Assembly: GCA_963722965.1 (NCBI GenBank)
Contig: CAVROX010000007.1
Coordinates: 149,040 to 213,039, forward strand
Direction: 5' to 3'
Length of the DNA: 64,000 nt
Source of the DNA: an uncultured Solirubrobacterales bacterium
Lineage (GTDB): Bacteria > Actinomycetota > Thermoleophilia > Solirubrobacterales > 70-9
Shown: piece after piece, positions 1-64,000 of the stretch
How the letters are laid out: each line of letters begins with the position of its first letter
Numbering within the stretch: position 1 is the stretch's first letter
The notes under the pieces: generated by a model
Told to the model about the DNA's origin: nothing
Databases searched by the model: none
Seen by the model: only the letters and a program-made list of their open reading frames with translations
Translations under genes and position numbers: made by a program

Positions 1-160
1 TGCCGAGAAGAAAGAGGTAATTCCAGGCGCCGACCTGGAGCCGATCGCGGTTGAACCGGAGGCCCCCCAGCTCAGCGCCGAGGAGCAGGCCCGGCTTGAA
101 GCCGAGGAGGAAGAGCGGGCGCGGCGCGAGGCCGAACTCGCCGGCGAAGGAGAAGAACCG

Positions 161-583
161 GTGGCGGCCAGCCGCGCGCCGGCAAAGATGGAGAGCGGAG
201 CGCGCTACCTGGCCACCGGCAAGCGCAAGAACGCGATCGCCCGCGTCACCCTGACTCCCGGCGACGGTAAGTTCGAGGTCAACAAGCGCGCCCTCGAGGA
301 CTTCTTCCCACGCCCCCTCCACCAGACGATGGCCCGCCAGCCGCTGGTCACCACCGGCTATGAGGCCAGCGTCGACGTCCGCGTGCTCGTACACGGTGGT
401 GGTGTCAGCGGCCAGGCTGGGGCGATACGCCACGGGATCGCCCGGGCGCTGACCGAGATCGACGCCGAGCTGCGCGGCGACCTCAAGCGGCGTGGCTTCC
501 TCACCCGCGATGCGCGGGTCAAGGAGCGGCGCAAGGCAGGGCTGAAGAAGGCCCGCAAGCGGCCGCAGTTCAGCAAGCGCTGA
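161..583 (+). CDS. rpsI: 30S ribosomal protein S9
   Basis: Translation '[14 protein letters not shown]...[19 protein letters not shown]...[18 protein letters not shown]' matches the S9 core and C-terminus. The start is ambiguous: GTG 161 or ATG 188. The same frame stays open to base 2 and encodes an acidic Glu/Ala-rich stretch, so the gene may begin upstream of the window. Confidence 0.9.
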
Positions 584-593
584 GCGGGTCCTC

Positions 594-1907
594 GTGACGA
601 GGGAGCGCAAGCTCTTTGGAACCGACGGGGTCCGGGGGCAGGCGGGGACCTTCCTTAGCGCCGAGCTGGCGATGTCGTTGGGACGGGCGGCGACCTCCTC
701 GTTGCAGACCGCGCGACCGCAGGTCTTGATCGTGCGCGACACGCGCGAGTCCGGCCCGATGCTGGAGGCCGCCCTGGCCGCCGGGATCGCCGCCGCTGGC
801 GGCGACGCATTGCTCGCCGGGGTGCTGCCGACCCCAGCCGCAGCGATCCTCGTTAAGCGGCTCGGGCTCGACCTAGCGGCGGTGGTCTCTGCCTCTCACA
901 ATCCCTACCGCGACAACGGCATCAAGTTCTTCTCAGCCAACGGGACGAAGCTCGACGACGAGGCAGAGGTGCGGATCGAGGCGCTACTGGCCGACGGTGG
1001 CACGAGCGCCATTCCCGGCCGCATCCGCGAGCTGAATGGGGGGCTTGAGGATTACCTGCGGGCGCTTGAGGCCGCCTTTCCCCTTGACCTCTGCGGCCGC
1101 CGGGTGATGCTCGATTGCGCCAACGGGGCGACCCATCGCGCCGCCCCGGCGATTTTCAGGCGGCTTGGAGCCGAGGTTGAGGCGATCGCCGCCGAACCCG
1201 ACGGGCGCAACATCAACGATGGTTGCGGCTCGACCCACATCGAGAGCCTGGCCCAGCAGCTCGCTGCCTCAGATGCCGAGATCGGATTCGCCTTCGACGG
1301 CGACGGCGACCGGGTCTTGGCAGTCGATGCCGCCGGTCGTCCCCACGATGGCGATGAGCTGATCGCCCTTGCCGCACTCGGGATGGCCGACCGTGGAGAA
1401 CTCGGCGCCGGCGTCGCCGTCACCGTGATGAGCAACTTCGGCTTTCACCAAGCGATGGAGCAGGCCGGGGTCGATGTCAAGGTGACGAGCGTCGGCGACC
1501 GCTACGTCCTCGAGGAGATGCGCCGCAGCGGCAGGGCTCTGGGCGGAGAGCAGTCTGGCCACATCATCTACTCGGGATACGCGCTTACCGGCGACGGAAT
1601 CGCGGCGGCGCTGATCACGATGCGTGAGCTGGGTTCGCGTGATCTCGCTGAGGCGATCCCGATGCGAAAGCTTCCCCAGGTCCTGGTCAACGTCGCGGTG
1701 GCCGACCGCGCTGCGGTGGCCGGTGCTGGGGCTGTCTGGGAGGCGGTCGAGCGCGAAGGTGGGGCTCTCCAGGGCCGCGGGCGTGTCCTGCTGCGCCCCT
1801 CAGGCACCGAACCGATGATCAGGGTGATGGTCGAGGCACCCACCGCCGCGGAGGCCGAGGCCGTCTGCGGGCGCCTCGTAGCCGTTGTCAAGAAGGAGCT
1901 GGGCTGA
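594..1907 (+). CDS. glmM: phosphoglucosamine mutase
   Basis: 437 aa with the phosphoserine loop 'SASHNPYRDNGIKFF' and 'FDGDGDR'. It sits in the typical rpsI-glmM-glmS neighbourhood. Confidence 0.95.
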   Translation: MTRERKLFGTDGVRGQAGTFLSAELAMSLGRAATSSLQTARPQVLIVRDTRESGPMLEAALAAGIAAAGGDALLAGVLPTPAAAILVKRLGLDLAAVVSASHNPYRDNGIKFFSANGTKLDDEAEVRIEALLADGGTSAIPGRIRELNGGLEDYLRALEAAFPLDLCGRRVMLDCANGATHRAAPAIFRRLGAEVEAIAAEPDGRNINDGCGSTHIESLAQQLAASDAEIGFAFDGDGDRVLAVDAAGRPHDGDELIALAALGMADRGELGAGVAVTVMSNFGFHQAMEQAGVDVKVTSVGDRYVLEEMRRSGRALGGEQSGHIIYSGYALTGDGIAAALITMRELGSRDLAEAIPMRKLPQVLVNVAVADRAAVAGAGAVWEAVEREGGALQGRGRVLLRPSGTEPMIRVMVEAPTAAEAEAVCGRLVAVVKKELG

Positions 1908-1993
1908 GGCCGGCGTTTTGAAGCCAGCAGAAATGACCTCGATCTAGGCCCCGAGAGGGGGCGCCTGGGTTAGGGCATTACCCTACTTCGTTC

Positions 1994-3850
<1,857 letters not shown>

Positions 3851-3869
3851 CCCGGCGGGTAGGGTATCG

Positions 3870-5423
3870 TTGGTGAAGGCTGGTCTCGTCCTTGTTGTCG
3901 CCGCTACTGCGGTCGCGGCTGCGCTAGCCGGCTGCGGCGGCGGTAGCGCCAACCCCAGCCCGGCGACGGTCGCGCCCCCGAACTCCCCGCTCTACGTCGA
4001 AGCCGTGGTTCGGCCCAAGGGCGAACTGCAGTCAAATACCGCGGCGCTCGCCAAGAAAATCACCGGAATCGCTGATCCGGGGGCGGCGATCGTCTCCAAA
4101 TTAGAAAATGCGCTTGCCGAACACGGCGAAAAGGTGAGCTACGCCAAGGACATCGAGCCATGGCTCGGCGAAAGGGCGGGAATCTTCTTCGAGCACTATG
4201 ACGGCGCGAACTTCAGCGGTCTGGGCGCCGTTCTTCAGAGCACCGATACCGGCGCAAGCGAAGAATTTGTCGAAAAGCTGGCCGCCTCCAGCAAGAATCC
4301 CGTCAGGTCGGCCTCCTACAAAGGCGTCCAGTACAAGGTCGATACCTCTATCGGCACCTCGATCGGGGTGATCGGCGACTTCCTCGTCTTCGGCCAAGAA
4401 GAAGGGGCCTTCAAAGACGCGGTGAACGCCTCGCAGGGCGAATCGCTGGCCGGGGCCAGCCGTTATTCGAGTGCGACCGCGGCCGAGCCGGGCGGAAGTC
4501 TGGCAAACGTCTACGCCGACATCGGCAGCCTCATCCAGCAGAGCGGATCGCAGGTCAGCGAAAGGGACCTCGGGGTCCTCAGCTCGCTTGGGCTCAACCT
4601 CGCTGATGCGACCGCGGTGGCGAGCGTCGTGCCAGCCGCCGAACACCTCGAAGTCGACCTCAGCACAAACGCGGCCGCCGCCGGCGCCTCCACCGGCACT
4701 GCCGCGAGCCTGCTCGGCTCGCTCCCGTCAACCTCGCTGGCCGCCTTCGCAGCTTCGGGCTTCGGCACCCAGCTGAAGAAGGCTTTTGACCGACTCGACG
4801 CCTCCGGAATCCCCCCGAGCGTCCCGCCGCACCAGCTCAAGTCGACGATGGCTGCGGCGGGAATCGATCTCGAAAAGATCGCCAACTCAATCGAAGATGC
4901 CGGCCTATTTGCCGAAGGTGGGAGCAAGTCCAACCTCGGCGGGGCGCTGGTGTTGACCACCAACGGCTCCGGGCCAGCGGCTGAAACCGTCACCAGGGTC
5001 GGCCTGCTGCTGCGCAGCGCAGGGACGGCGGGCGTCACCGCCCTAACCGGCAAGGCCAGCGGTTTCTCCATCCACAGCTCCGAACTTGGCAACAAGCCGC
5101 TCGTCGTCGCCACCAAGGGTGATCGGATCGCGATCGGCTACGGGCTGCCGGCTACCCTGCGGGGGCTCTCCCCGGAATCGGGGCACAGTCTCGCCGACGC
5201 GCCGCACTACAAGGAAGCGGTTGCGGCGCTCGGCGCAACGCCGATCAGCGGCTTCGTCGACGGGCCGGCGGCGCTGCGGCTGGTCGGATCACTCGTGCCG
5301 CCCTCTGAACAGGGCTTTGAGGAAGCAAAGCCCTATCTGGCAAAGATTGCCTACGTCGCCGTCGGCAGGGGGAGTTCGGGGGAACTGGCGACCGCCAAGC
5401 TGATCGTCGGCTTGGGCAAGTAA
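3870..5423 (+). CDS. hypothetical lipoprotein
   Basis: 517 aa with the lipobox-like signal 'VAATAVAAALAGCGGGS' and an Ala/Ser/Gly-rich extracytoplasmic body. I do not recognise a catalytic motif. Confidence 0.6.
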   Translation: MVKAGLVLVVAATAVAAALAGCGGGSANPSPATVAPPNSPLYVEAVVRPKGELQSNTAALAKKITGIADPGAAIVSKLENALAEHGEKVSYAKDIEPWLGERAGIFFEHYDGANFSGLGAVLQSTDTGASEEFVEKLAASSKNPVRSASYKGVQYKVDTSIGTSIGVIGDFLVFGQEEGAFKDAVNASQGESLAGASRYSSATAAEPGGSLANVYADIGSLIQQSGSQVSERDLGVLSSLGLNLADATAVASVVPAAEHLEVDLSTNAAAAGASTGTAASLLGSLPSTSLAAFAASGFGTQLKKAFDRLDASGIPPSVPPHQLKSTMAAAGIDLEKIANSIEDAGLFAEGGSKSNLGGALVLTTNGSGPAAETVTRVGLLLRSAGTAGVTALTGKASGFSIHSSELGNKPLVVATKGDRIAIGYGLPATLRGLSPESGHSLADAPHYKEAVAALGATPISGFVDGPAALRLVGSLVPPSEQGFEEAKPYLAKIAYVAVGRGSSGELATAKLIVGLGK

Positions 5424-5447
5424 GCCTCGCCTGGCTAGGCTGCGTCG

Positions 5448-6965
5448 ATGCAGACCTGGCTCAGCCCGCTATATGACGCGGAGGGGATGCGCGCGGTCGA
5501 TCGCTGGGCTATCGAGGAGAGCGGGGTACCCTCGCTGGAGCTGATGGAGGCCGCTGGGCGTGCCGTCGCTGAGGCGGTCGCCGCGCTTGCGCCCACCGGA
5601 CCCGTGCGCGTCGTCTGCGGCAAGGGAAACAACGCCGGAGACGGCCTGGTCGCGGCCCGGCTCCTGGCCGGGATGGGGCATCGGGTTGAGGCTCTGCTGC
5701 TCTGGCCCGCCGCGGAGCTGAGCGCAGACGCGGCGGCCAACCTGGAGCGATTTGACGGGGAGCAGGTGACCGGCGGCCTGGGCGAGCGCCTCGCCGGCTC
5801 CGGGGCGGTGATCGACGCGATCTTCGGCACCGGGTTCTCCGGTGCCCCGCGCGAGCCGGCCGCCGCGGCGATTAAGGCGATCGGCCGCGCCGGTGCCCCG
5901 GTCATCGCCTGTGACATTGCGTCCGGAGTCGATGCCTCCAGTGGCGAAGCCGCCGGCGTCGCGGTCAGGGCCGACGTTACGGTCAGCTTCCACACGGCAA
6001 AGCTCGGGCATTGCATCGCTCCCGGCAAGTGGCTCACGGGGGAGTTGCGGATCGCTTCAATCGGGATCCCAGAGGGAGCACCGAGTGAGCCCGCCGGCGG
6101 GATCATCGATTCCTCCGTGCTGGAGCTGGCGCCGAAGCGTGGGCCGCAGTCGACCAAGTTCTCCTCAGGTCAGGTCGCGATTGCCGGCGGATCGCGTGGC
6201 CTGACAGGCGCGGTGCGGATGTCCTCGCTGGCGGCGATTCGCGCCGGCGCTGGCTACGCGACGGTCGCCGTCCCTGCCGACCTGGAGGCGATTTTCGAGC
6301 AGGGTCAGGCCGAGGTGATGTCGGTCGGCTGCCCCGGCGGCGACGGCTGCCTGGCGCCGGGATCGCTGCGGGCCCTGCTTGGTGTCTTTGAGCGCGCCGC
6401 AGCTGGGGTGCTCGGGCCCGGACTAGGACGAGATCCGGGCTCGGTCGAGTTGGCGCAGGAGGCCGCGGCGGCGATCAAGGCACCGCTGGTGATCGATGCC
6501 GACGGACTCAACGCCTTGAGCGGAAGGCTGGAGCTGATCGCCGCCCGGGAAGCGCCCAGCGTTCTCACTCCCCACGCCGGCGAGCTTGGTCGCCTGCTCG
6601 AGCGGACCTCAGGGGAGGTTGGCGCCCACCGCCTCGCCGCGGCCCGCGAGGCCGCCCGCTTGGCTGGAGCGGTCGTGGTTCTGAAGGGCGATGACACGAT
6701 CGTCACCGACGGGGTGGGGGTCGCCGTCAATCTGCTCTCCGCGCCGGCCCTCGCCACCGCCGGCACTGGCGATGTTCTTTCGGGGATCACCGCTGCCCTG
6801 CTCGCCCGTGGTCTGGATCCCTTCGCCGCGGCCTGCGCGGCGGTCCTCGCCCACGCCCGCGCCGGGCGCGACGCGGCCCGGCGGCTGGGCGCCGCCGAGT
6901 CTGTGATCGCCACCGACGTGATCGCCTCGATCCCGGCGGGGATGCTCCCCGAGGCCCAGCGATGA
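5448..6965 (+). CDS. nnr: bifunctional NAD(P)H-hydrate repair enzyme (epimerase/ADP-dependent dehydratase)
   Basis: 505 aa. YjeF N-terminal motif 'GKGNNAGDG' and C-terminal carbohydrate-kinase motif 'GTGDVLSG'. The stop overlaps the alr start by 4 nt. Confidence 0.9.
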   Translation: MQTWLSPLYDAEGMRAVDRWAIEESGVPSLELMEAAGRAVAEAVAALAPTGPVRVVCGKGNNAGDGLVAARLLAGMGHRVEALLLWPAAELSADAAANLERFDGEQVTGGLGERLAGSGAVIDAIFGTGFSGAPREPAAAAIKAIGRAGAPVIACDIASGVDASSGEAAGVAVRADVTVSFHTAKLGHCIAPGKWLTGELRIASIGIPEGAPSEPAGGIIDSSVLELAPKRGPQSTKFSSGQVAIAGGSRGLTGAVRMSSLAAIRAGAGYATVAVPADLEAIFEQGQAEVMSVGCPGGDGCLAPGSLRALLGVFERAAAGVLGPGLGRDPGSVELAQEAAAAIKAPLVIDADGLNALSGRLELIAAREAPSVLTPHAGELGRLLERTSGEVGAHRLAAAREAARLAGAVVVLKGDDTIVTDGVGVAVNLLSAPALATAGTGDVLSGITAALLARGLDPFAAACAAVLAHARAGRDAARRLGAAESVIATDVIASIPAGMLPEAQR

Positions 6966-8071
6966 TGCGCGCGCTCGCCCAGATCGACCTCGCCGCGGTG
7001 CAGGCAAATTGCGCCCGCTTGAAGGCGGCGCTGAGCGGGGGTGCCGAGCTGTGTGCGGTGGTCAAGGCCGACGGCTACGGCCACGGCGCCGACGCCTGCG
7101 CCTCGGCGGCGCTGGCCGGGGGGGCGACAAGGTTGGCGGTCGCGACCGCCACTGAGGCCGCGCAGATCGGTCGCCGATTCCAGCACGTCAGGTTGCTGAC
7201 GATGGGCGCACTGACCCCTGAGGAGCTCGACGTGACCCTTTCTGCGGGCTCCGAGCTTGCCGTCTGGCGAGAGGGGTTTCGCCGTCTGCTCTCCGACCGC
7301 GCCCGCGCCCAGGGGCGCCCTGCCCGGGTCCACGTCAAGCACGACAGCGGCATGGGCCGCCTCGGCAATCCCGATCCGGCCGAGGTGCTCGCGCTCGCTC
7401 GCGCCTGTGCTGAGGACCCCAACCTCGAGCTGGCCGGGGTTTGGACGCACCTCGCCACTGCTGATGAGCCGGGCTCGGCGTTCTTCGACGAGCAGCTTGA
7501 CCGCTTCGCCGCCGTCGCGGCTGCGGTCCGGGCACAGTTCCGCGGGGTCACCGTCCACGCTGCCAACAGCGCCGCTGTCTTCCGCCATCCGCGCTCTCAC
7601 TTTGACATGGCCCGCTGCGGTGTCGCCGTTTACGGGCTCGATCCTTTCCAGGGCGACCCGGCCGAGCGCGGCCTGGTGCCGGCGATGTCGCTGCGCTCCT
7701 ACGTGGCCGACGTGAAGCGGTTCGGGCCAGGCGACAGCGCCGGCTACGGGCGGACCTGGCGCGCAGCTGTGGACACCTGGGTCGGGGTGCTACCGCTCGG
7801 ATACGCCGACGGGGTTCGCCGCGGCCTCTCCAACAACGCCGAGGTGCTGATCGGTGGCCGCCGCTATCCCTTGGTCGGCACCGTCTCGATGGACAACGTG
7901 ACCGTTGACCTAGGCCCCGAGACCGAGGTTGAGCCCGGTGAGGAGGCGGTTGTGATCGGCTCCCAGGGCGAGGATGCGATCCTCGCTGAGGAGGTTGCCG
8001 CCCGCCTTGGCACGATCAACTACGAGGTCACCTGCGGGATCTCGGCGCGGGTCCCGCGGGCCAGCGTGTGA
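6962..8071 (+). CDS. alr: alanine racemase
   Basis: 369 aa with the PLP-lysine motif 'AVVKADGYGHG' and a typical C-terminal beta domain. Confidence 0.93.
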   Translation: MMRALAQIDLAAVQANCARLKAALSGGAELCAVVKADGYGHGADACASAALAGGATRLAVATATEAAQIGRRFQHVRLLTMGALTPEELDVTLSAGSELAVWREGFRRLLSDRARAQGRPARVHVKHDSGMGRLGNPDPAEVLALARACAEDPNLELAGVWTHLATADEPGSAFFDEQLDRFAAVAAAVRAQFRGVTVHAANSAAVFRHPRSHFDMARCGVAVYGLDPFQGDPAERGLVPAMSLRSYVADVKRFGPGDSAGYGRTWRAAVDTWVGVLPLGYADGVRRGLSNNAEVLIGGRRYPLVGTVSMDNVTVDLGPETEVEPGEEAVVIGSQGEDAILAEEVAARLGTINYEVTCGISARVPRASV

Positions 8072-9489
8072 GTCTCGCCGATCGCCTCGACTCCTCAGCC
8101 CCGGTTACGGTGGCGCGGCGGGCGCTGGCCGGCGAGGGGCGGGCTTGGATCGTCGGCGGGGCGATCCGCGACGCAGCGCTCGACCGCGAGGTTAACGATC
8201 TCGATCTCGCCGTCGCCGCTGACCCGGCGGTGGCGGCCAGGGCGATCGCCCGGGAGGGGGGCGGTCATGCCTTCGAGCTCTCGGCCGAGTTCGGAAACTG
8301 GCGCGTGGTGGCAAACGATGGCTCCTGGCAAGTCGACGCCACGGCGCTGCGTGGCGAGACGATCGAGGCCGACCTCGCCGAGCGGGACTTCACGGTTGGG
8401 GCCGTCGCGATTCCGCTCGGTGGAGGCGCTCGGATCGACCCCTTCGGCGGTCTCGCCGACCTCGAGGGGGGCTACCTGCGGGCGGTCGGTCCCCGCAGCT
8501 TCGCCGCGGACCCGTTGCGCCTGCTTCGAGCCGCCCGGCTGGCGGCCGAGCTGGGTCTAGCGATCGATCCCGGCACAATCGCCCTGGCCCGCGGCGAAGC
8601 CCCCCGCGCCGCCGAGTCGGCGGGGGAGCGCCAGCTCGCAGAGCTGCGGCTGCTGGTCGGCGGGCCCGACCCCCTGCGCGGCCTCACCTTGCTCGATCAG
8701 CTGGGCCTGACCTCAATCGTGTTGCCCGAGCTGGAGGCCCTGCGCGGCGTCGGGCAAGGCCCCAACCACCACCTCGACGTCCACGGCCACACCCTCGCGG
8801 TGCTTGGGCACGCGCTCGAGATCGAGGCCGACCTCGAGCGATTTGCCGGCGAGCGCGCGGCGGAGACCGCGGCGCTGCTCGCCGAGCCCCTCGCCGACGA
8901 GATGACCCGGGGGACGGCGCTTCGTCTCGGCGCCCTCCTCCATGACGTCGGAAAGCCGGCGACGCGCGGCGAGCGCGGCGGCTTCGTCACCTTCATCGGC
9001 CACGACAGCGAGGGGGCGGAGATCGTCGGCGGGGTCTGCGCAAGGTTGCGGGCCAGCCGCCGGCTGACGAACCACCTGCGGGCCCTCACCCTCCATCACC
9101 TGCGTCTCGGCTTCCTGGTCCACGAGGCGCCGCTGCCCCCGCGTCGGGTCCACGAATACCTGCGCGCGACCGAGCCGGTTGCCGCCGACGTCACGCTGCT
9201 CACCGTCGCCGACCGCCTCGCCGCCCGTGGCAGCGGCCCCTTCGCCACCGCCGCAGCGATCGAGGCACACCTCGACCTCGCCCGCGCGATGCTCGCTGCG
9301 GCGCTGGACTGGCGCCGCGATGGCCCGCCCACTCCGCTACTGCGCGGTGACGAGCTGGCTAGCGCGCTGGGAATCGAGGCGGGGCCGGAACTGGGCGAGC
9401 TGCTCGCCGAGCTGGAGGCGGCGCAGTACGCGGGCGAGGTGATCACCCGCGAAGGGGCGGTCGAGCTTGCCCGGGGGCTGCGGCGGTAG
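8068..9489 (+). CDS. CCA-adding enzyme / poly(A) polymerase-family nucleotidyltransferase with HD domain
   Basis: 473 aa with 'GGAIRDAAL...NDLDLAV' (the pol-beta NTase GG..RD/DxD motif) and the HD motif 'LLHDVGKP'. The start overlaps the alr stop. Confidence 0.85.
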   Translation: MSLADRLDSSAPVTVARRALAGEGRAWIVGGAIRDAALDREVNDLDLAVAADPAVAARAIAREGGGHAFELSAEFGNWRVVANDGSWQVDATALRGETIEADLAERDFTVGAVAIPLGGGARIDPFGGLADLEGGYLRAVGPRSFAADPLRLLRAARLAAELGLAIDPGTIALARGEAPRAAESAGERQLAELRLLVGGPDPLRGLTLLDQLGLTSIVLPELEALRGVGQGPNHHLDVHGHTLAVLGHALEIEADLERFAGERAAETAALLAEPLADEMTRGTALRLGALLHDVGKPATRGERGGFVTFIGHDSEGAEIVGGVCARLRASRRLTNHLRALTLHHLRLGFLVHEAPLPPRRVHEYLRATEPVAADVTLLTVADRLAARGSGPFATAAAIEAHLDLARAMLAAALDWRRDGPPTPLLRGDELASALGIEAGPELGELLAELEAAQYAGEVITREGAVELARGLRR

Positions 9490-9525
9490 TCCGCTCGAAA
9501 CTTGGTCAGGTACGCTCCCCGCCGC

Positions 9526-9744
9526 ATGGCCAAAGAGGAAAAGATCGAAATGGAGGGTGAGATCACCGAGGCTCTCCCCAACACGATGTTCAGGGTCAAG
9601 CTCGACAACGGCCACGACGTGCTCGGTCACATCTCCGGCAAGATGCGCCGCCACTACATCCGCATCCTTCCCGGAGATCGCGTCAAGATCGAGCTTTCCC
9701 CGTATGACCTCGATCGCGGCCGGATCACCTACCGCTACAAATAG
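9526..9744 (+). CDS. infA: translation initiation factor IF-1
   Basis: '[72 protein letters not shown]' is canonical IF-1. The ATG at 9526 is preferred over the upstream TTG at 9502 given in the ORF track. Confidence 0.95.
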
Positions 9745-10946
9745 CTGGCCGCCGCGCCGCGGTCCGGCTCCAGAAGCTCAGCGATCAGGGCCGACCAGGC
9801 GAACTGTTGCGCGCCGAGCCCGACGCCGGTGCGAGGATCGTAATACTCGCGCAGGCCTTCGCGCGCAACCGCGTTGATCAGCCCCGCGGCCATTCGCCGC
9901 GCCTCCTCGGCGTAGCCGAGCCGGCGCATCCCAAGCCAGACCATCCAGGCAGAATTGACCCAGGTGGGGCCGCGCCAGTAACGACGAATCGGGCCGCGGC
10001 CACCGCCCGGCTCATAGCTGGACTCTGAGGCCGCGACCGAGGGCGGCGCCGCCGGGGTGAGGAACTCGCGCCCGTTCAGCAGATGCTCCTCGACCAGGCG
10101 ACGCCCGATCTCCTCCGGCAGGTCGGGCAGGGCCAGGGGGGCGAGGGCGGCCCAGGTGAGCACGTCGGGCCTGCTGCCGCCGGGCTGGGACTCATCAAGG
10201 AACAGACCGCGCCCCTCCTCCCAGAGGCGGTCCACCAGCGCCCCGGTCACCGATGGACGTCCGAGCGCCTGCAGCGTCAGCGACCAGAAGGTGTTCACCA
10301 GGGTCTCGCAGAGGACGGGACCTCCGCGGTCGCGGATCCGCCGTGCGTCCCAGCCGAGCCGTCGGTTGTGCTGCACAAGCCAGGGGAAGCCGATCCGGGA
10401 GTTGGCGCGCCATCCCCAAACCGGATCGAACTTTGGCGAGGCGTCAAGCCCGGACTCATCGGGCTGGACGATCCACAGCAGCCCGTCCCGGTCGAGATCG
10501 CGGTTGTCGGCAAGCCACTGCACCTGGGCCGCGATCCGTGGGTCCATGGCGGGCTCGCCGACCGCGATCCTCCAGGCCCACGCCAGCAGCGGCGGTTGGA
10601 TCGTCTCGGTCTGCAGCGCGCCGCGCGAGGCGACGTTGTAGAAGGGGAGCCGGGTCAAGGAGACCGGCCGGGGCCAGAAGATCGTGTGGCCGAGGAAGCC
10701 GTCGGGCCGCTGCGCGGAGAGCAGGGTCTCCAGCTCGGCCCGCGAGCGGGTGGGGTCAAAACGCCGCCAGACGATCGCCGCAAAGCAGGAGTCCCAGTAC
10801 CACTGCCACGGATAGCGGCGGGGACTCGGACGCGTGTAGGCAAAGCCCACGCCATCGCGCTCCCCCGCGGTCCAATTTCCCCGCAGCACGTCCTCGGCAA
10901 CCTGACCCAGCGAGGGACTCACGCCGCTGTTGCGCGCTTCACTCAC
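9735..10946 (-). CDS. GH63-like six-hairpin glycoside hydrolase (mannosyl-/glucosylglycerate hydrolase-like)
   Basis: 403 aa. '[16 protein letters not shown]', '[10 protein letters not shown]' and '[15 protein letters not shown]' resemble the MGH1/GH63 family. The family call rests on motif memory only. Confidence 0.65.
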
Positions 10947-10984
10947 CGCGCAAAGTCAGAGATGGATGCTGGTTGGCATTGCGC

Positions 10985-11779
10985 TCAACGCGCCGTGCGG
11001 CGCATCTCGCGCAATGCGAGTGTGCCGAGGATGGCGAGCAAACCGATCAGCGCCAACAGCCCGGGCCAGGTTTCCGCCCAGCTGACGCCACCGACGAAGC
11101 CCTGTCGCGCTGCGCCGATCACGCGGGTGACCGGGTTCACCTGCGCGACGCTCTTCAGCCAGCCCTGCAGCAGGGCGATCGGCGCGTAAGCGGTGGTCGT
11201 GAGGATCAGCGCCATCATCCCGGCCTGCATCAGCGGGGCGGCCGATTGGCTCTTGAAGTGGAGCGCCAGCGTCGAGCCCCAGCATGCGGCGACAGCTGCC
11301 ATCGCGCCGACCATGAAGTAGGCGATAAGAAGCCCGGCGAGGCCGGGGAAACTGGCGCCGAGCAGCAGCGCGACGACGAACACGAAGGTCGCCGGGATCA
11401 GCGCCCGGGCGCTAGCAGCCAACACCGTGCCGGCGAGCAGAACCCAGCGGGGAGCCGGGGAGACAAGCAGCCGGTCCAGCCAGCCCTGCTCGATGTCTCG
11501 GGCAAGGTTGACGCCGGCGGCCGCCCCGGTGAAACCCGCTCCCTGCAGCATGCTGACCGGCACGATGAAGCTCTCATAGCTGCCGGTGGTGAAGCCTTTG
11601 AGGTGGGTCAGCGCCCCGAAGACGCCGTTTAACCCGAGGAAGAAGATGGTCGGCGCAAGCACGCCTGGGATCGCCGCCCCCGGCACCCGCAGAAGCTCGT
11701 TCTTGGCGCGCACCACCAGCGCCCCGATCGTCGCCAGGTTCGTCCGCCAGGCGGGTATCGGTGCGGCTGCCTCCATCAT
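10985..11779 (-). CDS. ABC-2 type transporter permease
   Basis: 264 aa polytopic membrane protein. It overlaps the upstream permease by 4 nt, downstream of a DrrA-like ATPase. Confidence 0.75.
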   Translation of the reverse strand: MMEAAAPIPAWRTNLATIGALVVRAKNELLRVPGAAIPGVLAPTIFFLGLNGVFGALTHLKGFTTGSYESFIVPVSMLQGAGFTGAAAGVNLARDIEQGWLDRLLVSPAPRWVLLAGTVLAASARALIPATFVFVVALLLGASFPGLAGLLIAYFMVGAMAAVAACWGSTLALHFKSQSAAPLMQAGMMALILTTTAYAPIALLQGWLKSVAQVNPVTRVIGAARQGFVGGVSWAETWPGLLALIGLLAILGTLALREMRRTAR

Positions 11780-12561
11780 CCGACCCGCAGCCGGTGGCGC
11801 AGCGCCCGCGCGCTCAGCACCAGCCCGACGAGCACGATACCGGCGATCGCCCCCACCGCGTAGAGCGTTTCCGCTGCGCTGATCCTGGAGATCATCGGGC
11901 CGCGGATCCCGTTGACGACGAGGCTCAGCGGGTTGTATTCGGCGATGGTCTGGGCCGGTTGGATCATCAGGTGCACGGGGAAGAAGGCGGAGGAGAGGAA
12001 GAGCACGACGAGGACCAGCGGGAAGAGGCCTTGCACGACGCTGGCGCTGCCGGTCCGCAACGCGATCGCGGCGCCGATCCCGCCGACTGCGAGGGCCGCC
12101 GCGGTGACCAGGAAGATCGCGATTGCCGCGCCGGGGATGCCGCTTTGGATTTCGGCGCCGAAGATCAGCCCGATCGCGAGAAACCAGAGGGCCGAGAACA
12201 GGCCCAGCGCCGCGGTTCCGGCCAGGCGCCCGAGGACGATCGTGAAGCGGGAGATCGGCGCTGCGAAGAGGCGGTCGGTGAACCCCATCTCGATGTCGAC
12301 CGCGAGCGCAATGCCACCGCTATTGCCGGCCAGCATCAGCGACTGCATCATCGCCCCGGCCAACATGAACTGAAGAAAGCTCTGCACCGGCGGGAAGCCG
12401 GGGAGGTTTACCGCGGCGCCGGCGCCCCCGGTCTGGATCGCCAAAAGCAGGGTGGGGAAGACGACGATCGGGGCCATCAGCTGCGGCCGGCGAAACGTTT
12501 GACGAATCGAGCGCATCCCCAGCGCTCGGATCACCCTCAGGTTCAGCGTCAGCGAGCTCAA
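11776..12561 (-). CDS. ABC-2 type transporter permease
   Basis: 261 aa, about 6 TM segments. 4-nt overlaps with both the ATPase stop and the next permease start. Confidence 0.75.
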   Translation of the reverse strand: MSSLTLNLRVIRALGMRSIRQTFRRPQLMAPIVVFPTLLLAIQTGGAGAAVNLPGFPPVQSFLQFMLAGAMMQSLMLAGNSGGIALAVDIEMGFTDRLFAAPISRFTIVLGRLAGTAALGLFSALWFLAIGLIFGAEIQSGIPGAAIAIFLVTAAALAVGGIGAAIALRTGSASVVQGLFPLVLVVLFLSSAFFPVHLMIQPAQTIAEYNPLSLVVNGIRGPMISRISAAETLYAVGAIAGIVLVGLVLSARALRHRLRVG

Positions 12562-13529
12562 GCCTCGACCGGCTTCTTCTCGGCGGCCTCCTCGCTCTCC
12601 TGCGCGAGGTGGTAGCCGGTCTTCTCGACGAAGACGTCGTCGAGCGTGGGGCGGACCAGCTCCAGCGACTCGACCGCGATCCCGGCCTCGTCCAGGGCCC
12701 GCACGACATGCGGGATGTCGGCGGCGCCGTTCTTGACCTCGACCAAGACCGCCTTGCCGTCCTTGGGGGGCAGCAGCTTGCCTACCCGAGCGCAGATCTC
12801 CTCCGCCTGCACGACTGAGCCCTCGGCCAGGTGGAGCTGAATGTGAGGGTGGCCCACCTCGGCCTTAAGGGACTCGGGAGTGCCTTCGGCGACGATCTTG
12901 CCGCTGTCGATGATTCCCACATTGTCGGCGAGCTGGTCGGCCTCCTCCAGGTACTGGGTGGTGAGGAAGACGGTGGTGCCTTCCTCGTTCAGACCCCTCA
13001 CCTCCTCCCAGATCGTCTTGCGGCTGACCGGGTCAAGGCCGGTGGTTGGCTCGTCGAGGAAGAGGACGCGCGGCTCGTGGACCAGTGCGGCGGCGAGGTC
13101 AAGGCGCCGCTGCATCCCGCCTGAGTAGGTGCCTACCCGGCGGTCGGCGGCGGAGGCTAGGTCGACCCGCTCCAGCAGGTCGTCGGCGCGCGTCCTGCCC
13201 TCGCCGGTGGGGATGCCCTGGAGCGTCGCCTGCAGGCGGATCAGCTCGCGACCGGTCATCAGCGGATCGAGCGCCGCTTCCTGCAGGGCGACGCCGATCG
13301 ACCCCCGCACCGCCCGGGCTTCTGCGACCACGTCGTGCCCGGCGACGGTTGCGCGCCCGGCGCTCGGCAGCAGAAGCGTCGTCAGCACCCGCACGGTCGT
13401 CGTCTTGCCGGCCCCGTTGGGCCCGAGGAAACCGTAGATTTCGCCCTCGTCGACCTCGAGGTCGATTCCCTGCACTGCGAGCACCCCGTCAAAGGCGCGC
13501 TCTAGCCTCTCGACCACGATCGCCGGCAC
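12558..13529 (-). CDS. ABC transporter ATP-binding protein (DrrA/ABC-2 exporter type)
   Basis: Walker A 'GPNGAGKTT', signature 'YSGGMQRRL', Walker B 'VLFLDEPTTGLD'. I place the start at the GTG at 13529, 1 nt after the amidase stop. The longer track ORF (to 13691) overlaps the amidase and its extra N-terminus looks non-protein-like. Confidence 0.9.
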   Translation of the reverse strand: MPAIVVERLERAFDGVLAVQGIDLEVDEGEIYGFLGPNGAGKTTTVRVLTTLLLPSAGRATVAGHDVVAEARAVRGSIGVALQEAALDPLMTGRELIRLQATLQGIPTGEGRTRADDLLERVDLASAADRRVGTYSGGMQRRLDLAAALVHEPRVLFLDEPTTGLDPVSRKTIWEEVRGLNEEGTTVFLTTQYLEEADQLADNVGIIDSGKIVAEGTPESLKAEVGHPHIQLHLAEGSVVQAEEICARVGKLLPPKDGKAVLVEVKNGAADIPHVVRALDEAGIAVESLELVRPTLDDVFVEKTGYHLAQESEEAAEKKPVEA

Positions 13530-13530
13530 C

Positions 13531-14898
13531 TCAGAGCTCCGCAGACTCACCGCGGGCGATGGGCGGGAGCGCCTTGACCCAACGCCGCCCGTTGCCACGC
13601 TCAAGGGCCTCCGCGGCGTCGAGCAGCAGCTCGTCCCGTCCCCAGGGGGCTTGGAGCTGAAGCCCGATCGGTAATCCCCCCGCAAACCCAACCGGCACGC
13701 TGATCGACGGGATCCCGGTTAGGTTGGCAAGCCCGGCGCCGCGGACGTTTGCCTGGTCGGCGCTGAGCGTGCCGGAGGGTAGCTCGACCAGCGGTGCATC
13801 CAACGGCGGTGCGACGGCGGGAACGGTCGGCCAGGCGAGCAGGTCGACCTCCCGGAAGGCGGCGGCCAAGCGGTGGCGCATCAAGGTGCGAAGGCGCTGC
13901 GCCTTGACGCTCGCGGCCGCCGGTAGCAGCATCCGGTACTTGGCAAAGCCCCTGGCGACCGGGCTGAGTTCGGGGCTCAGATGGTTGAGCCGCTCGGGCG
14001 AGATCTCGCCGAGGGCCTCGGTGTTGGCGATCAGAACCGTCGCCAGCGACCCCACCTCGATGCCGGCGAGCTCGACAGCGTGAACCGTACCGCCGCTCTC
14101 GGCGCCCAGCGCCTCGACCGCCTTCTCGCAGGCCTCCCTAACTTCCGGCGCGACGTCATCGGCGACGGCGTCCTGGACAACCCCGATCCGCAGGCCCTCG
14201 GCCGTCGCGGCCACCAGCTCCTCGCCGAACAGCACCGAACCCAGGAGGCGGCAGTCTGCCGCATCGACGCAGAGCGGGCCGGAGACGATCGTGGTGGAGA
14301 CCGAGGCCATGTGATGGCCGGACATCGCCGCTCGGCCGAAGGTCGGCTTCAGCCCAGTCAGCCCGCAGTAGGCGGCGGGAAAGCGGATCGAGCCGATCCC
14401 GTCGGCGCCAACTGCTCCCGCAACGAGCCGCGCCGCAACCGCCGCCGCGGGGCCGCTGGAGGAGCCGCCAGGACAGCGCGCGGTGTCCCATGGGTTGCGC
14501 GCAGGTCCGTAAACGGAGGTGTTGCCGGTGCTGCTGGCGCCCAGCTCGTGCATGTTGGCTACGCCGACGATTACCGCTCCGGCGTCGCGCAGAGCGCGGT
14601 AGGGGCCAGACTCGCCGGGGGCCGTCGCGGCGAACATTTCGGCGGCGCCGAAGCGCTGAGCACGCCAGGGCAGCGGCCACTCGTCCTTGATCACGACGGG
14701 GACTCCGTAAAGCTGCCCTGCGGGCGCCTCGGCGAGCATCTCGCGCGAGCGCTCCGGGAAGGTCTCGATGACCGCATTGATCGCCGGGTTGCGCTGCTTG
14801 ATTCGCTCCAGGGCTTCCTCGAGCAGCTCAGCTGGATCAGCCTCAGCGGCCGCGACCGCTGAGGCCTGCTCTCGCAGCGACAGATCGAGGGCGCTCAC
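13531..14898 (-). CDS. amidase-signature family amidase (GatA/AtzE-like)
   Basis: 455 aa. 'VVIKDEW' (catalytic Lys region) and 'CPGGSSSGPAAAVAA' (the AS-family GGSS[GS]G motif). Confidence 0.9.
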   Translation of the reverse strand: MSALDLSLREQASAVAAAEADPAELLEEALERIKQRNPAINAVIETFPERSREMLAEAPAGQLYGVPVVIKDEWPLPWRAQRFGAAEMFAATAPGESGPYRALRDAGAVIVGVANMHELGASSTGNTSVYGPARNPWDTARCPGGSSSGPAAAVAARLVAGAVGADGIGSIRFPAAYCGLTGLKPTFGRAAMSGHHMASVSTTIVSGPLCVDAADCRLLGSVLFGEELVAATAEGLRIGVVQDAVADDVAPEVREACEKAVEALGAESGGTVHAVELAGIEVGSLATVLIANTEALGEISPERLNHLSPELSPVARGFAKYRMLLPAAASVKAQRLRTLMRHRLAAAFREVDLLAWPTVPAVAPPLDAPLVELPSGTLSADQANVRGAGLANLTGIPSISVPVGFAGGLPIGLQLQAPWGRDELLLDAAEALERGNGRRWVKALPPIARGESAEL

Positions 14899-15098
14899 GC
14901 GTCTAGCGGGGGCTTGGAGAGGTCCGGGCAGCGCTCTGCCTTGACCCCACTCGTGTCGAGCGCGAGCAGTTCGCGGATCGGCGCCCAGAAGAGCTGGTGG
15001 GCGGCGGCGATCACCGCCAGGTCAACCTCATCGGCCTCGATCCCGAGTGAGGCGAGGCCGGCGGGGATGAAATCGTCTGCACGGTTGGAGGCCTCCAT
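14895..15098 (-). CDS. small acidic protein, possible GatC/AtzG-like amidase partner
   Basis: 67-aa ORF 'MEASNRADDFIPAGLASLGIEADEVDLAVIAAAHQLFWAPIRELLALDTSGV...'. It is the only protein-like part of the long track ORF 14895..15917. Its stop overlaps the amidase ATG by 4 nt. The functional call is inference. Confidence 0.45.
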   Translation of the reverse strand: MEASNRADDFIPAGLASLGIEADEVDLAVIAAAHQLFWAPIRELLALDTSGVKAERCPDLSKPPLDA

Positions 15099-15233
15099 CT
15101 GGCGGTGGCCAACCCTACAGAGGCAAGCTGGCCGGGATCGTGCAAGGGCGCTCTCTTCACCGCATCCCTGCGGCGCGGTCGGCAGAATCCCGGCCGCAAC
15201 AAAGGGAACTCGCCCGGTGTTGCCTAGTAGTCG

Positions 15234-16004
15234 ATGGCTTCCGAAGCAGCAAAAAACAGATCCGCCGCGACCCGTGCGCTGGCGGGAGCCGCGGCCGCCG
15301 CTTCTCTGCTGCTGGCGTTGGTCGGTGCGGTCCTGCCTGGTGCGGCCGATTCGGCCCCGCTTCGGGTCCTCGTCCTCGGTCAGACCCCATCGACTCCCGC
15401 CCCCTCCTGTCCCGGCAAGATCGTCAAAGGTGTGGCGATCACGCCCTGCCGGGTGGAGGGCCACATCACCGGATTTCAGACCGCCGCCGGCGGGGTGGCA
15501 AAACCCTACGTGGCGCCGTTTGAAGGCAAGATTGTCGCCTGGTCGATCACCCTTTCCAGGCCCTCGACCAAGGTTTCTGCCACCACCACCAACGAGGTCG
15601 GCTTCTTTGACGAATTCCTCGGCAAGCCGGCGGAGGCTCGGATCGGTGTCCTGCGGGCCGTCAAGCGGACAAGTCCTCCGCAGTACACGCTGGTGCGGGA
15701 GAGCCCGATCCAAGTGCTCAATCCTTACTTCGGCGGGACCGCGATCTTCGCCCTCGAACGCCCGCTGACAGTCCTCCAGGGCCAGACGGTCGCCCTTACC
15801 GTGCCGACCTGGGCACCGATGTTCGCCTTCAACGTGTCGGCCACTGACACCTGGCGCGGCAGCCGGCTGGCCAAGCGCTGTTCCTCCAAAGAAGACATCA
15901 AAAACGGCCACCCCCAACAGGTGCTGGGCAAGACCAAGACCTACGGCTGCTTTTACTCCAGCGCCCGTCTGCTCTACACAGCGACCCTCGTCAAAAAGCC
16001 CTAG
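15234..16004 (+). CDS. hypothetical secreted protein
   Basis: 256 aa with the signal-like N-terminus 'AAAAASLLLALVGAVLPGAADSA', then a Cys-containing beta-rich body. The composition is far more protein-like than the antisense ORF. Confidence 0.6.
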   Translation: MASEAAKNRSAATRALAGAAAAASLLLALVGAVLPGAADSAPLRVLVLGQTPSTPAPSCPGKIVKGVAITPCRVEGHITGFQTAAGGVAKPYVAPFEGKIVAWSITLSRPSTKVSATTTNEVGFFDEFLGKPAEARIGVLRAVKRTSPPQYTLVRESPIQVLNPYFGGTAIFALERPLTVLQGQTVALTVPTWAPMFAFNVSATDTWRGSRLAKRCSSKEDIKNGHPQQVLGKTKTYGCFYSSARLLYTATLVKKP

Positions 16005-16070
16005 TCAGAACCTGAGAACTGTCGGGCCGGCGGTTCAAGGACCCAGGGGAGATCGGTGCCGGGAAAACGA

Positions 16071-16134
16071 TTAGAGGGGCCGAAAGGCGCCGATCAGAAG
16101 GCTTAGAGGGGCCGAAAGGCGCCGATCAGAAGGC
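16071..16134. repeat. perfect 32-bp tandem duplication (2 copies)
   Basis: 'ttagaggggccgaaaggcgccgatcagaaggc' occurs at 16071-16102 and again at 16103-16134, between convergent genes. Confidence 0.95.
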
Positions 16135-16139
16135 GCCTT
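16116..16139. terminator. GC-rich hairpin between convergent genes (possible bidirectional terminator)
   Basis: 'aaggcgcc-gatcagaa-ggcgcctt' forms a perfect 8-bp stem. The stop codon of the minus-strand gene lies in the loop. There is no long U-tract, so the terminator function is tentative. Confidence 0.4.
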
Positions 16140-16389
16140 GGCGTAGGCCGCAATAGGGGCAATCGCTGACGTCCAGACCGATCAGCTGCTCGCAGCGCCG
16201 ACAGGCGCGGAGGTTCTCCGGTGCACGCGGCAGGGCCGAGGCCGAGGGAGCGAGCGGCAGCACCATTGCCACCGGCTGCATCTCCTCACCGGTGTCGCGG
16301 TCAAGGTAAACGGAATCGGGCTCGGCATAGGCGAGCGCCTCACGGCCCGAGGCCGGGGCGCGCATTCGGTAGAGCTGTTTGGGATTCAC
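16126..16389 (-). CDS. small zinc-ribbon protein
   Basis: 87 aa ending in 'CRRCEQLIGLDVSDCPYCG' (CxxC-x10-CxxC). Confidence 0.5.
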   Translation of the reverse strand: MNPKQLYRMRAPASGREALAYAEPDSVYLDRDTGEEMQPVAMVLPLAPSASALPRAPENLRACRRCEQLIGLDVSDCPYCGLRQGAF

Positions 16390-16421
16390 GGCCGCGAAGA
16401 CTAATAGCTTGGGCGGCAGCG

Positions 16422-17768
16422 ATGCGCGTCCTAATTTTTCACGGCTACATGCTGCGCGGCACCGGCAGCAACATCTACAACGCCAACCTCGCCCGCGCGC
16501 TCGCCCGGCTTGGGCATGAGGTGCACCTCCTTTGCCAAGAGCGGGAGGTGGAGCTCGAGGGCGTGCAGATCCACAACCCCGAGATCGGCGGCCTTTTGCC
16601 GGTCTATGTGAAGGACCCCTACGAGGGCTTTGAGGTCAAGGCATTTCCCGAGCTGACAGAGGCAGAGCTCAGGCGCTACATCGGGGCAAACCTCAAGGCG
16701 GTGAGGAAGGTCGCCGAGCGGGCAGGCGGCATCGACGCCGCCCTCGCCAACCACCTGATCATGGGGCCGGCGATCCTTGCCCGTGCCCGCGTTGCACCGT
16801 TTGCGGCCAAGGTCCACGGGTCGGCCCTCGAGTACACCGTCAAGCCCGACCCGCGCTTTGTGCCCTACGCCCGTGAGGGCATGCGGGCCGCATCGGGTGT
16901 GCTCGTTGGCTCCCAACATACGGCCAAGTCGCTGTGGGCGACGCTTCCGGATGTTCGCGGCCTGCGGGAGAAGACGCGGCTTGGGCCGCCGGGGGTCGAC
17001 ACCGAGGCGTTCCGCCCTCGCGGCCCTTCGAGGGGGCCGCGGAGGGTCGTATTCGTGGGCAAGCTGATCGTCTCCAAGGGAGTCGACCTCCTGCTCGCGG
17101 CGTGGCCGCTGGTCAGACTCGCCCACCCCGACGTTTGCCTTGAAATTGTGGGATTCGGGGAGTATGAGGAGGGGCTGAGAGGCCTTTGGGGCGCGCTCGA
17201 AGCGGGGGATCTGCCGGCAGCCCGCGAGATCGCCGGAGCTGGCTGGGCTCTTGAAGGTGGCAAGGAGGAGCCGTTGCCGATCCTGGCGGAGTTCCTGGGC
17301 GAACCGCCATCCGGCTACGCCGAGGCTGCCCAGGGCGCTGCCGGCTCGGTCAGGTTCATCGGCCGCCTTGAGCACGAGGAGGTCGCGGAGCTTCTGCCTG
17401 GAGCCGAAGCTCTGGTGATGCCGAGCACCTTCCCCGAGGCCTTCGGCATGGTCGCCGTCGAGGCGGCGGCCTGCGGCGTCCTTCCGCTGTCGGCGGGGCA
17501 TTCGGGCATGCGGGAGGTCTCGCGCGAGCTGGCTGCAGCGCTGCCGGAGCGGGCCGCCGATCTGGTCTCCTTCCCGATGGGGACGGGCGCGATCGAGGCG
17601 ATCGCCGAGCGCCTCGATCGCTGGTTGGGACTCCCCGAGGAGGAGAAAGCGGCGGCCCGCCGGGCGCTGGTTGTGACCGTTCAGCGCCTCTGGAGCTGGG
17701 AGGGAGTGGCCCGCGGTGTCCTCGCCGCTGCGGCCGGAAGGTTGGAGGAGCTGCTGGCACCCGACTAG
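16422..17768 (+). CDS. glycosyltransferase family 4 (GT-B fold)
   Basis: Starts 'MRVLIFHGYMLRGTGSNIYNANLARALARLGHEV' and has the C-terminal 'PSTFPEAFGMVAVEAAACGVLPL' (EX7E region). ATG 16422 is preferred, because the upstream part of the track ORF overlaps the convergent gene. Confidence 0.85.
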   Translation: MRVLIFHGYMLRGTGSNIYNANLARALARLGHEVHLLCQEREVELEGVQIHNPEIGGLLPVYVKDPYEGFEVKAFPELTEAELRRYIGANLKAVRKVAERAGGIDAALANHLIMGPAILARARVAPFAAKVHGSALEYTVKPDPRFVPYAREGMRAASGVLVGSQHTAKSLWATLPDVRGLREKTRLGPPGVDTEAFRPRGPSRGPRRVVFVGKLIVSKGVDLLLAAWPLVRLAHPDVCLEIVGFGEYEEGLRGLWGALEAGDLPAAREIAGAGWALEGGKEEPLPILAEFLGEPPSGYAEAAQGAAGSVRFIGRLEHEEVAELLPGAEALVMPSTFPEAFGMVAVEAAACGVLPLSAGHSGMREVSRELAAALPERAADLVSFPMGTGAIEAIAERLDRWLGLPEEEKAAARRALVVTVQRLWSWEGVARGVLAAAAGRLEELLAPD

Positions 17769-17835
17769 CTCGTGCCGAGCGTCATTTGAGCCTCCAAGCC
17801 TCCCGCCGAAGCTTCAATAGAATGCCGCCGCGCTC

Positions 17836-18627
17836 ATGCACGGCCGCCTGCCGATAGTCAAGATGCTCGCCGCGACCATCGCGCTGGCCGCCGCGATCTC
17901 GGCGGTGATGCTCTCGATCAACTGGAACGGCGAGGAGGCTTCCACCGCGGCTCCCAAGATCGATGACCTCCTCAACATCATGATCGTGCTCTCCTCGATC
18001 GTCTTCTCGCTCGTCGTCGTGATGTTGTTCTACGCGCTGTGGAAATTCAGGGCCAAACCAGGGGACGAGTCAGACGGCGAGCCGATCCACGGCAACACGC
18101 GGCTTGAGATCGCCTGGACGCTGATCCCGACGATCATCGTCCTCTTCGGCGGTGCCTACAGCTGGAAAGTGCTGAACGAAATCGAACAGCGGGGCAAGGA
18201 CCCGATGACAGTTGACGTCTTCTCCCAGCAGTACGCGTGGAGCTTCGGCTACCCGGGCAAGGGCGATGTCTGGTCGCCCGGCGAACTGCGGGTCCCGGTC
18301 AACCGCCAGATCGTGTTCAGGATGCACTCCCAGGACGTGATCCACTCCTTCTGGGTGCCGGAGTGGCGGATCAAGAAAGACAACGTCCCGGGGATCACGA
18401 CGACCGCGGTGATCACCCCCGACCGGATCGGGACCTACCAGGTGATCTGCACCCAGCTCTGCGGCTTCGGCCACTCGACGATGAGGGCGAAAGTCGTGGT
18501 CGAGTCACCGGCGAAATTCAGGCAATGGGTCTCGGGCCTGAAGGAGAAGGTCCCGTCTTCCTACCAGGAATCAATCAGGCAGGACACCGAAACGAACCCG
18601 CCGCCGCTGACGGCGGGAGGGGCATAA
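17836..18627 (+). CDS. ctaC: cytochrome c oxidase subunit II
   Basis: 263 aa, two N-terminal TM helices, CuA site 'HSFWVPEW...CTQLCGFGHSTM'. Confidence 0.93.
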   Translation: MHGRLPIVKMLAATIALAAAISAVMLSINWNGEEASTAAPKIDDLLNIMIVLSSIVFSLVVVMLFYALWKFRAKPGDESDGEPIHGNTRLEIAWTLIPTIIVLFGGAYSWKVLNEIEQRGKDPMTVDVFSQQYAWSFGYPGKGDVWSPGELRVPVNRQIVFRMHSQDVIHSFWVPEWRIKKDNVPGITTTAVITPDRIGTYQVICTQLCGFGHSTMRAKVVVESPAKFRQWVSGLKEKVPSSYQESIRQDTETNPPPLTAGGA

Positions 18628-18640
18628 TGGAGGCGATCTG

Positions 18641-20545
18641 ATGGCGGCTGCGATCAAGCGACCGGGATGGATTCGGGGGGCAATCGGCGCCGTGCTGGCC
18701 GGAGCGTTTGGCTTTGGCCTCGTTATCTCGCTGCGGGCGATCTCCGACCTGCCCATCTACCAGACCGCCCAGAACGGCTATCCGCAGGTGATCGTGCCGC
18801 TGATCACCACGCCGTTTGGCTTCCTCGCCGGCTTCGGCTGCTTTGACTACTGGCTGCGCTGGGCGGTGGGGATGCCGACGATCCCCGACGATCACTCCCA
18901 GCACGGGGCCAAGAGCTGGCGCGATTACTTCCGCTTCAACACCGATCACAAGGTGATCGGGATCCAGTACATCTGCAACAGCTTCTTCTTCTTCTTCGTC
19001 GGCGGGCTGCTGGCGGAGGTGATGCGGGCTCAGCTGGCACAGCCCGGCAACCAGATTGTCGACCCCAGCACCTACAACAGCCTCTTCTCGACTCACGCGG
19101 TGCTGATGATCTTCGTCTTCGTGATCCCGATCTTCGCCGGGATCGCCAACTACGTCCTGCCGCTGATGATCGGCGCACCGGACATGGCATTCCCGCGCCT
19201 CAACGCGCTCAGCTTCTGGCTGCTGCCGATCGCCGGGCTGCTCTTTGTCGGCAGCTTCCTGGCACCCGGCGGCGCCTTTGACGCCGGCTGGACGGGCTAC
19301 GCGCCGCTCTCGACCGGCGCACCGCTCGGGCAGTCGTTCTTCAACATCGGCGTGCAGTTCGCCGGTGCCTCCTCGATCGCCACCGCGCTCAACTTCCTCG
19401 TCACGATCATCACCATGCGGGCGCCGGGGATGAACTTCTGGCGGATGCCGTTGCTGGTCTGGGCCAACCTCTCGACCTCGCTGCTGGTCGTCGCCGCGAC
19501 CCCGTTCATCGCCGGCGCCCAGTTCATGGTCCTCCTCGATCGCCTCGTCCACACCAACTTCTTTCAGTTCACCGGCGGCGGCGACGTGATCAGCTACCAG
19601 CACATTTTCTGGTTCTACTCCCACCCGGCCGTCTACATCATGATGCTGCCCGGCTTCGGGATCATTAGCGAGGTCATATCGACCCATGCCCGAAAGCCGA
19701 TCTTCGGCTACCGGTTGATGGCGCTGGCGCTGCTTGGGATCGTCGTCCTCAGCTACTCGGTGTGGGCACACCACATGTTTGTCGCCGGGATGTTCAGCTG
19801 GCTGCGCGTGCCGATGATGTTCACGACGCTGCTGATCGCGGTGCCGACCGGGATCAAGATCTTCTCCTGGCTCGGCACGCTGTATTTCGGCAAGATCCAC
19901 ACCTACTCGACGGCGATGTTATTCGCGCTCGCCTTCATCGTCACTTTCACGATCGGGGGGATCAGCGGCGTGATGCTGGGCATGGTCCCGATCGACATCC
20001 ACGTCTCCCAGACGTACTTCATCGTTGCCCACATTCACTTCGTGCTGTTCGGCGGTTCGGTCTTCACGATCTTTGCCGGTATCTACCACTGGTTCCCCAA
20101 GATGACGGGGCGAATGTATGACGAGAAGCTCGGCCGAGTCCACTTCTGGGGCACGCTGATCTGCACCTGGGGGACGTTCCTGCCGATGCACTGGATCGGG
20201 ATGGACGGGATGCCGCGCCGGGTCGCTACCTACGCCGCCCAGTTTGGGGACTGGAACCTGCTGATCAGCGTCTTTGCCTTCCTCCTCGGGATCTTCCAGC
20301 TCGTCTTCCTCTACAACATGATCGTCAGCTGGCGATTCGGTCCACGCGCCGTGGGCAACCCCTGGCGGGCGAACTCGATCGAGTGGCAGGTCTCCTCGCC
20401 GCCGCCGATCTTCAATTTCGACGAGATCCCGCGGGTCGTCGGCGGCCCCTACGAGTACGGTGTACCGGGCGCCCGCCACGCGATCATGGGCGGCGAAGGA
20501 GCTGAGGTTCCCGCACCGCGGCCGAGTGTGGTGGGGAGCACTTGA
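18641..20545 (+). CDS. ctaD: cytochrome c oxidase subunit I
   Basis: 634 aa with all canonical ligand motifs: 'STHAVLMIF', 'WFYSHPAVYIMMLPGFG', 'VWAHHMF', 'VAHIHFVLFGG'. Confidence 0.97.
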   Translation: MAAAIKRPGWIRGAIGAVLAGAFGFGLVISLRAISDLPIYQTAQNGYPQVIVPLITTPFGFLAGFGCFDYWLRWAVGMPTIPDDHSQHGAKSWRDYFRFNTDHKVIGIQYICNSFFFFFVGGLLAEVMRAQLAQPGNQIVDPSTYNSLFSTHAVLMIFVFVIPIFAGIANYVLPLMIGAPDMAFPRLNALSFWLLPIAGLLFVGSFLAPGGAFDAGWTGYAPLSTGAPLGQSFFNIGVQFAGASSIATALNFLVTIITMRAPGMNFWRMPLLVWANLSTSLLVVAATPFIAGAQFMVLLDRLVHTNFFQFTGGGDVISYQHIFWFYSHPAVYIMMLPGFGIISEVISTHARKPIFGYRLMALALLGIVVLSYSVWAHHMFVAGMFSWLRVPMMFTTLLIAVPTGIKIFSWLGTLYFGKIHTYSTAMLFALAFIVTFTIGGISGVMLGMVPIDIHVSQTYFIVAHIHFVLFGGSVFTIFAGIYHWFPKMTGRMYDEKLGRVHFWGTLICTWGTFLPMHWIGMDGMPRRVATYAAQFGDWNLLISVFAFLLGIFQLVFLYNMIVSWRFGPRAVGNPWRANSIEWQVSSPPPIFNFDEIPRVVGGPYEYGVPGARHAIMGGEGAEVPAPRPSVVGST

Positions 20546-21417
20546 GCGAGCGGGTAAAGGAGCGGCCGCTGCTGGTCTTCCTCAACGAGGTGGCCGGCGG
20601 GCGCAAGCTTCTGGCCGCTGTGCGGGAGCGGACCAATCGGGTCCCCTACGTCGCCGTTGCGGCCCCCCAGAATCAGCCGGCGGTCGGTCAGCTGATCGAC
20701 TCAGGCGAGCTGCGCGACGCAGCTCGGGCCCGGGTGGAGGTGACGATGGCGGTTCTATCGGAGTTCGGGATCAGCTCGCTCGGCGAGGTGATGGATCGCG
20801 ACCCGGCGCTGGCGCTGGATGACGCTGTCCGCGCCCACGAACCCGCCGAGGTACTGCTCTCCTGCATGATTGGCACGCGCTTCGGATTCACCCGCAGGGA
20901 CCTGGTCGAGTGGGCGCGAGAGCGCTTTGAACCAGAGACCGCCGTCACCCATATACCGGTGCGGATCGAGGATGACTCGATCCGTTGGGACGTGACCCAC
21001 ACGCTAGTGGTTGCGACCAAGACGGTGGCCGCCCCGGACCTCGTCAAACGCCTCAAGGAGCGCGCGACCGAGCGCCCGCACCGCTACACGATCATCTGTC
21101 CGCGCTCTCAGGAGGTCGCCGAGCCGCAGGTGGTCGGTGACCTCGCCTCGACGATGGCCGAGCTGTACCGCGCCGACGTCGACGCGACCGGCCAACCGAT
21201 GAGCCCCGATCCATTTGACGCTGTCAGGAACGCGATCGAGCATTACCGGATCGATGAGATCCTGATCTCGACTTTTGCCGGGGAGGATTCGCGTTGGCTT
21301 GACGGCGACCTGATCGGCCGGGTGCGCGAGATCACCGAGAAGCCGGTCGAGCACATCGAGGTGGGCCGACCGGCGGCCGCGGTCGCGGCCGCCGTCGCCG
21401 AGGGGGAGGAAAGCTAG
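20542..21417 (+). CDS. hypothetical soluble protein with an internally duplicated domain, embedded in the cta operon
   Basis: 291 aa with no TM segments. Its two halves share a pattern: 'LLVFLNEVAGGRKLLAAVRER...VAVAAPQNQ' versus 'TLVVATKTVAAPDLVKRLKER...TIICPRSQ'. TTGA overlap with the ctaD stop, and its stop directly abuts the ctaE ATG. Confidence 0.7.
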   Translation: MSERVKERPLLVFLNEVAGGRKLLAAVRERTNRVPYVAVAAPQNQPAVGQLIDSGELRDAARARVEVTMAVLSEFGISSLGEVMDRDPALALDDAVRAHEPAEVLLSCMIGTRFGFTRRDLVEWARERFEPETAVTHIPVRIEDDSIRWDVTHTLVVATKTVAAPDLVKRLKERATERPHRYTIICPRSQEVAEPQVVGDLASTMAELYRADVDATGQPMSPDPFDAVRNAIEHYRIDEILISTFAGEDSRWLDGDLIGRVREITEKPVEHIEVGRPAAAVAAAVAEGEES

Positions 21418-22044
21418 ATGGAGAGCGCGACTGTAGCGCTGGAGCACGGGCACGGCGAGGAGCACCACGGTCCACCGGAGGCCAACAAAAGCTCTCGCAT
21501 CGATCGCCAGACGCTTGGGATCTTGCTCTTCATCGTCTCCGAGGTGATGCTCTTCGGCGCCTTCTTCGCCTCCTACTTCTTCTTGCGGATCGTCGTCAAC
21601 CCGCCCGCCTGGCCGCCGCACCCCTATGAACTGCCGGTTGCCATCGCCGGGGTCAACACCGCGATCCTCGTCTCCTCCAGCTTCACCGTCCATTACGCCC
21701 TCGAGTCGATCCGGCGGGGCAACCGCAACGGGATGAAGCTGGGGCTCGCCCTCACCTGGATGCTCGGCGCCACCTTCCTCTTCATCCAGATCAACGAGTA
21801 CGTCCATCTCGGCTTCAGCGCTCGCGACCTTTCCTTTGGCACGATCTTCTACTGCCTCACGGGCCTGCACGGCGCCCACGTATTTGTCGGCCTGATGCTG
21901 CTCAGCTTCGCGACGATCCGCGCCTTTCGGGGCCATTTCGGCCCTGATGCCAAGGACCACATGGGAGTTGAGATCCCGGGCATCTACTGGCACTTCGTGG
22001 ACATCATGTGGCTCATCGTCTTTACGGCGGTCTACGTTCTCTGA
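21418..22044 (+). CDS. ctaE: cytochrome c oxidase subunit III
   Basis: 208 aa, 5 TM helices, 'FFASYFFLR', 'HGAHVFVGL', 'YWHFVDIMWLIVF'. Confidence 0.93.
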   Translation: MESATVALEHGHGEEHHGPPEANKSSRIDRQTLGILLFIVSEVMLFGAFFASYFFLRIVVNPPAWPPHPYELPVAIAGVNTAILVSSSFTVHYALESIRRGNRNGMKLGLALTWMLGATFLFIQINEYVHLGFSARDLSFGTIFYCLTGLHGAHVFVGLMLLSFATIRAFRGHFGPDAKDHMGVEIPGIYWHFVDIMWLIVFTAVYVL

Positions 22045-22098
22045 GGCCAAGCCCCCATACCGGGCATCCCCTGGCCTTCGACCGACAACCGGATTGAG

Positions 22099-22269
22099 AT
22101 GAGGATTTCTGAGGAGGCGGTTTTCCGGTGGGTGATTATCGTCGGGATCGCCGCGGCCTCAATCATCGCGCTGACCCTGCTCACACGAGCGCTGTTTGGG
22201 GCGATATGGGGGTTGGTCCTGGTGGGCGCCGGCGGGGTGCATGCCTACCGCTGGTTCGTGAATCGCTAG
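22099..22269 (+). CDS. small two-TM membrane protein (below the ORF-track cutoff)
   Basis: Hand-translated 56 aa: 'MRISEEAVFRWVIIVGIAAASIIALTLLTRALFGAIWGLVLVGAGGVHAYRWFVNR'. It starts 55 nt after ctaE on the same strand. It could be an oxidase small subunit, but that is speculative. Confidence 0.4.
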   Translation: MRISEEAVFRWVIIVGIAAASIIALTLLTRALFGAIWGLVLVGAGGVHAYRWFVNR

Positions 22270-22538
22270 CGTCAAACCCAGCGCAAAACCTCTGGTTGTT
22301 TGCGCGGTCAGTCAGGAGATTTCGGCCCAGTTGTTCTCGGAGGGTGGAGGCCAGGTCAGCCTCGGGTCAAGGGGTGTGTGAGCTGAATTTCCGGAGCGAA
22401 GATCCGGCCCTGCGCGGAGATCCGCCCGAGGCCACAGCGCCTCGGATCTGGCACTGCAGGGCGGTTGGCTTGGTCTTGGCATGCGTCCCCAAAGCCATCC
22501 CCGTCGCTCTCACAGGTTCTGGGTGGGGCTGGGCGCGA

Positions 22539-23309
22539 TCAGCGCCCGTTGACCCAGCGACGGTTGCGGAGTTCGGTGACCGCGAGGGTAAGGGCGATCG
22601 GGACGGTCGCTGGCAGCTCGCTAACCGCGAAAAACAGGAGGTCAAAGGCGAGCGCCAGGATGGCGGCGATGGCGGCGGCTCTGAGCTGAAGGCGGCGGTT
22701 GCGGGCCAGCATCGCCCCCAGCGTGGCGGCGATGAAGAGGTCGCCGAAGCCCATCGCCGCAGAGCCGAAGGAAACAAACTGAAGCCTCGGCAGGCCGCCG
22801 GGAGAGACGGCGTTGAGAATTGCGTTTGGGCCCTGGAGGAGGTTTGCGGCGACCAGCCAGGTGTCGACCGCCGCCATCGCGTAGATCCCAAGTCCCAGCC
22901 AGCGGGCGGGGACGAGGCAGGCGAGCAGCCAGCCGAGGCTGAGGCACGCCAGCGCGTCCAGCGCGAGCCCAGCCGCCTGCCCAGAGAGGGAGCCCTGGAA
23001 GGCCCAGGCGAGCCCAAACAGGGGAACGACCAGCGCCGCGAGCGGTGGGCTCCCGCCGCGGACGATCGCTGCCAGTGCGAGCGCCGCGAGGGGCGGGACT
23101 CCGAGTAGCGCGAGGTAGGTCAGCCCCTGCGCCGAGGCACGGTCAAGGGCCACCCCAGCAATAACCACGACGATCGAGGCTGGCGGGACGAGCGCCCACC
23201 AGCGGTTTCGAAAGCCGGCCAGGACCGGCTGCAGGGCGGGACGGGGAGCCGCAACCAGTGCCGCCTGCAGGAGGCTGAGAATGCTGATCGAGAGCGCGAA
23301 GGGAAGCAT
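22539..23309 (-). CDS. polytopic membrane protein with a GxGD-like motif
   Basis: 256 aa, 7-9 hydrophobic segments, containing 'AAVDTW', 'AMGFGDLF' and 'LPATVPIAL'. Confidence 0.65.
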   Translation of the reverse strand: MLPFALSISILSLLQAALVAAPRPALQPVLAGFRNRWWALVPPASIVVVIAGVALDRASAQGLTYLALLGVPPLAALALAAIVRGGSPPLAALVVPLFGLAWAFQGSLSGQAAGLALDALACLSLGWLLACLVPARWLGLGIYAMAAVDTWLVAANLLQGPNAILNAVSPGGLPRLQFVSFGSAAMGFGDLFIAATLGAMLARNRRLQLRAAAIAAILALAFDLLFFAVSELPATVPIALTLAVTELRNRRWVNGR

Positions 23310-23365
23310 CGGGGCAATCCAGCGGGCGCCGAGTCTACGGTTGGCTGCCGGCGGGGTTGACCCGG

Positions 23366-24358
23366 CTATGCCCGCACGCTCAGCTCGCTTTCTGTTTGCT
23401 CGCCAGTGGTGGCTGCGGCGCTCGAAGCCTGCGGCTCAAGCCGCCCGGCGGCCGCGACCGTCCACAGCATCGCGAGCCAGGTGAAGGTAGCGAGGGCGAC
23501 GTGGAGCCAGACGATCTCCGTCGGAAGCTTCGAGTACCACTGAACCGCCCCGACGACTCCCTGCAGCGCGAGCAGGCCAATCACGATGGCTAGAGGCCGC
23601 TGGGCGCGCCGATCGCCTCCCGCCCGGCGCAGGACAAACCAGACGGCGATCGCGGCGAGACCGAATACCGCCGCGATCGCGGCATGGCGCTGGACGACCC
23701 ATTCAAGCGTCTGGGCGCCCTCGAACCTGAAGCGGGGGACAATCTGGCCCGCATGGGCCCCGGCGTGTGGCCCCGAGCCGGTGGCGACGGTGCCGGCAGC
23801 GATTGTCAGCTGGCCGAGCGGGATCAGTCCCCGTACCGCCCAGACGCCGAGCCGGTCGCTGGAACGGCGTCGCTGCCACGGCTCATATCGCGAACACCAG
23901 GCCAGGGCGAAAGCCGCGTCGAGCAGCATCATCGAGAGGATGAAGTGGAGCATCACCAGGCCCGGTGCGAGGTGGTCCTCGACGACCAGGGCCCCGAGGA
24001 TCGCCTGTGCGAGCACCCCGAGCGGCAGCAGTACCCCGATCAGCGCGAGGTGCGAGCGGTATGGGCGGCGATAGAAGGCCAGCACGCTGGCGGCGATCAC
24101 CGCAATGCCAACGAATCCGGTCAGTATCCGGTTGCTGTACTCGATCACCGCATGGGATTCGAGCGGCGGGACGGTCTGGCCGTAGCACTTGGGCCAATCC
24201 GGGCAGCCGAGGCCGGAGTCGGTGAGGCGCACGGCGGCGCCGGTAAGGACGATCAGCGAGAGCGCGATAAGCGCGACGGCGGTCAGCTGCGCGTAGCGCC
24301 GCGGCGATATCTCGAGGCGGTCTCGGAGACCCTTGCGCATCTTCGAATTGAAGATCAT
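23366..24358 (-). CDS. ctaA: haem A synthase (COX15/CtaA)
   Basis: 330 aa. 'RLTDSGLGCPDWPKCYG' and multiple His-bearing TM helices. Confidence 0.9.
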   Translation of the reverse strand: MIFNSKMRKGLRDRLEISPRRYAQLTAVALIALSLIVLTGAAVRLTDSGLGCPDWPKCYGQTVPPLESHAVIEYSNRILTGFVGIAVIAASVLAFYRRPYRSHLALIGVLLPLGVLAQAILGALVVEDHLAPGLVMLHFILSMMLLDAAFALAWCSRYEPWQRRRSSDRLGVWAVRGLIPLGQLTIAAGTVATGSGPHAGAHAGQIVPRFRFEGAQTLEWVVQRHAAIAAVFGLAAIAVWFVLRRAGGDRRAQRPLAIVIGLLALQGVVGAVQWYSKLPTEIVWLHVALATFTWLAMLWTVAAAGRLEPQASSAAATTGEQTESELSVRA

Positions 24359-24383
24359 GCCAACGGCCGGCCGGCCGCCGACC

Positions 24384-25073
24384 TCAGCCCCCCTTGCTCT
24401 TTGAGGTCGAGGCGATCAGGTATTCGACAAGCTCGTTGATTTCATTCGGTTTAAGGATTGTGCCGAAGTCCTGAGGCATAACGTTGGCGGGGTAGCCCGG
24501 AGTGATTTTCGCGTTGGGGACGACGATCGATTCTTTGATCATCGCCGCCGTCTGGCCGGGTAAGACCTTGTTGAAGTCCGGTCCTGTGGTGCCGCCTGAT
24601 TTAGCCGCTGCCAGGGTGTGGCAGCCACCGCAGCCGTTGTTGGCAAAGACCTGGGCGCCTGGGCCCCCCGGCACCCTGGGCGGTGCCGCCCCCGGGACCC
24701 CGGCGTACTTGCCCACGTAGGCGGCGACGTCGTCGAGGTCCTGCCCGCTGACAACGTCACGCGGCATCGAGATGTTGGGGTCGGCATTGCCGGGGCGGGG
24801 GAATTGGACCTGCGCTTTGACGAGCCCTTCGATCGTGTCGCCGCCCTCGCCGGCGGCCCGGGCCGCGGCGAAGGCATCGTCGAGGTTGGGGCCCACCTGG
24901 GCCGTTGTGCCGGCCTGCGCGAGGGTGTGACAGACGCCGCATTTCTGGATGAAGAGCACCCGTCCGCGGGTCACGTCTGCGGTGGTCGTCCCGCAACCGG
25001 AAGCGCCCAGCGCGACTGCGGCGATGGCTGACAGGGCGAGCAGCGCACGGATGAGGTTGGGAAGCTTGGACAT
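24384..25073 (-). CDS. dihaem c-type cytochrome lipoprotein
   Basis: Starting at ATG 25073: 'MSKLPNLIRALLALSAIAAVALGASGCG' (lipobox), then two CxxCH motifs, 'CGVCH' and 'CGGCH'. The upstream part of the track ORF is not protein-like. Confidence 0.85.
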   Translation of the reverse strand: MSKLPNLIRALLALSAIAAVALGASGCGTTTADVTRGRVLFIQKCGVCHTLAQAGTTAQVGPNLDDAFAAARAAGEGGDTIEGLVKAQVQFPRPGNADPNISMPRDVVSGQDLDDVAAYVGKYAGVPGAAPPRVPGGPGAQVFANNGCGGCHTLAAAKSGGTTGPDFNKVLPGQTAAMIKESIVVPNAKITPGYPANVMPQDFGTILKPNEINELVEYLIASTSKSKGG

Positions 25074-25197
25074 GGCGGCGCGAGGCGCGCGGGATTCTAT
25101 ATGCCAAGGCCACGGCGCAAGCTGTTTGACAGGCACGCCGGTGGGGTAATCTTGCACCGATCCGCACGATCTCCGAAAGTCCGGAAGGAGAGGTCCG

Positions 25198-25599
25198 ATG
25201 CAGGTACGGGATGGTATGTCGGAGGTGGTTCTGACCGTCGGCACCTCGCACACTTTGCGAGAAGCAGCCGAGAGGATGGTGGAGAAGGGCACCGGCGCCG
25301 CGCTGGTCGCCGACCCCGAGTCTCCGGTGCCTGGAATCGTCACCGAGCGTGACATCCTTGTCTCGATCGGAGGCGGTCAGGACCCTGACGCGGAGCTGGT
25401 CGCCGACCACATGAGCGCAAGCGTGATCGCCGCCGCACCCGATTGGAGCCTCGAGCGCGCTGCCGCTGAGATGTCCCACCGCGGTGTCCGCCACCTGGTC
25501 GTCTTCGAGGACGGTGATCTGGTCGGCGTCCTCTCGATGCGAGACATAGTCCGCGTCTGGACATCCGAGGGCGCGACGTCGGGCATGGCCCCCAACTGA
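25198..25599 (+). CDS. CBS-domain pair protein
   Basis: 133 aa. Two CBS-like repeats ('VLTVGTSHTLREAAERMVEKGTGAALV', 'GVRHLVVFEDGDLVGVLSMRDIV'). Confidence 0.85.
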   Translation: MQVRDGMSEVVLTVGTSHTLREAAERMVEKGTGAALVADPESPVPGIVTERDILVSIGGGQDPDAELVADHMSASVIAAAPDWSLERAAAEMSHRGVRHLVVFEDGDLVGVLSMRDIVRVWTSEGATSGMAPN

Positions 25600-26037
25600 C
25601 GGCGCTCCCGTCGGTCAGGCCTGAGGTGGAGAGATTTTTTCCACCGGGAGAGCACCCTCGGACTCCGGCAGAGAAGATCGCCCGCTTTCACGCTTTCGCG
25701 CTTTCATTCGATTTGCAGGCGAAGCGCCGCAGACGGCAGTAAACGCCAGCCCGTAATCGCAACCCGCAAGCAGAAGGTGTGCGGCGCCGGGGGGGCGCCA
25801 CCGCGGGCTCCGATTGGACCCTTTCACCTGGCTTCCCGTCCTTCGAAGAATCAGCCGGCGTCTCGTTACGGCACTTCTCAGGTCCGATCCCGTGAGACGA
25901 CGCTCCTCCTCGGCCGCCCATGCAGTCGGCCCGAGGTTGCCCGTGGTCGACTGATTGAGCGTTCGAAGGTCCTCGCCCCGGCGCCCGTGAAGCCCTAGAG
26001 TCGCTTCTCTCGTTCCACGAATCAGAAGGAAGGGATA

Positions 26038-26622
26038 ATGAAACGCCTCAGAGACAGGCTGAGCTACGCGAACGTCATGGCGACAATCGCCGTATTCATT
26101 GCGCTCGGCGGAAGCGCTTATGCGGCCTCCAAGATCAACGGCAAGACGATCAAGATCAAGTCGATTCCGGGCAACCGCTTGAAGCCCAACACGGTGACCG
26201 GGGCCCAGGTCAACGAGTCCACGCTTGGCCAGGTCCCCTCCGCAGTTCAGGCCAATTCGGCGGCGACCGCGACGAGTGCCGCCAACGCGACCACGGTCAA
26301 CGGCCACACCGCTGAATGCAAGGCTGGCACCCGGCCCTTTGCGGGAAGCTGCTGGGAAAGCGCACCGCGAGCGGCCGTAACTCAGCCGGCTGCGGCCGCT
26401 ACCTGCACGGGATCCGGTGGAACCCTTCCCTCGACTTCCGATCTCGTCGCCTTCTCAAAAGTAGCCACCCTCAGCGCAGGCGACGAGTGGAGCGGCGAAG
26501 TCAACTCCGTCACCGCTGAAAATGTTTTCACGGTGATTACGGTCTCTCCGGAAGGCAAGGTCAACCTCGACGCTCCGACCGACACCAAGGAATACCGCTG
26601 CGTGTTTCCTCTGGTTCGCTGA
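26038..26622 (+). CDS. hypothetical N-terminally anchored secreted protein
   Basis: 194 aa. 'MKRLRDRLSYANVMATIAVFIALGGSAYA' anchor/signal, a Thr/Ala-rich linker and a Cys-containing C-terminal domain. It lies in an A/T-richer islet. Confidence 0.6.
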   Translation: MKRLRDRLSYANVMATIAVFIALGGSAYAASKINGKTIKIKSIPGNRLKPNTVTGAQVNESTLGQVPSAVQANSAATATSAANATTVNGHTAECKAGTRPFAGSCWESAPRAAVTQPAAAATCTGSGGTLPSTSDLVAFSKVATLSAGDEWSGEVNSVTAENVFTVITVSPEGKVNLDAPTDTKEYRCVFPLVR

Positions 26623-26722
26623 ACCCCGGACGGGAGCGGCCATTGAATGACCGCTCCTTCGGTCACCTTGGCGCAAGGAACCGCTCGCGGACCTTGACTT
26701 CGACCCTCTGTCGATCCGTCAG

Positions 26723-26824
26723 GTGTTCCGCAGACTCGGCGGTCACATCAAAAAGCTGCGAAGCAAACTGACTTACGCAAACGTTGTCGCGACGCTGGCG
26801 CTGTTGGCTTATACGGAACCATAA
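26723..26824 (+). pseudogene. truncated paralogue of the 26038 gene N-terminus
   Basis: Hand translation 'VFRRLGGHIKKLRSKLTYANVVATLALLAYTEP*' parallels 'MKRLRDRLSYANVMATIAVFIALGG' and then stops. Confidence 0.4.
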
Positions 26825-26848
26825 AGGCGGACCCCTAGACTGCCCATC

Positions 26849-27259
26849 GTGCCTCGCTGGGCTCTGGTCCTCGCCGTCGCGGCTTGTCTTGCGGCAGTTT
26901 CTATCATCGCGGCCTCTGATAACTCAGCGTCCCCGACCTTCATCAGGTGTAACGGAACGCCTCCCGGAAAAGGGCTGAGGATTCATCCAAGCAAGTGCGT
27001 CGGCAGCGGTCTTGGAGAAGGAGGAGTCCACTGGTTCGCCATCTTGAAGAACCTGCGATGGCATCACTGGGGATCTGGGAGGACGTTGGCTACGGGGTTC
27101 GCAGCTAATGCTGAGGGCCACCGACGCTCACGAGTCCGGGTCGCCGCTTTCGATCAAGCGAACTGTGGGACGACGGGCTTCGCTTACATAGAGCTGAGGC
27201 TGGCGGGTGGGCGGGACGGGGCAGTTACCCTCCGCCTTGGCGCCTGCGAAACGGCGTAG
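26849..27259 (+). CDS. hypothetical secreted protein
   Basis: 136 aa with the signal-like 'MPRWALVLAVAACLAAVSIIAAS'. No recognisable family. Confidence 0.45.
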   Translation: MPRWALVLAVAACLAAVSIIAASDNSASPTFIRCNGTPPGKGLRIHPSKCVGSGLGEGGVHWFAILKNLRWHHWGSGRTLATGFAANAEGHRRSRVRVAAFDQANCGTTGFAYIELRLAGGRDGAVTLRLGACETA

Positions 27260-27631
27260 ATGGCAGGCAAGCCGAAGAATGCGGTTAGGCACCTGACATG
27301 GAACGTCGGCTTGCGTCGATCTGGGCCGTCTACCTGGCGTTTGTGGTCGCGTCGGTCGTGACGATCTCTCACGACGAGGAAAACCGCGGCTTCGCCGGGG
27401 CGCTGCCACTAGAGGTAATGACTCGGGTCTGGTGCGCAAACACGAAAGTCAACGCCAGCGAGGGCTCGCGAAAATGCACGGCATCGCGACCGCGCCCGTG
27501 CGATCTGGGTTGAAGTGATGACCCGCCACTTTCAGCCCATGCGGCCTATCCACTGCAAACCCCAAATCGCCTTGGTTGACCAGTGGCGAGCGGCTCAGCA
27601 CCGGCGCTCGCAACAACGGTGAGGTGCAGAT

Positions 27632-27937
27632 TTAGCTCTGTGAGCGGCTTTGCTGCGGAGGGCTGACCGTTTCAATCGGAAGCACGGCGCCGCGCACCTT
27701 CTGCTTGCGGGGCAGCCGGTAGTAATCGCGCACGGCTCCCTTGATCAGGTTGCGCAGCGCGGCGAGGAAGAAAATTACGCCGACGATCGCGTAGAGCGTG
27801 GAGGGGAAGATGAAGCCGTTGGCGTAGATTCCGCAGAGCATCGCGCCGATCCCTGCGGCGAAGAAAGCGGGCCCCCAGGAGGGACGGGGCAGGTAGATCA
27901 TCTCGCCGGGCTCAGGGATGTCGCGGTGCTCATTCAT
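27632..27937 (-). CDS. small two-TM membrane protein, last gene of the ctaB operon
   Basis: 101 aa, 'LPRPSWGPAFFAAGIGAMLCGIY...YAIVGVIFFLAALRNL'. Same strand as ctaB and closely spaced. Confidence 0.55.
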   Translation of the reverse strand: MNEHRDIPEPGEMIYLPRPSWGPAFFAAGIGAMLCGIYANGFIFPSTLYAIVGVIFFLAALRNLIKGAVRDYYRLPRKQKVRGAVLPIETVSPPQQSRSQS

Positions 27938-28071
27938 GCTCGCCTATGACGCTATGTAGAGGATTGCGGCGATGAAGGAGAGGGCGAAGATCGCCGCGGC
28001 GAAACCGCCGGCCAGAAGTCCGGCTTTCATACCGCGGTTTGCGCTCTCGCGATCCACCGGCTGGATTTCTA

Positions 28072-28998
28072 TCAGGCGAGCCTGGCGTCGACGGCCATCG
28101 CGAGGAAGAGCAGCGCCAAGTAGGAGAGGGAGTAGAGGTAAGTTCGCAGCGCCCAGCGCCGATTGGCGCTTTGCAGGAGACGCACAGCGCAGTAGATGAA
28201 GATTCCCCCCAGGGTGATTGAGGCCGCCAAGTAGGAAAGGCCGAAGCCGCCGGCACAGAAGGGTAACTGGGTCACCGCATACAGAAGCACCGTGTAGAGG
28301 AGGATCTGGCGCCGGGTCTCGGCCTCCCCCCGTACGACCGGCAGCATCGGCACGCCGGCCTTTTCGTAGTCGTTCTTCATCAGCAGCGAGAGAGCCCAGA
28401 AGTGGGGTGGGGTCCAAAAGAAGACGATCGCGAAGAGGTAAAGCGCGGTGCCGCTGAGCCCGCCGGTCACGGCCGCCCAGGCGACCAGCGGCGGCACCGC
28501 TCCGGCGGCACCGCCGATCACGATGTTCTGCGGCGTGGCCCGCTTCAGCCAGAGGGTGTAGACACAGACATAACCGATCAGCCCCGAGAGCGAGAGCGTC
28601 GCAGCCAGCGGGTTGACCGCCAGCGCCAGCAGAGCGAAGGAGGCGCAGCCGAGCGTTAGGCCGAAGGCGGTGGCGGCGGCGGGGGAGACCCGCCCGCTGG
28701 CCACCGGCCGGTTGGCGGTGCGGGCCATCTTGCGGTCGATGTCGTGGTCGATCGCGTGGTTGATCGCCCCCGCGCCGCCCGCCGAAAGGGCGCCGCCGAG
28801 GCAGGTCAGAAGGACCAGGCCGATCGACGGGTCGCCCGCCACATACATGGTCGTGACCGTGATGAAAAGCAGCAGCGACTGCACCCGCGGCTTGGTCAGG
28901 GTTAGGTAATCGCGGAGGACGGCGAGCGCGGGCGAGCTCCGGACTGCTCCCGCCGTGGTCGTGGTCGGGATGGTCTGCGCTCCGGCGCCGGCAGCCAT
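28072..28998 (-). CDS. ctaB: protohaem IX farnesyltransferase (haem O synthase)
   Basis: 308 aa UbiA-family protein. 'NHAIDHDIDRKMARTANRP', about 9 TM helices. Confidence 0.93.
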   Translation of the reverse strand: MAAGAGAQTIPTTTTAGAVRSSPALAVLRDYLTLTKPRVQSLLLFITVTTMYVAGDPSIGLVLLTCLGGALSAGGAGAINHAIDHDIDRKMARTANRPVASGRVSPAAATAFGLTLGCASFALLALAVNPLAATLSLSGLIGYVCVYTLWLKRATPQNIVIGGAAGAVPPLVAWAAVTGGLSGTALYLFAIVFFWTPPHFWALSLLMKNDYEKAGVPMLPVVRGEAETRRQILLYTVLLYAVTQLPFCAGGFGLSYLAASITLGGIFIYCAVRLLQSANRRWALRTYLYSLSYLALLFLAMAVDARLA

Positions 28999-29003
28999 AG
29001 CGC

Positions 29004-31382
29004 TCAGGCTACCGGCTGGGACTCATGCACGGGCAACTCGGCGCGATCGACCCGGTGGGCAATCGCGATCCGGATGTCGCGCATCGGACGGGCGCTGCGA
29101 ACGTCGGGGAGGAGATCGAAGTTATGGGGATCCGGTGGCGAGAGGGTCAGCCACTCGAGCGTGTCCCCGCGCCAAGGGTCATGCCCTGCCTCCGCGCCTC
29201 TCGTGCGGCTGAGGATCGCATTGACGAGCGTGAGCACGATGCCGATCGCCAGCACGAAGGCTCCGATCGAAGCGATCAGGTTGTAGGTGCTGACGCCGGT
29301 GTGGTCGAAATACTTGTAGGCATCGACGACCTCGCCGTGCGTGGCGCCTGCGAGGAACAGTGGCACGAAGGCGAGGACGATGCCGATCGCCATCGTCCAG
29401 AAGGAGATCCGGGCAAGGTTCTCGCCCATCGTCCGTCCGGTCATCTTCGGGAACCAGAGGTGCAGTGCGGCAAAGCCACCGAAAACACTGCCACCGATTA
29501 GAGCAAAATGGGTTGCCGCGGTGGCCGCTGTCGTGTTCTTGATGTCCCAGGCAGCCGCGACCATGGATTGCTGGATCTCGGCGGCGAGGCCGATCGAGAT
29601 CGCCGAGATCGCCCCGACTGCAAACAGGAGGGGCGCCCGCAATCTCAGCGTCCCGCCCACCATCGTCGCGATCAGGTTGAAGGCGAGAAGGCCGAAGGGA
29701 ACGATCAGCGCCAGCGACATCACCATCGCGAAGTACATCCAACCGATTCCGATCGGGGCGGTCAGCATATTCTGCATCCAGGCCAGGGTCCCGATCACCG
29801 CGATTGCGATCAGCGAGCCGATCACCGCACCGCGGTTGAAAAGCGGCTTGCGGGCGAAAGTGGGGACGATCTCGCCAATCGCGCCGAAGGCCGCGATCAA
29901 GATCAGCATGTAGGCGCCGGTGAAGAAGATCCAGCTGAGGTGTTGCCAGAGCAGCGCTGACCCGCCCGCGCTGCCCGCGAAGAATGTGCCGCCGAAGTTG
30001 CGGTCGATAAGCAGCATCGCGATCGCCGCGATCAGCACCGGGCCGATCACCAGCATCAACCAGGAACAGATCGCCGCCGCCCAGGCGAAGACCGGCAGCC
30101 GCCGCCACGCCATCCCGGGGGCGCGCATGGTGCGCAGCGTCGCGACCAGGTTGATCGCGATGAAGACGAAGCCCAGGGTCACCATGCCGGTGGCCGTTGC
30201 CCAGGCGTTGACGCCGTTATTGGAGAGGTACCGGAGTTCTGAAAGCGGCGCCAGAGGGTTGACCCCCGCCTCGGTCGGGGTAAAGATGAAGCTGGCGTAG
30301 AGCACCGTCGCTCCCGCGAGGAAGAGCCACATTCCGATCTGCCCGAGGCGCGGCAGCGCCGTTCCGCGAGCGCCGATCTGAAGTGGCGCGACGTAGTAGA
30401 AGAGCCCGAGCGCGAATGGGATCGCGAAGAGAAAGATCGCCGTCGTTCCGTAGACGGAGAGGAGTCGGTTGAAGGTGACCGGGGTGAGGAAGGTGTTTTC
30501 GGGGATCGCCAGCTGAAGGCGCATCAGCAGCATCTGGATCACGGCGAGAAAAAGGAAGCCAAACGCCCCGACGATCATCACCCGGCCGACGTCCTTGTGG
30601 TCGCCGCTGGTGGCCAGCTCGACCCAGCGTGGGCGGCAGCGCGGGAAGCCGTCGATGACCAGCTCCGGGCGGGGGCGTGAGCTCATGGAATCCTTCTCGC
30701 TGTCGATCAGCCCGACCACACGGTTCTGTGCCGCCTGAACCTCGGCTTTCTGTCGCATGATGAAGGCCAGATAGGCTTGGGGTGAGACGACATCGACCGC
30801 TGTCCGCATCGCCGCGTAGCCCTGGCCGGAGAAGGTTGAGGATTGGCCCAGGTAGGTGCCTTCCCGGTCAGCCCGGAAGACCACCTGGTCGGCCTTACCG
30901 GGTACCGCGTCGCGCTTGGGGGCCAGTTCGGGCACGTCCCAGGTGTGGATGACGTCGGTCGAGGCCAGGTTGAGGGTGATCGCGGTGTCGACGGGGACCA
31001 CGAGTTTGTAGTAGGAGAAGGCCCCGTTGGGGTAGTTGTAGCGCCACAGCCACTGTCTGCCGGTTGCCAGGATCGTCAGCGGCTGGGAGCGGGCTGAAGC
31101 GAGCCCTGCGGGCCCGGTTCTGGGGATCTCGCGAGCCTTTTCGGTAAAGATGATGCTGAGCACGAGGATTGCTGCGGCAAAAACGGTCAACGCCGCACCG
31201 ACCCGGAACTGGATGCGCCGCCCACCGCGTAGTTGGCGGGGTTCGGCACCCCGCTCGGCGCGGTAGCGGCGCACGGCGAAGATCAGCGCGACGTTGACCG
31301 CGACGACGACGATCGCGGCGGCCAGGTAGCCGATCCAAAGCAGGGTGTGGATCTGGTCGGTGCCAGGGGAGTGGGGCGTCAA
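29004..31382 (-). CDS. fused haem-copper oxidase subunit II-like / subunit I-like protein lacking most metal ligands
   Basis: 792 aa. The N-terminal third aligns to CtaC ('DVIHTWDVPE...GTYLGQSSTFSGQGYAAM'). The rest aligns to CtaD ('GDHKDVGRVMI', 'RTMRAPGMAWRRLP', 'LWFPKMTG'), but the ligand His/Cys positions are substituted (see findings). Confidence 0.85.
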   Translation of the reverse strand: MTPHSPGTDQIHTLLWIGYLAAAIVVVAVNVALIFAVRRYRAERGAEPRQLRGGRRIQFRVGAALTVFAAAILVLSIIFTEKAREIPRTGPAGLASARSQPLTILATGRQWLWRYNYPNGAFSYYKLVVPVDTAITLNLASTDVIHTWDVPELAPKRDAVPGKADQVVFRADREGTYLGQSSTFSGQGYAAMRTAVDVVSPQAYLAFIMRQKAEVQAAQNRVVGLIDSEKDSMSSRPRPELVIDGFPRCRPRWVELATSGDHKDVGRVMIVGAFGFLFLAVIQMLLMRLQLAIPENTFLTPVTFNRLLSVYGTTAIFLFAIPFALGLFYYVAPLQIGARGTALPRLGQIGMWLFLAGATVLYASFIFTPTEAGVNPLAPLSELRYLSNNGVNAWATATGMVTLGFVFIAINLVATLRTMRAPGMAWRRLPVFAWAAAICSWLMLVIGPVLIAAIAMLLIDRNFGGTFFAGSAGGSALLWQHLSWIFFTGAYMLILIAAFGAIGEIVPTFARKPLFNRGAVIGSLIAIAVIGTLAWMQNMLTAPIGIGWMYFAMVMSLALIVPFGLLAFNLIATMVGGTLRLRAPLLFAVGAISAISIGLAAEIQQSMVAAAWDIKNTTAATAATHFALIGGSVFGGFAALHLWFPKMTGRTMGENLARISFWTMAIGIVLAFVPLFLAGATHGEVVDAYKYFDHTGVSTYNLIASIGAFVLAIGIVLTLVNAILSRTRGAEAGHDPWRGDTLEWLTLSPPDPHNFDLLPDVRSARPMRDIRIAIAHRVDRAELPVHESQPVA

Positions 31383-31459
31383 AGCGGGGCCATTCTAATC
31401 ACGCGCAGCGGAGCGCTGCCGCGCCCGGTGTCGGTCACCGACCTATACTCGCCGGCCCT

Positions 31460-32404
31460 ATGCGGACCCGGTCTCGGCCATCTCGGGCGCTGCGCGTGGC
31501 GGTGCGGACCGGGGCGGCCGCCGCCCTCGGGTCAGCCTTTGTGGTTCCGCTGGCGCGCCGCCGCCTCCGCATCCCCGCCCCGGTCACGGTGGCTGCCTGC
31601 GCCGGCGGACCGCTGGGGCTGGCGATCCTGACCCGCCGCTCAAAGAAGCGCGACGTGGCGCTGTTCGCGATTCAGATGTGGGCCTTCACGATCGCTCATG
31701 AAATTCCCTATGACGATCGGGAGGCCCTGCGCCGTCGGCTGCGGGTCGGCTACCCGATCGCAATCGACCGGTTCCTCGGCGCCGGCAGCCTCCCAAACGC
31801 CCGCCTGCAGCGCAGTCTCGCCCGCCTCGGCAGGGTGAAAGCGATCGACCGGGTTCTCGCCTGGGTGCACTGGCTCTGGTTCCTTGAGCCCTATTGCGCC
31901 CTCGCCTTCATCCTCGTCGCTCGCAACGAGCGATTCCCGCGCGCCGCGCGCCAGCTAGCGGCCGTCTTCGACATCGGCTGTGCGATCTACTTCGTGGCGC
32001 CGACCGCCCCACCGTGGTGGTCCTCCGAACAGGGGTTGACGGGGGAGGAAGTGCGCCGGGTCATGGTTGAGGTGGGCGAGGAGACCTGGGGTTCAGCCTG
32101 GCCGGGTATGTACGGGGCGCTGGGCGGCAACCCCTGGGCGGCGATGCCCTCCCTGCACTTCGCGACATCGTTGACGATGGCGCTTGCCCTGGCCGAAGCA
32201 GGGCCGGGGGAGGGTGCAGCCGGCTGGGCTTACGCGCTCGCTCTCGGCTTCGCCCTCGTCTACCTCGGGGAGCACTACGTCACCGATCTAGCCGCCGGCG
32301 CGGTGCTCGTCGTCGCGGTAAGGCGCGGCGAGCGGCTCGGCGCTCCGGTGCTGGTTAGGCTCAACCGCGCCCTGCAGCGCCTGGAGCGCCTCGCTAGCGG
32401 GTAG
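31460..32404 (+). CDS. PAP2-superfamily membrane protein (PAP2_3 / IPC-synthase-like)
   Basis: 314 aa. 'AMPSLHFATS' and 'YLGEHYVTDLAAG' match the PAP2 C2/C3 motifs. Confidence 0.7.
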   Translation: MRTRSRPSRALRVAVRTGAAAALGSAFVVPLARRRLRIPAPVTVAACAGGPLGLAILTRRSKKRDVALFAIQMWAFTIAHEIPYDDREALRRRLRVGYPIAIDRFLGAGSLPNARLQRSLARLGRVKAIDRVLAWVHWLWFLEPYCALAFILVARNERFPRAARQLAAVFDIGCAIYFVAPTAPPWWSSEQGLTGEEVRRVMVEVGEETWGSAWPGMYGALGGNPWAAMPSLHFATSLTMALALAEAGPGEGAAGWAYALALGFALVYLGEHYVTDLAAGAVLVVAVRRGERLGAPVLVRLNRALQRLERLASG

Positions 32405-32414
32405 CTTCTCGGGG

Positions 32415-33549
32415 GTGTCTCAGGAGGACTCGGCGAACGGTGACGCGACCGTCGAGCTGCCGCTGTTCACCGTTCGGCGGATGGTGCAGACGGCGATCGT
32501 CGTCCTCGCGCTGCTGATCGGAATCTACTTTCTCTTCCCCAAGCTGGTCGGTTTGGGCGACGCGCTGAGCAAGCTCGACGAAGCGGAGCCGGTCTGGATC
32601 GGGGTGGCGATCTGCTTCAACGTAGCCGCCTTCGCCACCTACACAGCGCTGTTCAAGGCGGTCGTCGGCGGTCGAGTTCTGCGCTTCACCTGGGCCGAGA
32701 CCTATCAGATCAACATGGCCGGGCTGGCGGCGACGCTGCTTTTCTCGGCTGGCGGGGCGGGCGGAATCGCCCTCACCTTCTGGGCGTTGCGCAAGGCGGG
32801 CATGGGGCGCCGCGACGCGGGTCGGCGCATGGTCGCCTTCCTCACCCTCCACTACGCCTTCTATCCGCTGGCGTTGATCGTTTTCGGGGTGCTGTTGCGG
32901 ACCGGCGTACCTCGACGGCCAGCACCCAGTCGAGCTGACCGTGATCCCAGCGTCGATCGCCGGCCTCCTGCTCGTCTTGGGCGTGTTGGTGGCGATGATC
33001 CCGTCGGACCTTGAACGTCGCGTGGCGCCATTCGTCCACGCTGAGCGCGGCCGCTCCATCGCCCGCATGGTGGCCCGCGTGCCGGCGACCCTCGGCGAGG
33101 GGTTCAGGTTCGCGCTCGGCCTCTTTACCCATCCCTCGCGCGGGGGGCTTGCGGTGGTCGGCGCGGCGGGGTTCTGGGCAGCCAATATCGGCATCCTCTG
33201 GGCCTCCTTCCACGCTTTCGGCGTCCACGTTCCACTTGCGGTTGTGGTCCAGGGGTTCTTCCTCGGCATGGTCGCCAACCTCTTCCCGCTGGCCCCCGCG
33301 GGGGTGGGCGCGGTGGACGCGGGGATGATCGGCGCCTTCGTCCTCTTCGGCCTGCCGCAGGACACGATTTTCCCGGCGATCTTGATCTACCGGCTCGTCG
33401 CCTTCTGGATGCCGATTCCGTTTGGCATCGTCGCCTTCTTCCAGCTCCGCAACACGGTTCAGGAGTGGGAAGTGGAGGGGCTGCCGATTGACCGAAGCGG
33501 TACTATACAAAGTAAAGTAATAGACTTGCAGGCGGCGAAAAATGGCTGA
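32415..33549 (+). pseudogene. lysylphosphatidylglycerol-synthase-TM-region-like (UPF0104) membrane protein, frameshifted
   Basis: Two track ORFs (32415..33014 and 32941..33549) are the two halves of one polytopic protein. The protein-like sequence moves from frame 0 to +1 near 32903-32911 ('...FGVLLRTG' then 'YLDGQHPVELTVIPASIAGLLL'). Confidence 0.7.
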
Positions 33550-34549
33550 AAAGAAAGTCGAGAACGTGATCATCGTCGGCGGTGGCCCGGCGGGCTACAG
33601 CGCGGCGCTCTACACCGCGCGCGCCAACCTCGAGCCCCTTATCTTTGAGGGATTTCACTGGGGCGGGCAGCTGCAGAACACGACCGATGTCGAGAACTAC
33701 CCGGGATACCCCGAGGGGATCATGGGTCCGGAGATGATGGGTCAGTTCCGGGCCCAGGCGGAGCGCTTCGGCACGCGGTTCGTGACCGATGACGTCGATC
33801 GGATCGAGCTATCCGGCGGCGGCGTCCAAAGGGTGTTCCTCGGTGAGGAGGAGCACCGCGCGAAAGCCGTGATCCTGGCGATGGGCGCGGAGCCGCGCCG
33901 GCTTGGGATTCCGGGCGAGTTGGAGCTGGGCGGCCGCGGTGTCTCCACCTGTGGCGTATGCGACGGTGCCTTCTTCAAAGACCAGCGGGTGATCGTTATC
34001 GGCGGTGGGGACTCGGCGATGGAGGACTCGATCTTCATCTCCAAGTACGCGAGCGAGCTGACGGTGGTGAACAGGCGAGATGAGTTTCGCGCCTCAAAGA
34101 TCATGCTCGAGCGCGCCCGGGAACGACCCAACATCGCCTTCAAGACGCCCTTCGTGCCGGAGGAGTTCATCGCCGGCGAGGACGGGAAGCTCGACCACCT
34201 GCGGCTGCGAAACGCCGACACGGGTGAGAGCGAGGATCTGGAGACCGACGGCGCCTTCGTCGCCATCGGCCACATCCCGAAATCGGAGATCGTCGCGGGC
34301 CAGCTCGACACCGACGAGAACGGCTACATCGTGACCGTCGCCGGCTCGACCCGCACCAAGCTGGGCGGGGTCTTCGCGGTGGGCGACGTGGTTGACCACA
34401 CCTATCGCCAGGCGGTCACCGCGGCTGGTACGGGCTGTATGGGCGCCCTCGATGCCGAGTGGTATCTGCGCGACACCCCACCGCTGGCGGAGGCCCACTG
34501 GATGCCCGGCGGGGAGCCGGCTGAGCTCGCTCCGACCCCTGGGAGCTGA
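33542..34549 (+). CDS. trxB: thioredoxin-disulfide reductase
   Basis: 335 aa. 'GGGPAGYSAALYTAR', redox 'CGVCDG', 'GGGDSAMED', 'FAVGDV'. Confidence 0.95.
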   Translation: MAEKKVENVIIVGGGPAGYSAALYTARANLEPLIFEGFHWGGQLQNTTDVENYPGYPEGIMGPEMMGQFRAQAERFGTRFVTDDVDRIELSGGGVQRVFLGEEEHRAKAVILAMGAEPRRLGIPGELELGGRGVSTCGVCDGAFFKDQRVIVIGGGDSAMEDSIFISKYASELTVVNRRDEFRASKIMLERARERPNIAFKTPFVPEEFIAGEDGKLDHLRLRNADTGESEDLETDGAFVAIGHIPKSEIVAGQLDTDENGYIVTVAGSTRTKLGGVFAVGDVVDHTYRQAVTAAGTGCMGALDAEWYLRDTPPLAEAHWMPGGEPAELAPTPGS

Positions 34550-34664
34550 AGCGTCGATCGGCTAAGGTCATCAGACGGCCGATTCCTGCGCACATCTCGA
34601 CTCGGTTGAGTTTTTCGACCTCCCGCCAGGGGAGCTCGGGTGCGAGGAGTGCCTTGCCCTTGGG

Positions 34665-34850
34665 ATGCAGTGGGTGCACCTGCGGATGTGCCAGAGCTGC
34701 GGGCACATCGGCTGCTGCGATAGCTCATCGGGAAGGCACGCCACGGCCCATTATCAGGGGAGCGGACATCCAATCGTCCGCTCGGCGGAGCCGGGTGAGG
34801 ATTGGAGTTGGTGCTATCTCGATGAACTGGTGTTCCAACTTCGCGCCTGA
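34665..34850 (+). CDS. UBP-type zinc-finger protein
   Basis: 'WVHLRMCQSCGHIGCCDSSSGRHATAHYQGSGHPIV'. The conserved N-terminal part ('CAHL...GCEEC') lies upstream of the first canonical start (see findings). Confidence 0.6.
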   Translation: MQWVHLRMCQSCGHIGCCDSSSGRHATAHYQGSGHPIVRSAEPGEDWSWCYLDELVFQLRA

Positions 34851-35138
34851 CGTTCCCGGTGCGCACGGCGATCAGCAGCGCTGGCGGCCAAAGCGCGGTT
34901 CTGGTACTGGCGGCCAGCCGGTTATCGAGAGGGACCTGACCCGCGACGATTGGCCTCCTTGAGCGGTTTCTAGGCGCGATCAGCCTCTCCTTTGAAGAGG
35001 GGTATCGCAGAGGGGGGAGTGCGCGGCCCGACCCCTTTGCTGCGGCGGCCCGGTGGGGCTGTTGGGTCTGGGGCGATCGGCATCGCGGTGCTCTGTCGGA
35101 GCCGCGATCAACTTCTTGGCGCCGTTGGCGCCGGGGGC

Positions 35139-36359
35139 TCAGGGGGGAGGGCAGCGCAGCGCAGCTCCCCTCTCGGCGGCAGTGCGAAGCAGCGGTGCCG
35201 GGTGGTATGCCCCGCCGCGTGCGCGCTCCAGGTCCTCCAGCAGCGAGAACGCCGGGCCGGCGCCGATCAGCTCAGCGAACTCGAGAGGGCCGAGCGGCCA
35301 GTTGAAGCCGAGCCTCATCGCCGTATCCATGTCGGCGGGGGAGCCGATCTTCTCGGCGAGGGCGAAGGCAGCCTCGTTGGCGATCTGGGCCAGCAGGCGG
35401 GGGAGAATCAGTGGCCCAGCAGGATCGATCTTGGCCAGCGCGGCGGGCTCCAGCGTCGGCGCCTTGATCCCCAGTTCGGGGTCGGGGGCGCGCCGGGAGC
35501 CCTCGCCGTAGCTGTAGAAGCCCTGGCCGCTCTTGCGACCGAGCCGGCCTTCTGCGACCAGACCCGCCTGGATCGGGCTTGGGCGCCAGCGGTCCGGCTT
35601 ACCTCCCTGGACGTAGAAGGATCGGGCGACGCTGAGGTTGACGTCGAGTCCAATCAGGTCGATCAGCTCGAAAGGGCCCATCCGAAAGCCGCCGCCAAGC
35701 CGGCAGACGCGGTCGATCGTCGCTGGGTCGGCGAGGCCGTCGGCAAGGATTCGCAGCGGCTCCAAGGTGAAGGGGCGGGCAAGGCGGTTTGCGATGAAGC
35801 CGGGGCTGTCCTTGGCGCGGATTGGCGTGCGGCCCATCCGTTTTGCCACCCCTGCGGTTGCGTCAAGAGCGTCCTCAGCCGAGTCGGGTGTGGCGATCAC
35901 CTCGACCAGCTTCATCAGCGCGGGGGGGTTGAAGAAGTGCATGCCGACTACCCGTTCGGGATGCGGAAGACCAGCTGCTATCGCGCTAACCGACAGGGAG
36001 GAGGTGTTGGTCGCAAGGATTGTTTTCCGCCCACCTGCATCGGCGGCCAGGGAGCCGAACAATTCGCGCTTCAGCTCCAGATCCTCCGGCGCTGCCTCGA
36101 TCACGAGGTCGCAGCCGGCCAGGTCGCCCAGGCGCGGGGCCGAGGAGAGTCTCGCTCTTGCAGCGTCGGCGTCAGACTTGCTCCAGCGACCGCGTTCAGC
36201 GCCCTTCGCCAGGTCAACTGCAACCCGCTCGATCCCGGCGTCGAGAGCCTCGCGGATCGGGTCGTGCAGCCTCGTCTCATAGCCGCCCAAGCAGGAGATC
36301 TGGGCGATTCCAGCGCCCATCGTTCCGGCGCCGACGATGCCGATCCGCGCGACCGTCAA
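35139..36359 (-). CDS. 3-hydroxyacyl-CoA dehydrogenase
   Basis: 406 aa with the Rossmann motif 'IGIVGAGTMGAGIAQ' and a duplicated C-terminal dimerisation domain. 4-nt overlap with the upstream crotonase. Confidence 0.9.
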   Translation of the reverse strand: MTVARIGIVGAGTMGAGIAQISCLGGYETRLHDPIREALDAGIERVAVDLAKGAERGRWSKSDADAARARLSSAPRLGDLAGCDLVIEAAPEDLELKRELFGSLAADAGGRKTILATNTSSLSVSAIAAGLPHPERVVGMHFFNPPALMKLVEVIATPDSAEDALDATAGVAKRMGRTPIRAKDSPGFIANRLARPFTLEPLRILADGLADPATIDRVCRLGGGFRMGPFELIDLIGLDVNLSVARSFYVQGGKPDRWRPSPIQAGLVAEGRLGRKSGQGFYSYGEGSRRAPDPELGIKAPTLEPAALAKIDPAGPLILPRLLAQIANEAAFALAEKIGSPADMDTAMRLGFNWPLGPLEFAELIGAGPAFSLLEDLERARGGAYHPAPLLRTAAERGAALRCPPP

Positions 36360-37129
36360 CGGCCCTTGAAATCCGGTTCGCGCTTCTCCAGGAAGGCCTT
36401 CATACCCTCGACCCGGTCCGCGGTCGCCATCGCCAGCTCATAGAGGCGTCGCTCGCTATCCAGGCCGGCCGAGAGCGCAGTCTCCTCGGCGGCCAGCACG
36501 GCCTGCTTGGCTAGACGCGAGGCGATCGGGGGCTGCTTAGCCACCGTGCGGGCGAGCTCAATCGCCTCCTCCAGCCAGCGCCCGGCCGCGGTGACTCGGT
36601 TGATCAGGCCCATCTCAAGGCCCGCCGCGGCGTCGAAGCGGCGCCCGGTCAGGACCAGCTCCATCGTCCGCTGCTTGCCGAGCACCCGCGCCAGCCGTTG
36701 GGTTCCGCCCCCGCCGGGGATGATCCCCAGGTTGATCTCCGGTTGGCCAAACCGGGCCGTCTCGGAGGCGACGATCATGTCGCAGGCGAGCGCCAGCTCG
36801 CAGCCGCCGCCCAGCGCCCAGCCGGAGACGGCCGCGACAAGCGGCGTCTTTATCCGCTCGAGGCGTCTCCAGAACTCCGCCGCGGGATGGTGGAGGGCCT
36901 CGGCGAATGTGCGCTCGCTCATCGCTCTGATGTCTGCTCCGGCGGCGAAGACCTGATCCGACCCGGCGATCACCGCGCAGCGAACCTCGGGGTCGGGGTC
37001 CATCCGCTCCAGCTCGGTGGCGAGGCGCTCCATCACCTCCGGCGAGAGCGCGTTGCGTGCCTCCGGCCGATTGAGGCGCAGCAGGGCAACATTGCCGTCG
37101 AGCGAGCTCTCGACCACGTCGACCGTCAT
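36356..37129 (-). CDS. enoyl-CoA hydratase (crotonase family)
   Basis: 257 aa. 'AAVSGWALGGGCELALACD', 'GQPEINLGIIPGGGGTQRL'. Confidence 0.92.
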   Translation of the reverse strand: MTVDVVESSLDGNVALLRLNRPEARNALSPEVMERLATELERMDPDPEVRCAVIAGSDQVFAAGADIRAMSERTFAEALHHPAAEFWRRLERIKTPLVAAVSGWALGGGCELALACDMIVASETARFGQPEINLGIIPGGGGTQRLARVLGKQRTMELVLTGRRFDAAAGLEMGLINRVTAAGRWLEEAIELARTVAKQPPIASRLAKQAVLAAEETALSAGLDSERRLYELAMATADRVEGMKAFLEKREPDFKGR

Positions 37130-38299
37130 TCAGCTCTCCTCGAAGGGGAGCATCGCGTTGATCCCCGTCGCGGCCCTGCCGATGATCAACTTCTGGATCT
37201 GAGAGGTCCCCTCATAGAGGGTGGTCACCCGCGCGTCGCGCAGGTAGCGCTCAACCGGGTAGTCATCGACGTAGCCGGCCCCGCCATGCACCTGGATCGC
37301 AAGGTTGGCGCACTCGACCGCCGACTCGGTCGCGTGGAGCTTTGCCAGCGAGGTCTCGATCGTGTTCGGCTTGCCTTCGTCCTTGAGTGCGCCGGCGCGG
37401 TAAACCAGCATCCGCGAGGCGTCGCGCTTGAGGATCATGTCGGCGATCATCTCTTGGACCAACTGGAAGCGGGCCAGGGGTACGCCGAACTGCTTGCGCT
37501 CCTTCGCGTACTGGACCGAGGCGTCGACACAGCCCTCGCAGATCCCGACGCAGCCGGCAGCGACGCTGTAGCGGCCGTTGTCGAGGGCGCTCATCGCCAC
37601 CTTGAAGCCATCGCCGATCTCGCCGAGCATCGACTCCTCGCCCACCTCGACCTCGTCCAGGGACAGTGAGGCGGTATCGGAGGAGCGCAGTCCGAGCTTG
37701 CCGTGGATTTCCTGGGAGGCGAACCCCTCGCTGGCGGTGGGGACCAGGAAGCAGGCGAGGCCCCGGTGCTTTTTCTCGGGATCGGTCTGGGCAAAGATCA
37801 GCGCCACCTCGGCGAAGTTCCCCAGCGAGATCCACATCTTCTGGCCGCTGATCGACCAGCCCGAGTCGGTCTTAGTCGCTCGGGTGCGGAGGTTGGCCGC
37901 GTCGGAGCCGGTGTCGGGCTCGGTCAGCCCGAAGCACCCCAGCGCCTCACCCGCGCACAGTCGCGGCAGCCATTTCCGCTTCTGCTCCTCGCTCCCCCAG
38001 CGCTCGATCGAACCGGCGACCAACGAAGTCTGTACCGAGACGACGGTGCGGGCGGAGGAGTCGGCGCGGCCGACCTGCTCGACGATCAAGCCATAGCCGA
38101 TGTAGTCAAGGCCGCGGCCGCCGTACTCCTCCCCTACCGGTGCTCCGAGGTAGCCGACCTCGCCCAGCTTGCTGGCCAGTTCGCGGTCAAAGCGCCCGGC
38201 GCGATCGTTGTCACGCACCCGTGGCAAGATCTCGCGGTCGGCGAACTCGCGCGCCGCTTCGGAGATCAGTCGCTGCTCGTCGCTCAGCTGGAAGTCCAT
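37130..38299 (-). CDS. acyl-CoA dehydrogenase
   Basis: 389 aa. 'GCFGLTEPDTGSD', 'YEGTSQIQKLIIGR'. Confidence 0.93.
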   Translation of the reverse strand: MDFQLSDEQRLISEAAREFADREILPRVRDNDRAGRFDRELASKLGEVGYLGAPVGEEYGGRGLDYIGYGLIVEQVGRADSSARTVVSVQTSLVAGSIERWGSEEQKRKWLPRLCAGEALGCFGLTEPDTGSDAANLRTRATKTDSGWSISGQKMWISLGNFAEVALIFAQTDPEKKHRGLACFLVPTASEGFASQEIHGKLGLRSSDTASLSLDEVEVGEESMLGEIGDGFKVAMSALDNGRYSVAAGCVGICEGCVDASVQYAKERKQFGVPLARFQLVQEMIADMILKRDASRMLVYRAGALKDEGKPNTIETSLAKLHATESAVECANLAIQVHGGAGYVDDYPVERYLRDARVTTLYEGTSQIQKLIIGRAATGINAMLPFEES

Positions 38300-38323
38300 C
38301 TCAACCCTGCTTTCTAGTCTTGG

Positions 38324-39118
38324 TCATCGAAGCTCCTCTCCCAAGGTGGCCGCGAACGTTTCCTGTGCCTCGCGTGTGCGGGGACCTGGCGACTCGGGCA
38401 GCTTGGTGTCGTCGATCGCGGACACCACCTGGATCTCCCGTGTGGTCGAGGCGAGGAAGGCCTCGCGCGCCGCGCGCAGGTCGGCGATCGGCCACGCTCC
38501 CTCCTCGACCTTGAGCGCCCCGATCAAACGCCCTCGGGTGATCGACTCCAGCACCCCGGCCTCGAGCGCCGGCGTCCGCAGGGATCCTTGCGGTGAGACC
38601 CAGAAAATCGAGGAAGTCGGCGGCTCAAGCACCGTGCCATCGGGCTGCACCAAGACCGCCTCATCGGCGCCCTGAGCTTTCGCCAGCCGCGTCGCCTGCA
38701 TGTTGGCCGCGTAAGAGAGCGACTTGACCCCGTTGAGGATCACGGTCGGGCAGTAGGTGACGGTGGCGAGGCGCAGAGCCTCGGCATGTGGCGGCAGCGG
38801 CTCGGTGGCTGCGATCCGTCGTCCACCGCGGGTCACGATCACCCGGAGCTGTCCGTTCGCGTCGCCGAGATCGCCGAGGAGGGCGCCGATCTCGCGCTCC
38901 AGTGCGGGCCGGTCGAACTTCAGCTCGATCGCGGCGCCGGAACGTTCAAGGCGATCGAGATGGTCAGCGAGCGCGAACAGCCGCCCCCCATAGATGCGGA
39001 TCACCTCGAAGGCTCCGTCGCCTCGGTACAGGCCGTCGTCTTTGAGTGGGATGGTCGCTTCGGGGGTGGGGGAGATGACCCCGTCGACGCTCGCAAGCTC
39101 TCGCAAGGTGGTCGTCAT
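38324..39118 (-). CDS. class IV (branched-chain/D-amino-acid) aminotransferase-fold protein
   Basis: 264 aa. 'GDGAFEVIRIYGGRLFALADHLDRL', 'GVLESITRGRLI'. Confidence 0.8.
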   Translation of the reverse strand: MTTTLRELASVDGVISPTPEATIPLKDDGLYRGDGAFEVIRIYGGRLFALADHLDRLERSGAAIELKFDRPALEREIGALLGDLGDANGQLRVIVTRGGRRIAATEPLPPHAEALRLATVTYCPTVILNGVKSLSYAANMQATRLAKAQGADEAVLVQPDGTVLEPPTSSIFWVSPQGSLRTPALEAGVLESITRGRLIGALKVEEGAWPIADLRAAREAFLASTTREIQVVSAIDDTKLPESPGPRTREAQETFAATLGEELR

Positions 39119-39163
39119 CGCGGCGGCGAGGCTACCTCAGATCGCCGTTCGCCCGAGCCCGGC

Positions 39164-40363
39164 TCAAACGGCTTCGAACACGGTCGCAAGGCCTTGGCCG
39201 ACTCCGACGCAGAGGGTGGCGAGGCCATAGCGGGCGCCGCGGCGGCCCAGCTCCCTGACCAGGGTTGTGGCGAGCCGCGCGCCCGAGCAGCCGAGCGGAT
39301 GCCCGAGCGCAATCGCGCCGCCGTTGACGTTAAGCCGCTCCCCCTCGATCCCAAGCTCCCGCGCGCAGGCCAGTGCTTGGGAGGCGAATGCCTCGTTCAG
39401 CTCGACCAACTCGATTTGCTCAAGCGAGAGGCCGGCGGCGGCGAGGGCGCGTGGCACCGCCTTGACCGGGCCAATACCCATGTAGGCGGGGTCCACCCCG
39501 GCCACGCCGAAAGAGACGATCCGAGCCAGCGGCTCGGCGCCGAGGCGCTCCGCCCCCGCCTCGGAGGCGATCAGCAGGCAGGCGGCGCCGTCATTGAGGG
39601 TGGAGGCGTTTCCGGCGGTCACTGTCCCGCCCTCGCGGAAGACGGGGCGCAGTTCGGTGAGCTTCTCCAGCGAGGCGTCGGGTCGCGGGCCCTCGTCGGC
39701 CTCGACGAGGACCGCTCCACGTCCGCGGGTAGCTTCTATCGCGACGATCTCCTCGGCAAGCAGACCCGCCTCGGCGGCGGCGACCGCACGCTGGTGGCTG
39801 CGCAGGGCGAAGGCGTCCTGGTCCGCGCGGCTCACCCGGTAGCGCTCGGCGACGTTCTCCCCGGTCTCGCCCATCGACTCGGTCGAGACTCCCAGGTCGG
39901 CCATTCGCGGGTTGACCATGCGCCAACCTAGGGTCGTGTCGTGCATAGTCTGGGCGCCGCGCGGGAGGCCGCGTTCGGGCTTCTCCACCACCCACGGGGC
40001 GCGGCTCATCGACTCGACCCCACCCGCGAGATAGATGTCTCCCTCACCCAGTTTGACTGCACGGGCGGCGGCGTTAACTGCCTCCAGACCCGAAGCGCAG
40101 AGACGGTTGACGGTTGCACCGGGGACGCTGTAGGGCAGCCCGGCAAGCAGCACCGCCATCCGCGCCGCGTCGCGGTTGTCCTCGCCCGACTGGTTCGCGG
40201 CGCCGAAGTAGACGTCGGTGATTTGGCTCGGGTCAACGCCGCTGCGCGCGACGATGGCTCGGATCGTATGGGCGGCGAGATCGTCGGGGCGCACGCTCGA
40301 GAGTGCGCCCCGGTAGGAGCCGATCGGCGTGCGGATCGCGTCGATTACGTAGGCCTCGGCCAT
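39164..40363 (-). CDS. acetyl-CoA C-acetyltransferase (thiolase II)
   Basis: 399 aa. Active-site '[10 protein letters not shown]', '[11 protein letters not shown]', 'LCVGVGQG'. Confidence 0.95.
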
Positions 40364-40410
40364 TGGGAATGATTAAACAGGGAGCCCGGCCTCGCGCGTA
40401 TCCTTAGCGC

Positions 40411-40704
40411 GTGGGTTTCCTCCTGGGGACGGTTGCGGTCTTCCTTTTCCTGGTCGGAGTGCTGGTCGTGGTCGGGCGCCTGTATCCAGGCAGCAGCGCC
40501 GAAATCGTCGACTGGCGGCCGACCCGATCGCCCGAGGTCGAGGTTCAGAACGAGATCGACGACGTCCGCCAAATGCTGGATGCCCAAAACGAACTCCGCC
40601 GCCGTCGCGGTGCCCCCGAGATGACCGAGAGCGAGCTTCGACAGAGGGTCGACGAGGAAGAGCGCGACCGGCTGCGCTGGCAGTGGCCCTCCAGAGCCTC
40701 CTAG
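40411..40704 (+). CDS. small N-terminally anchored protein with a charged coiled tail
   Basis: 97 aa. 'MGFLLGTVAVFLFLVGVLVVVG', then a Glu/Arg-rich segment. Confidence 0.45.
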   Translation: MGFLLGTVAVFLFLVGVLVVVGRLYPGSSAEIVDWRPTRSPEVEVQNEIDDVRQMLDAQNELRRRRGAPEMTESELRQRVDEEERDRLRWQWPSRAS

Positions 40705-40714
40705 TGGAGAGGCG

Positions 40715-41218
40715 ATGGCGAGGGCGCTGATCGTCGGCTGCGGTTGCCGCGGGCGGCTGCTGGGGGGACGGTTGCTTGCCGAGGGCTGGGCGGTGCGCGG
40801 AACGAGCCGTCGCCGGGAGGGGCTGGCGGCGATCGAGGCGGCGGGGATCGAGCCCGCCCTCGCCGACCCCGACCGTCCCGCCACCCTTCTCGATCTGCTC
40901 GGCGACGTCACCGTCGTCCACTGGTTGCTTGGCTCCGCCCAGGCCGAGCCGGAGGTGATCGCCGCGATCCACGGGCCGCGCTTGGAGCGGATGCTGGAGA
41001 AGCTCGTCGACACCCCGGTACGGGGCTTCGTCTACGAGGCGGCGGGCCGAGTGCAGCGCCACCACCTGGAGCGGGGGGAGGGGATCGTCCGTGCGGCTGC
41101 CGAGACCTGGCGGCTTCCGGTCGAGGTGGTCGTCTCCGCCGCTCCGGCGGACCCGCCGGCCTGGGTCGAGGCAATGGTCGCTGCCAGCTCGCGCCTCACG
41201 CATTCGACCGGTCGATAA
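40715..41218 (+). CDS. short NAD(P)-binding Rossmann-fold protein
   Basis: 167 aa. 'MARALIVGCGCRGRLLGGRLLAEGWAVRGTSR'. Confidence 0.6.
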   Translation: MARALIVGCGCRGRLLGGRLLAEGWAVRGTSRRREGLAAIEAAGIEPALADPDRPATLLDLLGDVTVVHWLLGSAQAEPEVIAAIHGPRLERMLEKLVDTPVRGFVYEAAGRVQRHHLERGEGIVRAAAETWRLPVEVVVSAAPADPPAWVEAMVAASSRLTHSTGR

Positions 41219-42072
41219 ATATGTCTAAACTCGGACTGGAATTCGGGAGATTCGGATGCCCGACTGAATCGGAGGTTGCGGATGAGCTACGCGAAGGATG
41301 TCCTTGTCGAGACCGATTGGGTCGCCGATCACCTAGACGACGACTCGATCCGCATCGTCGAGGTCGACGAGAACCCGGCGCTCTACGCCGAGGCCCACAT
41401 CCCGGGCGCGATCGGTTTCGACTGGAAGGCCGACCTCCAGGACCAGGTCAAGCGCGACTTCCTCGGCCCCGAGGACTTCGGCGCCCTGATCGGGCAGCCG
41501 CGGCATCTCCAACGACCACACCGTCGTCCTCTACGGCGACCGCAACAACTGGTTCGCCGCCTACACCTACTGGTATCTCCAGCTACTACGGGCACGACAA
41601 GGTGAAGCTCGCTCAACGGGCCGCGCGAGAAGTGGATCGCCGAAGGGCGGCCGACCACGACCGAGGCTGCCCGAGCTACCCGGCCGCGACATTCACCGCG
41701 CAGCCCGGCGACAACTCGATCCGCGCCTACCGCGACGAGGTGACTCGCCGCGCTGCGACTCCTCGACCAAGCTGGTCGACGTGCGCTCGCCCGCAGGAGT
41801 ACTCGGGCGAGCTGATCGCGATGCCCGGCTACGAGCAGGAGGGCGCGCAGCGCGCCGGCCACATCCCCGGCGCCGAGTCGGTGCCCTGGGCGCAGGCGGT
41901 CAACGAGGACGGCACGTTCAAGTCGGCCGACGAGCTGCGCGACCTGTACGGCGGCAAGGGCGTGATCTCGAGGCAGCACGCCGATCATCGCCTACTGCCG
42001 GATCGGCGAGCGCTCGGCGCACACCTGGTTCGTCCTCCACGAGCTGCTCGGCCAGGACGACGTCAAGAACTA

Positions 42073-42660
<588 letters not shown>

Positions 42661-43474
42661 TCAGATGATCACCTGCACGGTGCCGCCGTCGACCGACCAG
42701 GCGGCTCCGCTGACGTAGGAGGCACGCTCGGAGCAGAGGAAGACGATCGCCGCGGCGACCTCGCCGACCTCGGCCAGCCGGCCGATCGGGCGCTTCGCGC
42801 CGGCGTCCGCCAGCGCCTCCTCACGGCTCGCCGCACCGGACATCGCGTGCGACTGGTCGAGCAGGCCCCCCGACTCCATCCACATCTCCGAGGCGACCGG
42901 GCCAGGACAGATCGCATTGACCAGAACACCGTGACCGGCGTGGCGGTCGGCGAACAAGCGGGAGAGGGAGAGCTCCGCGGCCTTTGCCACCGAGTAGTCC
43001 GGCATTGCCGCCGTGGGGCGCTTGCCGGCGGTCGAGCAGACGTTGACAACACGGCCCCAGCCCCGCTCGGTCATCGGCGGGATCGCCGGCTCGCATCGCC
43101 CGCAAAGGCGCCATCACGTTGAGCTCATACTGGCCGCGCCAGTCTTCGTCTGGGACCTCATCGAGGTCGCGCCAGCGGGCGACGCCGGCGTTATTGACCA
43201 GTACGTCGAGGGCGCCAAACCGCTCGACCGCGGCGGTAAGCATCCGCTCACCCGCGTCATCATCGGTGACGTCGAGGGAGAGGTGATCAGCGCGCCCACC
43301 GCCCTCGGCCCCCGCGGCTCTCGCCTCCTCGGTCGCCTCCCTGAGCCGTGTCTCGTTACGGGCGATCACTAGGACGTCTGCCCCCTCCGCGCAGAGCAGT
43401 CGCGCCGTCTCGCGGCCGATCCCGCGGCCAGCGCCGGTGACGGCGCAGACGCGCCCTTTAAGGCCGAGGTCCAT
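42661..43474 (-). pseudogene. short-chain dehydrogenase/reductase, one frameshift
   Basis: N-terminal half 'MDLGLKGRVCAVTGAGRGIGRE...NNAGV' (frame of ORF 42821..43576) and C-terminal half 'GWGRVVNVCSTAG...YSVAKAA...' (ORF 42661..43074) join near 43075-43090. Confidence 0.8.
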
Positions 43475-43484
43475 TGGCCGAAAG

Positions 43485-44050
43485 CTAAGCCCTGCGCCGA
43501 CCCTCGAACAACGCCGGGTCGTCAACGTCGGCGAAGCGGGCCATCGCGTAGGCGAGGTCGGAGGCGCGGTTGACAAAGTGGATCACGGTCTCGCTTGCCA
43601 GCTCGCCGGCCTCGGCGAGGGCGGCTATCGCCCGCTCAGCCCGGCGGATCGCGGTACGCGCTACGTCGATTTGGGCGGAGAGCTGGTTGCCGCCCGGGAT
43701 CACGAATTGGGGGGGAGCTCGACCTGGGACATGTAGTGGTCGATCCGCTCCTCGATTGCGGCGACCATCTCCTCCGTCGTCCGACTGATCCCGTCTTCGA
43801 GGCGGTCGGCGGCCTGCGCTGCCGTCGCCAGCTCCGCACCGGCGACGAAAATGTCGTCTTGGAGGCGGAGGATATCGGCCGCCAGCTCGACCTCGCCGGG
43901 GCCGCAAAGGGCGCGGGCCACGCCTAGCTCCGAGCAGGCCTCATCCAGCGAACCGTAGGCCTCGGTGCGTGGGTGGTGCTTGGGGACGCGGCCGCCGTAC
44001 CAAAGCGAGGTGCTCCCGTCGTCGCCCTTCCTGGTGTAGATCTTGACCAC
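43485..44050 (-). pseudogene. PduO-type ATP:cob(I)alamin adenosyltransferase, one frameshift
   Basis: 'MVKIYTRKGDDGSTSL...' (ORF 43700..44050) continues as 'FVIPGGNQLSAQIDVARTAIRRAERA...NRASDLAYAMAR' in another frame (ORF 43485..43907). The break is near 43700-43715. Confidence 0.8.
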
Positions 44051-44059
44051 GGGTCGATC

Positions 44060-45367
44060 CTAGGTACGCGGGCGTGGCGGACCGACCGGGTTGAAGACCA
44101 GGCCGGTCATCACCTTGGGGAAGAAGTAGGTCGACTTCGGCGGCATGTTCTCCTCGGTGTCGGCGACCGCGCGCACTTGTTCGACCGGGTCCGGGCGCAG
44201 GAAGAAGGCGACGTCGTAGGAGCCGTGCTCGAGCAGGGCTAGCGAGTGCCGGAACGTCTTCGCGTAGCCGAGTCCACGCTTGGCGGCGATGTCCTCGTCG
44301 GTCATCCGGGCGGGCCCTTCAGGACCGCGTCTCCAGAATCGGCGGATCGAGGCGGCGATAGGCTTCGGGCTTGCCCGTCGAGCAGACGACCCGGCGATCG
44401 ACGGTGTCCTTGAGCCGCAAGCGGAAGGCGCGCTTGGTGGAAGTTGTCGAGTCGAGACCGAAGACCCCGATGCCGTCGCCCGCCTCGGGCGCGAGGTCCG
44501 AGGTGGAGGAGAGGCGCTCGATCGCGTCGAACAGTCGCGCGAAGCCGGCCGCCGAGGCGCTGCTGACGCTCGGCGTCGCCGGCGAATCCGAGAGGAGGCG
44601 GTGGGTGGGGAAGACGGTGAGCCCGGGGTCGTGGAGCGCCGTCAGCGCACATCAGCATGTAGCGGTGCGGACCCTCGCCGCCGATCTCATCGCGGTAGGC
44701 GCGGGCGGTCTCGTAGCGGTGGTGGCCGTCGGCGATCAGCAGCTCGGCGCCAGCGAGGCGCTCTGCCACCGCGGCGTGAATCGCCGGGTCACCAACCCTC
44801 CAGACGCGGTTGACCGTGCCGGCATCGTCGGTGACTTCCCCCAGGGCTCGCCCGTGGTCGCGGGCTCGACCAGCGGCCAGGCATCCACGGTGCTAAGCGA
44901 GAAGATCGGGGAGAGATTGAGGCCGGTCGCCCGAGTGAGTTCGAGCCGGTCGCGCTTGGGGCCCGGCAGGGTCCGCTCGTGGGGGCGGACCCTGCCCGCG
45001 CCGTAATCCTCAACCCTGACGCGGACGAGGATCCCGTGGCGGGTGTGGGCGGAACCGTCCGGGGCGGCGTAGGTCTGGGTTAGCGCCCAGATCGCCGGCT
45101 CGGGGTCGTCGAGCAGAGCGCCGGCCTGGCGCCATGCCTCGATCCTCTCGGCCGCTTCCCGGTAGGGGTCTCCGCCGGTATCCTGCGGGCCGCTCTCACC
45201 GTATGGCTTGGGCAGGTCGATCGCGACCGCGTTGTACGGGGAACGCGCGAGCAGCTCCGCCCGCTGGTCGGCATCGATCACGTCGTAGGGCGGGGAGCGA
45301 CGTCCTGGAGAGAGCCGACGACGTGCAAGTCGTAATGGAGAGCATTGAAGGGCCCGACGTCTGCCAT
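44060..45367 (-). pseudogene. DUF1015-family protein, multiply frameshifted
   Basis: 'MADVGPFNALHYDL', then 'PPYDVIDADQRAELLARSPYNAV...RPHERTLPGPKRDRLEL', then 'LIADGHHRYETARAYRD', then 'MTDEDIAAKRGLGYAKTFRHSLALLEHGSYDVAFFLRP...MPPKSTYFFPK', spread over different minus frames. Confidence 0.75.
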
Positions 45368-45427
45368 CGCCGCGAAAGCTAGCGATTGGCGACCCTCGCC
45401 ATCGGCGCCGCTTTAGACTGGCGTCCT

Positions 45428-45502
45428 CGGGGCGTAGCGAAGCCTGGTTATCGCGCCTGCTTTGGGGGCAGGAGATCGCTGGTTCAAATCCAGCCGCCCC
45501 GA
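45428..45502 (+). tRNA. tRNA-Pro (anticodon UGG)
   Basis: Folded by hand as a 75-nt cloverleaf. Acceptor CGGGGCG/CGCCCCG, D arm GCGA-AGCCTGGTTA-TCGC, anticodon arm CCTGC-TTTGGGG-GCAGG (TGG at 34-36, G37), T arm GCTGG-TTCAAAT-CCAGC, discriminator A. CCA is not encoded. Confidence 0.9.
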
Positions 45503-46013
45503 TTATGTAAGCCGCCGCGTCAAAGTGCCGCAGATCGCGTCACAGCAGCGGATTCTCGCATTTCTAGGCGGATCTCCGTGACTGCGGGGTTTCCGCACAG
45601 AGGGACATTCCGGGCCGCGTGTGCACGCAACCCGTAGCAAAGCCGTAGCAGTCCGCTTTCGTTTTGGGGTCCTGCTACGGCCCGAATCAGCGCCGACGGC
45701 CTGGTTGATGCATGGCTTTGCCTCGGCCCTTTCGATGAAACTTTTTGCTCTCGACGACGCCGGTCGCGTGACGAATGGCAACGGGCGGCGTTTCTGAGCC
45801 TCTGGCGGCGCCTGCGGCGCATCGGCTACGGCGGGCCCTCCGGTGGGCCGAGGGGCGCCGGTTGCAGCCTCTACCGCGACCTCGGCGGCTCGACAGCAGC
45901 CCAAATCTCGCGCTGCATTCCGACAAGCGCTACCGGCCCTCTCGCTCAGCTTGGACGTGATGGAGCCGGTGGCGCGGCTCGACGCGAGCGGGTCGGAGTA
46001 GTTCCGACCCCGG

Positions 46014-46286
46014 CTACTCGTCAGAACCGAGAACCGCCCGGGACGCCTCCAAGGACCGAGCCACCTTCTCTGGCCAGAACATGGGTGCCACCGCCAGCGC
46101 CGCGAGATTCGTCAGGGCAGCCATCGCGAGGAGGGTTGCCTCGACCACTTCTCCGCCGGTGGCGAACCATACCGCCGCCGCCCCGCACGTGATCGCGACG
46201 AACAGCACGAACCAGCGGCGCGCTGCCCAACGGGCGCGCCCCTGGCGTTGGTAGACCTCGGCCAGCTGGATCGCTGCGGCCGCCAT
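46014..46286 (-). CDS. small two-TM membrane protein
   Basis: 90 aa. 'RRWFVLFVAITCGAAAVWFATGG...ATLLAMAALTNLAALAVAPMFW'. No family recognised. Confidence 0.4.
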   Translation of the reverse strand: MAAAAIQLAEVYQRQGRARWAARRWFVLFVAITCGAAAVWFATGGEVVEATLLAMAALTNLAALAVAPMFWPEKVARSLEASRAVLGSDE

Positions 46287-46324
46287 TCGGGGGTCCGGTG
46301 GAGCCTCGCCCCTTCTTAGTGCTC

Positions 46325-47592
46325 CCGGTCATAAGTTCCGCCCCGATCAGGCGGCCAGACGCAGCTGAGGCTCCCGCGCGCTCAGCCGTTCCATCAACAC
46401 GGCGAGCTTGTCGCGGGTGAAGTTCCACTCGAAGGGCTCGGCCATCTCGTTCCAGTGGCACTCGAACTCATTCAAGGTGCGGGCGAGGACGGCGAGGTCG
46501 TCGAAGTCGTTGGGGGTGAGCACCTTGCGCTGCACGATCGAGAAGTAGATCTCTATCTGGTTGAGCCAGCTGGCGTGGGTTGGCAGGTGGAGGAGGGTCA
46601 GGTTCTTCCAGCGACGCTGCAGGCGCTCGATTGAGCGCTGCCCACGGTGGGAGGAGCCGTTGTCGAGGATCCAAAAGACGTTGCGCGCAGAGGCGTAGGG
46701 CTCCCTGACCATCACCTGGTGAACGAGGCGGTCGAAGGGTTCGATCCCACCCTTGGGCTCGGAGCGACCGAAGACGCGCGGTGCCCGCCCGCCGCGGCGG
46801 CCGATGTCCAGGGCGGCGAGGTAGGTGAGCGCGCCGCCTCGCTCGTAGGTGTGCTCGACGCGCAGCCCGCGCACGCCCGGTGCTGGGCGCGAGTGTCGGG
46901 TGGATGCGCAAGCGTGCCTGGATCGAGGGCTTCTCGTCGGCGCAGACGACGAAGTCGCCGGGGTGAAGAAGCTCGCCCTCCCACCTTCCCTGGTAGAGGT
47001 CGAGCACCGGGCCGGCCTTGGCGAGGAAGTCCGGGTCGGTGGGGAAGATCCAGGAGCGGTGCTGCCAGGGGCGCAGCGAGTCCTCGGCCAGCCAGCGGGC
47101 GATCGTCGCCGCCGAGGCCTCGGTGACGCCGCGCTCGATGACGAGGCGGTGCAGCTCGGTGCGGCTAAAGCGCGAGAGCGGGGCGCCCTGGGCGCGCGGG
47201 AGATCGCAGGCGAGCGCCTTGACCTGGGCGATCTCCTGTGGGGGGGAAGCGGCGCGGGCGGCCCGTGCGCTTCAAATCCTCGATTCCCTCGATCCCATGC
47301 TCGCAGAAGCGTTTTCGCCAGCGCCCGACGGACTTGCGCGTCATCCCCAGCCGTTCGCCGATCTCGGTGTTGGTGGCGCCTTCGGCCGCCATCAGGACGA
47401 TCTTGGCTCGCAGCACCTCGCGGTGGGGGCGGGTGTAACAGGCGGCGCGGTGCTCGAGCTCGGCGCGCTCCTTATCGCTGAGTGCGATCTTGTGGGGGCT
47501 GCGTCCCGGCATCACCCCAGAATTCGCCGCGCTCGCCAAGGCTCCTTCAAGCGAGTAAGGATTTCTGGCGGGGAGCACTTAGCGAGCGGGTT
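46325..47592 (-). mobile_element. IS630-family insertion sequence, copy 1 (about 1.27 kb)
   Basis: Imperfect terminal inverted repeats: plus-strand start 'CTTAGTGCTCCCGGTCATAAGTTCC' and end 'GGATTTCTGGCGGGGAGCACTTAG'. It encloses a Tc1/IS630-type DDE transposase. Confidence 0.85.
46347..47512 (-). pseudogene. IS630-family transposase (copy 1), two frame breaks
   Basis: HTH part 'MPGRSPHKIALSDKERAELEHRAACYTRPHREVLRAKIVL...GRPRRFPP', middle part 'QEIAQVKA...ADEKPSIQAR', and 'VEHTYERGGALTYLAAL...WILDNGSSHRG...HASWLNQIEIYFS'. The three parts sit in three frames, with breaks at the G7 run 47240-47246 and near 46875-46885. Confidence 0.8.
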
Positions 47593-47884
47593 ACACGCCA
47601 TCGGTCGCCGAACTAAAACGCCGTTTGGTAGGTTCTTTTCGACTTCGAACGTCCGCTCGAGACCGCCCGCTCGTCGTCGAACTCGACCTTCAGTCCCTCT
47701 AGTCCGACCGGCCCGTCATCCTGCACCATGAAGGTGACCTCCTAACGCAGGACGCGGCCACCCGATACGGTCGCTTCTTCCCTGCTCAGGAGGCCATTCT
47801 TCTTTTCGGACCGGACGGAAACGGCCTACCGGATCGGTGGATCCGGGCTTAGAGGAGCTACTCGCGGACGCGGAAGCTCGCGGG

Positions 47885-49139
47885 CTAAGTGCTGTCGGTC
47901 GAAAATCCCGTCCGGGTTTGAAGGAGACATAACGGCGGTAGCGAATCCGTTGGCGATGCCAGGCCCGAGCGCTCAGGAGATCGTGTTGGAGGAGGCAGAG
48001 CGCAAGGAGCTCGTGCATCGCGCTGCGTGCTATACGCGGCCGCACCGCGAGGTGTTGCGAGCGAAACTGGTGCTGCTGGCCGCGGAGGGTCATAGCAACG
48101 CGGAGATCGGTGAGCGGCTGAGGATGAGCACGAAGGCAGTCGGCCGGTGGCGAAGACGATTCCACGAGCGCCGTCTCGAGGGTCTTTCGGATGAAGCGCG
48201 GTCGGGTCGGCCACGCCGCTTTCCCCCCTCAGCAGATCGCCGAGGTCAAGGCGGTCGCCTGCGAGCCTCCGAGCGTGGGCGCTCCGCTCTCGCGCCGCTC
48301 AACGGCTGACGTTCACCGCCTCATCATCGAGCGCGGGATCTGCGATGCGTCGCACTCGACGATCGTGCGCTGGCTCAGGGAGGACGCGATCCGTCCCTGG
48401 CGCTACCGCTCCTGGATCTTCCTGACCGACCCCGACTTTGCGCAGAAGGCCGGTCGGATTCTGGACCTCTATGAGGGACGCTGGGACGGCAAGCTGCTGC
48501 ACCCGGGCGACTGCATCATCTCGGCCGACGAGAAGCCCTCGATCCAAGCGCGGCGCCGGATTCACGAGACGCTCCCGCCAGCCGCGGGCATCGGTCGCGG
48601 CCAGCGGGTCGAGCACACCTACAAGCGGGGCGGGGCGCTCACCTACCTGGCTGCCTGGGACGTGCGCCGCGGCCGCGTGTTCGGGCGCTCGGAGCCCAAG
48701 GGCGGGATCGAACCGTTTGACCGGCTCGTTTGGCAGGTGATGACCAAAGAGCCCTACGCCTCCGCCCGCCGCGTGTTCTGGATCGTTGACAACGGCTCCT
48801 CCCACCGGGGCAGGCCTCGATTGAGCGGCTCCAGGCCCGCTGGCCCAACCTGATCCTCGTCCACACGCCGGTCCACGCCTCCTGGATGAACCAGGTGGAG
48901 ATCTACTTCTCGATCGTCGGGCGCAAGGTGCTCACCCCGAACGACTTCGACTCGCTTGCCTCCGTCGCCCGCCGCCTGAACGAGTTCGAGCACCTCTACA
49001 ACGAGATCGCTGAACCGTTCGGATGGAAGTTCACTCGCGAGAATCTCAACGACTTGCTCGACCGGCTCGCCGAGCGACAAGCGGCCCAACTCACGCTCGC
49101 CGCCTGACCGAGAAGGAACTTATGACTGGCAGCACTAAG
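47885..49139 (+). mobile_element. IS630-family insertion sequence, copy 2 (about 1.26 kb)
   Basis: Ends 'CTAAGTGCTGTCGGTCGAAAATCC' and 'GGAACTTATGACTGGCAGCACTAAG', related to the copy 1 ends. Divergent orientation, 292 bp from copy 1. Confidence 0.85.
47950..49107 (+). pseudogene. IS630-family transposase (copy 2), two frame breaks
   Basis: ORFs 47950..48309, 48191..48853 and 48886..49107 together give a full-length homologue of copy 1. Breaks are at TTTCCCCCC (48220-48228) and near 48805-48812 ('DNGSSHRG' then 'QASIERLQARW...HASWMNQVEIYFS'). Confidence 0.8.
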
Positions 49140-50096
49140 TCGGGATCAGGCCATCGCCGTCGTTAGTCGAATAGTTGAGGAAAGTCCCTACCTTGACGGC
49201 CGCTACTACGAACGTATGGGGGTAGTACTGGGGCACGCGGGATCATTCTCAGTCTCAGAATGGACCCGGCGATGCGTGAGGGGGAGGGCGTTACCTTGGG
49301 CCGCGAGTGGGAGTAGCACCGGCACTGGCGCATCTGCAACACAATCTCGAGCGGCCGGCGGCGACGCTGCAGGAGCGCATGAGAGGAATTGGCTTCTGGC
49401 TCGAACGTCGCCGATGGAGGTTGAGGGCGAATGAGGCGGCGAGTAGTTCGGCTGGGTATGTCGCTGGTCGTGCTTGTCGCGGTCGTTGGGTTTGGTGGTG
49501 TGAGCGCGAGCGGCACTACCCTGCAGCCACGCCGATCGGCCTCTAGGGAGGCGGCGGTTTCCACTGCGCGGGCCACTCGCTCCGACCGGCGAGCAGCGGC
49601 GCAAGCGCGCCGCGAACCAGCGTCTCATCCCAGATCACCACCCGCCGCGGCACCTCCAGGCCCAACGCCCGACCCCAGAAGTACGGGCCACCCATCGCCA
49701 TCGCCTGCGCATGCAGCCGTCCCTTCCCTGCCTCCGCGAACTTTCCGCAGGTCGGCCACCGCGCCGCCCCGGTTAGGAAGGCTCGCAGCTCCTTAAACAC
49801 CGCCTTCAGAGCCCAGATAGGACCCAGGTCGGCTCAGCGTAGTGAGCGCTTGACATCCTGGTCTGCCTATGATCCAATTCCGCTCGGCTTCTCAGAACGC
49901 CCCGATCCGATTGCGATCCGGCCGTGTTCCAAGGGCCAGGAGAAGAGATAACGGCTCATCGCCCACCGGGCCAGGGACCCACGTTTTAGTGGATCGGGCG
50001 GGTTGGGATGCCAAGAGCAGAGGAGAGTTACGTGAGGACATCGTCCCGGCCGGTTGCGAGTTTCACCATCGGCAGGACCATTGGTGCCGCTGCACA

Positions 50097-50134
50097 AACT
50101 GTGTCCGCGGCCGCTAACTGTGTCCGCGGCCGCT
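50097..50134. repeat. 19-bp perfect tandem repeat (2 copies) containing GCGGCCGC palindromes
   Basis: 'aactgtgtccgcggccgct' at 50097-50115 and at 50116-50134, about 200 bp upstream of the giant-protein cluster. Confidence 0.95.
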
Positions 50135-50334
50135 AGGGGCGGGCGCGGACTCGCAGGCGGGTCGCAAGCTCAAAATCAAAAAAAAGTCCCCCCGTTTGGG
50201 AACGCGGTGGGCGCATTCTGCTTCGTTGGCCTATTCGCTACCTTTGCGGCAGGAGCCCGATCTGGCGCTTTCTCCCCTGGGACCGCCGGCCCCGCTTTGG
50301 CTCCCGGACTCATATCGGCGCCCGGAGTTTCCAG

Positions 50335-53277
50335 TTGAACTTTCGTCGTGCCGATCCCAGAGACCGCCCCCGGCTGCCCGCGGAAGATGGAGCATGCAGG
50401 CCGACCTCCACTCGAGCAGCCTGCGCCCTCGCCATCATGTGCTCGTCCCTTGCGGTCCTCGCATTCAATGCTTCCCCAGCCGCCGCCGCGTTGAAGTTCC
50501 AGTCGGCAGGCCAGCTTCCGTATGGGTTCAACTTCCTGCTTGCCGGGGGCGTCGCCATCAACGATCACAACGGTCACATCTACGTGGCCGATTCGGGTTC
50601 GGCCCGCGTACTGGACTTTGCCTCTCCCACGGACGAATCGCCCGCGGAATGGGACGGCTCGAACACCCCTGCGGGGTCGTTCGGCGGACACGTATCGGTG
50701 GCAGTCGATAACTCAACCGGCGACGTTTACGTCGCCGATCTTGGCCATGCGGTGATCGACAAGTTCGACGACGAAGGCAATCTGATCACCAGCTTTGGCG
50801 ACACCACGCCGAGTCCCAACGGGCAGTTGGCTGGCTCCGCGACCCCGGCCGGGTCGTTTTCACCCCCCGAAGACGGCTACAGCTCGTTTGCGATCGCCGT
50901 CGATCAGGCTACCCATGATCTCTTCGCGGTTGACGCCCACCATCAAGTCATCGACGTCTTCGACGAAAACGGCGCCTATTTGCGCCAGATCACAGCGAGC
51001 GCAGGCGGTCTTTACCGCTATGGGGGCGAATACACAACAGCCCTCGCCGTGGACTCGAGCGGGAATGTCTACGTCGGCGACTGGGCAGGGCCGAACCTCG
51101 TCTTTCAGTTCGACTCCTCTGGCGGCTTCGTGCGGACGCTCGACGGGTCCAATACACCTGATGGAGATTTCTCCCCCAATAGCACGGGCTGCTGCTTGAT
51201 CTCAGTTGCGACCGACGATGCGTCGGAAAGGCTCTTTGTCGGCTCCCTAGCCAACAGCGATTTCGACGTCTTTGACAGCTCGGGCAACTTCATCCCGCCC
51301 CAGGGCCTCGGAGCCGGTTCCTACGTTAGTGGCATTGCGGTGGACCAGTCGACCGGTGACGTCTATGTATCCAACGGCGGTAGCGTCAATATCTTCAAGC
51401 CGATCACGGTTCCCAACGTGAGCACCGGAGCACCCACCGAAGTCAGTGCCACCGCCGCGACCCTAAACGGACACATGGACCCAGCTGGCGGAGGGGGGAT
51501 CACCGAATGTAACTTCGAATACGAAAGTCCATCATCCGGCCCACAGCTTGCTGCGTGCTCGACCAATCCGCCATCCAATCCCCCATATGCGTCCCCGACC
51601 GGCGTAAGCGCGACTGTGTCAGGGTTGAGCCCGGGTACAAAATACACCTATCGCCTGGTCGCGGCGAATGCGAATGGCAATAACACGAGCGCAAGCGAAA
51701 GCGCGGTCACAGCCGGGCGCTACCAATTTGATGCCGACATCGGTGCGTCGGGATCCGGCGATGGACAGCTGCTGAATCCACAGGACGTTGCGGTTGACGA
51801 CTCGACCGGGGATATCTACGTGGCGGATACCGGCAATCACCGCGTAATGAAATTCGACTCTTCCGGCCATTTCCTTGCCGCGTGGGGTTGGGGCGTTACT
51901 GACGGGGCGCCGATAAGCGAGGTCTGCACATCTGGTTGTCGCGCCGGCATTTCCGGGTTGGGTGCGGGTCAGTTCAGATCGCCGACTTTCATCGAAGTCG
52001 ACAATTCGTCGGGACCTTCGGCCGGCGACGTCTACGTCGCCGACGTCTCCGACAACGTCGTGCAAAAGTTTGAACCGTCTGGGAGCCTTGTGACCGAATG
52101 GGGCGTCAAGGGGGCTACAACTTATGGCGCTGGAATCGCGGGAATGGCGGTGAGCACGAACGGATTGCTAGTTATCGAAGAAGAGGGCGGGCACCCGATC
52201 GCCATTGACTCGTTCGGAAATGTAGTTTCGGGACAGACCGGCATCGCGATTGACACTTCGACGGATGACAGGTTTATAGACGTCGGCAACAGTATTGAAG
52301 CGTCGAACGTAGTCGGCACAACCTATGACGTGTTCGGCCTAGGAAACCTGCACTCCTCAGCGGGGGTTGCTTTCGATCAATCGAGCAAGACGGTCTACGT
52401 CGCTGATACGGGGGATAACGAGATTGCTGCATTCATTCCTCGACCGGCCCCGAAACTGACGACTGCACCGGTTACCAATCCCGGTGCGACCTCTGTGACG
52501 GTGGACGGCACGGTCGATCCGAACGACGGCGGAGAAGTGACTGACTGTCACTTCGAATACGGTACGAATACCAGCTACAACCTGGGAGATGTCCCTTGTT
52601 CCCCAGGTGTGCCACTCTCGGCGCCGGCCAATGTCAGCGCAGTCATCAGCGGCCTGTCGCCCTTTACCACATACCATTTCCGCTTGGCGGCGACCGGCTC
52701 GAACGATCTCGGATTTTATAGCTATAGCCCCGATCTTAGCTTCACGACGGTCGAAGGCGGCGCTCCGGTCATCGATGACACATTCGCCTCTGACCCAACG
52801 GAAACCAGCGCGACCCTGGGAGCGGAAGTGAATCCGAACTTTGGCGCGACGATTATCCGTTTTGAATATGGGAATAACCTGTCCTACGGGCTCCGAACCG
52901 CCCCAACGGAACCGATCGAAGGCGACGGCGTCGACCACCATGCTGCAGCTCCGGTATTTGAACTGGCCCCTGGAACGACCTATCACTTCCGGGTCGTCGC
53001 GACGAATTTCGCCGGTACTACCAAAGGGCCAGACGAGACTTTCACAACCCACGCGCGGCAGCCCGCGTCGCCCGCTCCGACGCCGCCCGGGACCCCGATT
53101 CCCCAGATCCCGGGACCGTCACCTGTAACTGCACCCTGCAAATCGCATTACGTCCGGCGCCGCGGAAAGTGCATCAGGCGGAAGCATCATCCACGGAAGC
53201 ATCATCCACGGAAGCATCGACGCAACCACGATCGCCCCGACCCAAGACGACATCGCGATTGGAGGCTTAGTCGGTGA
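50335..53277 (+). CDS. giant secreted protein A: two NHL-type beta-propellers, three FN3-like domains, His/Arg-rich tail
   Basis: 980 aa with the signal-like 'CSSLAVLAFNASPAAAA'. NHL blades recur ('GHIYVADSGSARVLDF', 'GDVYVADLGHAVIDKFD', 'GDIYVADTGNHRVMKFDSSG', 'TVYVADTGDNEIAAF'). FN3-like units recur ('ATLNGHMDPAGGGGITECNFEY...SGLSPGTKYTYRLVAANANG'). The tail is 'CKSHYVRRRGKCIRRKHHPRKHHPRKHRRNHDRPDPRRHRDW'. The start codon is uncertain: TTG 50335, or the internal ATG at 'MCSS'. Confidence 0.85.
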   Translation: MNFRRADPRDRPRLPAEDGACRPTSTRAACALAIMCSSLAVLAFNASPAAAALKFQSAGQLPYGFNFLLAGGVAINDHNGHIYVADSGSARVLDFASPTDESPAEWDGSNTPAGSFGGHVSVAVDNSTGDVYVADLGHAVIDKFDDEGNLITSFGDTTPSPNGQLAGSATPAGSFSPPEDGYSSFAIAVDQATHDLFAVDAHHQVIDVFDENGAYLRQITASAGGLYRYGGEYTTALAVDSSGNVYVGDWAGPNLVFQFDSSGGFVRTLDGSNTPDGDFSPNSTGCCLISVATDDASERLFVGSLANSDFDVFDSSGNFIPPQGLGAGSYVSGIAVDQSTGDVYVSNGGSVNIFKPITVPNVSTGAPTEVSATAATLNGHMDPAGGGGITECNFEYESPSSGPQLAACSTNPPSNPPYASPTGVSATVSGLSPGTKYTYRLVAANANGNNTSASESAVTAGRYQFDADIGASGSGDGQLLNPQDVAVDDSTGDIYVADTGNHRVMKFDSSGHFLAAWGWGVTDGAPISEVCTSGCRAGISGLGAGQFRSPTFIEVDNSSGPSAGDVYVADVSDNVVQKFEPSGSLVTEWGVKGATTYGAGIAGMAVSTNGLLVIEEEGGHPIAIDSFGNVVSGQTGIAIDTSTDDRFIDVGNSIEASNVVGTTYDVFGLGNLHSSAGVAFDQSSKTVYVADTGDNEIAAFIPRPAPKLTTAPVTNPGATSVTVDGTVDPNDGGEVTDCHFEYGTNTSYNLGDVPCSPGVPLSAPANVSAVISGLSPFTTYHFRLAATGSNDLGFYSYSPDLSFTTVEGGAPVIDDTFASDPTETSATLGAEVNPNFGATIIRFEYGNNLSYGLRTAPTEPIEGDGVDHHAAAPVFELAPGTTYHFRVVATNFAGTTKGPDETFTTHARQPASPAPTPPGTPIPQIPGPSPVTAPCKSHYVRRRGKCIRRKHHPRKHHPRKHRRNHDRPDPRRHRDWRLSR

Positions 53278-56200
53278 GTGTCGCCTCCTTCAAACGGTCT
53301 CCGGTGGGCGCTTTCACCGTGCGGCAGCAACTGGTCATCGCTGCAACGGTGTTTGTCGTGCTCCTCAGCGGAATGCTGTGGCTTGTTGCCCCCGCGGAGG
53401 CGGAAGTTACGCACGTCTTCTCGACGACGTTTGGCGCCACCGGATCCAGCCCGCCAGATCCTTACCCGCTTTCCCAACCGACTGACACAGCTGTCGATAA
53501 CTCTACGGACAGCTCGGCCCATGACATCTACGTCACTGATGGGGCAAACCACTGGGTCGAGAAGTTCGACCCGACCGGCCAGCTGATTTGGATCATAGGC
53601 AAGGAGGTCAACAAGACTGCAGTTGAATCTTTCGGGACCGAAGCCGAACAAAACCTTTGTGTGAGCGCCTCGGGCGACGAATGTCAGCCCGGAACCTCTG
53701 CGGCGTCGCCAGGGGCATTTGCGACGCCCACCTTCGTGGCTGTCGACAGTTCGAGCAGCGCCTCTGAAGGCGACCTCTATGTCGGCGATACGGGTAATCA
53801 CAACGTCAGCAAGTTCGAAGCAGACGGCGCTCTTGTCACCTCTTGGAAAGCCGGCGGCCAACTGTTGGGCTTTCCAGAACTCGCGGGGCTGGCCGTCGAC
53901 GGTTCCGGCACCCTCTACGTCCTTAATGGGACACAGATGTCCAAGTTTGCCCCGGCAGGCGCATCCGCGGGGGAATTCGAAACAGCTGCTGGAACTGCAG
54001 CGGACGGCATCGCTGTTGACTCGACGGGCGCGATTTACAAGGCGCGCGGGAACGGAGCGATCGTTAAGTTAAACGCCTCTGGCAGCGAACTAGTCGAAAA
54101 AATCGGATGCTTTTGCGCGACGGGCGTTGCCGTGGACCCCAGCGGGGATGATCTCTATGCTTCCGAAGGTGCAACGGTCTCGCGGTACAGGTTCGACGGC
54201 TCGCCGGTGGAAACATTTGGCTCCGGGCAGCTGAGCGGCGCGGAGGGGCTATCCGTCGACGTCGAAACTGGTGACGCATTCGTTGCGAACACGGGCGCAG
54301 GAAGCGTCGCTGTCTTCGGGACTCTCACCACACCTAACGTAACAGCGAAACCAGCCACGGAACTGACGCCGGGGACTGCGACCCTTAACGGCCACGTCGA
54401 TCCAGTCGGAGCCGGCGAAGCGACGGACTGTCATTTTGAATACGTGTCGGCAGGAGCCTATCGCTCGACGGGTTTCGCGAACCTCTCCACAGGAGGCCGG
54501 GTACCCTGCGCCGAAGGGTCGACGATGTCCACAGCCACCGACGTGCATGCAGTGCTAACCGGGCTCAGTCTTCTCACGACGAGGTACCGGTACCGACTCG
54601 TCGCCGAAAACGCCAACGGCGTCAGCACGAGCTTGGCCGAGCCACTGGAACCGGTGTCCCACGTCTTCGCCTTCTCCTTCTCAGGCTCTGGTACCGACGC
54701 ACTGTCGGAACCAAGCGACGTTGAAGTCGATCAGACAAGTCACGACATCTACGTAACCGACCCACCCGATCACCGAGTCGAGAAGTTCAGTCCTGCCGGC
54801 GAATTTATTCTGATGTTTGGCAAGGAAGTCGATCAGAGCACCGGTGGTGATGTCTGCTCCGCGGCGAGCGGAGACATCTGCACAGTGGGTGCGTCGGCGG
54901 CGAGTCCAGGGGGATTCGAACAGCCGACATACCTAGCAGTAGACAGTTCCAGTGGCGACGTATACGTTGCCGACACCGGCGACAATCTGGTATCTAAATT
55001 TGACGCTTCAGGGCACATCATCGCTAGTTGGGGTCAGGGAGGCCAGAAGGACGGATCCGACGCGACAGAACTGCCCGTCTTCGGTCCCATCGGTGGCATC
55101 GTAACGGATCCCAATGGCAACCTCTACATATTTGGTACGCATTACGCCACCGATATTTGGACATACTCTCCTAGCGGAAAATTCGATGGATGGTTTGAGC
55201 ACGCGCTCGGCATATTTAACGCGGGTGAAACCGAAGTGTCAATCGCACCGACACTTACCTTCGACCCCGCCAGTAATGAACTCTATGAAGTCAGCGAAAC
55301 CGAACAGCAGATCAACCACTACAACTCTAACTGCCTTCCCTGTGATCCGGTGGACACGTTCGGCAGCGGCTACCTCAACACCCCGGCAGGGTTATCGGTT
55401 GACGGGTCCTCGCACGCGGTTTATGTCGCCGACCGATCGGCAGACGACGTTGCTGTTTTCGATGACGCTCGGCCGGTCACGACAACCAGTGCTCCTACCG
55501 AAGCGACGGAAACGGCTGTCACTCTCACCGGGCATGTCGACCCCGCTGGCCGGGGGGCCATCACGACCTGCTTCTTTGAATATGGGTTCGATAGGACCTA
55601 CGGTCACATCGTGCCCTGTGAACCGGACCCCTCCGCGAACCCCCCATCCTCTCACTTCACCGCTCCAACGCAGGTAACGGCGAGGGTTACCGGTCTGTCT
55701 TCTGCGACCCGGGATCACTATCGTCTGATTACTGCTAACTCTGCCAACGGAATCGGCGTTGGCTTAGACGAAACCTTTACCACCACACAGGCTCCTACTG
55801 TCGACGGGATTGCGTCGGCAAATCTCACCGCGACAACCGCAGACCTCAACGCTCAGGTTAACCCCAACGGGCTCGAAACGACCTACCGGTTCGAATACGG
55901 GCCGTCGACGGACTACGGTAACTCGGCGCCGGTGCCCGATGGAACGATCGCCGCGGGCAATGTCGATCAGGGGGTCGCGGTTCACCTCGAAGGGCTCACG
56001 CCCCATGTCGTCTATCACTATCGCCTGGTGGCGACAAATGCCGATGGAGCCACCGTAACCGGTGACTTGACGTTTAACTTCTATCCGCCCGCTTGTCCGA
56101 ACGAAAACGTACGCCAGCAGACCCGGTCCAACTATCTGCCCGACTGCCGTGCCTACGAGCTCGTCTCCCCCGAAAATGCGGGCGGCACACAGCTCTTCCC

Positions 56201-58352
56201 GGGGGGGCCGAACACCGGCCTCGCCTCCAGTCCGTCGCGCTTTGCCTACACGGGGCTCTACTCCTCGATTCCCGGATCTGGCGGCAGCCCAATTGATAGC
56301 AACGGCGACCTCTACGTTGCGAGCCGGACGAGCACCGGCTGGGTCAGCCGTTACGTTGGGCTCCCAGCCAGCCAATCTGCCCTCGACGGCGGGCCGGTGC
56401 AGGGGCCGCCAGGCTCGGCCAGCGGGGCCGCCAATACGGGGACGGCATCGGATGTCTCGGCCGACGCGGATACCTTCCCGAGTCTGATCGAGAATGGGGT
56501 CATGACCGATCCGGCGATGGATAGATTCCTGGTCTGGAATGGGCCACCGGCCGCATCGGACGCGCCGTTTGTCATGAGCGCGGAAGGCAGCCTCCTCGAT
56601 CGCTGGCCGACCAATCTGGGCACCACGCCCAGCGGCAGCTATCCCCCCGAATTGGGCATATACGGCGGTAACACCGCTCCTGGTGGCGAGCACGCGCTCG
56701 ACTGTCCGGCGGGCCAGTCGGCTACCAGCATCTTCTCTTATAACAGCCTTTGCCCCGGCGACGCGACGGCGTCGGCCAATCTGAGCCATTTCGTCTTCGC
56801 CACCGAGTGGAATGCTTTTGCGGTCGATGGCCAGCTGGGGCCGCCGGGATCCGTCTATGACAATGACACCGAAACCGACACGGTCGCAGTGGCTTCGGTG
56901 CTTGGAAGCGGAAACCCAATTCCGAGCGAGCCGAGTGATCCGGTTGGTGATCCGCTGCAGATTCCTGCGGTGTCAAGCGATGGGTCACACATCCTCATGG
57001 CGAGCGGCGCGACGGGACCGTGCGGTGCTGCGAGCTGTCCCATACCATACTGCGGCAGCGCCTTCTATGGAGATGTCGACCGCTGTCCAATGCAGACCAG
57101 CCACCTCTACATGCGGGTCGACGGCGCCGTTACCTACGACGTGTCACAGGGCCATGACGTTGAATTTGTCGGCATGAGCCCGGACGGTTCCAAGGTGTAC
57201 TTCACTTCGAGCGAACAGCTGACTCCGAACGACCACGACACCAGCACAGACCTATACATGTGGAGCGAAGAAACAAATGCCCTCACCTTGATTTCGATTG
57301 GCAGTGGCGGATCAGGTAATAGCGACGCGTGTAATGCGAGCTTCACCACAAGGTGCGGAGTGGTGCCATATTCTAGCCATACCTACTGCCAGCTCTCCAA
57401 CGCGGACGGCGGCAACTGCCTCTCCGATAACTCCATCGCCCAAAACGGTGACATCTATTTCTACTCGCCCGAACAACTCGACGGCTCGCGTGGGATTCCG
57501 AACCAACAGAACCTCTACGATTATCGCGAAGGGCACCCGCAGTTCGTCGCCACGCTGACGGGCGGTCCCTACTGCAGCGGCGAAATTGGTGCCTTCGGGG
57601 CTTGTACAGAAGGCCCGATCGTGAGGATGCAGATAACGCCCAGTGACACCCATATGGCGTTCGTCACCGCCAGCCAGGTGACCCAGTACGAAAACGCGGG
57701 TCACCTGGAGATGTACACCTACGAACCCTCCACCCGCGATCTTGTTTGCGTCTCCTGCATCCCGAGCGGCGCCCCGCCGACCTCCAATGTTGGGGCCAGC
57801 CAGGACGGCCTCTTCCTTACCGATGACGGGCGGACCTTCTTTACCACCGAAGATGCCCTCGTCTCGACCGACACCAACAACCGCCAGGATGTCTATGAGT
57901 ACGTCGACGGGCGCCCGCAGCTGATCACCCCGGGCACCGGTGATACGCAGGGAACGACACTTGGCATCCTCGGTTCTCCTGGGCTCGTCGGGGTTAGCGC
58001 CAACGGCACCGACGTCTACTTCTCAACGTTCGACACCCTCGCCAGCCAGGATCACAACGGGAGCTTCCTTAAGTTCTACGACGCCCGCGCAGGCGGCGGC
58101 TTTCCGGCCCCGGCGCCGCAGCCTCCCTGCGAAGCCGCCGACGAGTGCCACGGCGCTGGCAGCTCACCGCCCCCAGCCCCGAAGATCGGGACCTTGGCGC
58201 CCTTGGGGGCCGGCGCCGGTGGGCACAAATCCAGACATGCCAAGCATCGGAGGCATCGGAGGCATCGGAAGTATTCGCGAAGGCACCGCGGGGCTCAACA
58301 CGACCCAGGGCGCCGATCGGACGACGACGGCCACGCGGGACTTGGCCGATGA
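53274..58352 (+). CDS. giant secreted protein B: NHL propellers, three FN3-like domains, PD40/TolB-like C-terminal region, His/Arg-rich tail
   Basis: 1692 aa. GTGA overlap with protein A. N-terminal TM/signal 'LVIAATVFVVLLSGMLWLVAPAEA'. NHL blades ('HDIYVTDGANHWVEKFDPTG', 'GDLYVGDTGNHNVSKFEADG', 'HDIYVTDPPDHRVEKFSPAG'). FN3-like 'ATLNGHVDPVGAGEATDCHFEY'. After 'CPNENVRQQTRSNYLPDCRAYELVSP' come PD40-like repeats ('SSDGSHILMAS', 'SPDGSKVYFTSSEQL...DLYMW'). The tail is 'GGHKSRHAKHRRHRRHRKYSRRHRG'. Confidence 0.9.
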   Translation: MSVASFKRSPVGAFTVRQQLVIAATVFVVLLSGMLWLVAPAEAEVTHVFSTTFGATGSSPPDPYPLSQPTDTAVDNSTDSSAHDIYVTDGANHWVEKFDPTGQLIWIIGKEVNKTAVESFGTEAEQNLCVSASGDECQPGTSAASPGAFATPTFVAVDSSSSASEGDLYVGDTGNHNVSKFEADGALVTSWKAGGQLLGFPELAGLAVDGSGTLYVLNGTQMSKFAPAGASAGEFETAAGTAADGIAVDSTGAIYKARGNGAIVKLNASGSELVEKIGCFCATGVAVDPSGDDLYASEGATVSRYRFDGSPVETFGSGQLSGAEGLSVDVETGDAFVANTGAGSVAVFGTLTTPNVTAKPATELTPGTATLNGHVDPVGAGEATDCHFEYVSAGAYRSTGFANLSTGGRVPCAEGSTMSTATDVHAVLTGLSLLTTRYRYRLVAENANGVSTSLAEPLEPVSHVFAFSFSGSGTDALSEPSDVEVDQTSHDIYVTDPPDHRVEKFSPAGEFILMFGKEVDQSTGGDVCSAASGDICTVGASAASPGGFEQPTYLAVDSSSGDVYVADTGDNLVSKFDASGHIIASWGQGGQKDGSDATELPVFGPIGGIVTDPNGNLYIFGTHYATDIWTYSPSGKFDGWFEHALGIFNAGETEVSIAPTLTFDPASNELYEVSETEQQINHYNSNCLPCDPVDTFGSGYLNTPAGLSVDGSSHAVYVADRSADDVAVFDDARPVTTTSAPTEATETAVTLTGHVDPAGRGAITTCFFEYGFDRTYGHIVPCEPDPSANPPSSHFTAPTQVTARVTGLSSATRDHYRLITANSANGIGVGLDETFTTTQAPTVDGIASANLTATTADLNAQVNPNGLETTYRFEYGPSTDYGNSAPVPDGTIAAGNVDQGVAVHLEGLTPHVVYHYRLVATNADGATVTGDLTFNFYPPACPNENVRQQTRSNYLPDCRAYELVSPENAGGTQLFPGGPNTGLASSPSRFAYTGLYSSIPGSGGSPIDSNGDLYVASRTSTGWVSRYVGLPASQSALDGGPVQGPPGSASGAANTGTASDVSADADTFPSLIENGVMTDPAMDRFLVWNGPPAASDAPFVMSAEGSLLDRWPTNLGTTPSGSYPPELGIYGGNTAPGGEHALDCPAGQSATSIFSYNSLCPGDATASANLSHFVFATEWNAFAVDGQLGPPGSVYDNDTETDTVAVASVLGSGNPIPSEPSDPVGDPLQIPAVSSDGSHILMASGATGPCGAASCPIPYCGSAFYGDVDRCPMQTSHLYMRVDGAVTYDVSQGHDVEFVGMSPDGSKVYFTSSEQLTPNDHDTSTDLYMWSEETNALTLISIGSGGSGNSDACNASFTTRCGVVPYSSHTYCQLSNADGGNCLSDNSIAQNGDIYFYSPEQLDGSRGIPNQQNLYDYREGHPQFVATLTGGPYCSGEIGAFGACTEGPIVRMQITPSDTHMAFVTASQVTQYENAGHLEMYTYEPSTRDLVCVSCIPSGAPPTSNVGASQDGLFLTDDGRTFFTTEDALVSTDTNNRQDVYEYVDGRPQLITPGTGDTQGTTLGILGSPGLVGVSANGTDVYFSTFDTLASQDHNGSFLKFYDARAGGGFPAPAPQPPCEAADECHGAGSSPPPAPKIGTLAPLGAGAGGHKSRHAKHRRHRRHRKYSRRHRGAQHDPGRRSDDDGHAGLGR

Positions 58353-61183
58353 GCACTATTAAGGCAACTCGATTCCGCTACCGCGTTGTCGCTGCGGCTG
58401 CTGCGCTGTTGTTGTCCCTCGCAGCGTCCGGTCCGACCGCTGCACGGGCCGACACGCCGATTACCGCCTTCTCGGCCCTGCCGTCGACGACCCAAGCGGG
58501 CGGCCACCCGGATGTGGAGATCTACTTCTCGGTCGCAAACAGAGAGGTGCAGGGAAGCTCGAACCCATGCGAATGCGAGGATGCGAAAAACGCCACCGTC
58601 CACTTCCCTCCCGGTTTCATCGGCAATCCCCACGCCACGCCCCAGTGCACCCTCGCCGACTTCTCATCCGATGATTGCCCGATCGACTCCCAGGTCGGCA
58701 TCGTCCACATCATCGCTAGCAACCCCGCCTTTCCCTTCAATGCTGCGGTCTACAACCTGATCCCGCCCCCCCAGGACGCTGGTCTCCTCGGATTCAAGGT
58801 CTTCTTCTACAACGCGCCCCAGTTCACGGTGCTGAGCTCGCGGACCGGAAGCGATTACGGGCTCGACGCTACGGTTACCTCTATCTTCCACTATTACCCG
58901 CTGGTGAGCTTTCAGGAGGATCTATGGGGTGTACCGGCAAACCCGCTTCACGATCCCCTGCGTCTCAACCCGCTCTTTAATCCCAACGGGCCAGGCCACT
59001 CGTCCTATCTGAACTTTGGGAACTGCGACGCCAACGGCAACCCGAGCACCACCGATCCAAGCACGATGGTGGAACCGTGCGGCGGTGGAATCCCTCCTGA
59101 AGTGTCGAACAGCCCGGAAACCCCCTTCCTCCAAAACCCGACCACCTGCGATTCTCCGCTTGGATCCTCTCTGGACGTGCTCTCCTACGACGGTGGAGAA
59201 ACCCACGAAGCGGGCACCTGGCCGAAGATGACCGGATGCGAACGTCTCAGCTTCAACCCGAGTCTCTACGCGCAGCCGACCACCACCGCTACCGACTCCC
59301 CCTCTGGGATCGACGTCAATTTGACCGTTCCCCAGCAGCTCAGCCCCTCGGTCCCATCTCCGACCGAGCTGCGATCGGCCACGGTGACCCTCCCGGCCGG
59401 GTTTTCGATCAACCCGAACGCGGCTGACGGCAAGACCGCCTGCATGGATGCCGAGGCCAGGTTCGGCACAGAAGAAGAAGCCCAGTGCCCGGAATTCTCG
59501 AAGGTAGGGAGCCTTGAGATCGACAGCTCAGCGCTTCCTGGCCCATTGCCCGGTTTCGTCTATCTCGGCCAGCCCCTCGCGGGCAAGCGCTACCGCATCT
59601 TCCTCGCCGCCGACGGATTTGCCACCCACATCAAGCTCGCCGGCACTGTCGCCGCGGACCCCCAGACCGGACAGCTAACGATTTCGTTCTCGGAACTGCC
59701 GGAGAGCCCCCTCACGGCCTTCAACATGCACTTCTTCGGCTCCGAACGTGGGCTGCTCGCTACCCCTGCTCGCTGTGGAACCTTCCCGGTAACCAGCACC
59801 TTCACCCCGTGGGACTCGAGCCTAGCGCCCGAGACATCGACCCAGTTCTTCACACTGACATCCGGTCCTGACGGGCAAGCCTGTCCCGGCTCGACGAGGC
59901 CCTTCTCTCCCAGCCTTCAGGTTGGCTCGCTCAGAAACACCGCCGGTGCTCACTCTCCTTTCTCGCTCGAACTAAACCGTGACGACGGGAACCAGAATTT
60001 GAGCGGGCTCACCGTCTCGACTCCACCTGGCCTCTTGGCGACGCTGCGTGGGGTTCCCTACTGCTCCGACGCAGCGCTTGCCGCGGCAGCATCCTCTGGC
60101 TATACGGGTCTTCAGGAGGAGGCGAACCCCAGCTGCCCGGCCGCGTCCCAGATCGGGACGGCGACAATCGGCGCTGGGGCCGGCTCTCACCCGGTGTACG
60201 TCCCTAGCACCGTGTACCTCGCCGGTCCTTACAACGGCGCGCCACTCAGCCTGGCGGTGATCACTCCGGTGGTTTCGGGTCCCTATGACCTCGGCAACGT
60301 CGTCGTCAGGGCGGCTCTGCGGGTCAACCCCACGACGGCGCAAATCACCGCCGTATCGGACCCACTACCCCAGATTCTCGAAGGCATCCCGCTGCGGTTG
60401 CGGTCGGTCCTGCTCGAACTCAACCGCCCCAACTTTACACTCAATCCCACCAGCTGCTCGCCCTTAGTGGTAAACACCGAAGTCTCGGGCTCAGAAGGCG
60501 CCCTTGCCAAGCCCTCTCAGGGCTTTCAGGTCGCCAACTGCGGCTCCCTTTCCTTCGCCCCAAAACTCACCACTCGGATCTCCGGTTCCACCAAACACAC
60601 TGGCAACCCGGAGCTTAAGACAGAACTGACCTTCCCCCAGAGCGGCCCCAACGCAAACGTCTCCCGTGTATCGGTGACCCTTCCGCACTCCGAGCTCCTC
60701 GACAACGCCCACATCAAGAGCCCTTGCACCAGAGTTCAGTTTTCGGCCGGCAAATGTCCGCCTGGATCTCTACTCGGCTTCGCCAAAGCCGAAACCCCTC
60801 TACTTGAAAGACCGCTCGAAGGACCGGTCTATTTACGTGCCAACGGCGGCGAACGAAAACTCCCAGACATCGTCGCTGAGCTAGAAGGACAGATCGACAT
60901 CGACCTGGTCGGCTTCGTTGGATCCGTCCATGGCCAGCTGCGCACCACTTTCAACACCATCCCCGATGCCGCGGTCTCCCGCTTCACCTTGGATCTCGAT
61001 GGGGGTAAGAAGGGCCTCCTGGTCAACTCCGTCAACCTTTGCTCGGCTACCGAGCACGTCAACGCCGAGATCGAGGGCCAGAACGGCAAGACCGCGAATC
61101 AGAATCCGATCCTCGAAACATCCTGCGCCAAGAAGAACAGGCGCAAGTCTGGACCTCACCATAACCGGAGGGCCCGCAGATGA
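58349..61183 (+). CDS. giant secreted protein C: repeated Cys-pair modules of unknown family, basic tail
   Basis: 944 aa from ATG 58349 (ATGA overlap with the B stop). The track ORF start at 58145 lies inside B. Signal 'RVVAAAAALLLSLAASGPTAARA'. Three to four roughly 200-aa modules share 'v.lP.GF..NP......C......C P..S.vG...', for example 'VHFPPGFIGNPHATPQCTLADFSSDDCPIDSQVG' and 'VTLPAGFSINPNAADGKTACMD...QCPEFSKVG'. It ends 'SCAKKNRRKSGPHHNRRARR'. Confidence 0.85.
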   Translation: MSTIKATRFRYRVVAAAAALLLSLAASGPTAARADTPITAFSALPSTTQAGGHPDVEIYFSVANREVQGSSNPCECEDAKNATVHFPPGFIGNPHATPQCTLADFSSDDCPIDSQVGIVHIIASNPAFPFNAAVYNLIPPPQDAGLLGFKVFFYNAPQFTVLSSRTGSDYGLDATVTSIFHYYPLVSFQEDLWGVPANPLHDPLRLNPLFNPNGPGHSSYLNFGNCDANGNPSTTDPSTMVEPCGGGIPPEVSNSPETPFLQNPTTCDSPLGSSLDVLSYDGGETHEAGTWPKMTGCERLSFNPSLYAQPTTTATDSPSGIDVNLTVPQQLSPSVPSPTELRSATVTLPAGFSINPNAADGKTACMDAEARFGTEEEAQCPEFSKVGSLEIDSSALPGPLPGFVYLGQPLAGKRYRIFLAADGFATHIKLAGTVAADPQTGQLTISFSELPESPLTAFNMHFFGSERGLLATPARCGTFPVTSTFTPWDSSLAPETSTQFFTLTSGPDGQACPGSTRPFSPSLQVGSLRNTAGAHSPFSLELNRDDGNQNLSGLTVSTPPGLLATLRGVPYCSDAALAAAASSGYTGLQEEANPSCPAASQIGTATIGAGAGSHPVYVPSTVYLAGPYNGAPLSLAVITPVVSGPYDLGNVVVRAALRVNPTTAQITAVSDPLPQILEGIPLRLRSVLLELNRPNFTLNPTSCSPLVVNTEVSGSEGALAKPSQGFQVANCGSLSFAPKLTTRISGSTKHTGNPELKTELTFPQSGPNANVSRVSVTLPHSELLDNAHIKSPCTRVQFSAGKCPPGSLLGFAKAETPLLERPLEGPVYLRANGGERKLPDIVAELEGQIDIDLVGFVGSVHGQLRTTFNTIPDAAVSRFTLDLDGGKKGLLVNSVNLCSATEHVNAEIEGQNGKTANQNPILETSCAKKNRRKSGPHHNRRARR

Positions 61184-61503
61184 CTTCCCCAGTTTTGCGA
61201 ACTGGCACGCTCGATTCGTCCCCCGACTCAGTTGAGGCCTGTTTGATGGAGGGGGACCCGGCAACTTCAAGACTCCCCGACGTGCCGGTTGACTGTTTCA
61301 CCGTTGATGTCCTCGAAAGCAGCAGGGGTCTAATACAGAATAGTGACTCCCTCTGCAGCGCCCGCAAGAAGGCGACCGCTCAGGTGGCGGGTCAAAGCGG
61401 TAAGGCTGCCGCCCAGCGCGGCCCACTCCGGATTTCCTGCAGCAAGGGCGACAATGCCCGCAAAGCCCACAGCACTCACAAGAATCGAAGGTCCCACCGA
61501 TGA
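61180..61503 (+). CDS. 107-aa protein homologous to the C-terminal module of protein C
   Basis: ATGA overlaps at both ends (with the C stop and the D start). 'LPDVPVDCFTVDVLESSRGLIQNSDSLCSA...GQSGKAAAQRGPLRISCSKGDNARKAHSTHKNRRSHR' parallels protein C 'IPDAAVSRFTLDLDGGKKGLLVNSVNLCSA...GQNGKTANQNPILETSCAKKNRRKSGPHHNRRARR'. Confidence 0.5.
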   Translation: MTSPVLRTGTLDSSPDSVEACLMEGDPATSRLPDVPVDCFTVDVLESSRGLIQNSDSLCSARKKATAQVAGQSGKAAAQRGPLRISCSKGDNARKAHSTHKNRRSHR

Positions 61504-64000
61504 CCTTCTCACTAAGAGCGCGCTCCGATCGGCGCGCAGCCGTGTTGGGTGGGAGAAATGGGTGCGGGGGCATAGCTCGTGCGGTGCCGGTGTGGATCGG
61601 CGCTGTTATCTCATTCGCACTCGGAGCTGTCATGGTGGCTGCCCCTTCCGCTGCGCCTGCGGAACCTCTAACCACGACGGATCACTGCCCCAACGCGCAC
61701 GTTCGCCAGCAGACCGGAGCTGCCTTACTCCTCGACTGCCGCGCCTACGAGCTGGCCTCCGCCGCCAACACCGGCGGCTACGATGTCGAGTCTAACCTGG
61801 TGCCGGGCCAAACGCCGTTTTCTGGTTATCCCGAGGCGAAAGAACCGTCGCGGATTCTCTACAGTGTTCATGAAGGGGCGATCCCGAACACCGGCCATCC
61901 GACTAACGATGGTGTCGACTCTTACGTAGCCACCCGCACCGAAAACGACTGGAGCACCGAATACGTCGGCATCCCTGCAACCGACCCCTTCGCCAAGGGC
62001 CCATTCGCCTCAACCCTGCTGGAAGCAGACGCAAGCCTTGACACCCTGGCCTTCGGCGGCGAAGAAATCTGCTCGCCCTGCTTTGGCCCCGGCCAGACCG
62101 AAACCGGTGAGCCGATCCACCTGCCAAACGGAGAACTCGTGCAGGGCATGGCTGGCTCGATCCCCCAGCCCACCGCCAAGCCCGAAGGCTACATCGGCAA
62201 GGACCTCTCCGCCAACGGCGAACACTTCGTTTTTGGCTCCAAATCTCAGTTTGAGCCCGAAGGCGACAACAACGGCACCGATCTGTCGATCTATGACCGA
62301 AATCTAAAGACCGAAGAAACCAAGGTCGTCTCCAAGACCCCCTCCGGAGCAACGATGACCGGAGCGGGCATCGGTGAGCTCGATATCTCCTCAGATGGCT
62401 CTCACATCCTGATCGGCCAGCTCGTCTCTGAAGAAGGCAATGCCAAGTACTGGCACCTCTACATGAACGTCGGGGACTCTTCCAAAACGAACGAACTGAC
62501 CCCCGGAGCCAAAGAAGGCGTCCTCTTTGACGGGATGACCTCAGATGGATCCAAGGTCTTCTTCTCTTCCGAAGAGCACCTGACGGGCGAAGACACCGCC
62601 CATAGCGGTCCAGACATCTACATGTGGGAAGAAGGCAAACCGCTGACGCTGATCTCCGGGGGCGAAAAAGAAGAAGCGGGCCAACCGGGCGACACGGCCA
62701 GCTGTGATCCCGCCGCAAACACCAAACACGTCCACTGGAACACGACCGGATCTGAAGAAAATTGCGGCGACGTCGCGATCGGCGGCGGTGGGGGAGTGGC
62801 CTCAGGGGACGGGACGATCTTCTTCCTCTCCCCGGAGCTTCTCGACGGCACCGAAGAATCTCGTGACGGTGTCGAGAACGCTCCCAACCTCTACGTGGTC
62901 CGGCCGGGCGGGACGCCGCACTTCGTGGCGACACTTGAATCAAGCGCAAATGCTCCACTTCCAGAACCACAACATCCGTTCCTGCGTTCAATTGGCTCAT
63001 TCATCACACCGACGGGGGTGGCGGTGGAACACGCTTCGGGAGACGTCTATATACTCGAAATTGGCAATGTATCCTTCGGTCACGTCGCGTACGTTTCGAA
63101 ATTCACCGACACAGGTCAACCGGTTTTGAGCTTTGGGGTAGAAGGAAAGATCTCCGTCGGTGGGGCCTATACCGAATATTCAATCCCCGGGGAGATAGCC
63201 GTTGATCAGTCGACCGGTGACCTCTACGTGCCGGAGCCATTGGAAGGAGCCGTCAAAAAATTCAACTCCTCCGGGGCCAACATCTCCGAAATCAATGGCG
63301 TCGGGCTTCCCACCGGCGTGGCAGTGGACTCGACAGGACAAGTCTACGTTGCTGGGCTGCTTGGCGGAGTCAGTGTGTTCAGCTCTAGTGGCAGCCTGAT
63401 CAGCAGCTTCTCTACGATCGAATACCCGACGGGGGTCGCGGTTGGGCCGGACGGGAGGATCTACGTCGTCGATGGTGGTGTCATCGCTGGAAGTGGCACC
63501 GCAGAGGTGTACGACGCATCGGGCAACGATTTGGGCCAACTCACCGGGAATCCGTCCCAGGGGGTCGCCGTGGATCCGTTAACCGGCAACGTATACGTCG
63601 ACGAAGGTGATCAGGTGGCGGAGTTCGACCCCTCGGGCGATCCGATCGGCGATCCGATCGGCGCCGGTCTGCTGAGCGGTTCGATCGGACTAGCGGCCGA
63701 TTCAGACTCTCTGTACGTTTCAAATCCCGGAAAGACCAACCTTGCCTCATACGGGCCGGCCGCCATTCCGCCAGACCCCAGCACCGATAACCCGATGGTG
63801 ATCGACAGCGTCAGCGCTCCGGGCGTCGCCCGATCTGCCGACTTCGAGTTGACGCCGTCGGGTGAATTTGCGGTCTTCACCTCGACCCTGCCGTTGACGG
63901 GCTACGACAGTGCCGGCCACCGGGAGGTATTCCGCTACGCTCCGACCGGAGGCGGGATCGAATGCGCCTCCTGCAATCCGAACGCGACGCAGGCAAGCGC
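61500..64000 (+). CDS. giant secreted protein D (3'-partial, runs off the window): PD40-like region, NHL propeller, second PD40-like region
   Basis: Not in the ORF track because there is no stop in the window. Hand translation of frame 0 is open from ATG 61500 to 64000. 'RAVPVWIGAVISFALGAVMVAAPSAAPA' is the signal. 'CPNAHVRQQTGAALLLDCRAYELAS' is the same module as in B. PD40-like 'SSDGSHILIGQ' and 'TSDGSKVFFSSEEHL...DIYMWE'. NHL blades 'GDLYVPEPLEGAVKKFNSSG', 'GQVYVAG', 'GRIYVVDG', 'GNVYVDEGDQVAEFDPSG'. At the window edge it reads 'IECASCNPNATQAS'. The exact start is uncertain (alternatives GTG 61542/61584, ATG 61632). Confidence 0.8.
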   Translation, partial: MTFSLRARSDRRAAVLGGRNGCGGIARAVPVWIGAVISFALGAVMVAAPSAAPAEPLTTTDHCPNAHVRQQTGAALLLDCRAYELASAANTGGYDVESNLVPGQTPFSGYPEAKEPSRILYSVHEGAIPNTGHPTNDGVDSYVATRTENDWSTEYVGIPATDPFAKGPFASTLLEADASLDTLAFGGEEICSPCFGPGQTETGEPIHLPNGELVQGMAGSIPQPTAKPEGYIGKDLSANGEHFVFGSKSQFEPEGDNNGTDLSIYDRNLKTEETKVVSKTPSGATMTGAGIGELDISSDGSHILIGQLVSEEGNAKYWHLYMNVGDSSKTNELTPGAKEGVLFDGMTSDGSKVFFSSEEHLTGEDTAHSGPDIYMWEEGKPLTLISGGEKEEAGQPGDTASCDPAANTKHVHWNTTGSEENCGDVAIGGGGGVASGDGTIFFLSPELLDGTEESRDGVENAPNLYVVRPGGTPHFVATLESSANAPLPEPQHPFLRSIGSFITPTGVAVEHASGDVYILEIGNVSFGHVAYVSKFTDTGQPVLSFGVEGKISVGGAYTEYSIPGEIAVDQSTGDLYVPEPLEGAVKKFNSSGANISEINGVGLPTGVAVDSTGQVYVAGLLGGVSVFSSSGSLISSFSTIEYPTGVAVGPDGRIYVVDGGVIAGSGTAEVYDASGNDLGQLTGNPSQGVAVDPLTGNVYVDEGDQVAEFDPSGDPIGDPIGAGLLSGSIGLAADSDSLYVSNPGKTNLASYGPAAIPPDPSTDNPMVIDSVSAPGVARSADFELTPSGEFAVFTSTLPLTGYDSAGHREVFRYAPTGGGIECASCNPNATQAS

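Follow-up and report, generated by a model that had tools for sequence, protein, structure and literature searches.

Degenerate paralogues of cytochrome oxidase subunits I and II share an operon with haem O synthase in Solirubrobacterales

Introduction

The closest described relatives of the two proteins reported here are CtaC and CtaD of the A-family aa3 oxidases of actinobacteria, R. sphaeroides and P. denitrificans, to which they show homology at E values of about 1e-87 to 1e-111. As in these enzymes, subunit II consists of two transmembrane (TM) helices and a cupredoxin domain, subunit I has 12 TM helices, and the gene order is II then I. The motifs PLQIGAR..A.PRL, RAPGM, DR...FF..GG, WFPK and LEW..SPP.HNF are common to A-family subunits I and the COX1-like protein. 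Unlike the aa3 oxidases, the pair lacks the CuA cysteines, the CuB and haem a3 ligands, the cross-linked tyrosine, the D- and K-channel residues and the arginine pair. It also falls below every NCBIfam equivalog cut-off, has no subunit III gene and is encoded in a haem O/A synthase operon.

The quinol oxidases bo3 and aa3-600 (CyoAB and QoxAB) resemble the pair in having a subunit II devoid of CuA and in having a haem O synthase gene in the operon (cyoABCDE ends with haem O synthase). However, quinol oxidases retain the six histidines, the tyrosine and the channels, whereas the COX1-like family does not.

Altered active sites that lack the cross-linked tyrosine are found in cNOR, qNOR, eNOR, bNOR, sNOR, gNOR and nNOR, and gNOR also has a CuA-less cupredoxin subunit and an aspartate in place of one CuB histidine (Murali et al. 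2024, PMC11214002). Hence, the assertion in a preliminary description of this locus that all families of haem-copper oxidases (HCOs) keep their ligand histidines is nearly right, gNOR being the exception. In NOR-type HCOs, whose kinship lies with the B and C families, both haems are still present together with a metal site of three ligands; the COX1-like family belongs to the A type and is devoid of any metal site.

Another set of comparisons is provided by the haem a delivery factors: Surf1/Shy1, the CtaA-CtaB complex, and Cox10 and Cox15 acting with new Cox1. Judged from gene context, the pair could occupy the same niche, as a membrane partner of the haem O/A synthases acting after haem synthesis and before insertion. 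In yeast a Cox10-Cox1 dependence is known. Unlike Surf1, to which there is no sequence relationship, the proposed partner here is a paralogue of an oxidase subunit. In the cytochrome bd superfamily the CydA' protein of archaeal cydAA' is reportedly a paralogous catalytic-type subunit without haem ligands that survives in a non-catalytic capacity. CydA' pairs with active CydA in the same enzyme, whereas here degeneration has affected both subunits and the genes for the active oxidase are located at another site.

Results

The locus consists of two genes

The DNA analysed, hereafter the window, is a 64,000-nucleotide stretch of contig CAVROX010000007.1 from an uncultured soil bacterium of the Solirubrobacterales. 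The preliminary description reported an intact 792-aa ORF encoding a fused subunit II-I protein. The 792 codons are indeed uninterrupted (Table 1), but the fusion did not withstand comparison with related loci. Alignment of the junction with two of these, L001 (98% identical) and L002, gave separate COX2-like and COX1-like genes that overlap by 4 nt (GTGA/ATGA). Where the orthologues read gcg-gaagg, the window has an extra A 10 nt 5' of the COX1-like ATG, with the result that the COX2-like stop codon is lost and the two genes fall into one frame. Orthologous COX2-like genes terminate in ...LIDSGRIP*, whereas the window copy runs on into the COX1-like frame. A single ORF was found in 0 of 85 related loci, and orthologues P0001-P0120 begin at the COX1-like ATG of the window. 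The one other fused gene call, P0320, is sporadic, has an Arg-rich linker and looks like read-through.

A second single-A frameshift lies 2.2 kb from the insertion, inside the LPG_synthase_TM gene. Exact-match scans of metagenome contigs for the junction with or without the extra A found neither version and so are uninformative on the insertion. We conclude that the locus is two genes rather than one and that the insertion, which is specific to the window, is very likely either an assembly error or a recent mutation, the former being the likelier. Separate initiation of the 560-aa COX1-like protein is still possible in the window, because a Shine-Dalgarno-like sequence precedes its ATG.

A II-I fusion is also topologically implausible. 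The TM segments of the COX2-like protein are residues 19-37 and 61-79, and the linker (residues 195-262 of the 792-aa ORF) has no hydrophobic segment, its maximum Kyte-Doolittle score being 0.54. As the cupredoxin domain lies outside and the subunit I N-terminus inside, a linker without a membrane helix makes the fused protein topologically inconsistent.

Table 1 Features of the COX2-like/COX1-like locus and its surroundings (positions in the window)
Feature	Position	Strand	Remarks
Genuine oxidase operon	17836..22044	+	
ctaC	17836-18627	+	
ctaD	18641-20545	+	all ligands present; YSHPAVY motif
291-aa ORF	20542-21417	+	no assigned identity; within oxidase operon
ctaE	21418-22044	+	
ctaA	23366..24358	-	COX15 family haem A synthase
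Cytochrome c gene	about 24384-25004	-	ctaA comes after it on the same strand
Conserved 101-aa protein	27632..27937	-	downstream of ctaB; apparent 2-TM hairpin, by eye
ctaB	28072..28998	-	haem O synthase, 308 aa; 5 nt past COX1-like stop codon
Uninterrupted 792-codon ORF	29004..31382	-	TTG start
COX1-like gene	29004..30686	-	560 aa; ATG 30686-30684 to TGA 29006-29004
Shine-Dalgarno-like GAAGGA, 4-nt spacer and COX1-like ATG	30684..30696	-	GAAGGA at 30696-30691
Extra A	30697	-	minus-strand reading gcgAgaagg; not in aligned orthologues
COX2-like gene	30687..31382	-	2 TM helices and cupredoxin domain
PAP2_3	31460-32404	+	conserved divergent neighbour
LPG_synthase_TM	32457-33582	+	conserved divergent neighbour; frameshifted at about 32909
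Thioredoxin-reductase-like flavoprotein	33542-34549	+	conserved divergent neighbour

Family membership and fold

Members of the COX1-like/COX2-like family, 47-98% identical, were found in Solirubrobacterales/Thermoleophilia genomes, and at least 80 species-representative genomes carry the ORFs intact. When homologues were sought starting from a Conexibacter-like MAG, all proteins obtained came from MAGs or metagenomes. The public gene labels of the family are "cytochrome c oxidase subunit I" or "cbb3-type subunit I".

Within the 792-aa ORF Pfam recognised COX2 (residues 126-198, 73.5 bits) and COX1 (residues 265-710, 297.5 bits). The COX1-like protein scored 390.1 bits with TIGR02891, for which the cut-off is 670.75, and likewise missed the QoxB, CyoB and cyt_aa3_Actin cut-offs. 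The COX2-like protein came nearest to the CoxB model TIGR02866 (134.6 bits versus a cut-off of 147.7), its CyoA and QoxA scores of 68 and 60 bits being lower and far under their cut-offs. Since the COX2-like protein thus scores nearer to CoxB than to the quinol oxidase subunits, its loss of CuA looks independent. When the family profile was searched against the PDB at E values up to 1, all 41 matching sequences were A-type oxidases (best E 1e-111) and no B-family, C-family or NOR structure was matched. QoxB was the top PDB sequence match, although in effect tied with actinobacterial CtaD (376 versus 374 bits). An origin from quinol oxidases was considered and found to be unsupported, given these equal scores and the closeness of the COX2-like protein to CoxB.

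From a shallow alignment of 27 sequences sharing at least 77% identity, AlphaFold2 gave a pLDDT of only 40.9 for the COX1-like protein. With a deeper alignment the pLDDT was 76.5 and the pTM 0.82, and the model matched the aa3 subunits I of actinobacteria and R. sphaeroides with TM-scores of 0.83-0.88. The predicted fold is that of the A family, and the 12-helix subunit I scaffold recognised earlier is upheld by the model. The family has 87 positions of at least 90% conservation that are common to CtaD, mostly in loops and the C-terminal region, and the COX1-like protein has in addition a family-specific cytoplasmic C-terminal tail, PDVRSxxPxxDIRxAI...PVA.

The best structural matches were the CtaD chains of the actinobacterial supercomplex. 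These matches, the retained fold and loop motifs, and the genuine oxidase and cytochrome c genes nearby would suit a structural, non-catalytic respiratory subunit (e.g., of a bcc-aa3-type supercomplex) or a membrane organiser having no direct role in haem synthesis. Such a role seems quite unlikely, given that the pair was never found in a ctaCDE operon but occurs with ctaB, and that no subunit III gene accompanies it in the family.

Loss of metal ligands and proton channels

HMMER was used to align the subunit I columns with those of B. subtilis QoxB (6koc_A, E about 1e-86), and MAFFT alignments were made as well. By both methods the helix II haem a histidine is replaced by Tyr311, a CuB histidine by Thr488, the cross-linked tyrosine by Met492, the CuB His-His pair by Gln537-Asn538 and the haem a3 histidine by Ala623, whereas the helix X haem a histidine is retained as His625. 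The six histidine columns of the window protein therefore read Y, T, Q, N, A and H, with five of the six histidines gone. The proton channels have fared no better: D-channel residues D132 and N121 have become Gly and Tyr and K-channel residue K362 has become Leu. The E286 position is Ala, and the host CtaD likewise has HPAVY there. The arginine pair that interacts with the haem propionates is replaced by [V/I/A]-Asp. In the COX2-like protein the CuA Cys, Cys and His have become Ser, Ser and Tyr, with the Met and the first His (DVIHTW) kept, to give H-S-x-S-Y-M rather than H-C-x-C-H-M (H-C-E-C-H-M in the genuine CtaC). All of the haem a, CuB, tyrosine, haem a3 and CuA substitutions listed in the preliminary description reappeared in these formal alignments. 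The peptides it quoted lie where it placed them, and its comparison peptides belong to the genuine CtaC and CtaD.

The ligand and channel losses are conserved over 83 family members, whereas 41 CtaD proteins from the same loci retain all of these residues. Of the 81 COX2-like sequences aligned, nearly all have H[S/A]xSYM in the CuA columns. Aligned COX1-like members retain at most two of the six histidines, and the most distant lineages shown, P0122 and P0124, retain none. Given losses of this extent across the family, the COX1-like/COX2-like protein cannot be a conventional haem-copper oxidase, as had been argued from the window alone. As HCO families with altered active sites continue to be discovered (PMC11214002), the pair might be a redox enzyme of unconventional type, for instance a novel oxidase or an NO reductase with ligands other than histidine. 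We regard this as very improbable. The altered-site families retain their haem ligands, whereas the two proteins described here lack the arginine pair, both CuA cysteines, the haem a3 ligand and every CuB ligand, distant orthologues have none of the histidines, and no B, C or NOR structure was matched. Having lost its proton channels together with the ligands of CuA, haem a3 and CuB, the pair most likely consists of non-redox pseudo-oxidase subunits, paralogues of CtaC and CtaD.

One or both haem a ligands have also been lost, depending on the clade. The second haem a histidine, which the preliminary description gave as retained, is present in the window but not family-wide: in more distant orthologues the position of His625 is Phe, Tyr, Trp, Gly or Leu, and in more distant syntenic orthologues position 311 is Phe, Leu, Gly or Ala. 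This variation bears on the possibility that the protein is a transient carrier of haem O or haem A with a Surf1-like function, in which His625 and Tyr311 would bind haem in the former low-spin site and pass it from CtaB/CtaA to CtaD. Both residues are conserved in the clade of the window, His/Tyr ligation of haem occurs in haemophores such as HasA, and the operon links the gene to ctaB and ctaA. However, the syntenic orthologues that lack both residues, the replacement of the propionate-anchoring arginine pair and the failure of the family conservation analysis to find any other family-specific histidine make a carrier unlikely, and a His625/Tyr311 haem site as the function of the family is weakened.

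Conserved polar residues

The membrane-buried residues T/S488, Y491, Q537, N538, E602 and S606 are at least 90% conserved in the family, as are D687 and K690 near the outer face. These residues, with the conserved external cupredoxin domain as a possible sensor, raise the prospect of a repurposed ion or small-molecule channel, transporter or sensor, whose link to haem synthesis would be historical only. We think this improbable. The polar set varies in distant orthologues (E602 becomes Lys, and QN becomes QS, LN or QG), no obvious path is left now that the entry residues of the D- and K-channels have been lost, and several separate degenerate groups show the same strict pairing with ctaB. The polar cluster as a transport site was rejected, since it is not retained in distant orthologues.

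Purifying selection

The dN/dS values were 0.15-0.27 for the COX1-like gene (560 codons) and 0.16-0.35 for the COX2-like gene, compared with 0.12-0.26 for CtaB and 0.16-0.24 for CtaA. Loss of catalytic residues and the frameshift-type differences in the window itself could indicate a decaying pseudogene, or the relic of an old oxidase operon kept for transcription or translation of ctaB through it. This explanation is barely tenable: the COX1-like gene is not a pseudogene, because its dN/dS resembles those of CtaB and CtaA, its ORF is intact in the genomes counted above, and the replacement residues Q537, N538, Y491 and the CuA-site tyrosine are themselves conserved. The large orthologue set, the conserved substitutions and the dN/dS values answer the concern about decay raised with the preliminary description.

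Association with haem O and haem A synthase genes

The proposed operon with haem O synthase was confirmed. The window ctaB product scored 362 bits (NCBIfam cut-off 246). Of 83 loci, 80 have ctaB downstream of the COX1-like gene on its strand, and the remaining three are contig ends or a frameshifted assembly. In 20 of the 80, in a sister clade, a gene for a CtaA-like protein is found between the COX1-like gene and ctaB. This synteny is kept down to 38-45% identity. The 101-aa protein encoded downstream of ctaB matched no Pfam or NCBIfam family. The pair has no accompanying subunit III gene, and the genuine CtaD gene is about 8 kb away. Genuine haem O synthase genes are also neighbours of other ligand-degenerate COX1 lineages, among them those of Acidimicrobiales and further Actinomycetota. 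In a neighbour-joining tree of 100 representatives the degenerate lineages group together, although long-branch attraction is possible and we make no claim of monophyly.

Discussion

The preliminary description offered a scaffold or assembly factor among its suggestions, and the gene context favours this reading. According to Hederstedt (2022, PMC9145763), CtaA forms a complex with CtaB and is believed to deliver haem A by binding apo-subunit I. From the gene context and conservation we tentatively propose, with a confidence slightly short of an even chance, that CtaB and CtaA use the pair as a docking partner or scaffold in the membrane, an arrangement that would aid haem A supply. The pair sits in one operon with ctaB, joined in the sister clade by a CtaA-like haem A synthase homologue, and such an oxidase-shaped stand-in could organise, stabilise or regulate the conversion of haem O to haem A. 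It might also aid the hand-over to the real CtaD, with the conserved cytoplasmic tail as a candidate contact surface.

Several observations count against docking. Gene order is conserved in the class over the whole region, and the adjacency to ctaB could in part be inherited from an ancestral ctaC-ctaD-ctaB operon. There is no conserved haem ligand or obvious binding site to explain haem handling. The polar set T/S488, Y491, Q537, N538, E602 and S606 hints at other chemistry in the clade of the window, and the conservation of the extracytoplasmic cupredoxin domain would be left unexplained if the partnership with CtaB were confined to the cytoplasm or the membrane.

A broader version of the docking proposal, which we consider possible but doubtful, is that a subunit I paralogue clade of deep-branching Actinomycetota (Thermoleophilia and Acidimicrobiia) is dedicated to the haem O and haem A synthases and lost its ligands stepwise, some members having all six histidines, some two and some none.

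Literature searches on the oxidases of Thermoleophilia and on HCO paralogues without ligands brought up no description of the COX1-like/COX2-like family. In the classification of Sousa et al. 2011 (PMC3084760), any HCO sequence without the six histidines was excluded by design, which may explain the absence. Since the family is mislabelled as oxidase subunit I, oxidase counts in Thermoleophilia MAGs will be too high.

The transfer of haem O and haem A from the bacterial synthases into subunit I is still poorly understood, and the occurrence, in one operon with the synthases, of a cofactor-free and strongly conserved version of the acceptor provides a natural handle on this process. The family also indicates that selection can maintain the haem-copper oxidase scaffold after every redox centre has gone. 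If the broader version of the docking proposal is true, subunit I would have a second, non-redox role in docking or activating CtaB and CtaA that split off after duplication, and the Solirubrobacterales pair would be an obligatory subunit of a machine for haem A synthesis and delivery.

Ligand residues of the COX1-like and COX2-like proteins

Pfam searches of the 792-codon ORF (window G+C 66%) gave two domains: a COX2 cupredoxin domain scoring 73.5 bits at residues 126-198, and COX1, matched over its full length, scoring 297.5 bits at residues 265-710. Ligand columns were assigned by HMMER alignment to Bacillus subtilis QoxB (6koc_A; E about 1e-86), in which gaps were few and none fell at the ligand motifs. 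The same columns came out of MAFFT alignments that included the CtaD of the window and at least 100 other homologues. In addition to the replacements tabulated, the D-channel Asp and Asn of the COX1-like protein are Gly and Tyr and the K-channel Lys is Leu. The CuA motif of the COX2-like part reads ICTQLCGFGHSTM opposite QSSTFSGQGYAAM, with Ser, Ser and Tyr in place of Cys, Cys and His; the Met is retained, as is the His of the upstream DVIH. Every residue-level statement of the preliminary description was borne out by these columns, and the ligand loss it reported, confirmed here for an intact protein that is also conserved, proved broader than could be seen from the window alone.

Former ligand and propionate-binding positions (ORF numbering; HMMER alignment to QoxB for the ligands) and their occupancy in 83 family members
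Position	Window	Family
Helix II haem a His	Tyr311	Y, F, G, L, A
First CuB His	Thr488	mostly T or S
Cross-linked Tyr	Met492	
CuB His-His	Gln537-Asn538	Q-N, nearly invariant
Haem a3 His	Ala623	A, S, D, T, C, E
Helix X haem a His	His625 (retained)	H in most of the window's clade; elsewhere F, Y, W, G, L, others
Haem-propionate Arg pair	Val-Asp	[V/I/A]-D

The pair cannot bind CuA, CuB or haem a3, which counts against one rival explanation, an odd redox enzyme. The canonical low-spin site is without its propionate anchors; of its two axial ligands, the window's clade has lost one and the more distant orthologues both. The remaining His625, together with Tyr311, bears on a second rival, a His/Tyr haem carrier specific to this clade.

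Conservation and selection

Searching a single genome for each GTDB species gave 589 relatives. The best 80 are 47-85% identical to the window protein, and nearly all are labelled Solirubrobacterales, Thermoleophilia or with a less specific actinobacterial name; one carries the label Acidimicrobiia. Across the 83 members surveyed, the columns that once held ligands show conservation or at least constraint, whereas the 41 CtaD sequences encoded at these loci have all ligands. Nearly all of 81 aligned COX2-like sequences have H-[S/A]-x-S-Y-M in the CuA columns. Proteins P0122 and P0124 (49% and 45% identical), from the most distant syntenic lineages examined, have none of the six His.

Nei-Gojobori dN/dS of the window against ten orthologues was 0.15-0.27 for the COX1-like gene, 0.16-0.35 for the COX2-like gene, 0.12-0.26 for ctaB, 0.16-0.24 for ctaA and 0.08-0.17 for ctaD. 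The COX1-like gene is under purifying selection and hence is not a pseudogene. These ratios, together with the constrained substitutions in the 83 members, count against a relic, another of the rival explanations. Selection acts on the fold, on conserved extracytoplasmic loop motifs and on a family-specific cytoplasmic tail. Loops and the C-terminal region hold most of the 87 positions that are at least 90% conserved in the family and common to CtaD. A further 64 conserved positions differ from CtaD, among them Y491, M536, Q537, N538, E602, S606, D687 and K690, the tail PDVRSxxPxxDIRxAI and an invariant C-terminal PVA. A repurposed channel or sensor, a further rival, would use conserved polar residues among these.

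Two genes rather than a fusion

The 120 best database homologues are all about 560 residues long and span only the COX1-like 71% of the ORF, and none of 85 related loci has COX2 and COX1 domains in a single ORF. In two related loci, L001 (98% identical) and L002 (78%), the COX2-like gene (196-219 aa as called, the L001 copy being cut by a contig end) ends with a TGA in a 4-nt overlap with the COX1-like start codon. DNA alignment placed an extra A in the window at 30697 (gcgAgaagg versus gcg-gaagg), 10 nt upstream of the COX1-like ATG (30686-30684), and this single base runs the COX2-like frame into the COX1-like frame. A Shine-Dalgarno-like GAAGGA precedes the internal ATG. The hydropathy profile gave 2 + 12 transmembrane segments with no hydrophobic stretch in the linker (residues 195-262). 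Established structures place the subunit II cupredoxin domain on the cell exterior and the start of subunit I on the interior, so a direct fusion is topologically inconsistent. We conclude that the locus consists of two genes and that an assembly indel or a very recent mutation accounts for the 792-aa ORF, the fused subunit II-I architecture first described being an artefact.

The neighbouring LPG_synthase_TM gene, when compared with three orthologues, is split by a second single-A insertion at 32909 (GGCGTACCTC versus GGCGT-CCTC); the remaining 18 syntenic genes are intact. This change, of the same kind as that producing the fusion, points to indel errors in the window assembly. Elsewhere, a second sporadic fused call, P0320 (875 aa, from a different species on a 213-kb NCBI/ENA contig), has a Gly/Ala/Arg-rich linker and looks like a frameshifted read-through. 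In three reference MAG loci (L052, L053 and L056) genes are broken or fused by frameshifts (COX1-like, CtaD plus p291), and indel noise is therefore common in these assemblies.

Linkage to haem O and haem A synthase genes

Features of the COX1-like locus and its surroundings (window positions)
Feature	Position	Strand	Remark
792-codon ORF	31382-29004	minus	TTG start
ctaB	28998-28072	minus	haem O synthase
101-aa gene	27632-27937	minus	after ctaB in most loci
Unmatched stretch	about 25600-27630		about 2 kb
ORF in stretch	25615-26307	minus	
ORF in stretch	26038-26622	plus	
ORF in stretch	26849-27259	plus	
CBS-domain gene	25198-25599	opposite to 101-aa gene	133 aa
ctaA	23366-24358		between COX1-like locus and genuine oxidase operon
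Cytochrome c gene			also between them
ctaC	17836-18627	plus	genuine oxidase operon
ctaD	18641-20545	plus	genuine oxidase operon
291-aa ORF	20542-21417	plus	genuine oxidase operon
ctaE	21418-22044	plus	genuine oxidase operon
LPG_synthase_TM gene	32457-33582	plus	split at about 32909

Little DNA separates the COX1-like and COX2-like genes from those for haem O/A synthases. As the preliminary description had it, a haem O synthase gene shares the operon: ctaB starts 5 nt past the COX1-like stop codon and its product is genuine (362 bits against a cut-off of 246). A same-strand downstream ctaB was present in 80 of the 83 loci with enough sequence, the three exceptions being loci at a contig end or in a frameshifted assembly. 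In 20 loci, members of a clade that shares 50-57% identity with the window, the COX1-like gene and ctaB are separated by a CtaA-like gene.

The arrangement with ctaB recurs in L086, a 38%-identical lineage with two His left. Among representatives with ligand-degenerate COX1, the orders were COX2, COX1-like, haem O synthase (P0287); divergent ctaA, then ctaB, COX1-like and COX3, with a genuine oxidase operon after (P0161); and COX1-like, haem O synthase (P0305), the adjoining synthase genes being genuine in all three. Named sources among the related representatives were an Acidimicrobiales MAG (P0184) and Actinomycetota MAGs (P0204, P0306). The fully liganded P0302, which is basal to one of the tree's degenerate groups, also has a haem O synthase gene directly after it. 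Since degenerate and fully liganded lineages alike adjoin this gene, the linkage is the one constant feature.

Several side observations concern these neighbourhoods. In the 50-57%-identical clade (L057-L083; e.g., L064 11688-12728), the CtaA-like products share 30-36% identity with the CtaA of the window in most loci and 41%, over a short stretch, in one. No closer CtaA gene was seen nearby, suggesting that the operon holds a haem A synthase of another type. Partly ligand-less COX1-like lineages L086, L087, L088 and L090 (ligand columns HHLLRYG, NQGRHQG, HTWNEAH and HRYHRHH) lie beside genuine haem O synthase genes, two of which encode N-terminal extensions of about 110-125 aa as called. The conserved 101-aa protein has two hydrophobic stretches (an apparent 2-TM hairpin) and the CBS-domain gene is also syntenic; either product could belong to the same functional module. 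The stretch between the 101-aa gene and the CBS-domain gene had no nucleotide counterpart among 90 loci, including the 98%-identical relative, and may have been inserted in this strain alone; none of its three ORFs matched Pfam significantly.

About 8 kb separate the COX1-like locus from the genuine oxidase operon, whose nearness is a point in favour of the remaining rival, a structural respiratory subunit. The CtaD of this operon has YSHPAVY in place of HPEVY, lacks Glu-286, carries an N-terminal extension of about 95 aa ahead of the COX1 domain and has a Tyr-Ser pair, which we take to mark the A2 subtype. The 291-aa ORF, whose start overlaps the ctaD stop codon, encodes an apparently soluble protein without Pfam or NCBIfam match that is conserved in related loci (57-82% identity).

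Family placement and possible function

In the PDB, every match to the family profile up to E = 1 was an A-type oxidase (aa3-600, actinobacterial aa3, caa3, bo3 and mitochondrial), and none was a chain from the B family, the C family or a NOR. AlphaFold2 modeling of the COX1-like protein (61-sequence alignment; pLDDT 76.5, pTM 0.82) followed by Foldseek gave TM-scores of 0.83-0.88 to subunit I of Corynebacterium glutamicum, Mycobacterium and Rhodobacter sphaeroides. All NCBIfam equivalog scores were below their cut-offs. By these scores the COX2-like protein is nearer CoxB than CyoA or QoxA, and thus its CuA loss looks independent of that of the quinol oxidases.

Our literature searches found no description of a ligand-free haem-copper oxidase family of this kind, perhaps because sequences lacking the six His were discarded in the construction of a classifier (PMC3084760). 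The recently described NOR-type families retain their haem ligands (PMC11214002), whereas the COX1-like family does not. Within the A-family, the pair forms a ligand-free, selected branch tied to haem A biosynthesis. CtaA-CtaB complexes are known and CtaA has been proposed to bind apo-subunit I (PMC9145763). These reports fit a tentative reading, to which we give somewhat less than even chances, in which the pair, itself without a redox role, would serve CtaB and CtaA as docking partner or scaffold and so help haem O to haem A synthesis, or hand-over to the real CtaD.

Follow-up and report, generated by a model that had tools for sequence, protein, structure and literature searches.

A multi-copy cassette of large, predicted exported propeller and Ig-like proteins in uncultured Solirubrobacterales: a candidate surface binding structure

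Described systems resembling the locus

Several described groups of extracellular proteins resemble, each in part, the gene cluster reported here. MSCRAMM and pilin-type adhesins (ClfA, SdrD, SpaA-like; PDB 2vr3, 5jq6, 10ps, 3lso) are exported proteins in which serial Ig-like beta-sandwiches serve as stalks for binding domains. S-layers such as the two-component SlaA/SlaB layer of Sulfolobus and the Ig-like HPI layer of Deinococcus are made of large, acidic, exported, beta-rich subunits following a logic of canopy and stalk. Six-bladed NHL propellers followed by FN3-like domains are found in ScyF-like proteins (NF035926), other propellers in TolB, S9 peptidases, tricorn and sortilin, and chains of Ig-like sandwiches in integrin alpha legs and in the MG domains of alpha-2-macroglobulin.

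The cluster occupies positions 50335 to 64000 of a 64,000-nt stretch of DNA (the window) from an uncultured Solirubrobacterales bacterium. It encodes a protein of NHL propellers and FN3-like units (gene A, N type), two proteins with a large propeller module termed T (genes B and D, types T1 and T2) and a four-unit Ig-like protein (gene C, C1 type). The original prediction was of an undescribed set, and searches of Pfam, NCBIfam, PADLOC, PHROGs, PDB sequences, Foldseek and the literature indeed place it in no known system; the cassette appears to be undescribed.

C shares with the MSCRAMM and pilin-type adhesins its serial Ig-like sandwiches and its proposed role as an exported stalk, and parts of it match such structures with a Foldseek probability of 0.95-0.98 at TM-scores of only 0.10-0.25. 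It differs in lacking an LPXTG/hydrophobic sorting signal, in having putative disulfide pairs in place of the isopeptide bonds of pilins, in its ~210-aa double-sandwich unit without a Pfam model, and in the pairing of its gene with that of a propeller protein. The top Foldseek matches of C are integrin alpha legs and alpha-2-macroglobulin MG domains (E 6e-9 to 1e-7). This likeness is one of chains of Ig-like sandwiches (TM ≤0.15); the FG-GAP propeller of integrin is absent from C, and for alpha-2-macroglobulin/TEP there was no A2M/MG Pfam match at E≤10, no CxEQ (C[GL]EQ) motif and a TM-score of at most 0.1.

The T module resembles the propellers of TolB, S9 peptidases, tricorn and sortilin (PD40, 22.3 bits; Foldseek probability 1.0). 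At ~700 aa it is far larger than the TolB propeller, its best TM-score (0.31) being with the 10-bladed sortilin; TolB itself was matched with a probability of 1.0, TMq 0.18 and TMt ~0.3. Unlike TolB, T lacks an N-terminal alpha/beta domain and a tol-pal context, its neighbours being N-, T- and C-type genes; unlike S9 peptidases, it has neither a Peptidase_S9 match nor an alpha/beta-hydrolase catalytic domain. Further differences are the motifs CPN...RQQ and FYDAR.GGGF...C.AADECHG, which are specific to T, and the NHL propeller inserted within the module in T2. The cluster proteins share the order of NHL propellers and FN3-like domains with ScyF, the model of which scored 137, 102.7 and 27.2 bits against an equivalog cut-off of 350; they lack the PEP-CTERM signal and the scytonemin context. 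With respect to Rhs/teneurin toxins, Pfam revealed no YD/Rhs repeats or toxin domain (TEN_NHL scored 12.5 bits in an orthologue of D, cut-off 27.1), and the PADLOC defence systems gave only partial 15-18-bit NHL-repeat matches to PD-T4-6. From S-layers, which it resembles in its large acidic exported beta-rich subunits and possible canopy and stalk, the cassette differs in the absence of sequence or specific fold relation and of a known anchoring domain, in its five subunits and in its several copies.

Gene layout and domain architecture

As predicted, the cluster consists of co-directional ORFs on the plus strand: A (50335-53277, TTG start, 980 aa), B (53274-58352, GTG start, 1692 aa), C (58349-61183, ATG start at 58349, 944 aa), a 107-aa ORF (61180-61503) and D, which runs from 61500 into the window end at 64000 with 833 codons visible. 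The TTG start of A, with GGAG 9 nt upstream, is plausible from the sequence; nucleotide homology with a syntenic relative starts only at 50476. For C, a longer GTG-start ORF begins at 58145. The 4-nt overlaps are present at all four junctions (GTGA at 53274; ATGA at 58349, 61180 and 61500). They had been taken to imply a stoichiometric complex, for which they were the sole basis. According to the ORF coordinates, five further junctions of the window have such overlaps, so that overlaps alone denote an operon-like arrangement and not stoichiometry. The adjacency of T and C genes and the domain fusions described below would be better evidence for a complex, and are still no demonstration of one. 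That these are real genes is borne out by homologues numbering in the thousands and by purifying selection on A to D (dN/dS 0.12-0.17 versus a relative with 86-93% identity).

Each of A to D opens with a signal-like segment, as the first reading had it, and A-x-A sites are visible in all four; signal peptides were called by eye. In A, the signal peptide (...AAA/LKF) is followed by an NHL propeller (aa ~56-360), an FN3-like unit (359-460), an NHL-type propeller (~467-700), two FN3-like units (~706-910) and a polybasic tail (931-980; net charge +17, 8 His). B comprises a signal/TM segment, an NHL propeller, FN3, an NHL propeller, two FN3 units, a T module and a polybasic tail, while the visible part of D comprises a signal peptide, T module part 1, the inserted NHL propeller and the start of T module part 2. 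D is 88% identical to a 1040-aa orthologue in the syntenic relative L001, where a 922-aa C2-type gene, 41% identical to C, follows with a 4-nt overlap. The NHL propellers were recovered above the Pfam cut-off of 20 (PF01436: 96 bits in A, 79.3 in B, 36 in D). The predicted FN3-like units were recovered too, with fn3 and Pur_ac_phosph_N matching at FEYG...YxYRLVA.

The predicted PD40-type region turned out to be the T module of B and D. PD40 scored 20.4 bits in a scan of whole B and 22.3 bits when its C-terminal module was scanned alone (cut-off 20.9). This module of B, a large and probably PD40-type beta-propeller (56076-58193, plus strand; aa 935-1640), starts with CPNENVRQQT...LPDCRAYELVSP and ends with FYDARAGGGF...C.AADECHG; it has 1022 homologues. 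Its AF2 model (pLDDT 81, pTM 0.83) is all-beta, followed by a disordered tail, and Foldseek retrieved only propellers for it (S9 peptidases, TolB, tricorn, sortilin, GH74) at TM-scores of 0.2-0.3. No catalytic domain was found in the module and the Foldseek matches cover only the propeller; the reading of T as a peptidase or GH74 enzyme was therefore dropped.

C begins with a Sec signal peptide (...TAARA/DTP, by eye), continues with four tandem units of ~200-260 aa made of Ig-like beta-sandwiches, and ends with a short basic tail, KKNRRKSGPHHNRRARR. The repeated Cys-pair module noticed earlier is borne out: C has 20 Cys, and its four units are homologous (hhalign probability 77-99%). The Cys residues can be read as 10 sequential pairs; 18 of the 20 are invariant in a 56-sequence alignment (A1) and 16 in a more diverse alignment of 28 sequences. 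The AF2 model of C is all-beta (pLDDT 86, pTM 0.72). In public data the family counts 7710 clusters at 50% identity, with giant relatives containing up to 16 C-like stretches. C had no match in Pfam (E≤10), NCBIfam, PADLOC or PHROGs, and PDB sequence searches with C and with the 28-sequence profile gave chance matches only (E>0.2). Foldseek against PDB and BFVD returned nothing but generic strings of Ig-like domains, so that no specific fold relative can be named.

The 107-aa ORF, originally counted as a component, is instead what remains, in a state of decay, of the C-terminal part of a C paralogue, a relic of the C family. Its residues 32-107 align with C 871-944 (41% identity, E 1e-14), its dN/dS is 0.73 as against the low values of A to D, and none of the other cassettes inspected has such an ORF between its C and T2 genes. 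It is probably not a functional component.

In agreement with the first reading, searches of A to D with Pfam, NCBIfam and motifs detected neither an LPXTG sorting signal nor an SLH domain, nor any enzyme, toxin or transporter domain; the wall-binding domains SLH, LysM, GW, WXL and CWB are likewise without a Pfam or NCBIfam match there. Sortase-anchored proteins end in an LPXTG-type motif, a hydrophobic segment, which the signal requires, and a short basic tail (PMC5817068). A, B and C have no C-terminal LPXTG, and their tails are polybasic without a hydrophobic stretch; LPLTG at aa 797 of D is internal, inside a folded module, and LAATG at aa 784 of A lies inside an FN3 unit. Polybasic C-terminal tails occur in all five gene classes of the cassette, the last 30 aa containing a median of 16, 19, 10, 17 and 10 K/R/H residues, versus 4 for 483 flanking ORFs. 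The mature bodies are acidic (pI 4.1-4.8, net charge -35 to -131), and the tails carry charges of +9 to +17. Overall, the data support exported, non-enzymatic, beta-rich, multi-domain proteins.

The cassette family and its upstream region

Contrary to the idea of a singular system, the region represents one copy of an ancient cassette of five genes (N-T1-C1-T2-C2) from a multi-copy family, of which genomes of uncultured Solirubrobacterales carry several diverged copies. As defined here, a cassette of this family has two successive pairs of a T-module gene and, immediately behind it, a four-unit C gene, and its proteins bear polybasic tails. The window exhibits this pattern as B-C-(relic)-D, the second C being seen in L001; A-B-C-D correspond to N-T1-C1-T2, and C2 is expected directly past the window edge. 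A survey of the co-occurrence of A-D homologues revealed a strongly conserved gene order, N-T-C-T-C being the most frequent in 82 related loci. C genes at position 3 are like C in 36 of 37 cases, and those at position 5 are like C2, also in 36 of 37. A clear T gene lies directly upstream of 97 of 144 C genes and a weak T match upstream of ~28 more, with T-C junctions mostly of -4 or -8. Domain fusions (N-FN3-C, T-FN3-C, T-C) exist, most of them without an internal signal peptide; in metagenome assemblies, fusions can also arise artificially, through frameshifts at 4-nt overlaps, and in P0143 and P0262 the basic tail still separates T from C. Some cassettes have no N gene, and the short "c" fragments of related loci are mostly pieces of frameshifted full-length C genes.

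Two complete chromosomes of 2.9-3.1 Mb each carry at least four cassettes, and the closest relative has three in tandem. An ECF sigma factor gene lies between the cassettes of this relative; accounting for only 1 of 76 flanking ORFs overall, it was rejected as a general component. In some genomes, trios of small secreted proteins without Pfam match are found downstream of cassettes. The best 80 relatives all come from one uncultured Solirubrobacterales/Actinomycetota group. The relatives fetched, without exception uncultured Solirubrobacterales/Actinomycetota, are nearly all soil-metagenome genomes (MFD and SMAG names), with no cultured member carrying the cassette among them.

A conserved non-coding element (49923-50095, plus strand) lies ~290 nt upstream of A. 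It comprises a hairpin or palindrome, GGGCCAGGG-ACCCAC-N-GTGGATC, followed by GCAGAGGAG-N-ACGTGAGGACATCGTCC, and six loci (the window, L083, L001, L048, L035 and L010) have it ahead of their first cassette gene. RNAalifold folds the six sequences into two hairpins with a few compensatory pairs and a covariation term of ~0. An Rfam scan of 45000-64000 found a tRNA only, leaving the element unmatched, and a scan for promoters did not return any sigma-70-like site ahead of A. The element may be an operator or a 5' leader. TetR-family genes are found no farther than 1.5 kb upstream of the cassette in 30 of 61 loci, and 16 of them are divergent tandem-HTH TetR genes. A search of the window with the TetR proteins of the relatives found no homologue; at this place the window has two IS630-family transposase remnants with DDE_3 and HTH_32 matches (~46303-47470, minus strand; ~47998-49151, plus strand). 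The two are diverged and inverted, with inverted-repeat arms 73-83% complementary, and look like a local rearrangement.

Alternative readings and proposed function

The observations behind the earlier suggestion of horizontal acquisition hold: a tRNA-Pro (UGG; 45427-45503, plus strand) lies 4.8 kb upstream of A, the IS630-like copies are nearby, and the cluster is A/T-richer than core genes (GC 0.59-0.63 versus 0.66-0.72 elsewhere; GC3 0.67-0.74 versus 0.78-0.90). Together they would suit a recently acquired genomic island, brought in beside the tRNA by mobile elements. However, in 56 of 71 related loci the cassette has a lower GC than its flanks, a family trait and thus no good evidence of transfer; the best relatives belong to a single group, tblastn found no match to C in plasmid and phage collections, and the closest relative has the same cassette between two others in a different upstream context. 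Neither an integrase nor tRNA-derived direct repeats were seen. Horizontal acquisition is not supported, and we regard a recent island as highly improbable.

A different possibility is that the proteins are released and build up a matrix or coating outside the cell; their polybasic tails would attach to eDNA, to exopolysaccharide or to negatively charged soil particles such as clay and humics, making the proteins a glue for biofilms or soil attachment in place of an ordered envelope structure. Signal peptides, the lack of an anchor motif, strongly basic tails on acidic bodies, the origin of the relatives in soil metagenomes (MFD sample names) and the giant relatives, which resemble matrix or adhesin fibres, all fit this reading. 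The tight conservation of five gene positions and of the T-C pairing suggests a defined assembly over a generic glue, and we consider a glue unlikely. Co-transcription of independent secreted binding proteins or enzymes (NHL/SGL lactonases, propeller hydrolases) without any complex appears improbable: 4-nt overlaps are ordinary operon features, weak SGL/Lactonase Pfam matches exist, and Foldseek retrieves GH74 xyloglucanases and S9 peptidases, but the Pfam matches are partial and below cut-off except in A (32.4 versus 26.3), the S9/GH74 likeness concerns the propeller alone (TM 0.2-0.3, no alpha/beta-hydrolase domain), and position-specific conservation and domain fusions favour a joint function. 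A two-dimensional S-layer-like lattice, with a propeller canopy on Ig-like stalks and paralogous cassettes providing lattice variation, would account for the large, acidic, exported, beta-rich proteins with Ig-like domains, for the pairing of canopy-type and stalk-type genes and for the several variant copies per genome. It appears improbable: neither an SLH domain nor any other domain known to anchor S-layers was found, a GC3 below that of core genes does not suit the very strong expression that S-layer genes typically show, five different large subunits per cassette would be unusual for a lattice, and our literature search yielded no paper joining S-layers and Thermoleophilia, the class containing this order.

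We infer that the cassette encodes a binding assembly, at the cell surface or extracellular, that is retained without covalent linkage. The best explanation of the whole, tentative and somewhat short of an even chance, is a Sec-exported surface binding structure of propellers and rods, held by its tails and existing in variant copies switched by TetR-family repressors. Sec would export all products, which would fold extracellularly into disulfide-stabilised, strongly acidic, all-beta bodies. Each PD40-propeller protein (B, D) would pair with the Ig-like rod of the gene immediately downstream (C, C2), this rod serving as stalk or spacer, and the NHL propellers and FN3 units of A, B and D would be exposed ligand-binding heads; since the Foldseek TM-scores are low, the rod and stalk roles are analogies only. 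In place of a covalent or membrane anchor, each protein would end in its polybasic K/R/H tail. Teichoic acids are polyanionic. The likeliest role of the tail would be to keep the acidic body attached by charge, either to neighbouring subunits or to polyanionic polymers of the envelope; binding to eDNA, clay or humic material would be just as conceivable, as would tails that are pro-regions removed by cleavage. Each cassette would probably have a TetR-family repressor of its own and be turned on independently of the others, which would let a cell display alternative versions of the structure; the window copy, with IS630 copies in its upstream region, seems to lack such a gene. More specifically, the cassette might be an undescribed, order-specific extracellular apparatus of monoderm Actinomycetota, a defined hetero-oligomer made up of two propeller-rod pairs and an NHL/FN3 protein, with polybasic tails on highly acidic bodies as a new principle of anchoring and with several TetR-gated variant copies, a reading that we hold to be possible and rather doubtful. 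It would include families without a Pfam/NCBIfam model or PDB sequence match, namely the four-unit C rod; in the CPN...RQQ T propeller Pfam sees one PD40 repeat only, near cut-off.

Within the Actinomycetota of soil, Solirubrobacterales rank with the more abundant groups. Genomes of 2.6-3.8 Mb hold at least four cassettes of ~17 kb, devoting at least 2% of the genome to undescribed secreted proteins, and the C module, with its 7710 clusters, has no counterpart in Pfam, NCBIfam or PDB. Understanding the cassette could reveal by what means these bacteria adhere to their environment or perceive it, could bring to light a possible new mode of protein retention on a Gram-positive-type envelope, and may give the databases at least one large new domain family.

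Gene content and domain architecture

ORF prediction recovered, at the coordinates of the original prediction, five forward-strand ORFs: A (50335-53277, 980 aa, TTG start), B (53274-58352, 1692 aa, GTG start), C (58349-61183, 944 aa, ATG at 58349), a small ORF (61180-61503, 107 aa) and D (from 61500, truncated by the window end after 833 codons). The four predicted 4-nt overlaps are also present, as GTGA, ATGA, ATGA and ATGA. Stoichiometric co-expression had been read from them, but 4-nt overlaps recur at five further junctions of the window by ORF coordinates (e.g. 6962/6965, 8068/8071, 20542/20545), and they therefore indicate an operon-like arrangement only. Judged from their homologues (hundreds to thousands each) and from dN/dS against the related locus L001 (86-93% identical; A 0.17, B 0.12, C 0.15, D 0.16), A-D are real genes. 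The small ORF, previously counted as a cluster member, is the decaying remnant of a C paralogue and probably no functional component: its residues 32-107 align to the final 74 residues of C (41% identity, E-value = 1e-14), its dN/dS is 0.73, and the other cassettes inspected have no gene at its position. The L001 orthologue of D is 1040 aa long and is followed by a 922-aa gene (C2), whose counterpart is expected beyond the window edge.

Each part of the cassette falls into a known fold class (NHL, FN3, PD40 propeller or Ig-like sandwich). NHL repeats exceed the Pfam cut-off in A, B and D, and the FEYG...YxYRLVA units, three in A and three in B, match Pfam fn3 and Pur_ac_phosph_N. The C-terminal 750 aa of B (the T module) are homologous to D, which carries an NHL propeller inserted in that module. 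Scanned alone, the T module of B scores 22.3 bits against PD40 (Pfam cut-off 20.9). Its AF2 model is all-beta (pLDDT 81, pTM 0.83), and Foldseek returned PD40-type propellers only (S9 peptidase propellers, TolB, tricorn, sortilin and GH74; TM 0.2-0.3). Neither the model nor Foldseek revealed a catalytic domain in the T module.

The unrecognised repeated Cys-pair module attributed to C proved correct, since its tandem units are homologous, its cysteines are conserved and no database gave a match (Pfam even at E-value≤10, NCBIfam, PADLOC, PHROGs and PDB sequences). Profile-profile comparison of four sub-alignments identified four homologous units of about 200-260 aa each (probability 77-99%). 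The 20 cysteines can be taken as 10 consecutive pairs; all of 56 homologues share 18 of them, and all of a more diverse set of 28 share 16. The AF2 model is a chain of beta-sandwiches (pLDDT 86, pTM 0.72), for which Foldseek returned only chains of Ig-like domains (integrin alpha legs, alpha-2-macroglobulin MG domains, ClfA/SdrD and phage Ig/FN3 proteins; TM≤0.25).

Relatives of C, clustered at 50% identity, number 7710 at E-value≤1e-3 and 2665 at E-value≤1e-30, and reach 7161 aa with up to 16 C-like stretches per protein. A set of giant Actinomycetota proteins (P0121-P0133) contains 8-16 stretches homologous to C residues ~250-930, such as 15 in P0122 (7161 aa) and 16 in P0133 (6729 aa), so that long tandem arrays are another form in which the C unit occurs. 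These giants are all annotated as hypothetical proteins of Actinomycetota MAGs, except for one automated "Cu/Ag efflux protein CusF" label.

A multi-copy cassette family

At least 597 loci in GTDB species genomes gave a match; the best 80 all come from uncultured Solirubrobacterales/Actinomycetota, mostly soil MAGs. When the ORFs of 82 loci were classified using the window's own modules, N-T-C-T-C was the most frequent gene order, A-D corresponding to its first four positions. The pairing of T with C is strict across cassettes: a strong T gene lies directly upstream of 97 of the 144 C genes and a weaker T match upstream of about 28 more, with junction offsets mainly of -4 or -8. C and C2 are 41% identical; 36/37 position-3 C genes are closer to the window C, and 36/37 position-5 C genes are closer to the L001 C2. 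Because both gene order and this position-specific likeness are conserved, the cassette is, on these comparisons, an old five-gene unit duplicated as a whole. Three tandem cassettes extend over ~60 kb in the closest relative (contig_35736), and two complete chromosomes (2.87 and 3.09 Mb) carry at least four each. Relatives also include N-FN3-C, T-FN3-C and T-C fusions, most of them without a signal peptide at the junction, which supports a joint function; two, in which the basic tail persists between the T and C parts, may be artefacts of assembly.

Additional genes accompany cassettes in some loci. In the closest relative (L083 20976-22568, L001 324-1061), cassettes 1 and 2 have between them an ECF sigma-70 gene, ORFs of 124 and 266 aa, and a stand-alone protein of 245 aa equivalent to the final C unit (C residues ~688-935); such last-unit genes also occur upstream of cassettes in L048 and L044. 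Directly downstream of the cassette in L009 (20211-22448), and similarly in L011, L012, L013, L024, L025 and L030, is a trio of small exported proteins without Pfam match. One, ~205 aa long, has a TM segment at its N-terminus and contains the short repeats 'S(V/L)..(R/K)IA.NAV....V.DGSLT'; the other two are paralogous (~260 aa each).

Upstream region and origin

TetR neighbours are frequent across cassettes: in 30/61 loci, the 1.5 kb preceding the first cassette gene contain a TetR-family gene. Sixteen of these 30 show a divergent tandem-HTH TetR of ~440 aa, with two TetR_N domains in one protein (on the (-) strand at L083 1-1224, L041 4271-5605, L008 1518-2870, L026 3548-4843 and others). In other loci, three to five single TetR genes are arrayed ahead of the cassette. 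No TetR homologue was found in the window, where the corresponding place is occupied by two diverged, inverted, head-to-head IS630-family copies (46303-47470 (-) and 47998-49151 (+); DDE_3 and HTH_32 matches), 73-83% complementary and both with broken or frameshifted transposase frames. Nucleotide homology to the syntenic relative begins only at 50476, inside A. Adjoining tRNA-Pro, a DUF1015-family gene (44302-45281 (-)) appears to be broken into two ORFs that overlap: 44736-45281, with a match to DUF1015 positions 26-162, and 44302-44769, which resembles the continuation (the match was tested for the first piece). A frameshift or a pseudogene may explain the break.

A conserved element of ~170 nt upstream of the first cassette gene (window 49923-50095) is shared by five other loci (L083 1486-1650, L001 1452-1575, L048 1927-2048, L035 3388-3510, L010 2143-2265). 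It contains GATCCAC-N-GTGGATC, a palindrome or hairpin in which some changes are compensatory (CAC/GTG becoming TGC/GCG in two loci), followed by GCAGAGGAG-N-ACGTGAGGACATCGTCC. RNAalifold folds the six sequences into two hairpins, with a covariation term of about 0. Codon changes in a short ORF within it (GGAG plus GTG) are mostly non-synonymous, so that the conservation looks nucleotide-level. No Rfam match was found; the element may be a TetR operator, a leader RNA, or both. Between the element and the A start lie two perfect tandem copies of a 19-nt unit (AACTGTGTCCGCGGCCGCT x2; 50097-50134), a duplication absent from the related loci aligned, and, ~130 nt upstream of A, a terminator-like hairpin with a run of eight T (50186-50203 (-)), unusual for 60-68% GC sequence.

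The A/T-richer composition and the neighbouring tRNA and IS elements had suggested horizontal acquisition. The cluster is indeed lower in GC (0.59-0.63 versus 0.66-0.72) and GC3 (0.67-0.74 versus 0.78-0.90) than elsewhere, but cassette GC falls below flank GC in 56/71 related loci. Among the best 80 of the at least 597 loci the family is confined to one uncultured host group, and C has no match in plasmid and phage collections. A recently acquired island, which would concern origin and not function, is thus highly improbable. Low GC3 agrees better with weak codon bias, and hence modest expression, than with recent acquisition.

Possible export, retention and function

The conserved, multi-copy cassette encodes proteins that are large, beta-rich and non-enzymatic; their N-termini are signal-like, their Cys pairs conserved, their bodies acidic and their tails polybasic. 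By eye, A-D each begin with a hydrophobic segment ending A-x-A (AAA|LKF is common to A and its orthologue). Their mature bodies have a pI of 4.1-4.8 and a net charge of -35 to -131; their C-termini are polybasic (net +9 to +17, at most 8 His) and without hydrophobic stretch. Median K/R/H in the last 30 aa is 16 for N, 19 for T1, 10 for C1, 17 for T2 and 10 for C2, versus 4 for flanking ORFs (n=483). As originally predicted, no C-terminal LPXTG sorting signal is present; the hydrophobic segment required for LPXTG anchoring (PMC5817068) is absent from the cluster proteins. An internal LPLTG (63888-63902, D aa 797-801) lies inside the T module, and the L001 orthologue runs ~240 residues further; this position argues against a role in sorting.

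From composition and synteny only, we infer that the cassette encodes exported multi-domain binding or structural proteins. Tentatively, and at somewhat below even chances, its products are predicted to form a surface assembly. They would be exported by Sec, with disulfides formed outside the cell, and each propeller protein would pair with the Ig-like rod encoded after it. NHL and FN3 heads may bind ligands. Teichoic acids are polyanionic, and the polybasic tails could attach the acidic bodies to polyanionic wall polymers or to one another. Separate TetR gates might lead to the expression of alternative cassettes.

A released matrix or soil-particle glue, in place of a surface assembly, is unlikely. 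Independent action of the products as secreted binders or enzymes appears less probable again, and an S-layer lattice slightly further down. The cluster could not be placed among sortase substrates, SLH proteins, S9 peptidases or alpha-2-macroglobulin, nor with TolB context, ScyF, Rhs/teneurin or defence systems, and no description of a comparable cassette was found in the literature searched. The cassette contributes one or more large domain families that lack annotation, and possibly a new retention signal. Large and ecologically relevant, the cassette family is undescribed.
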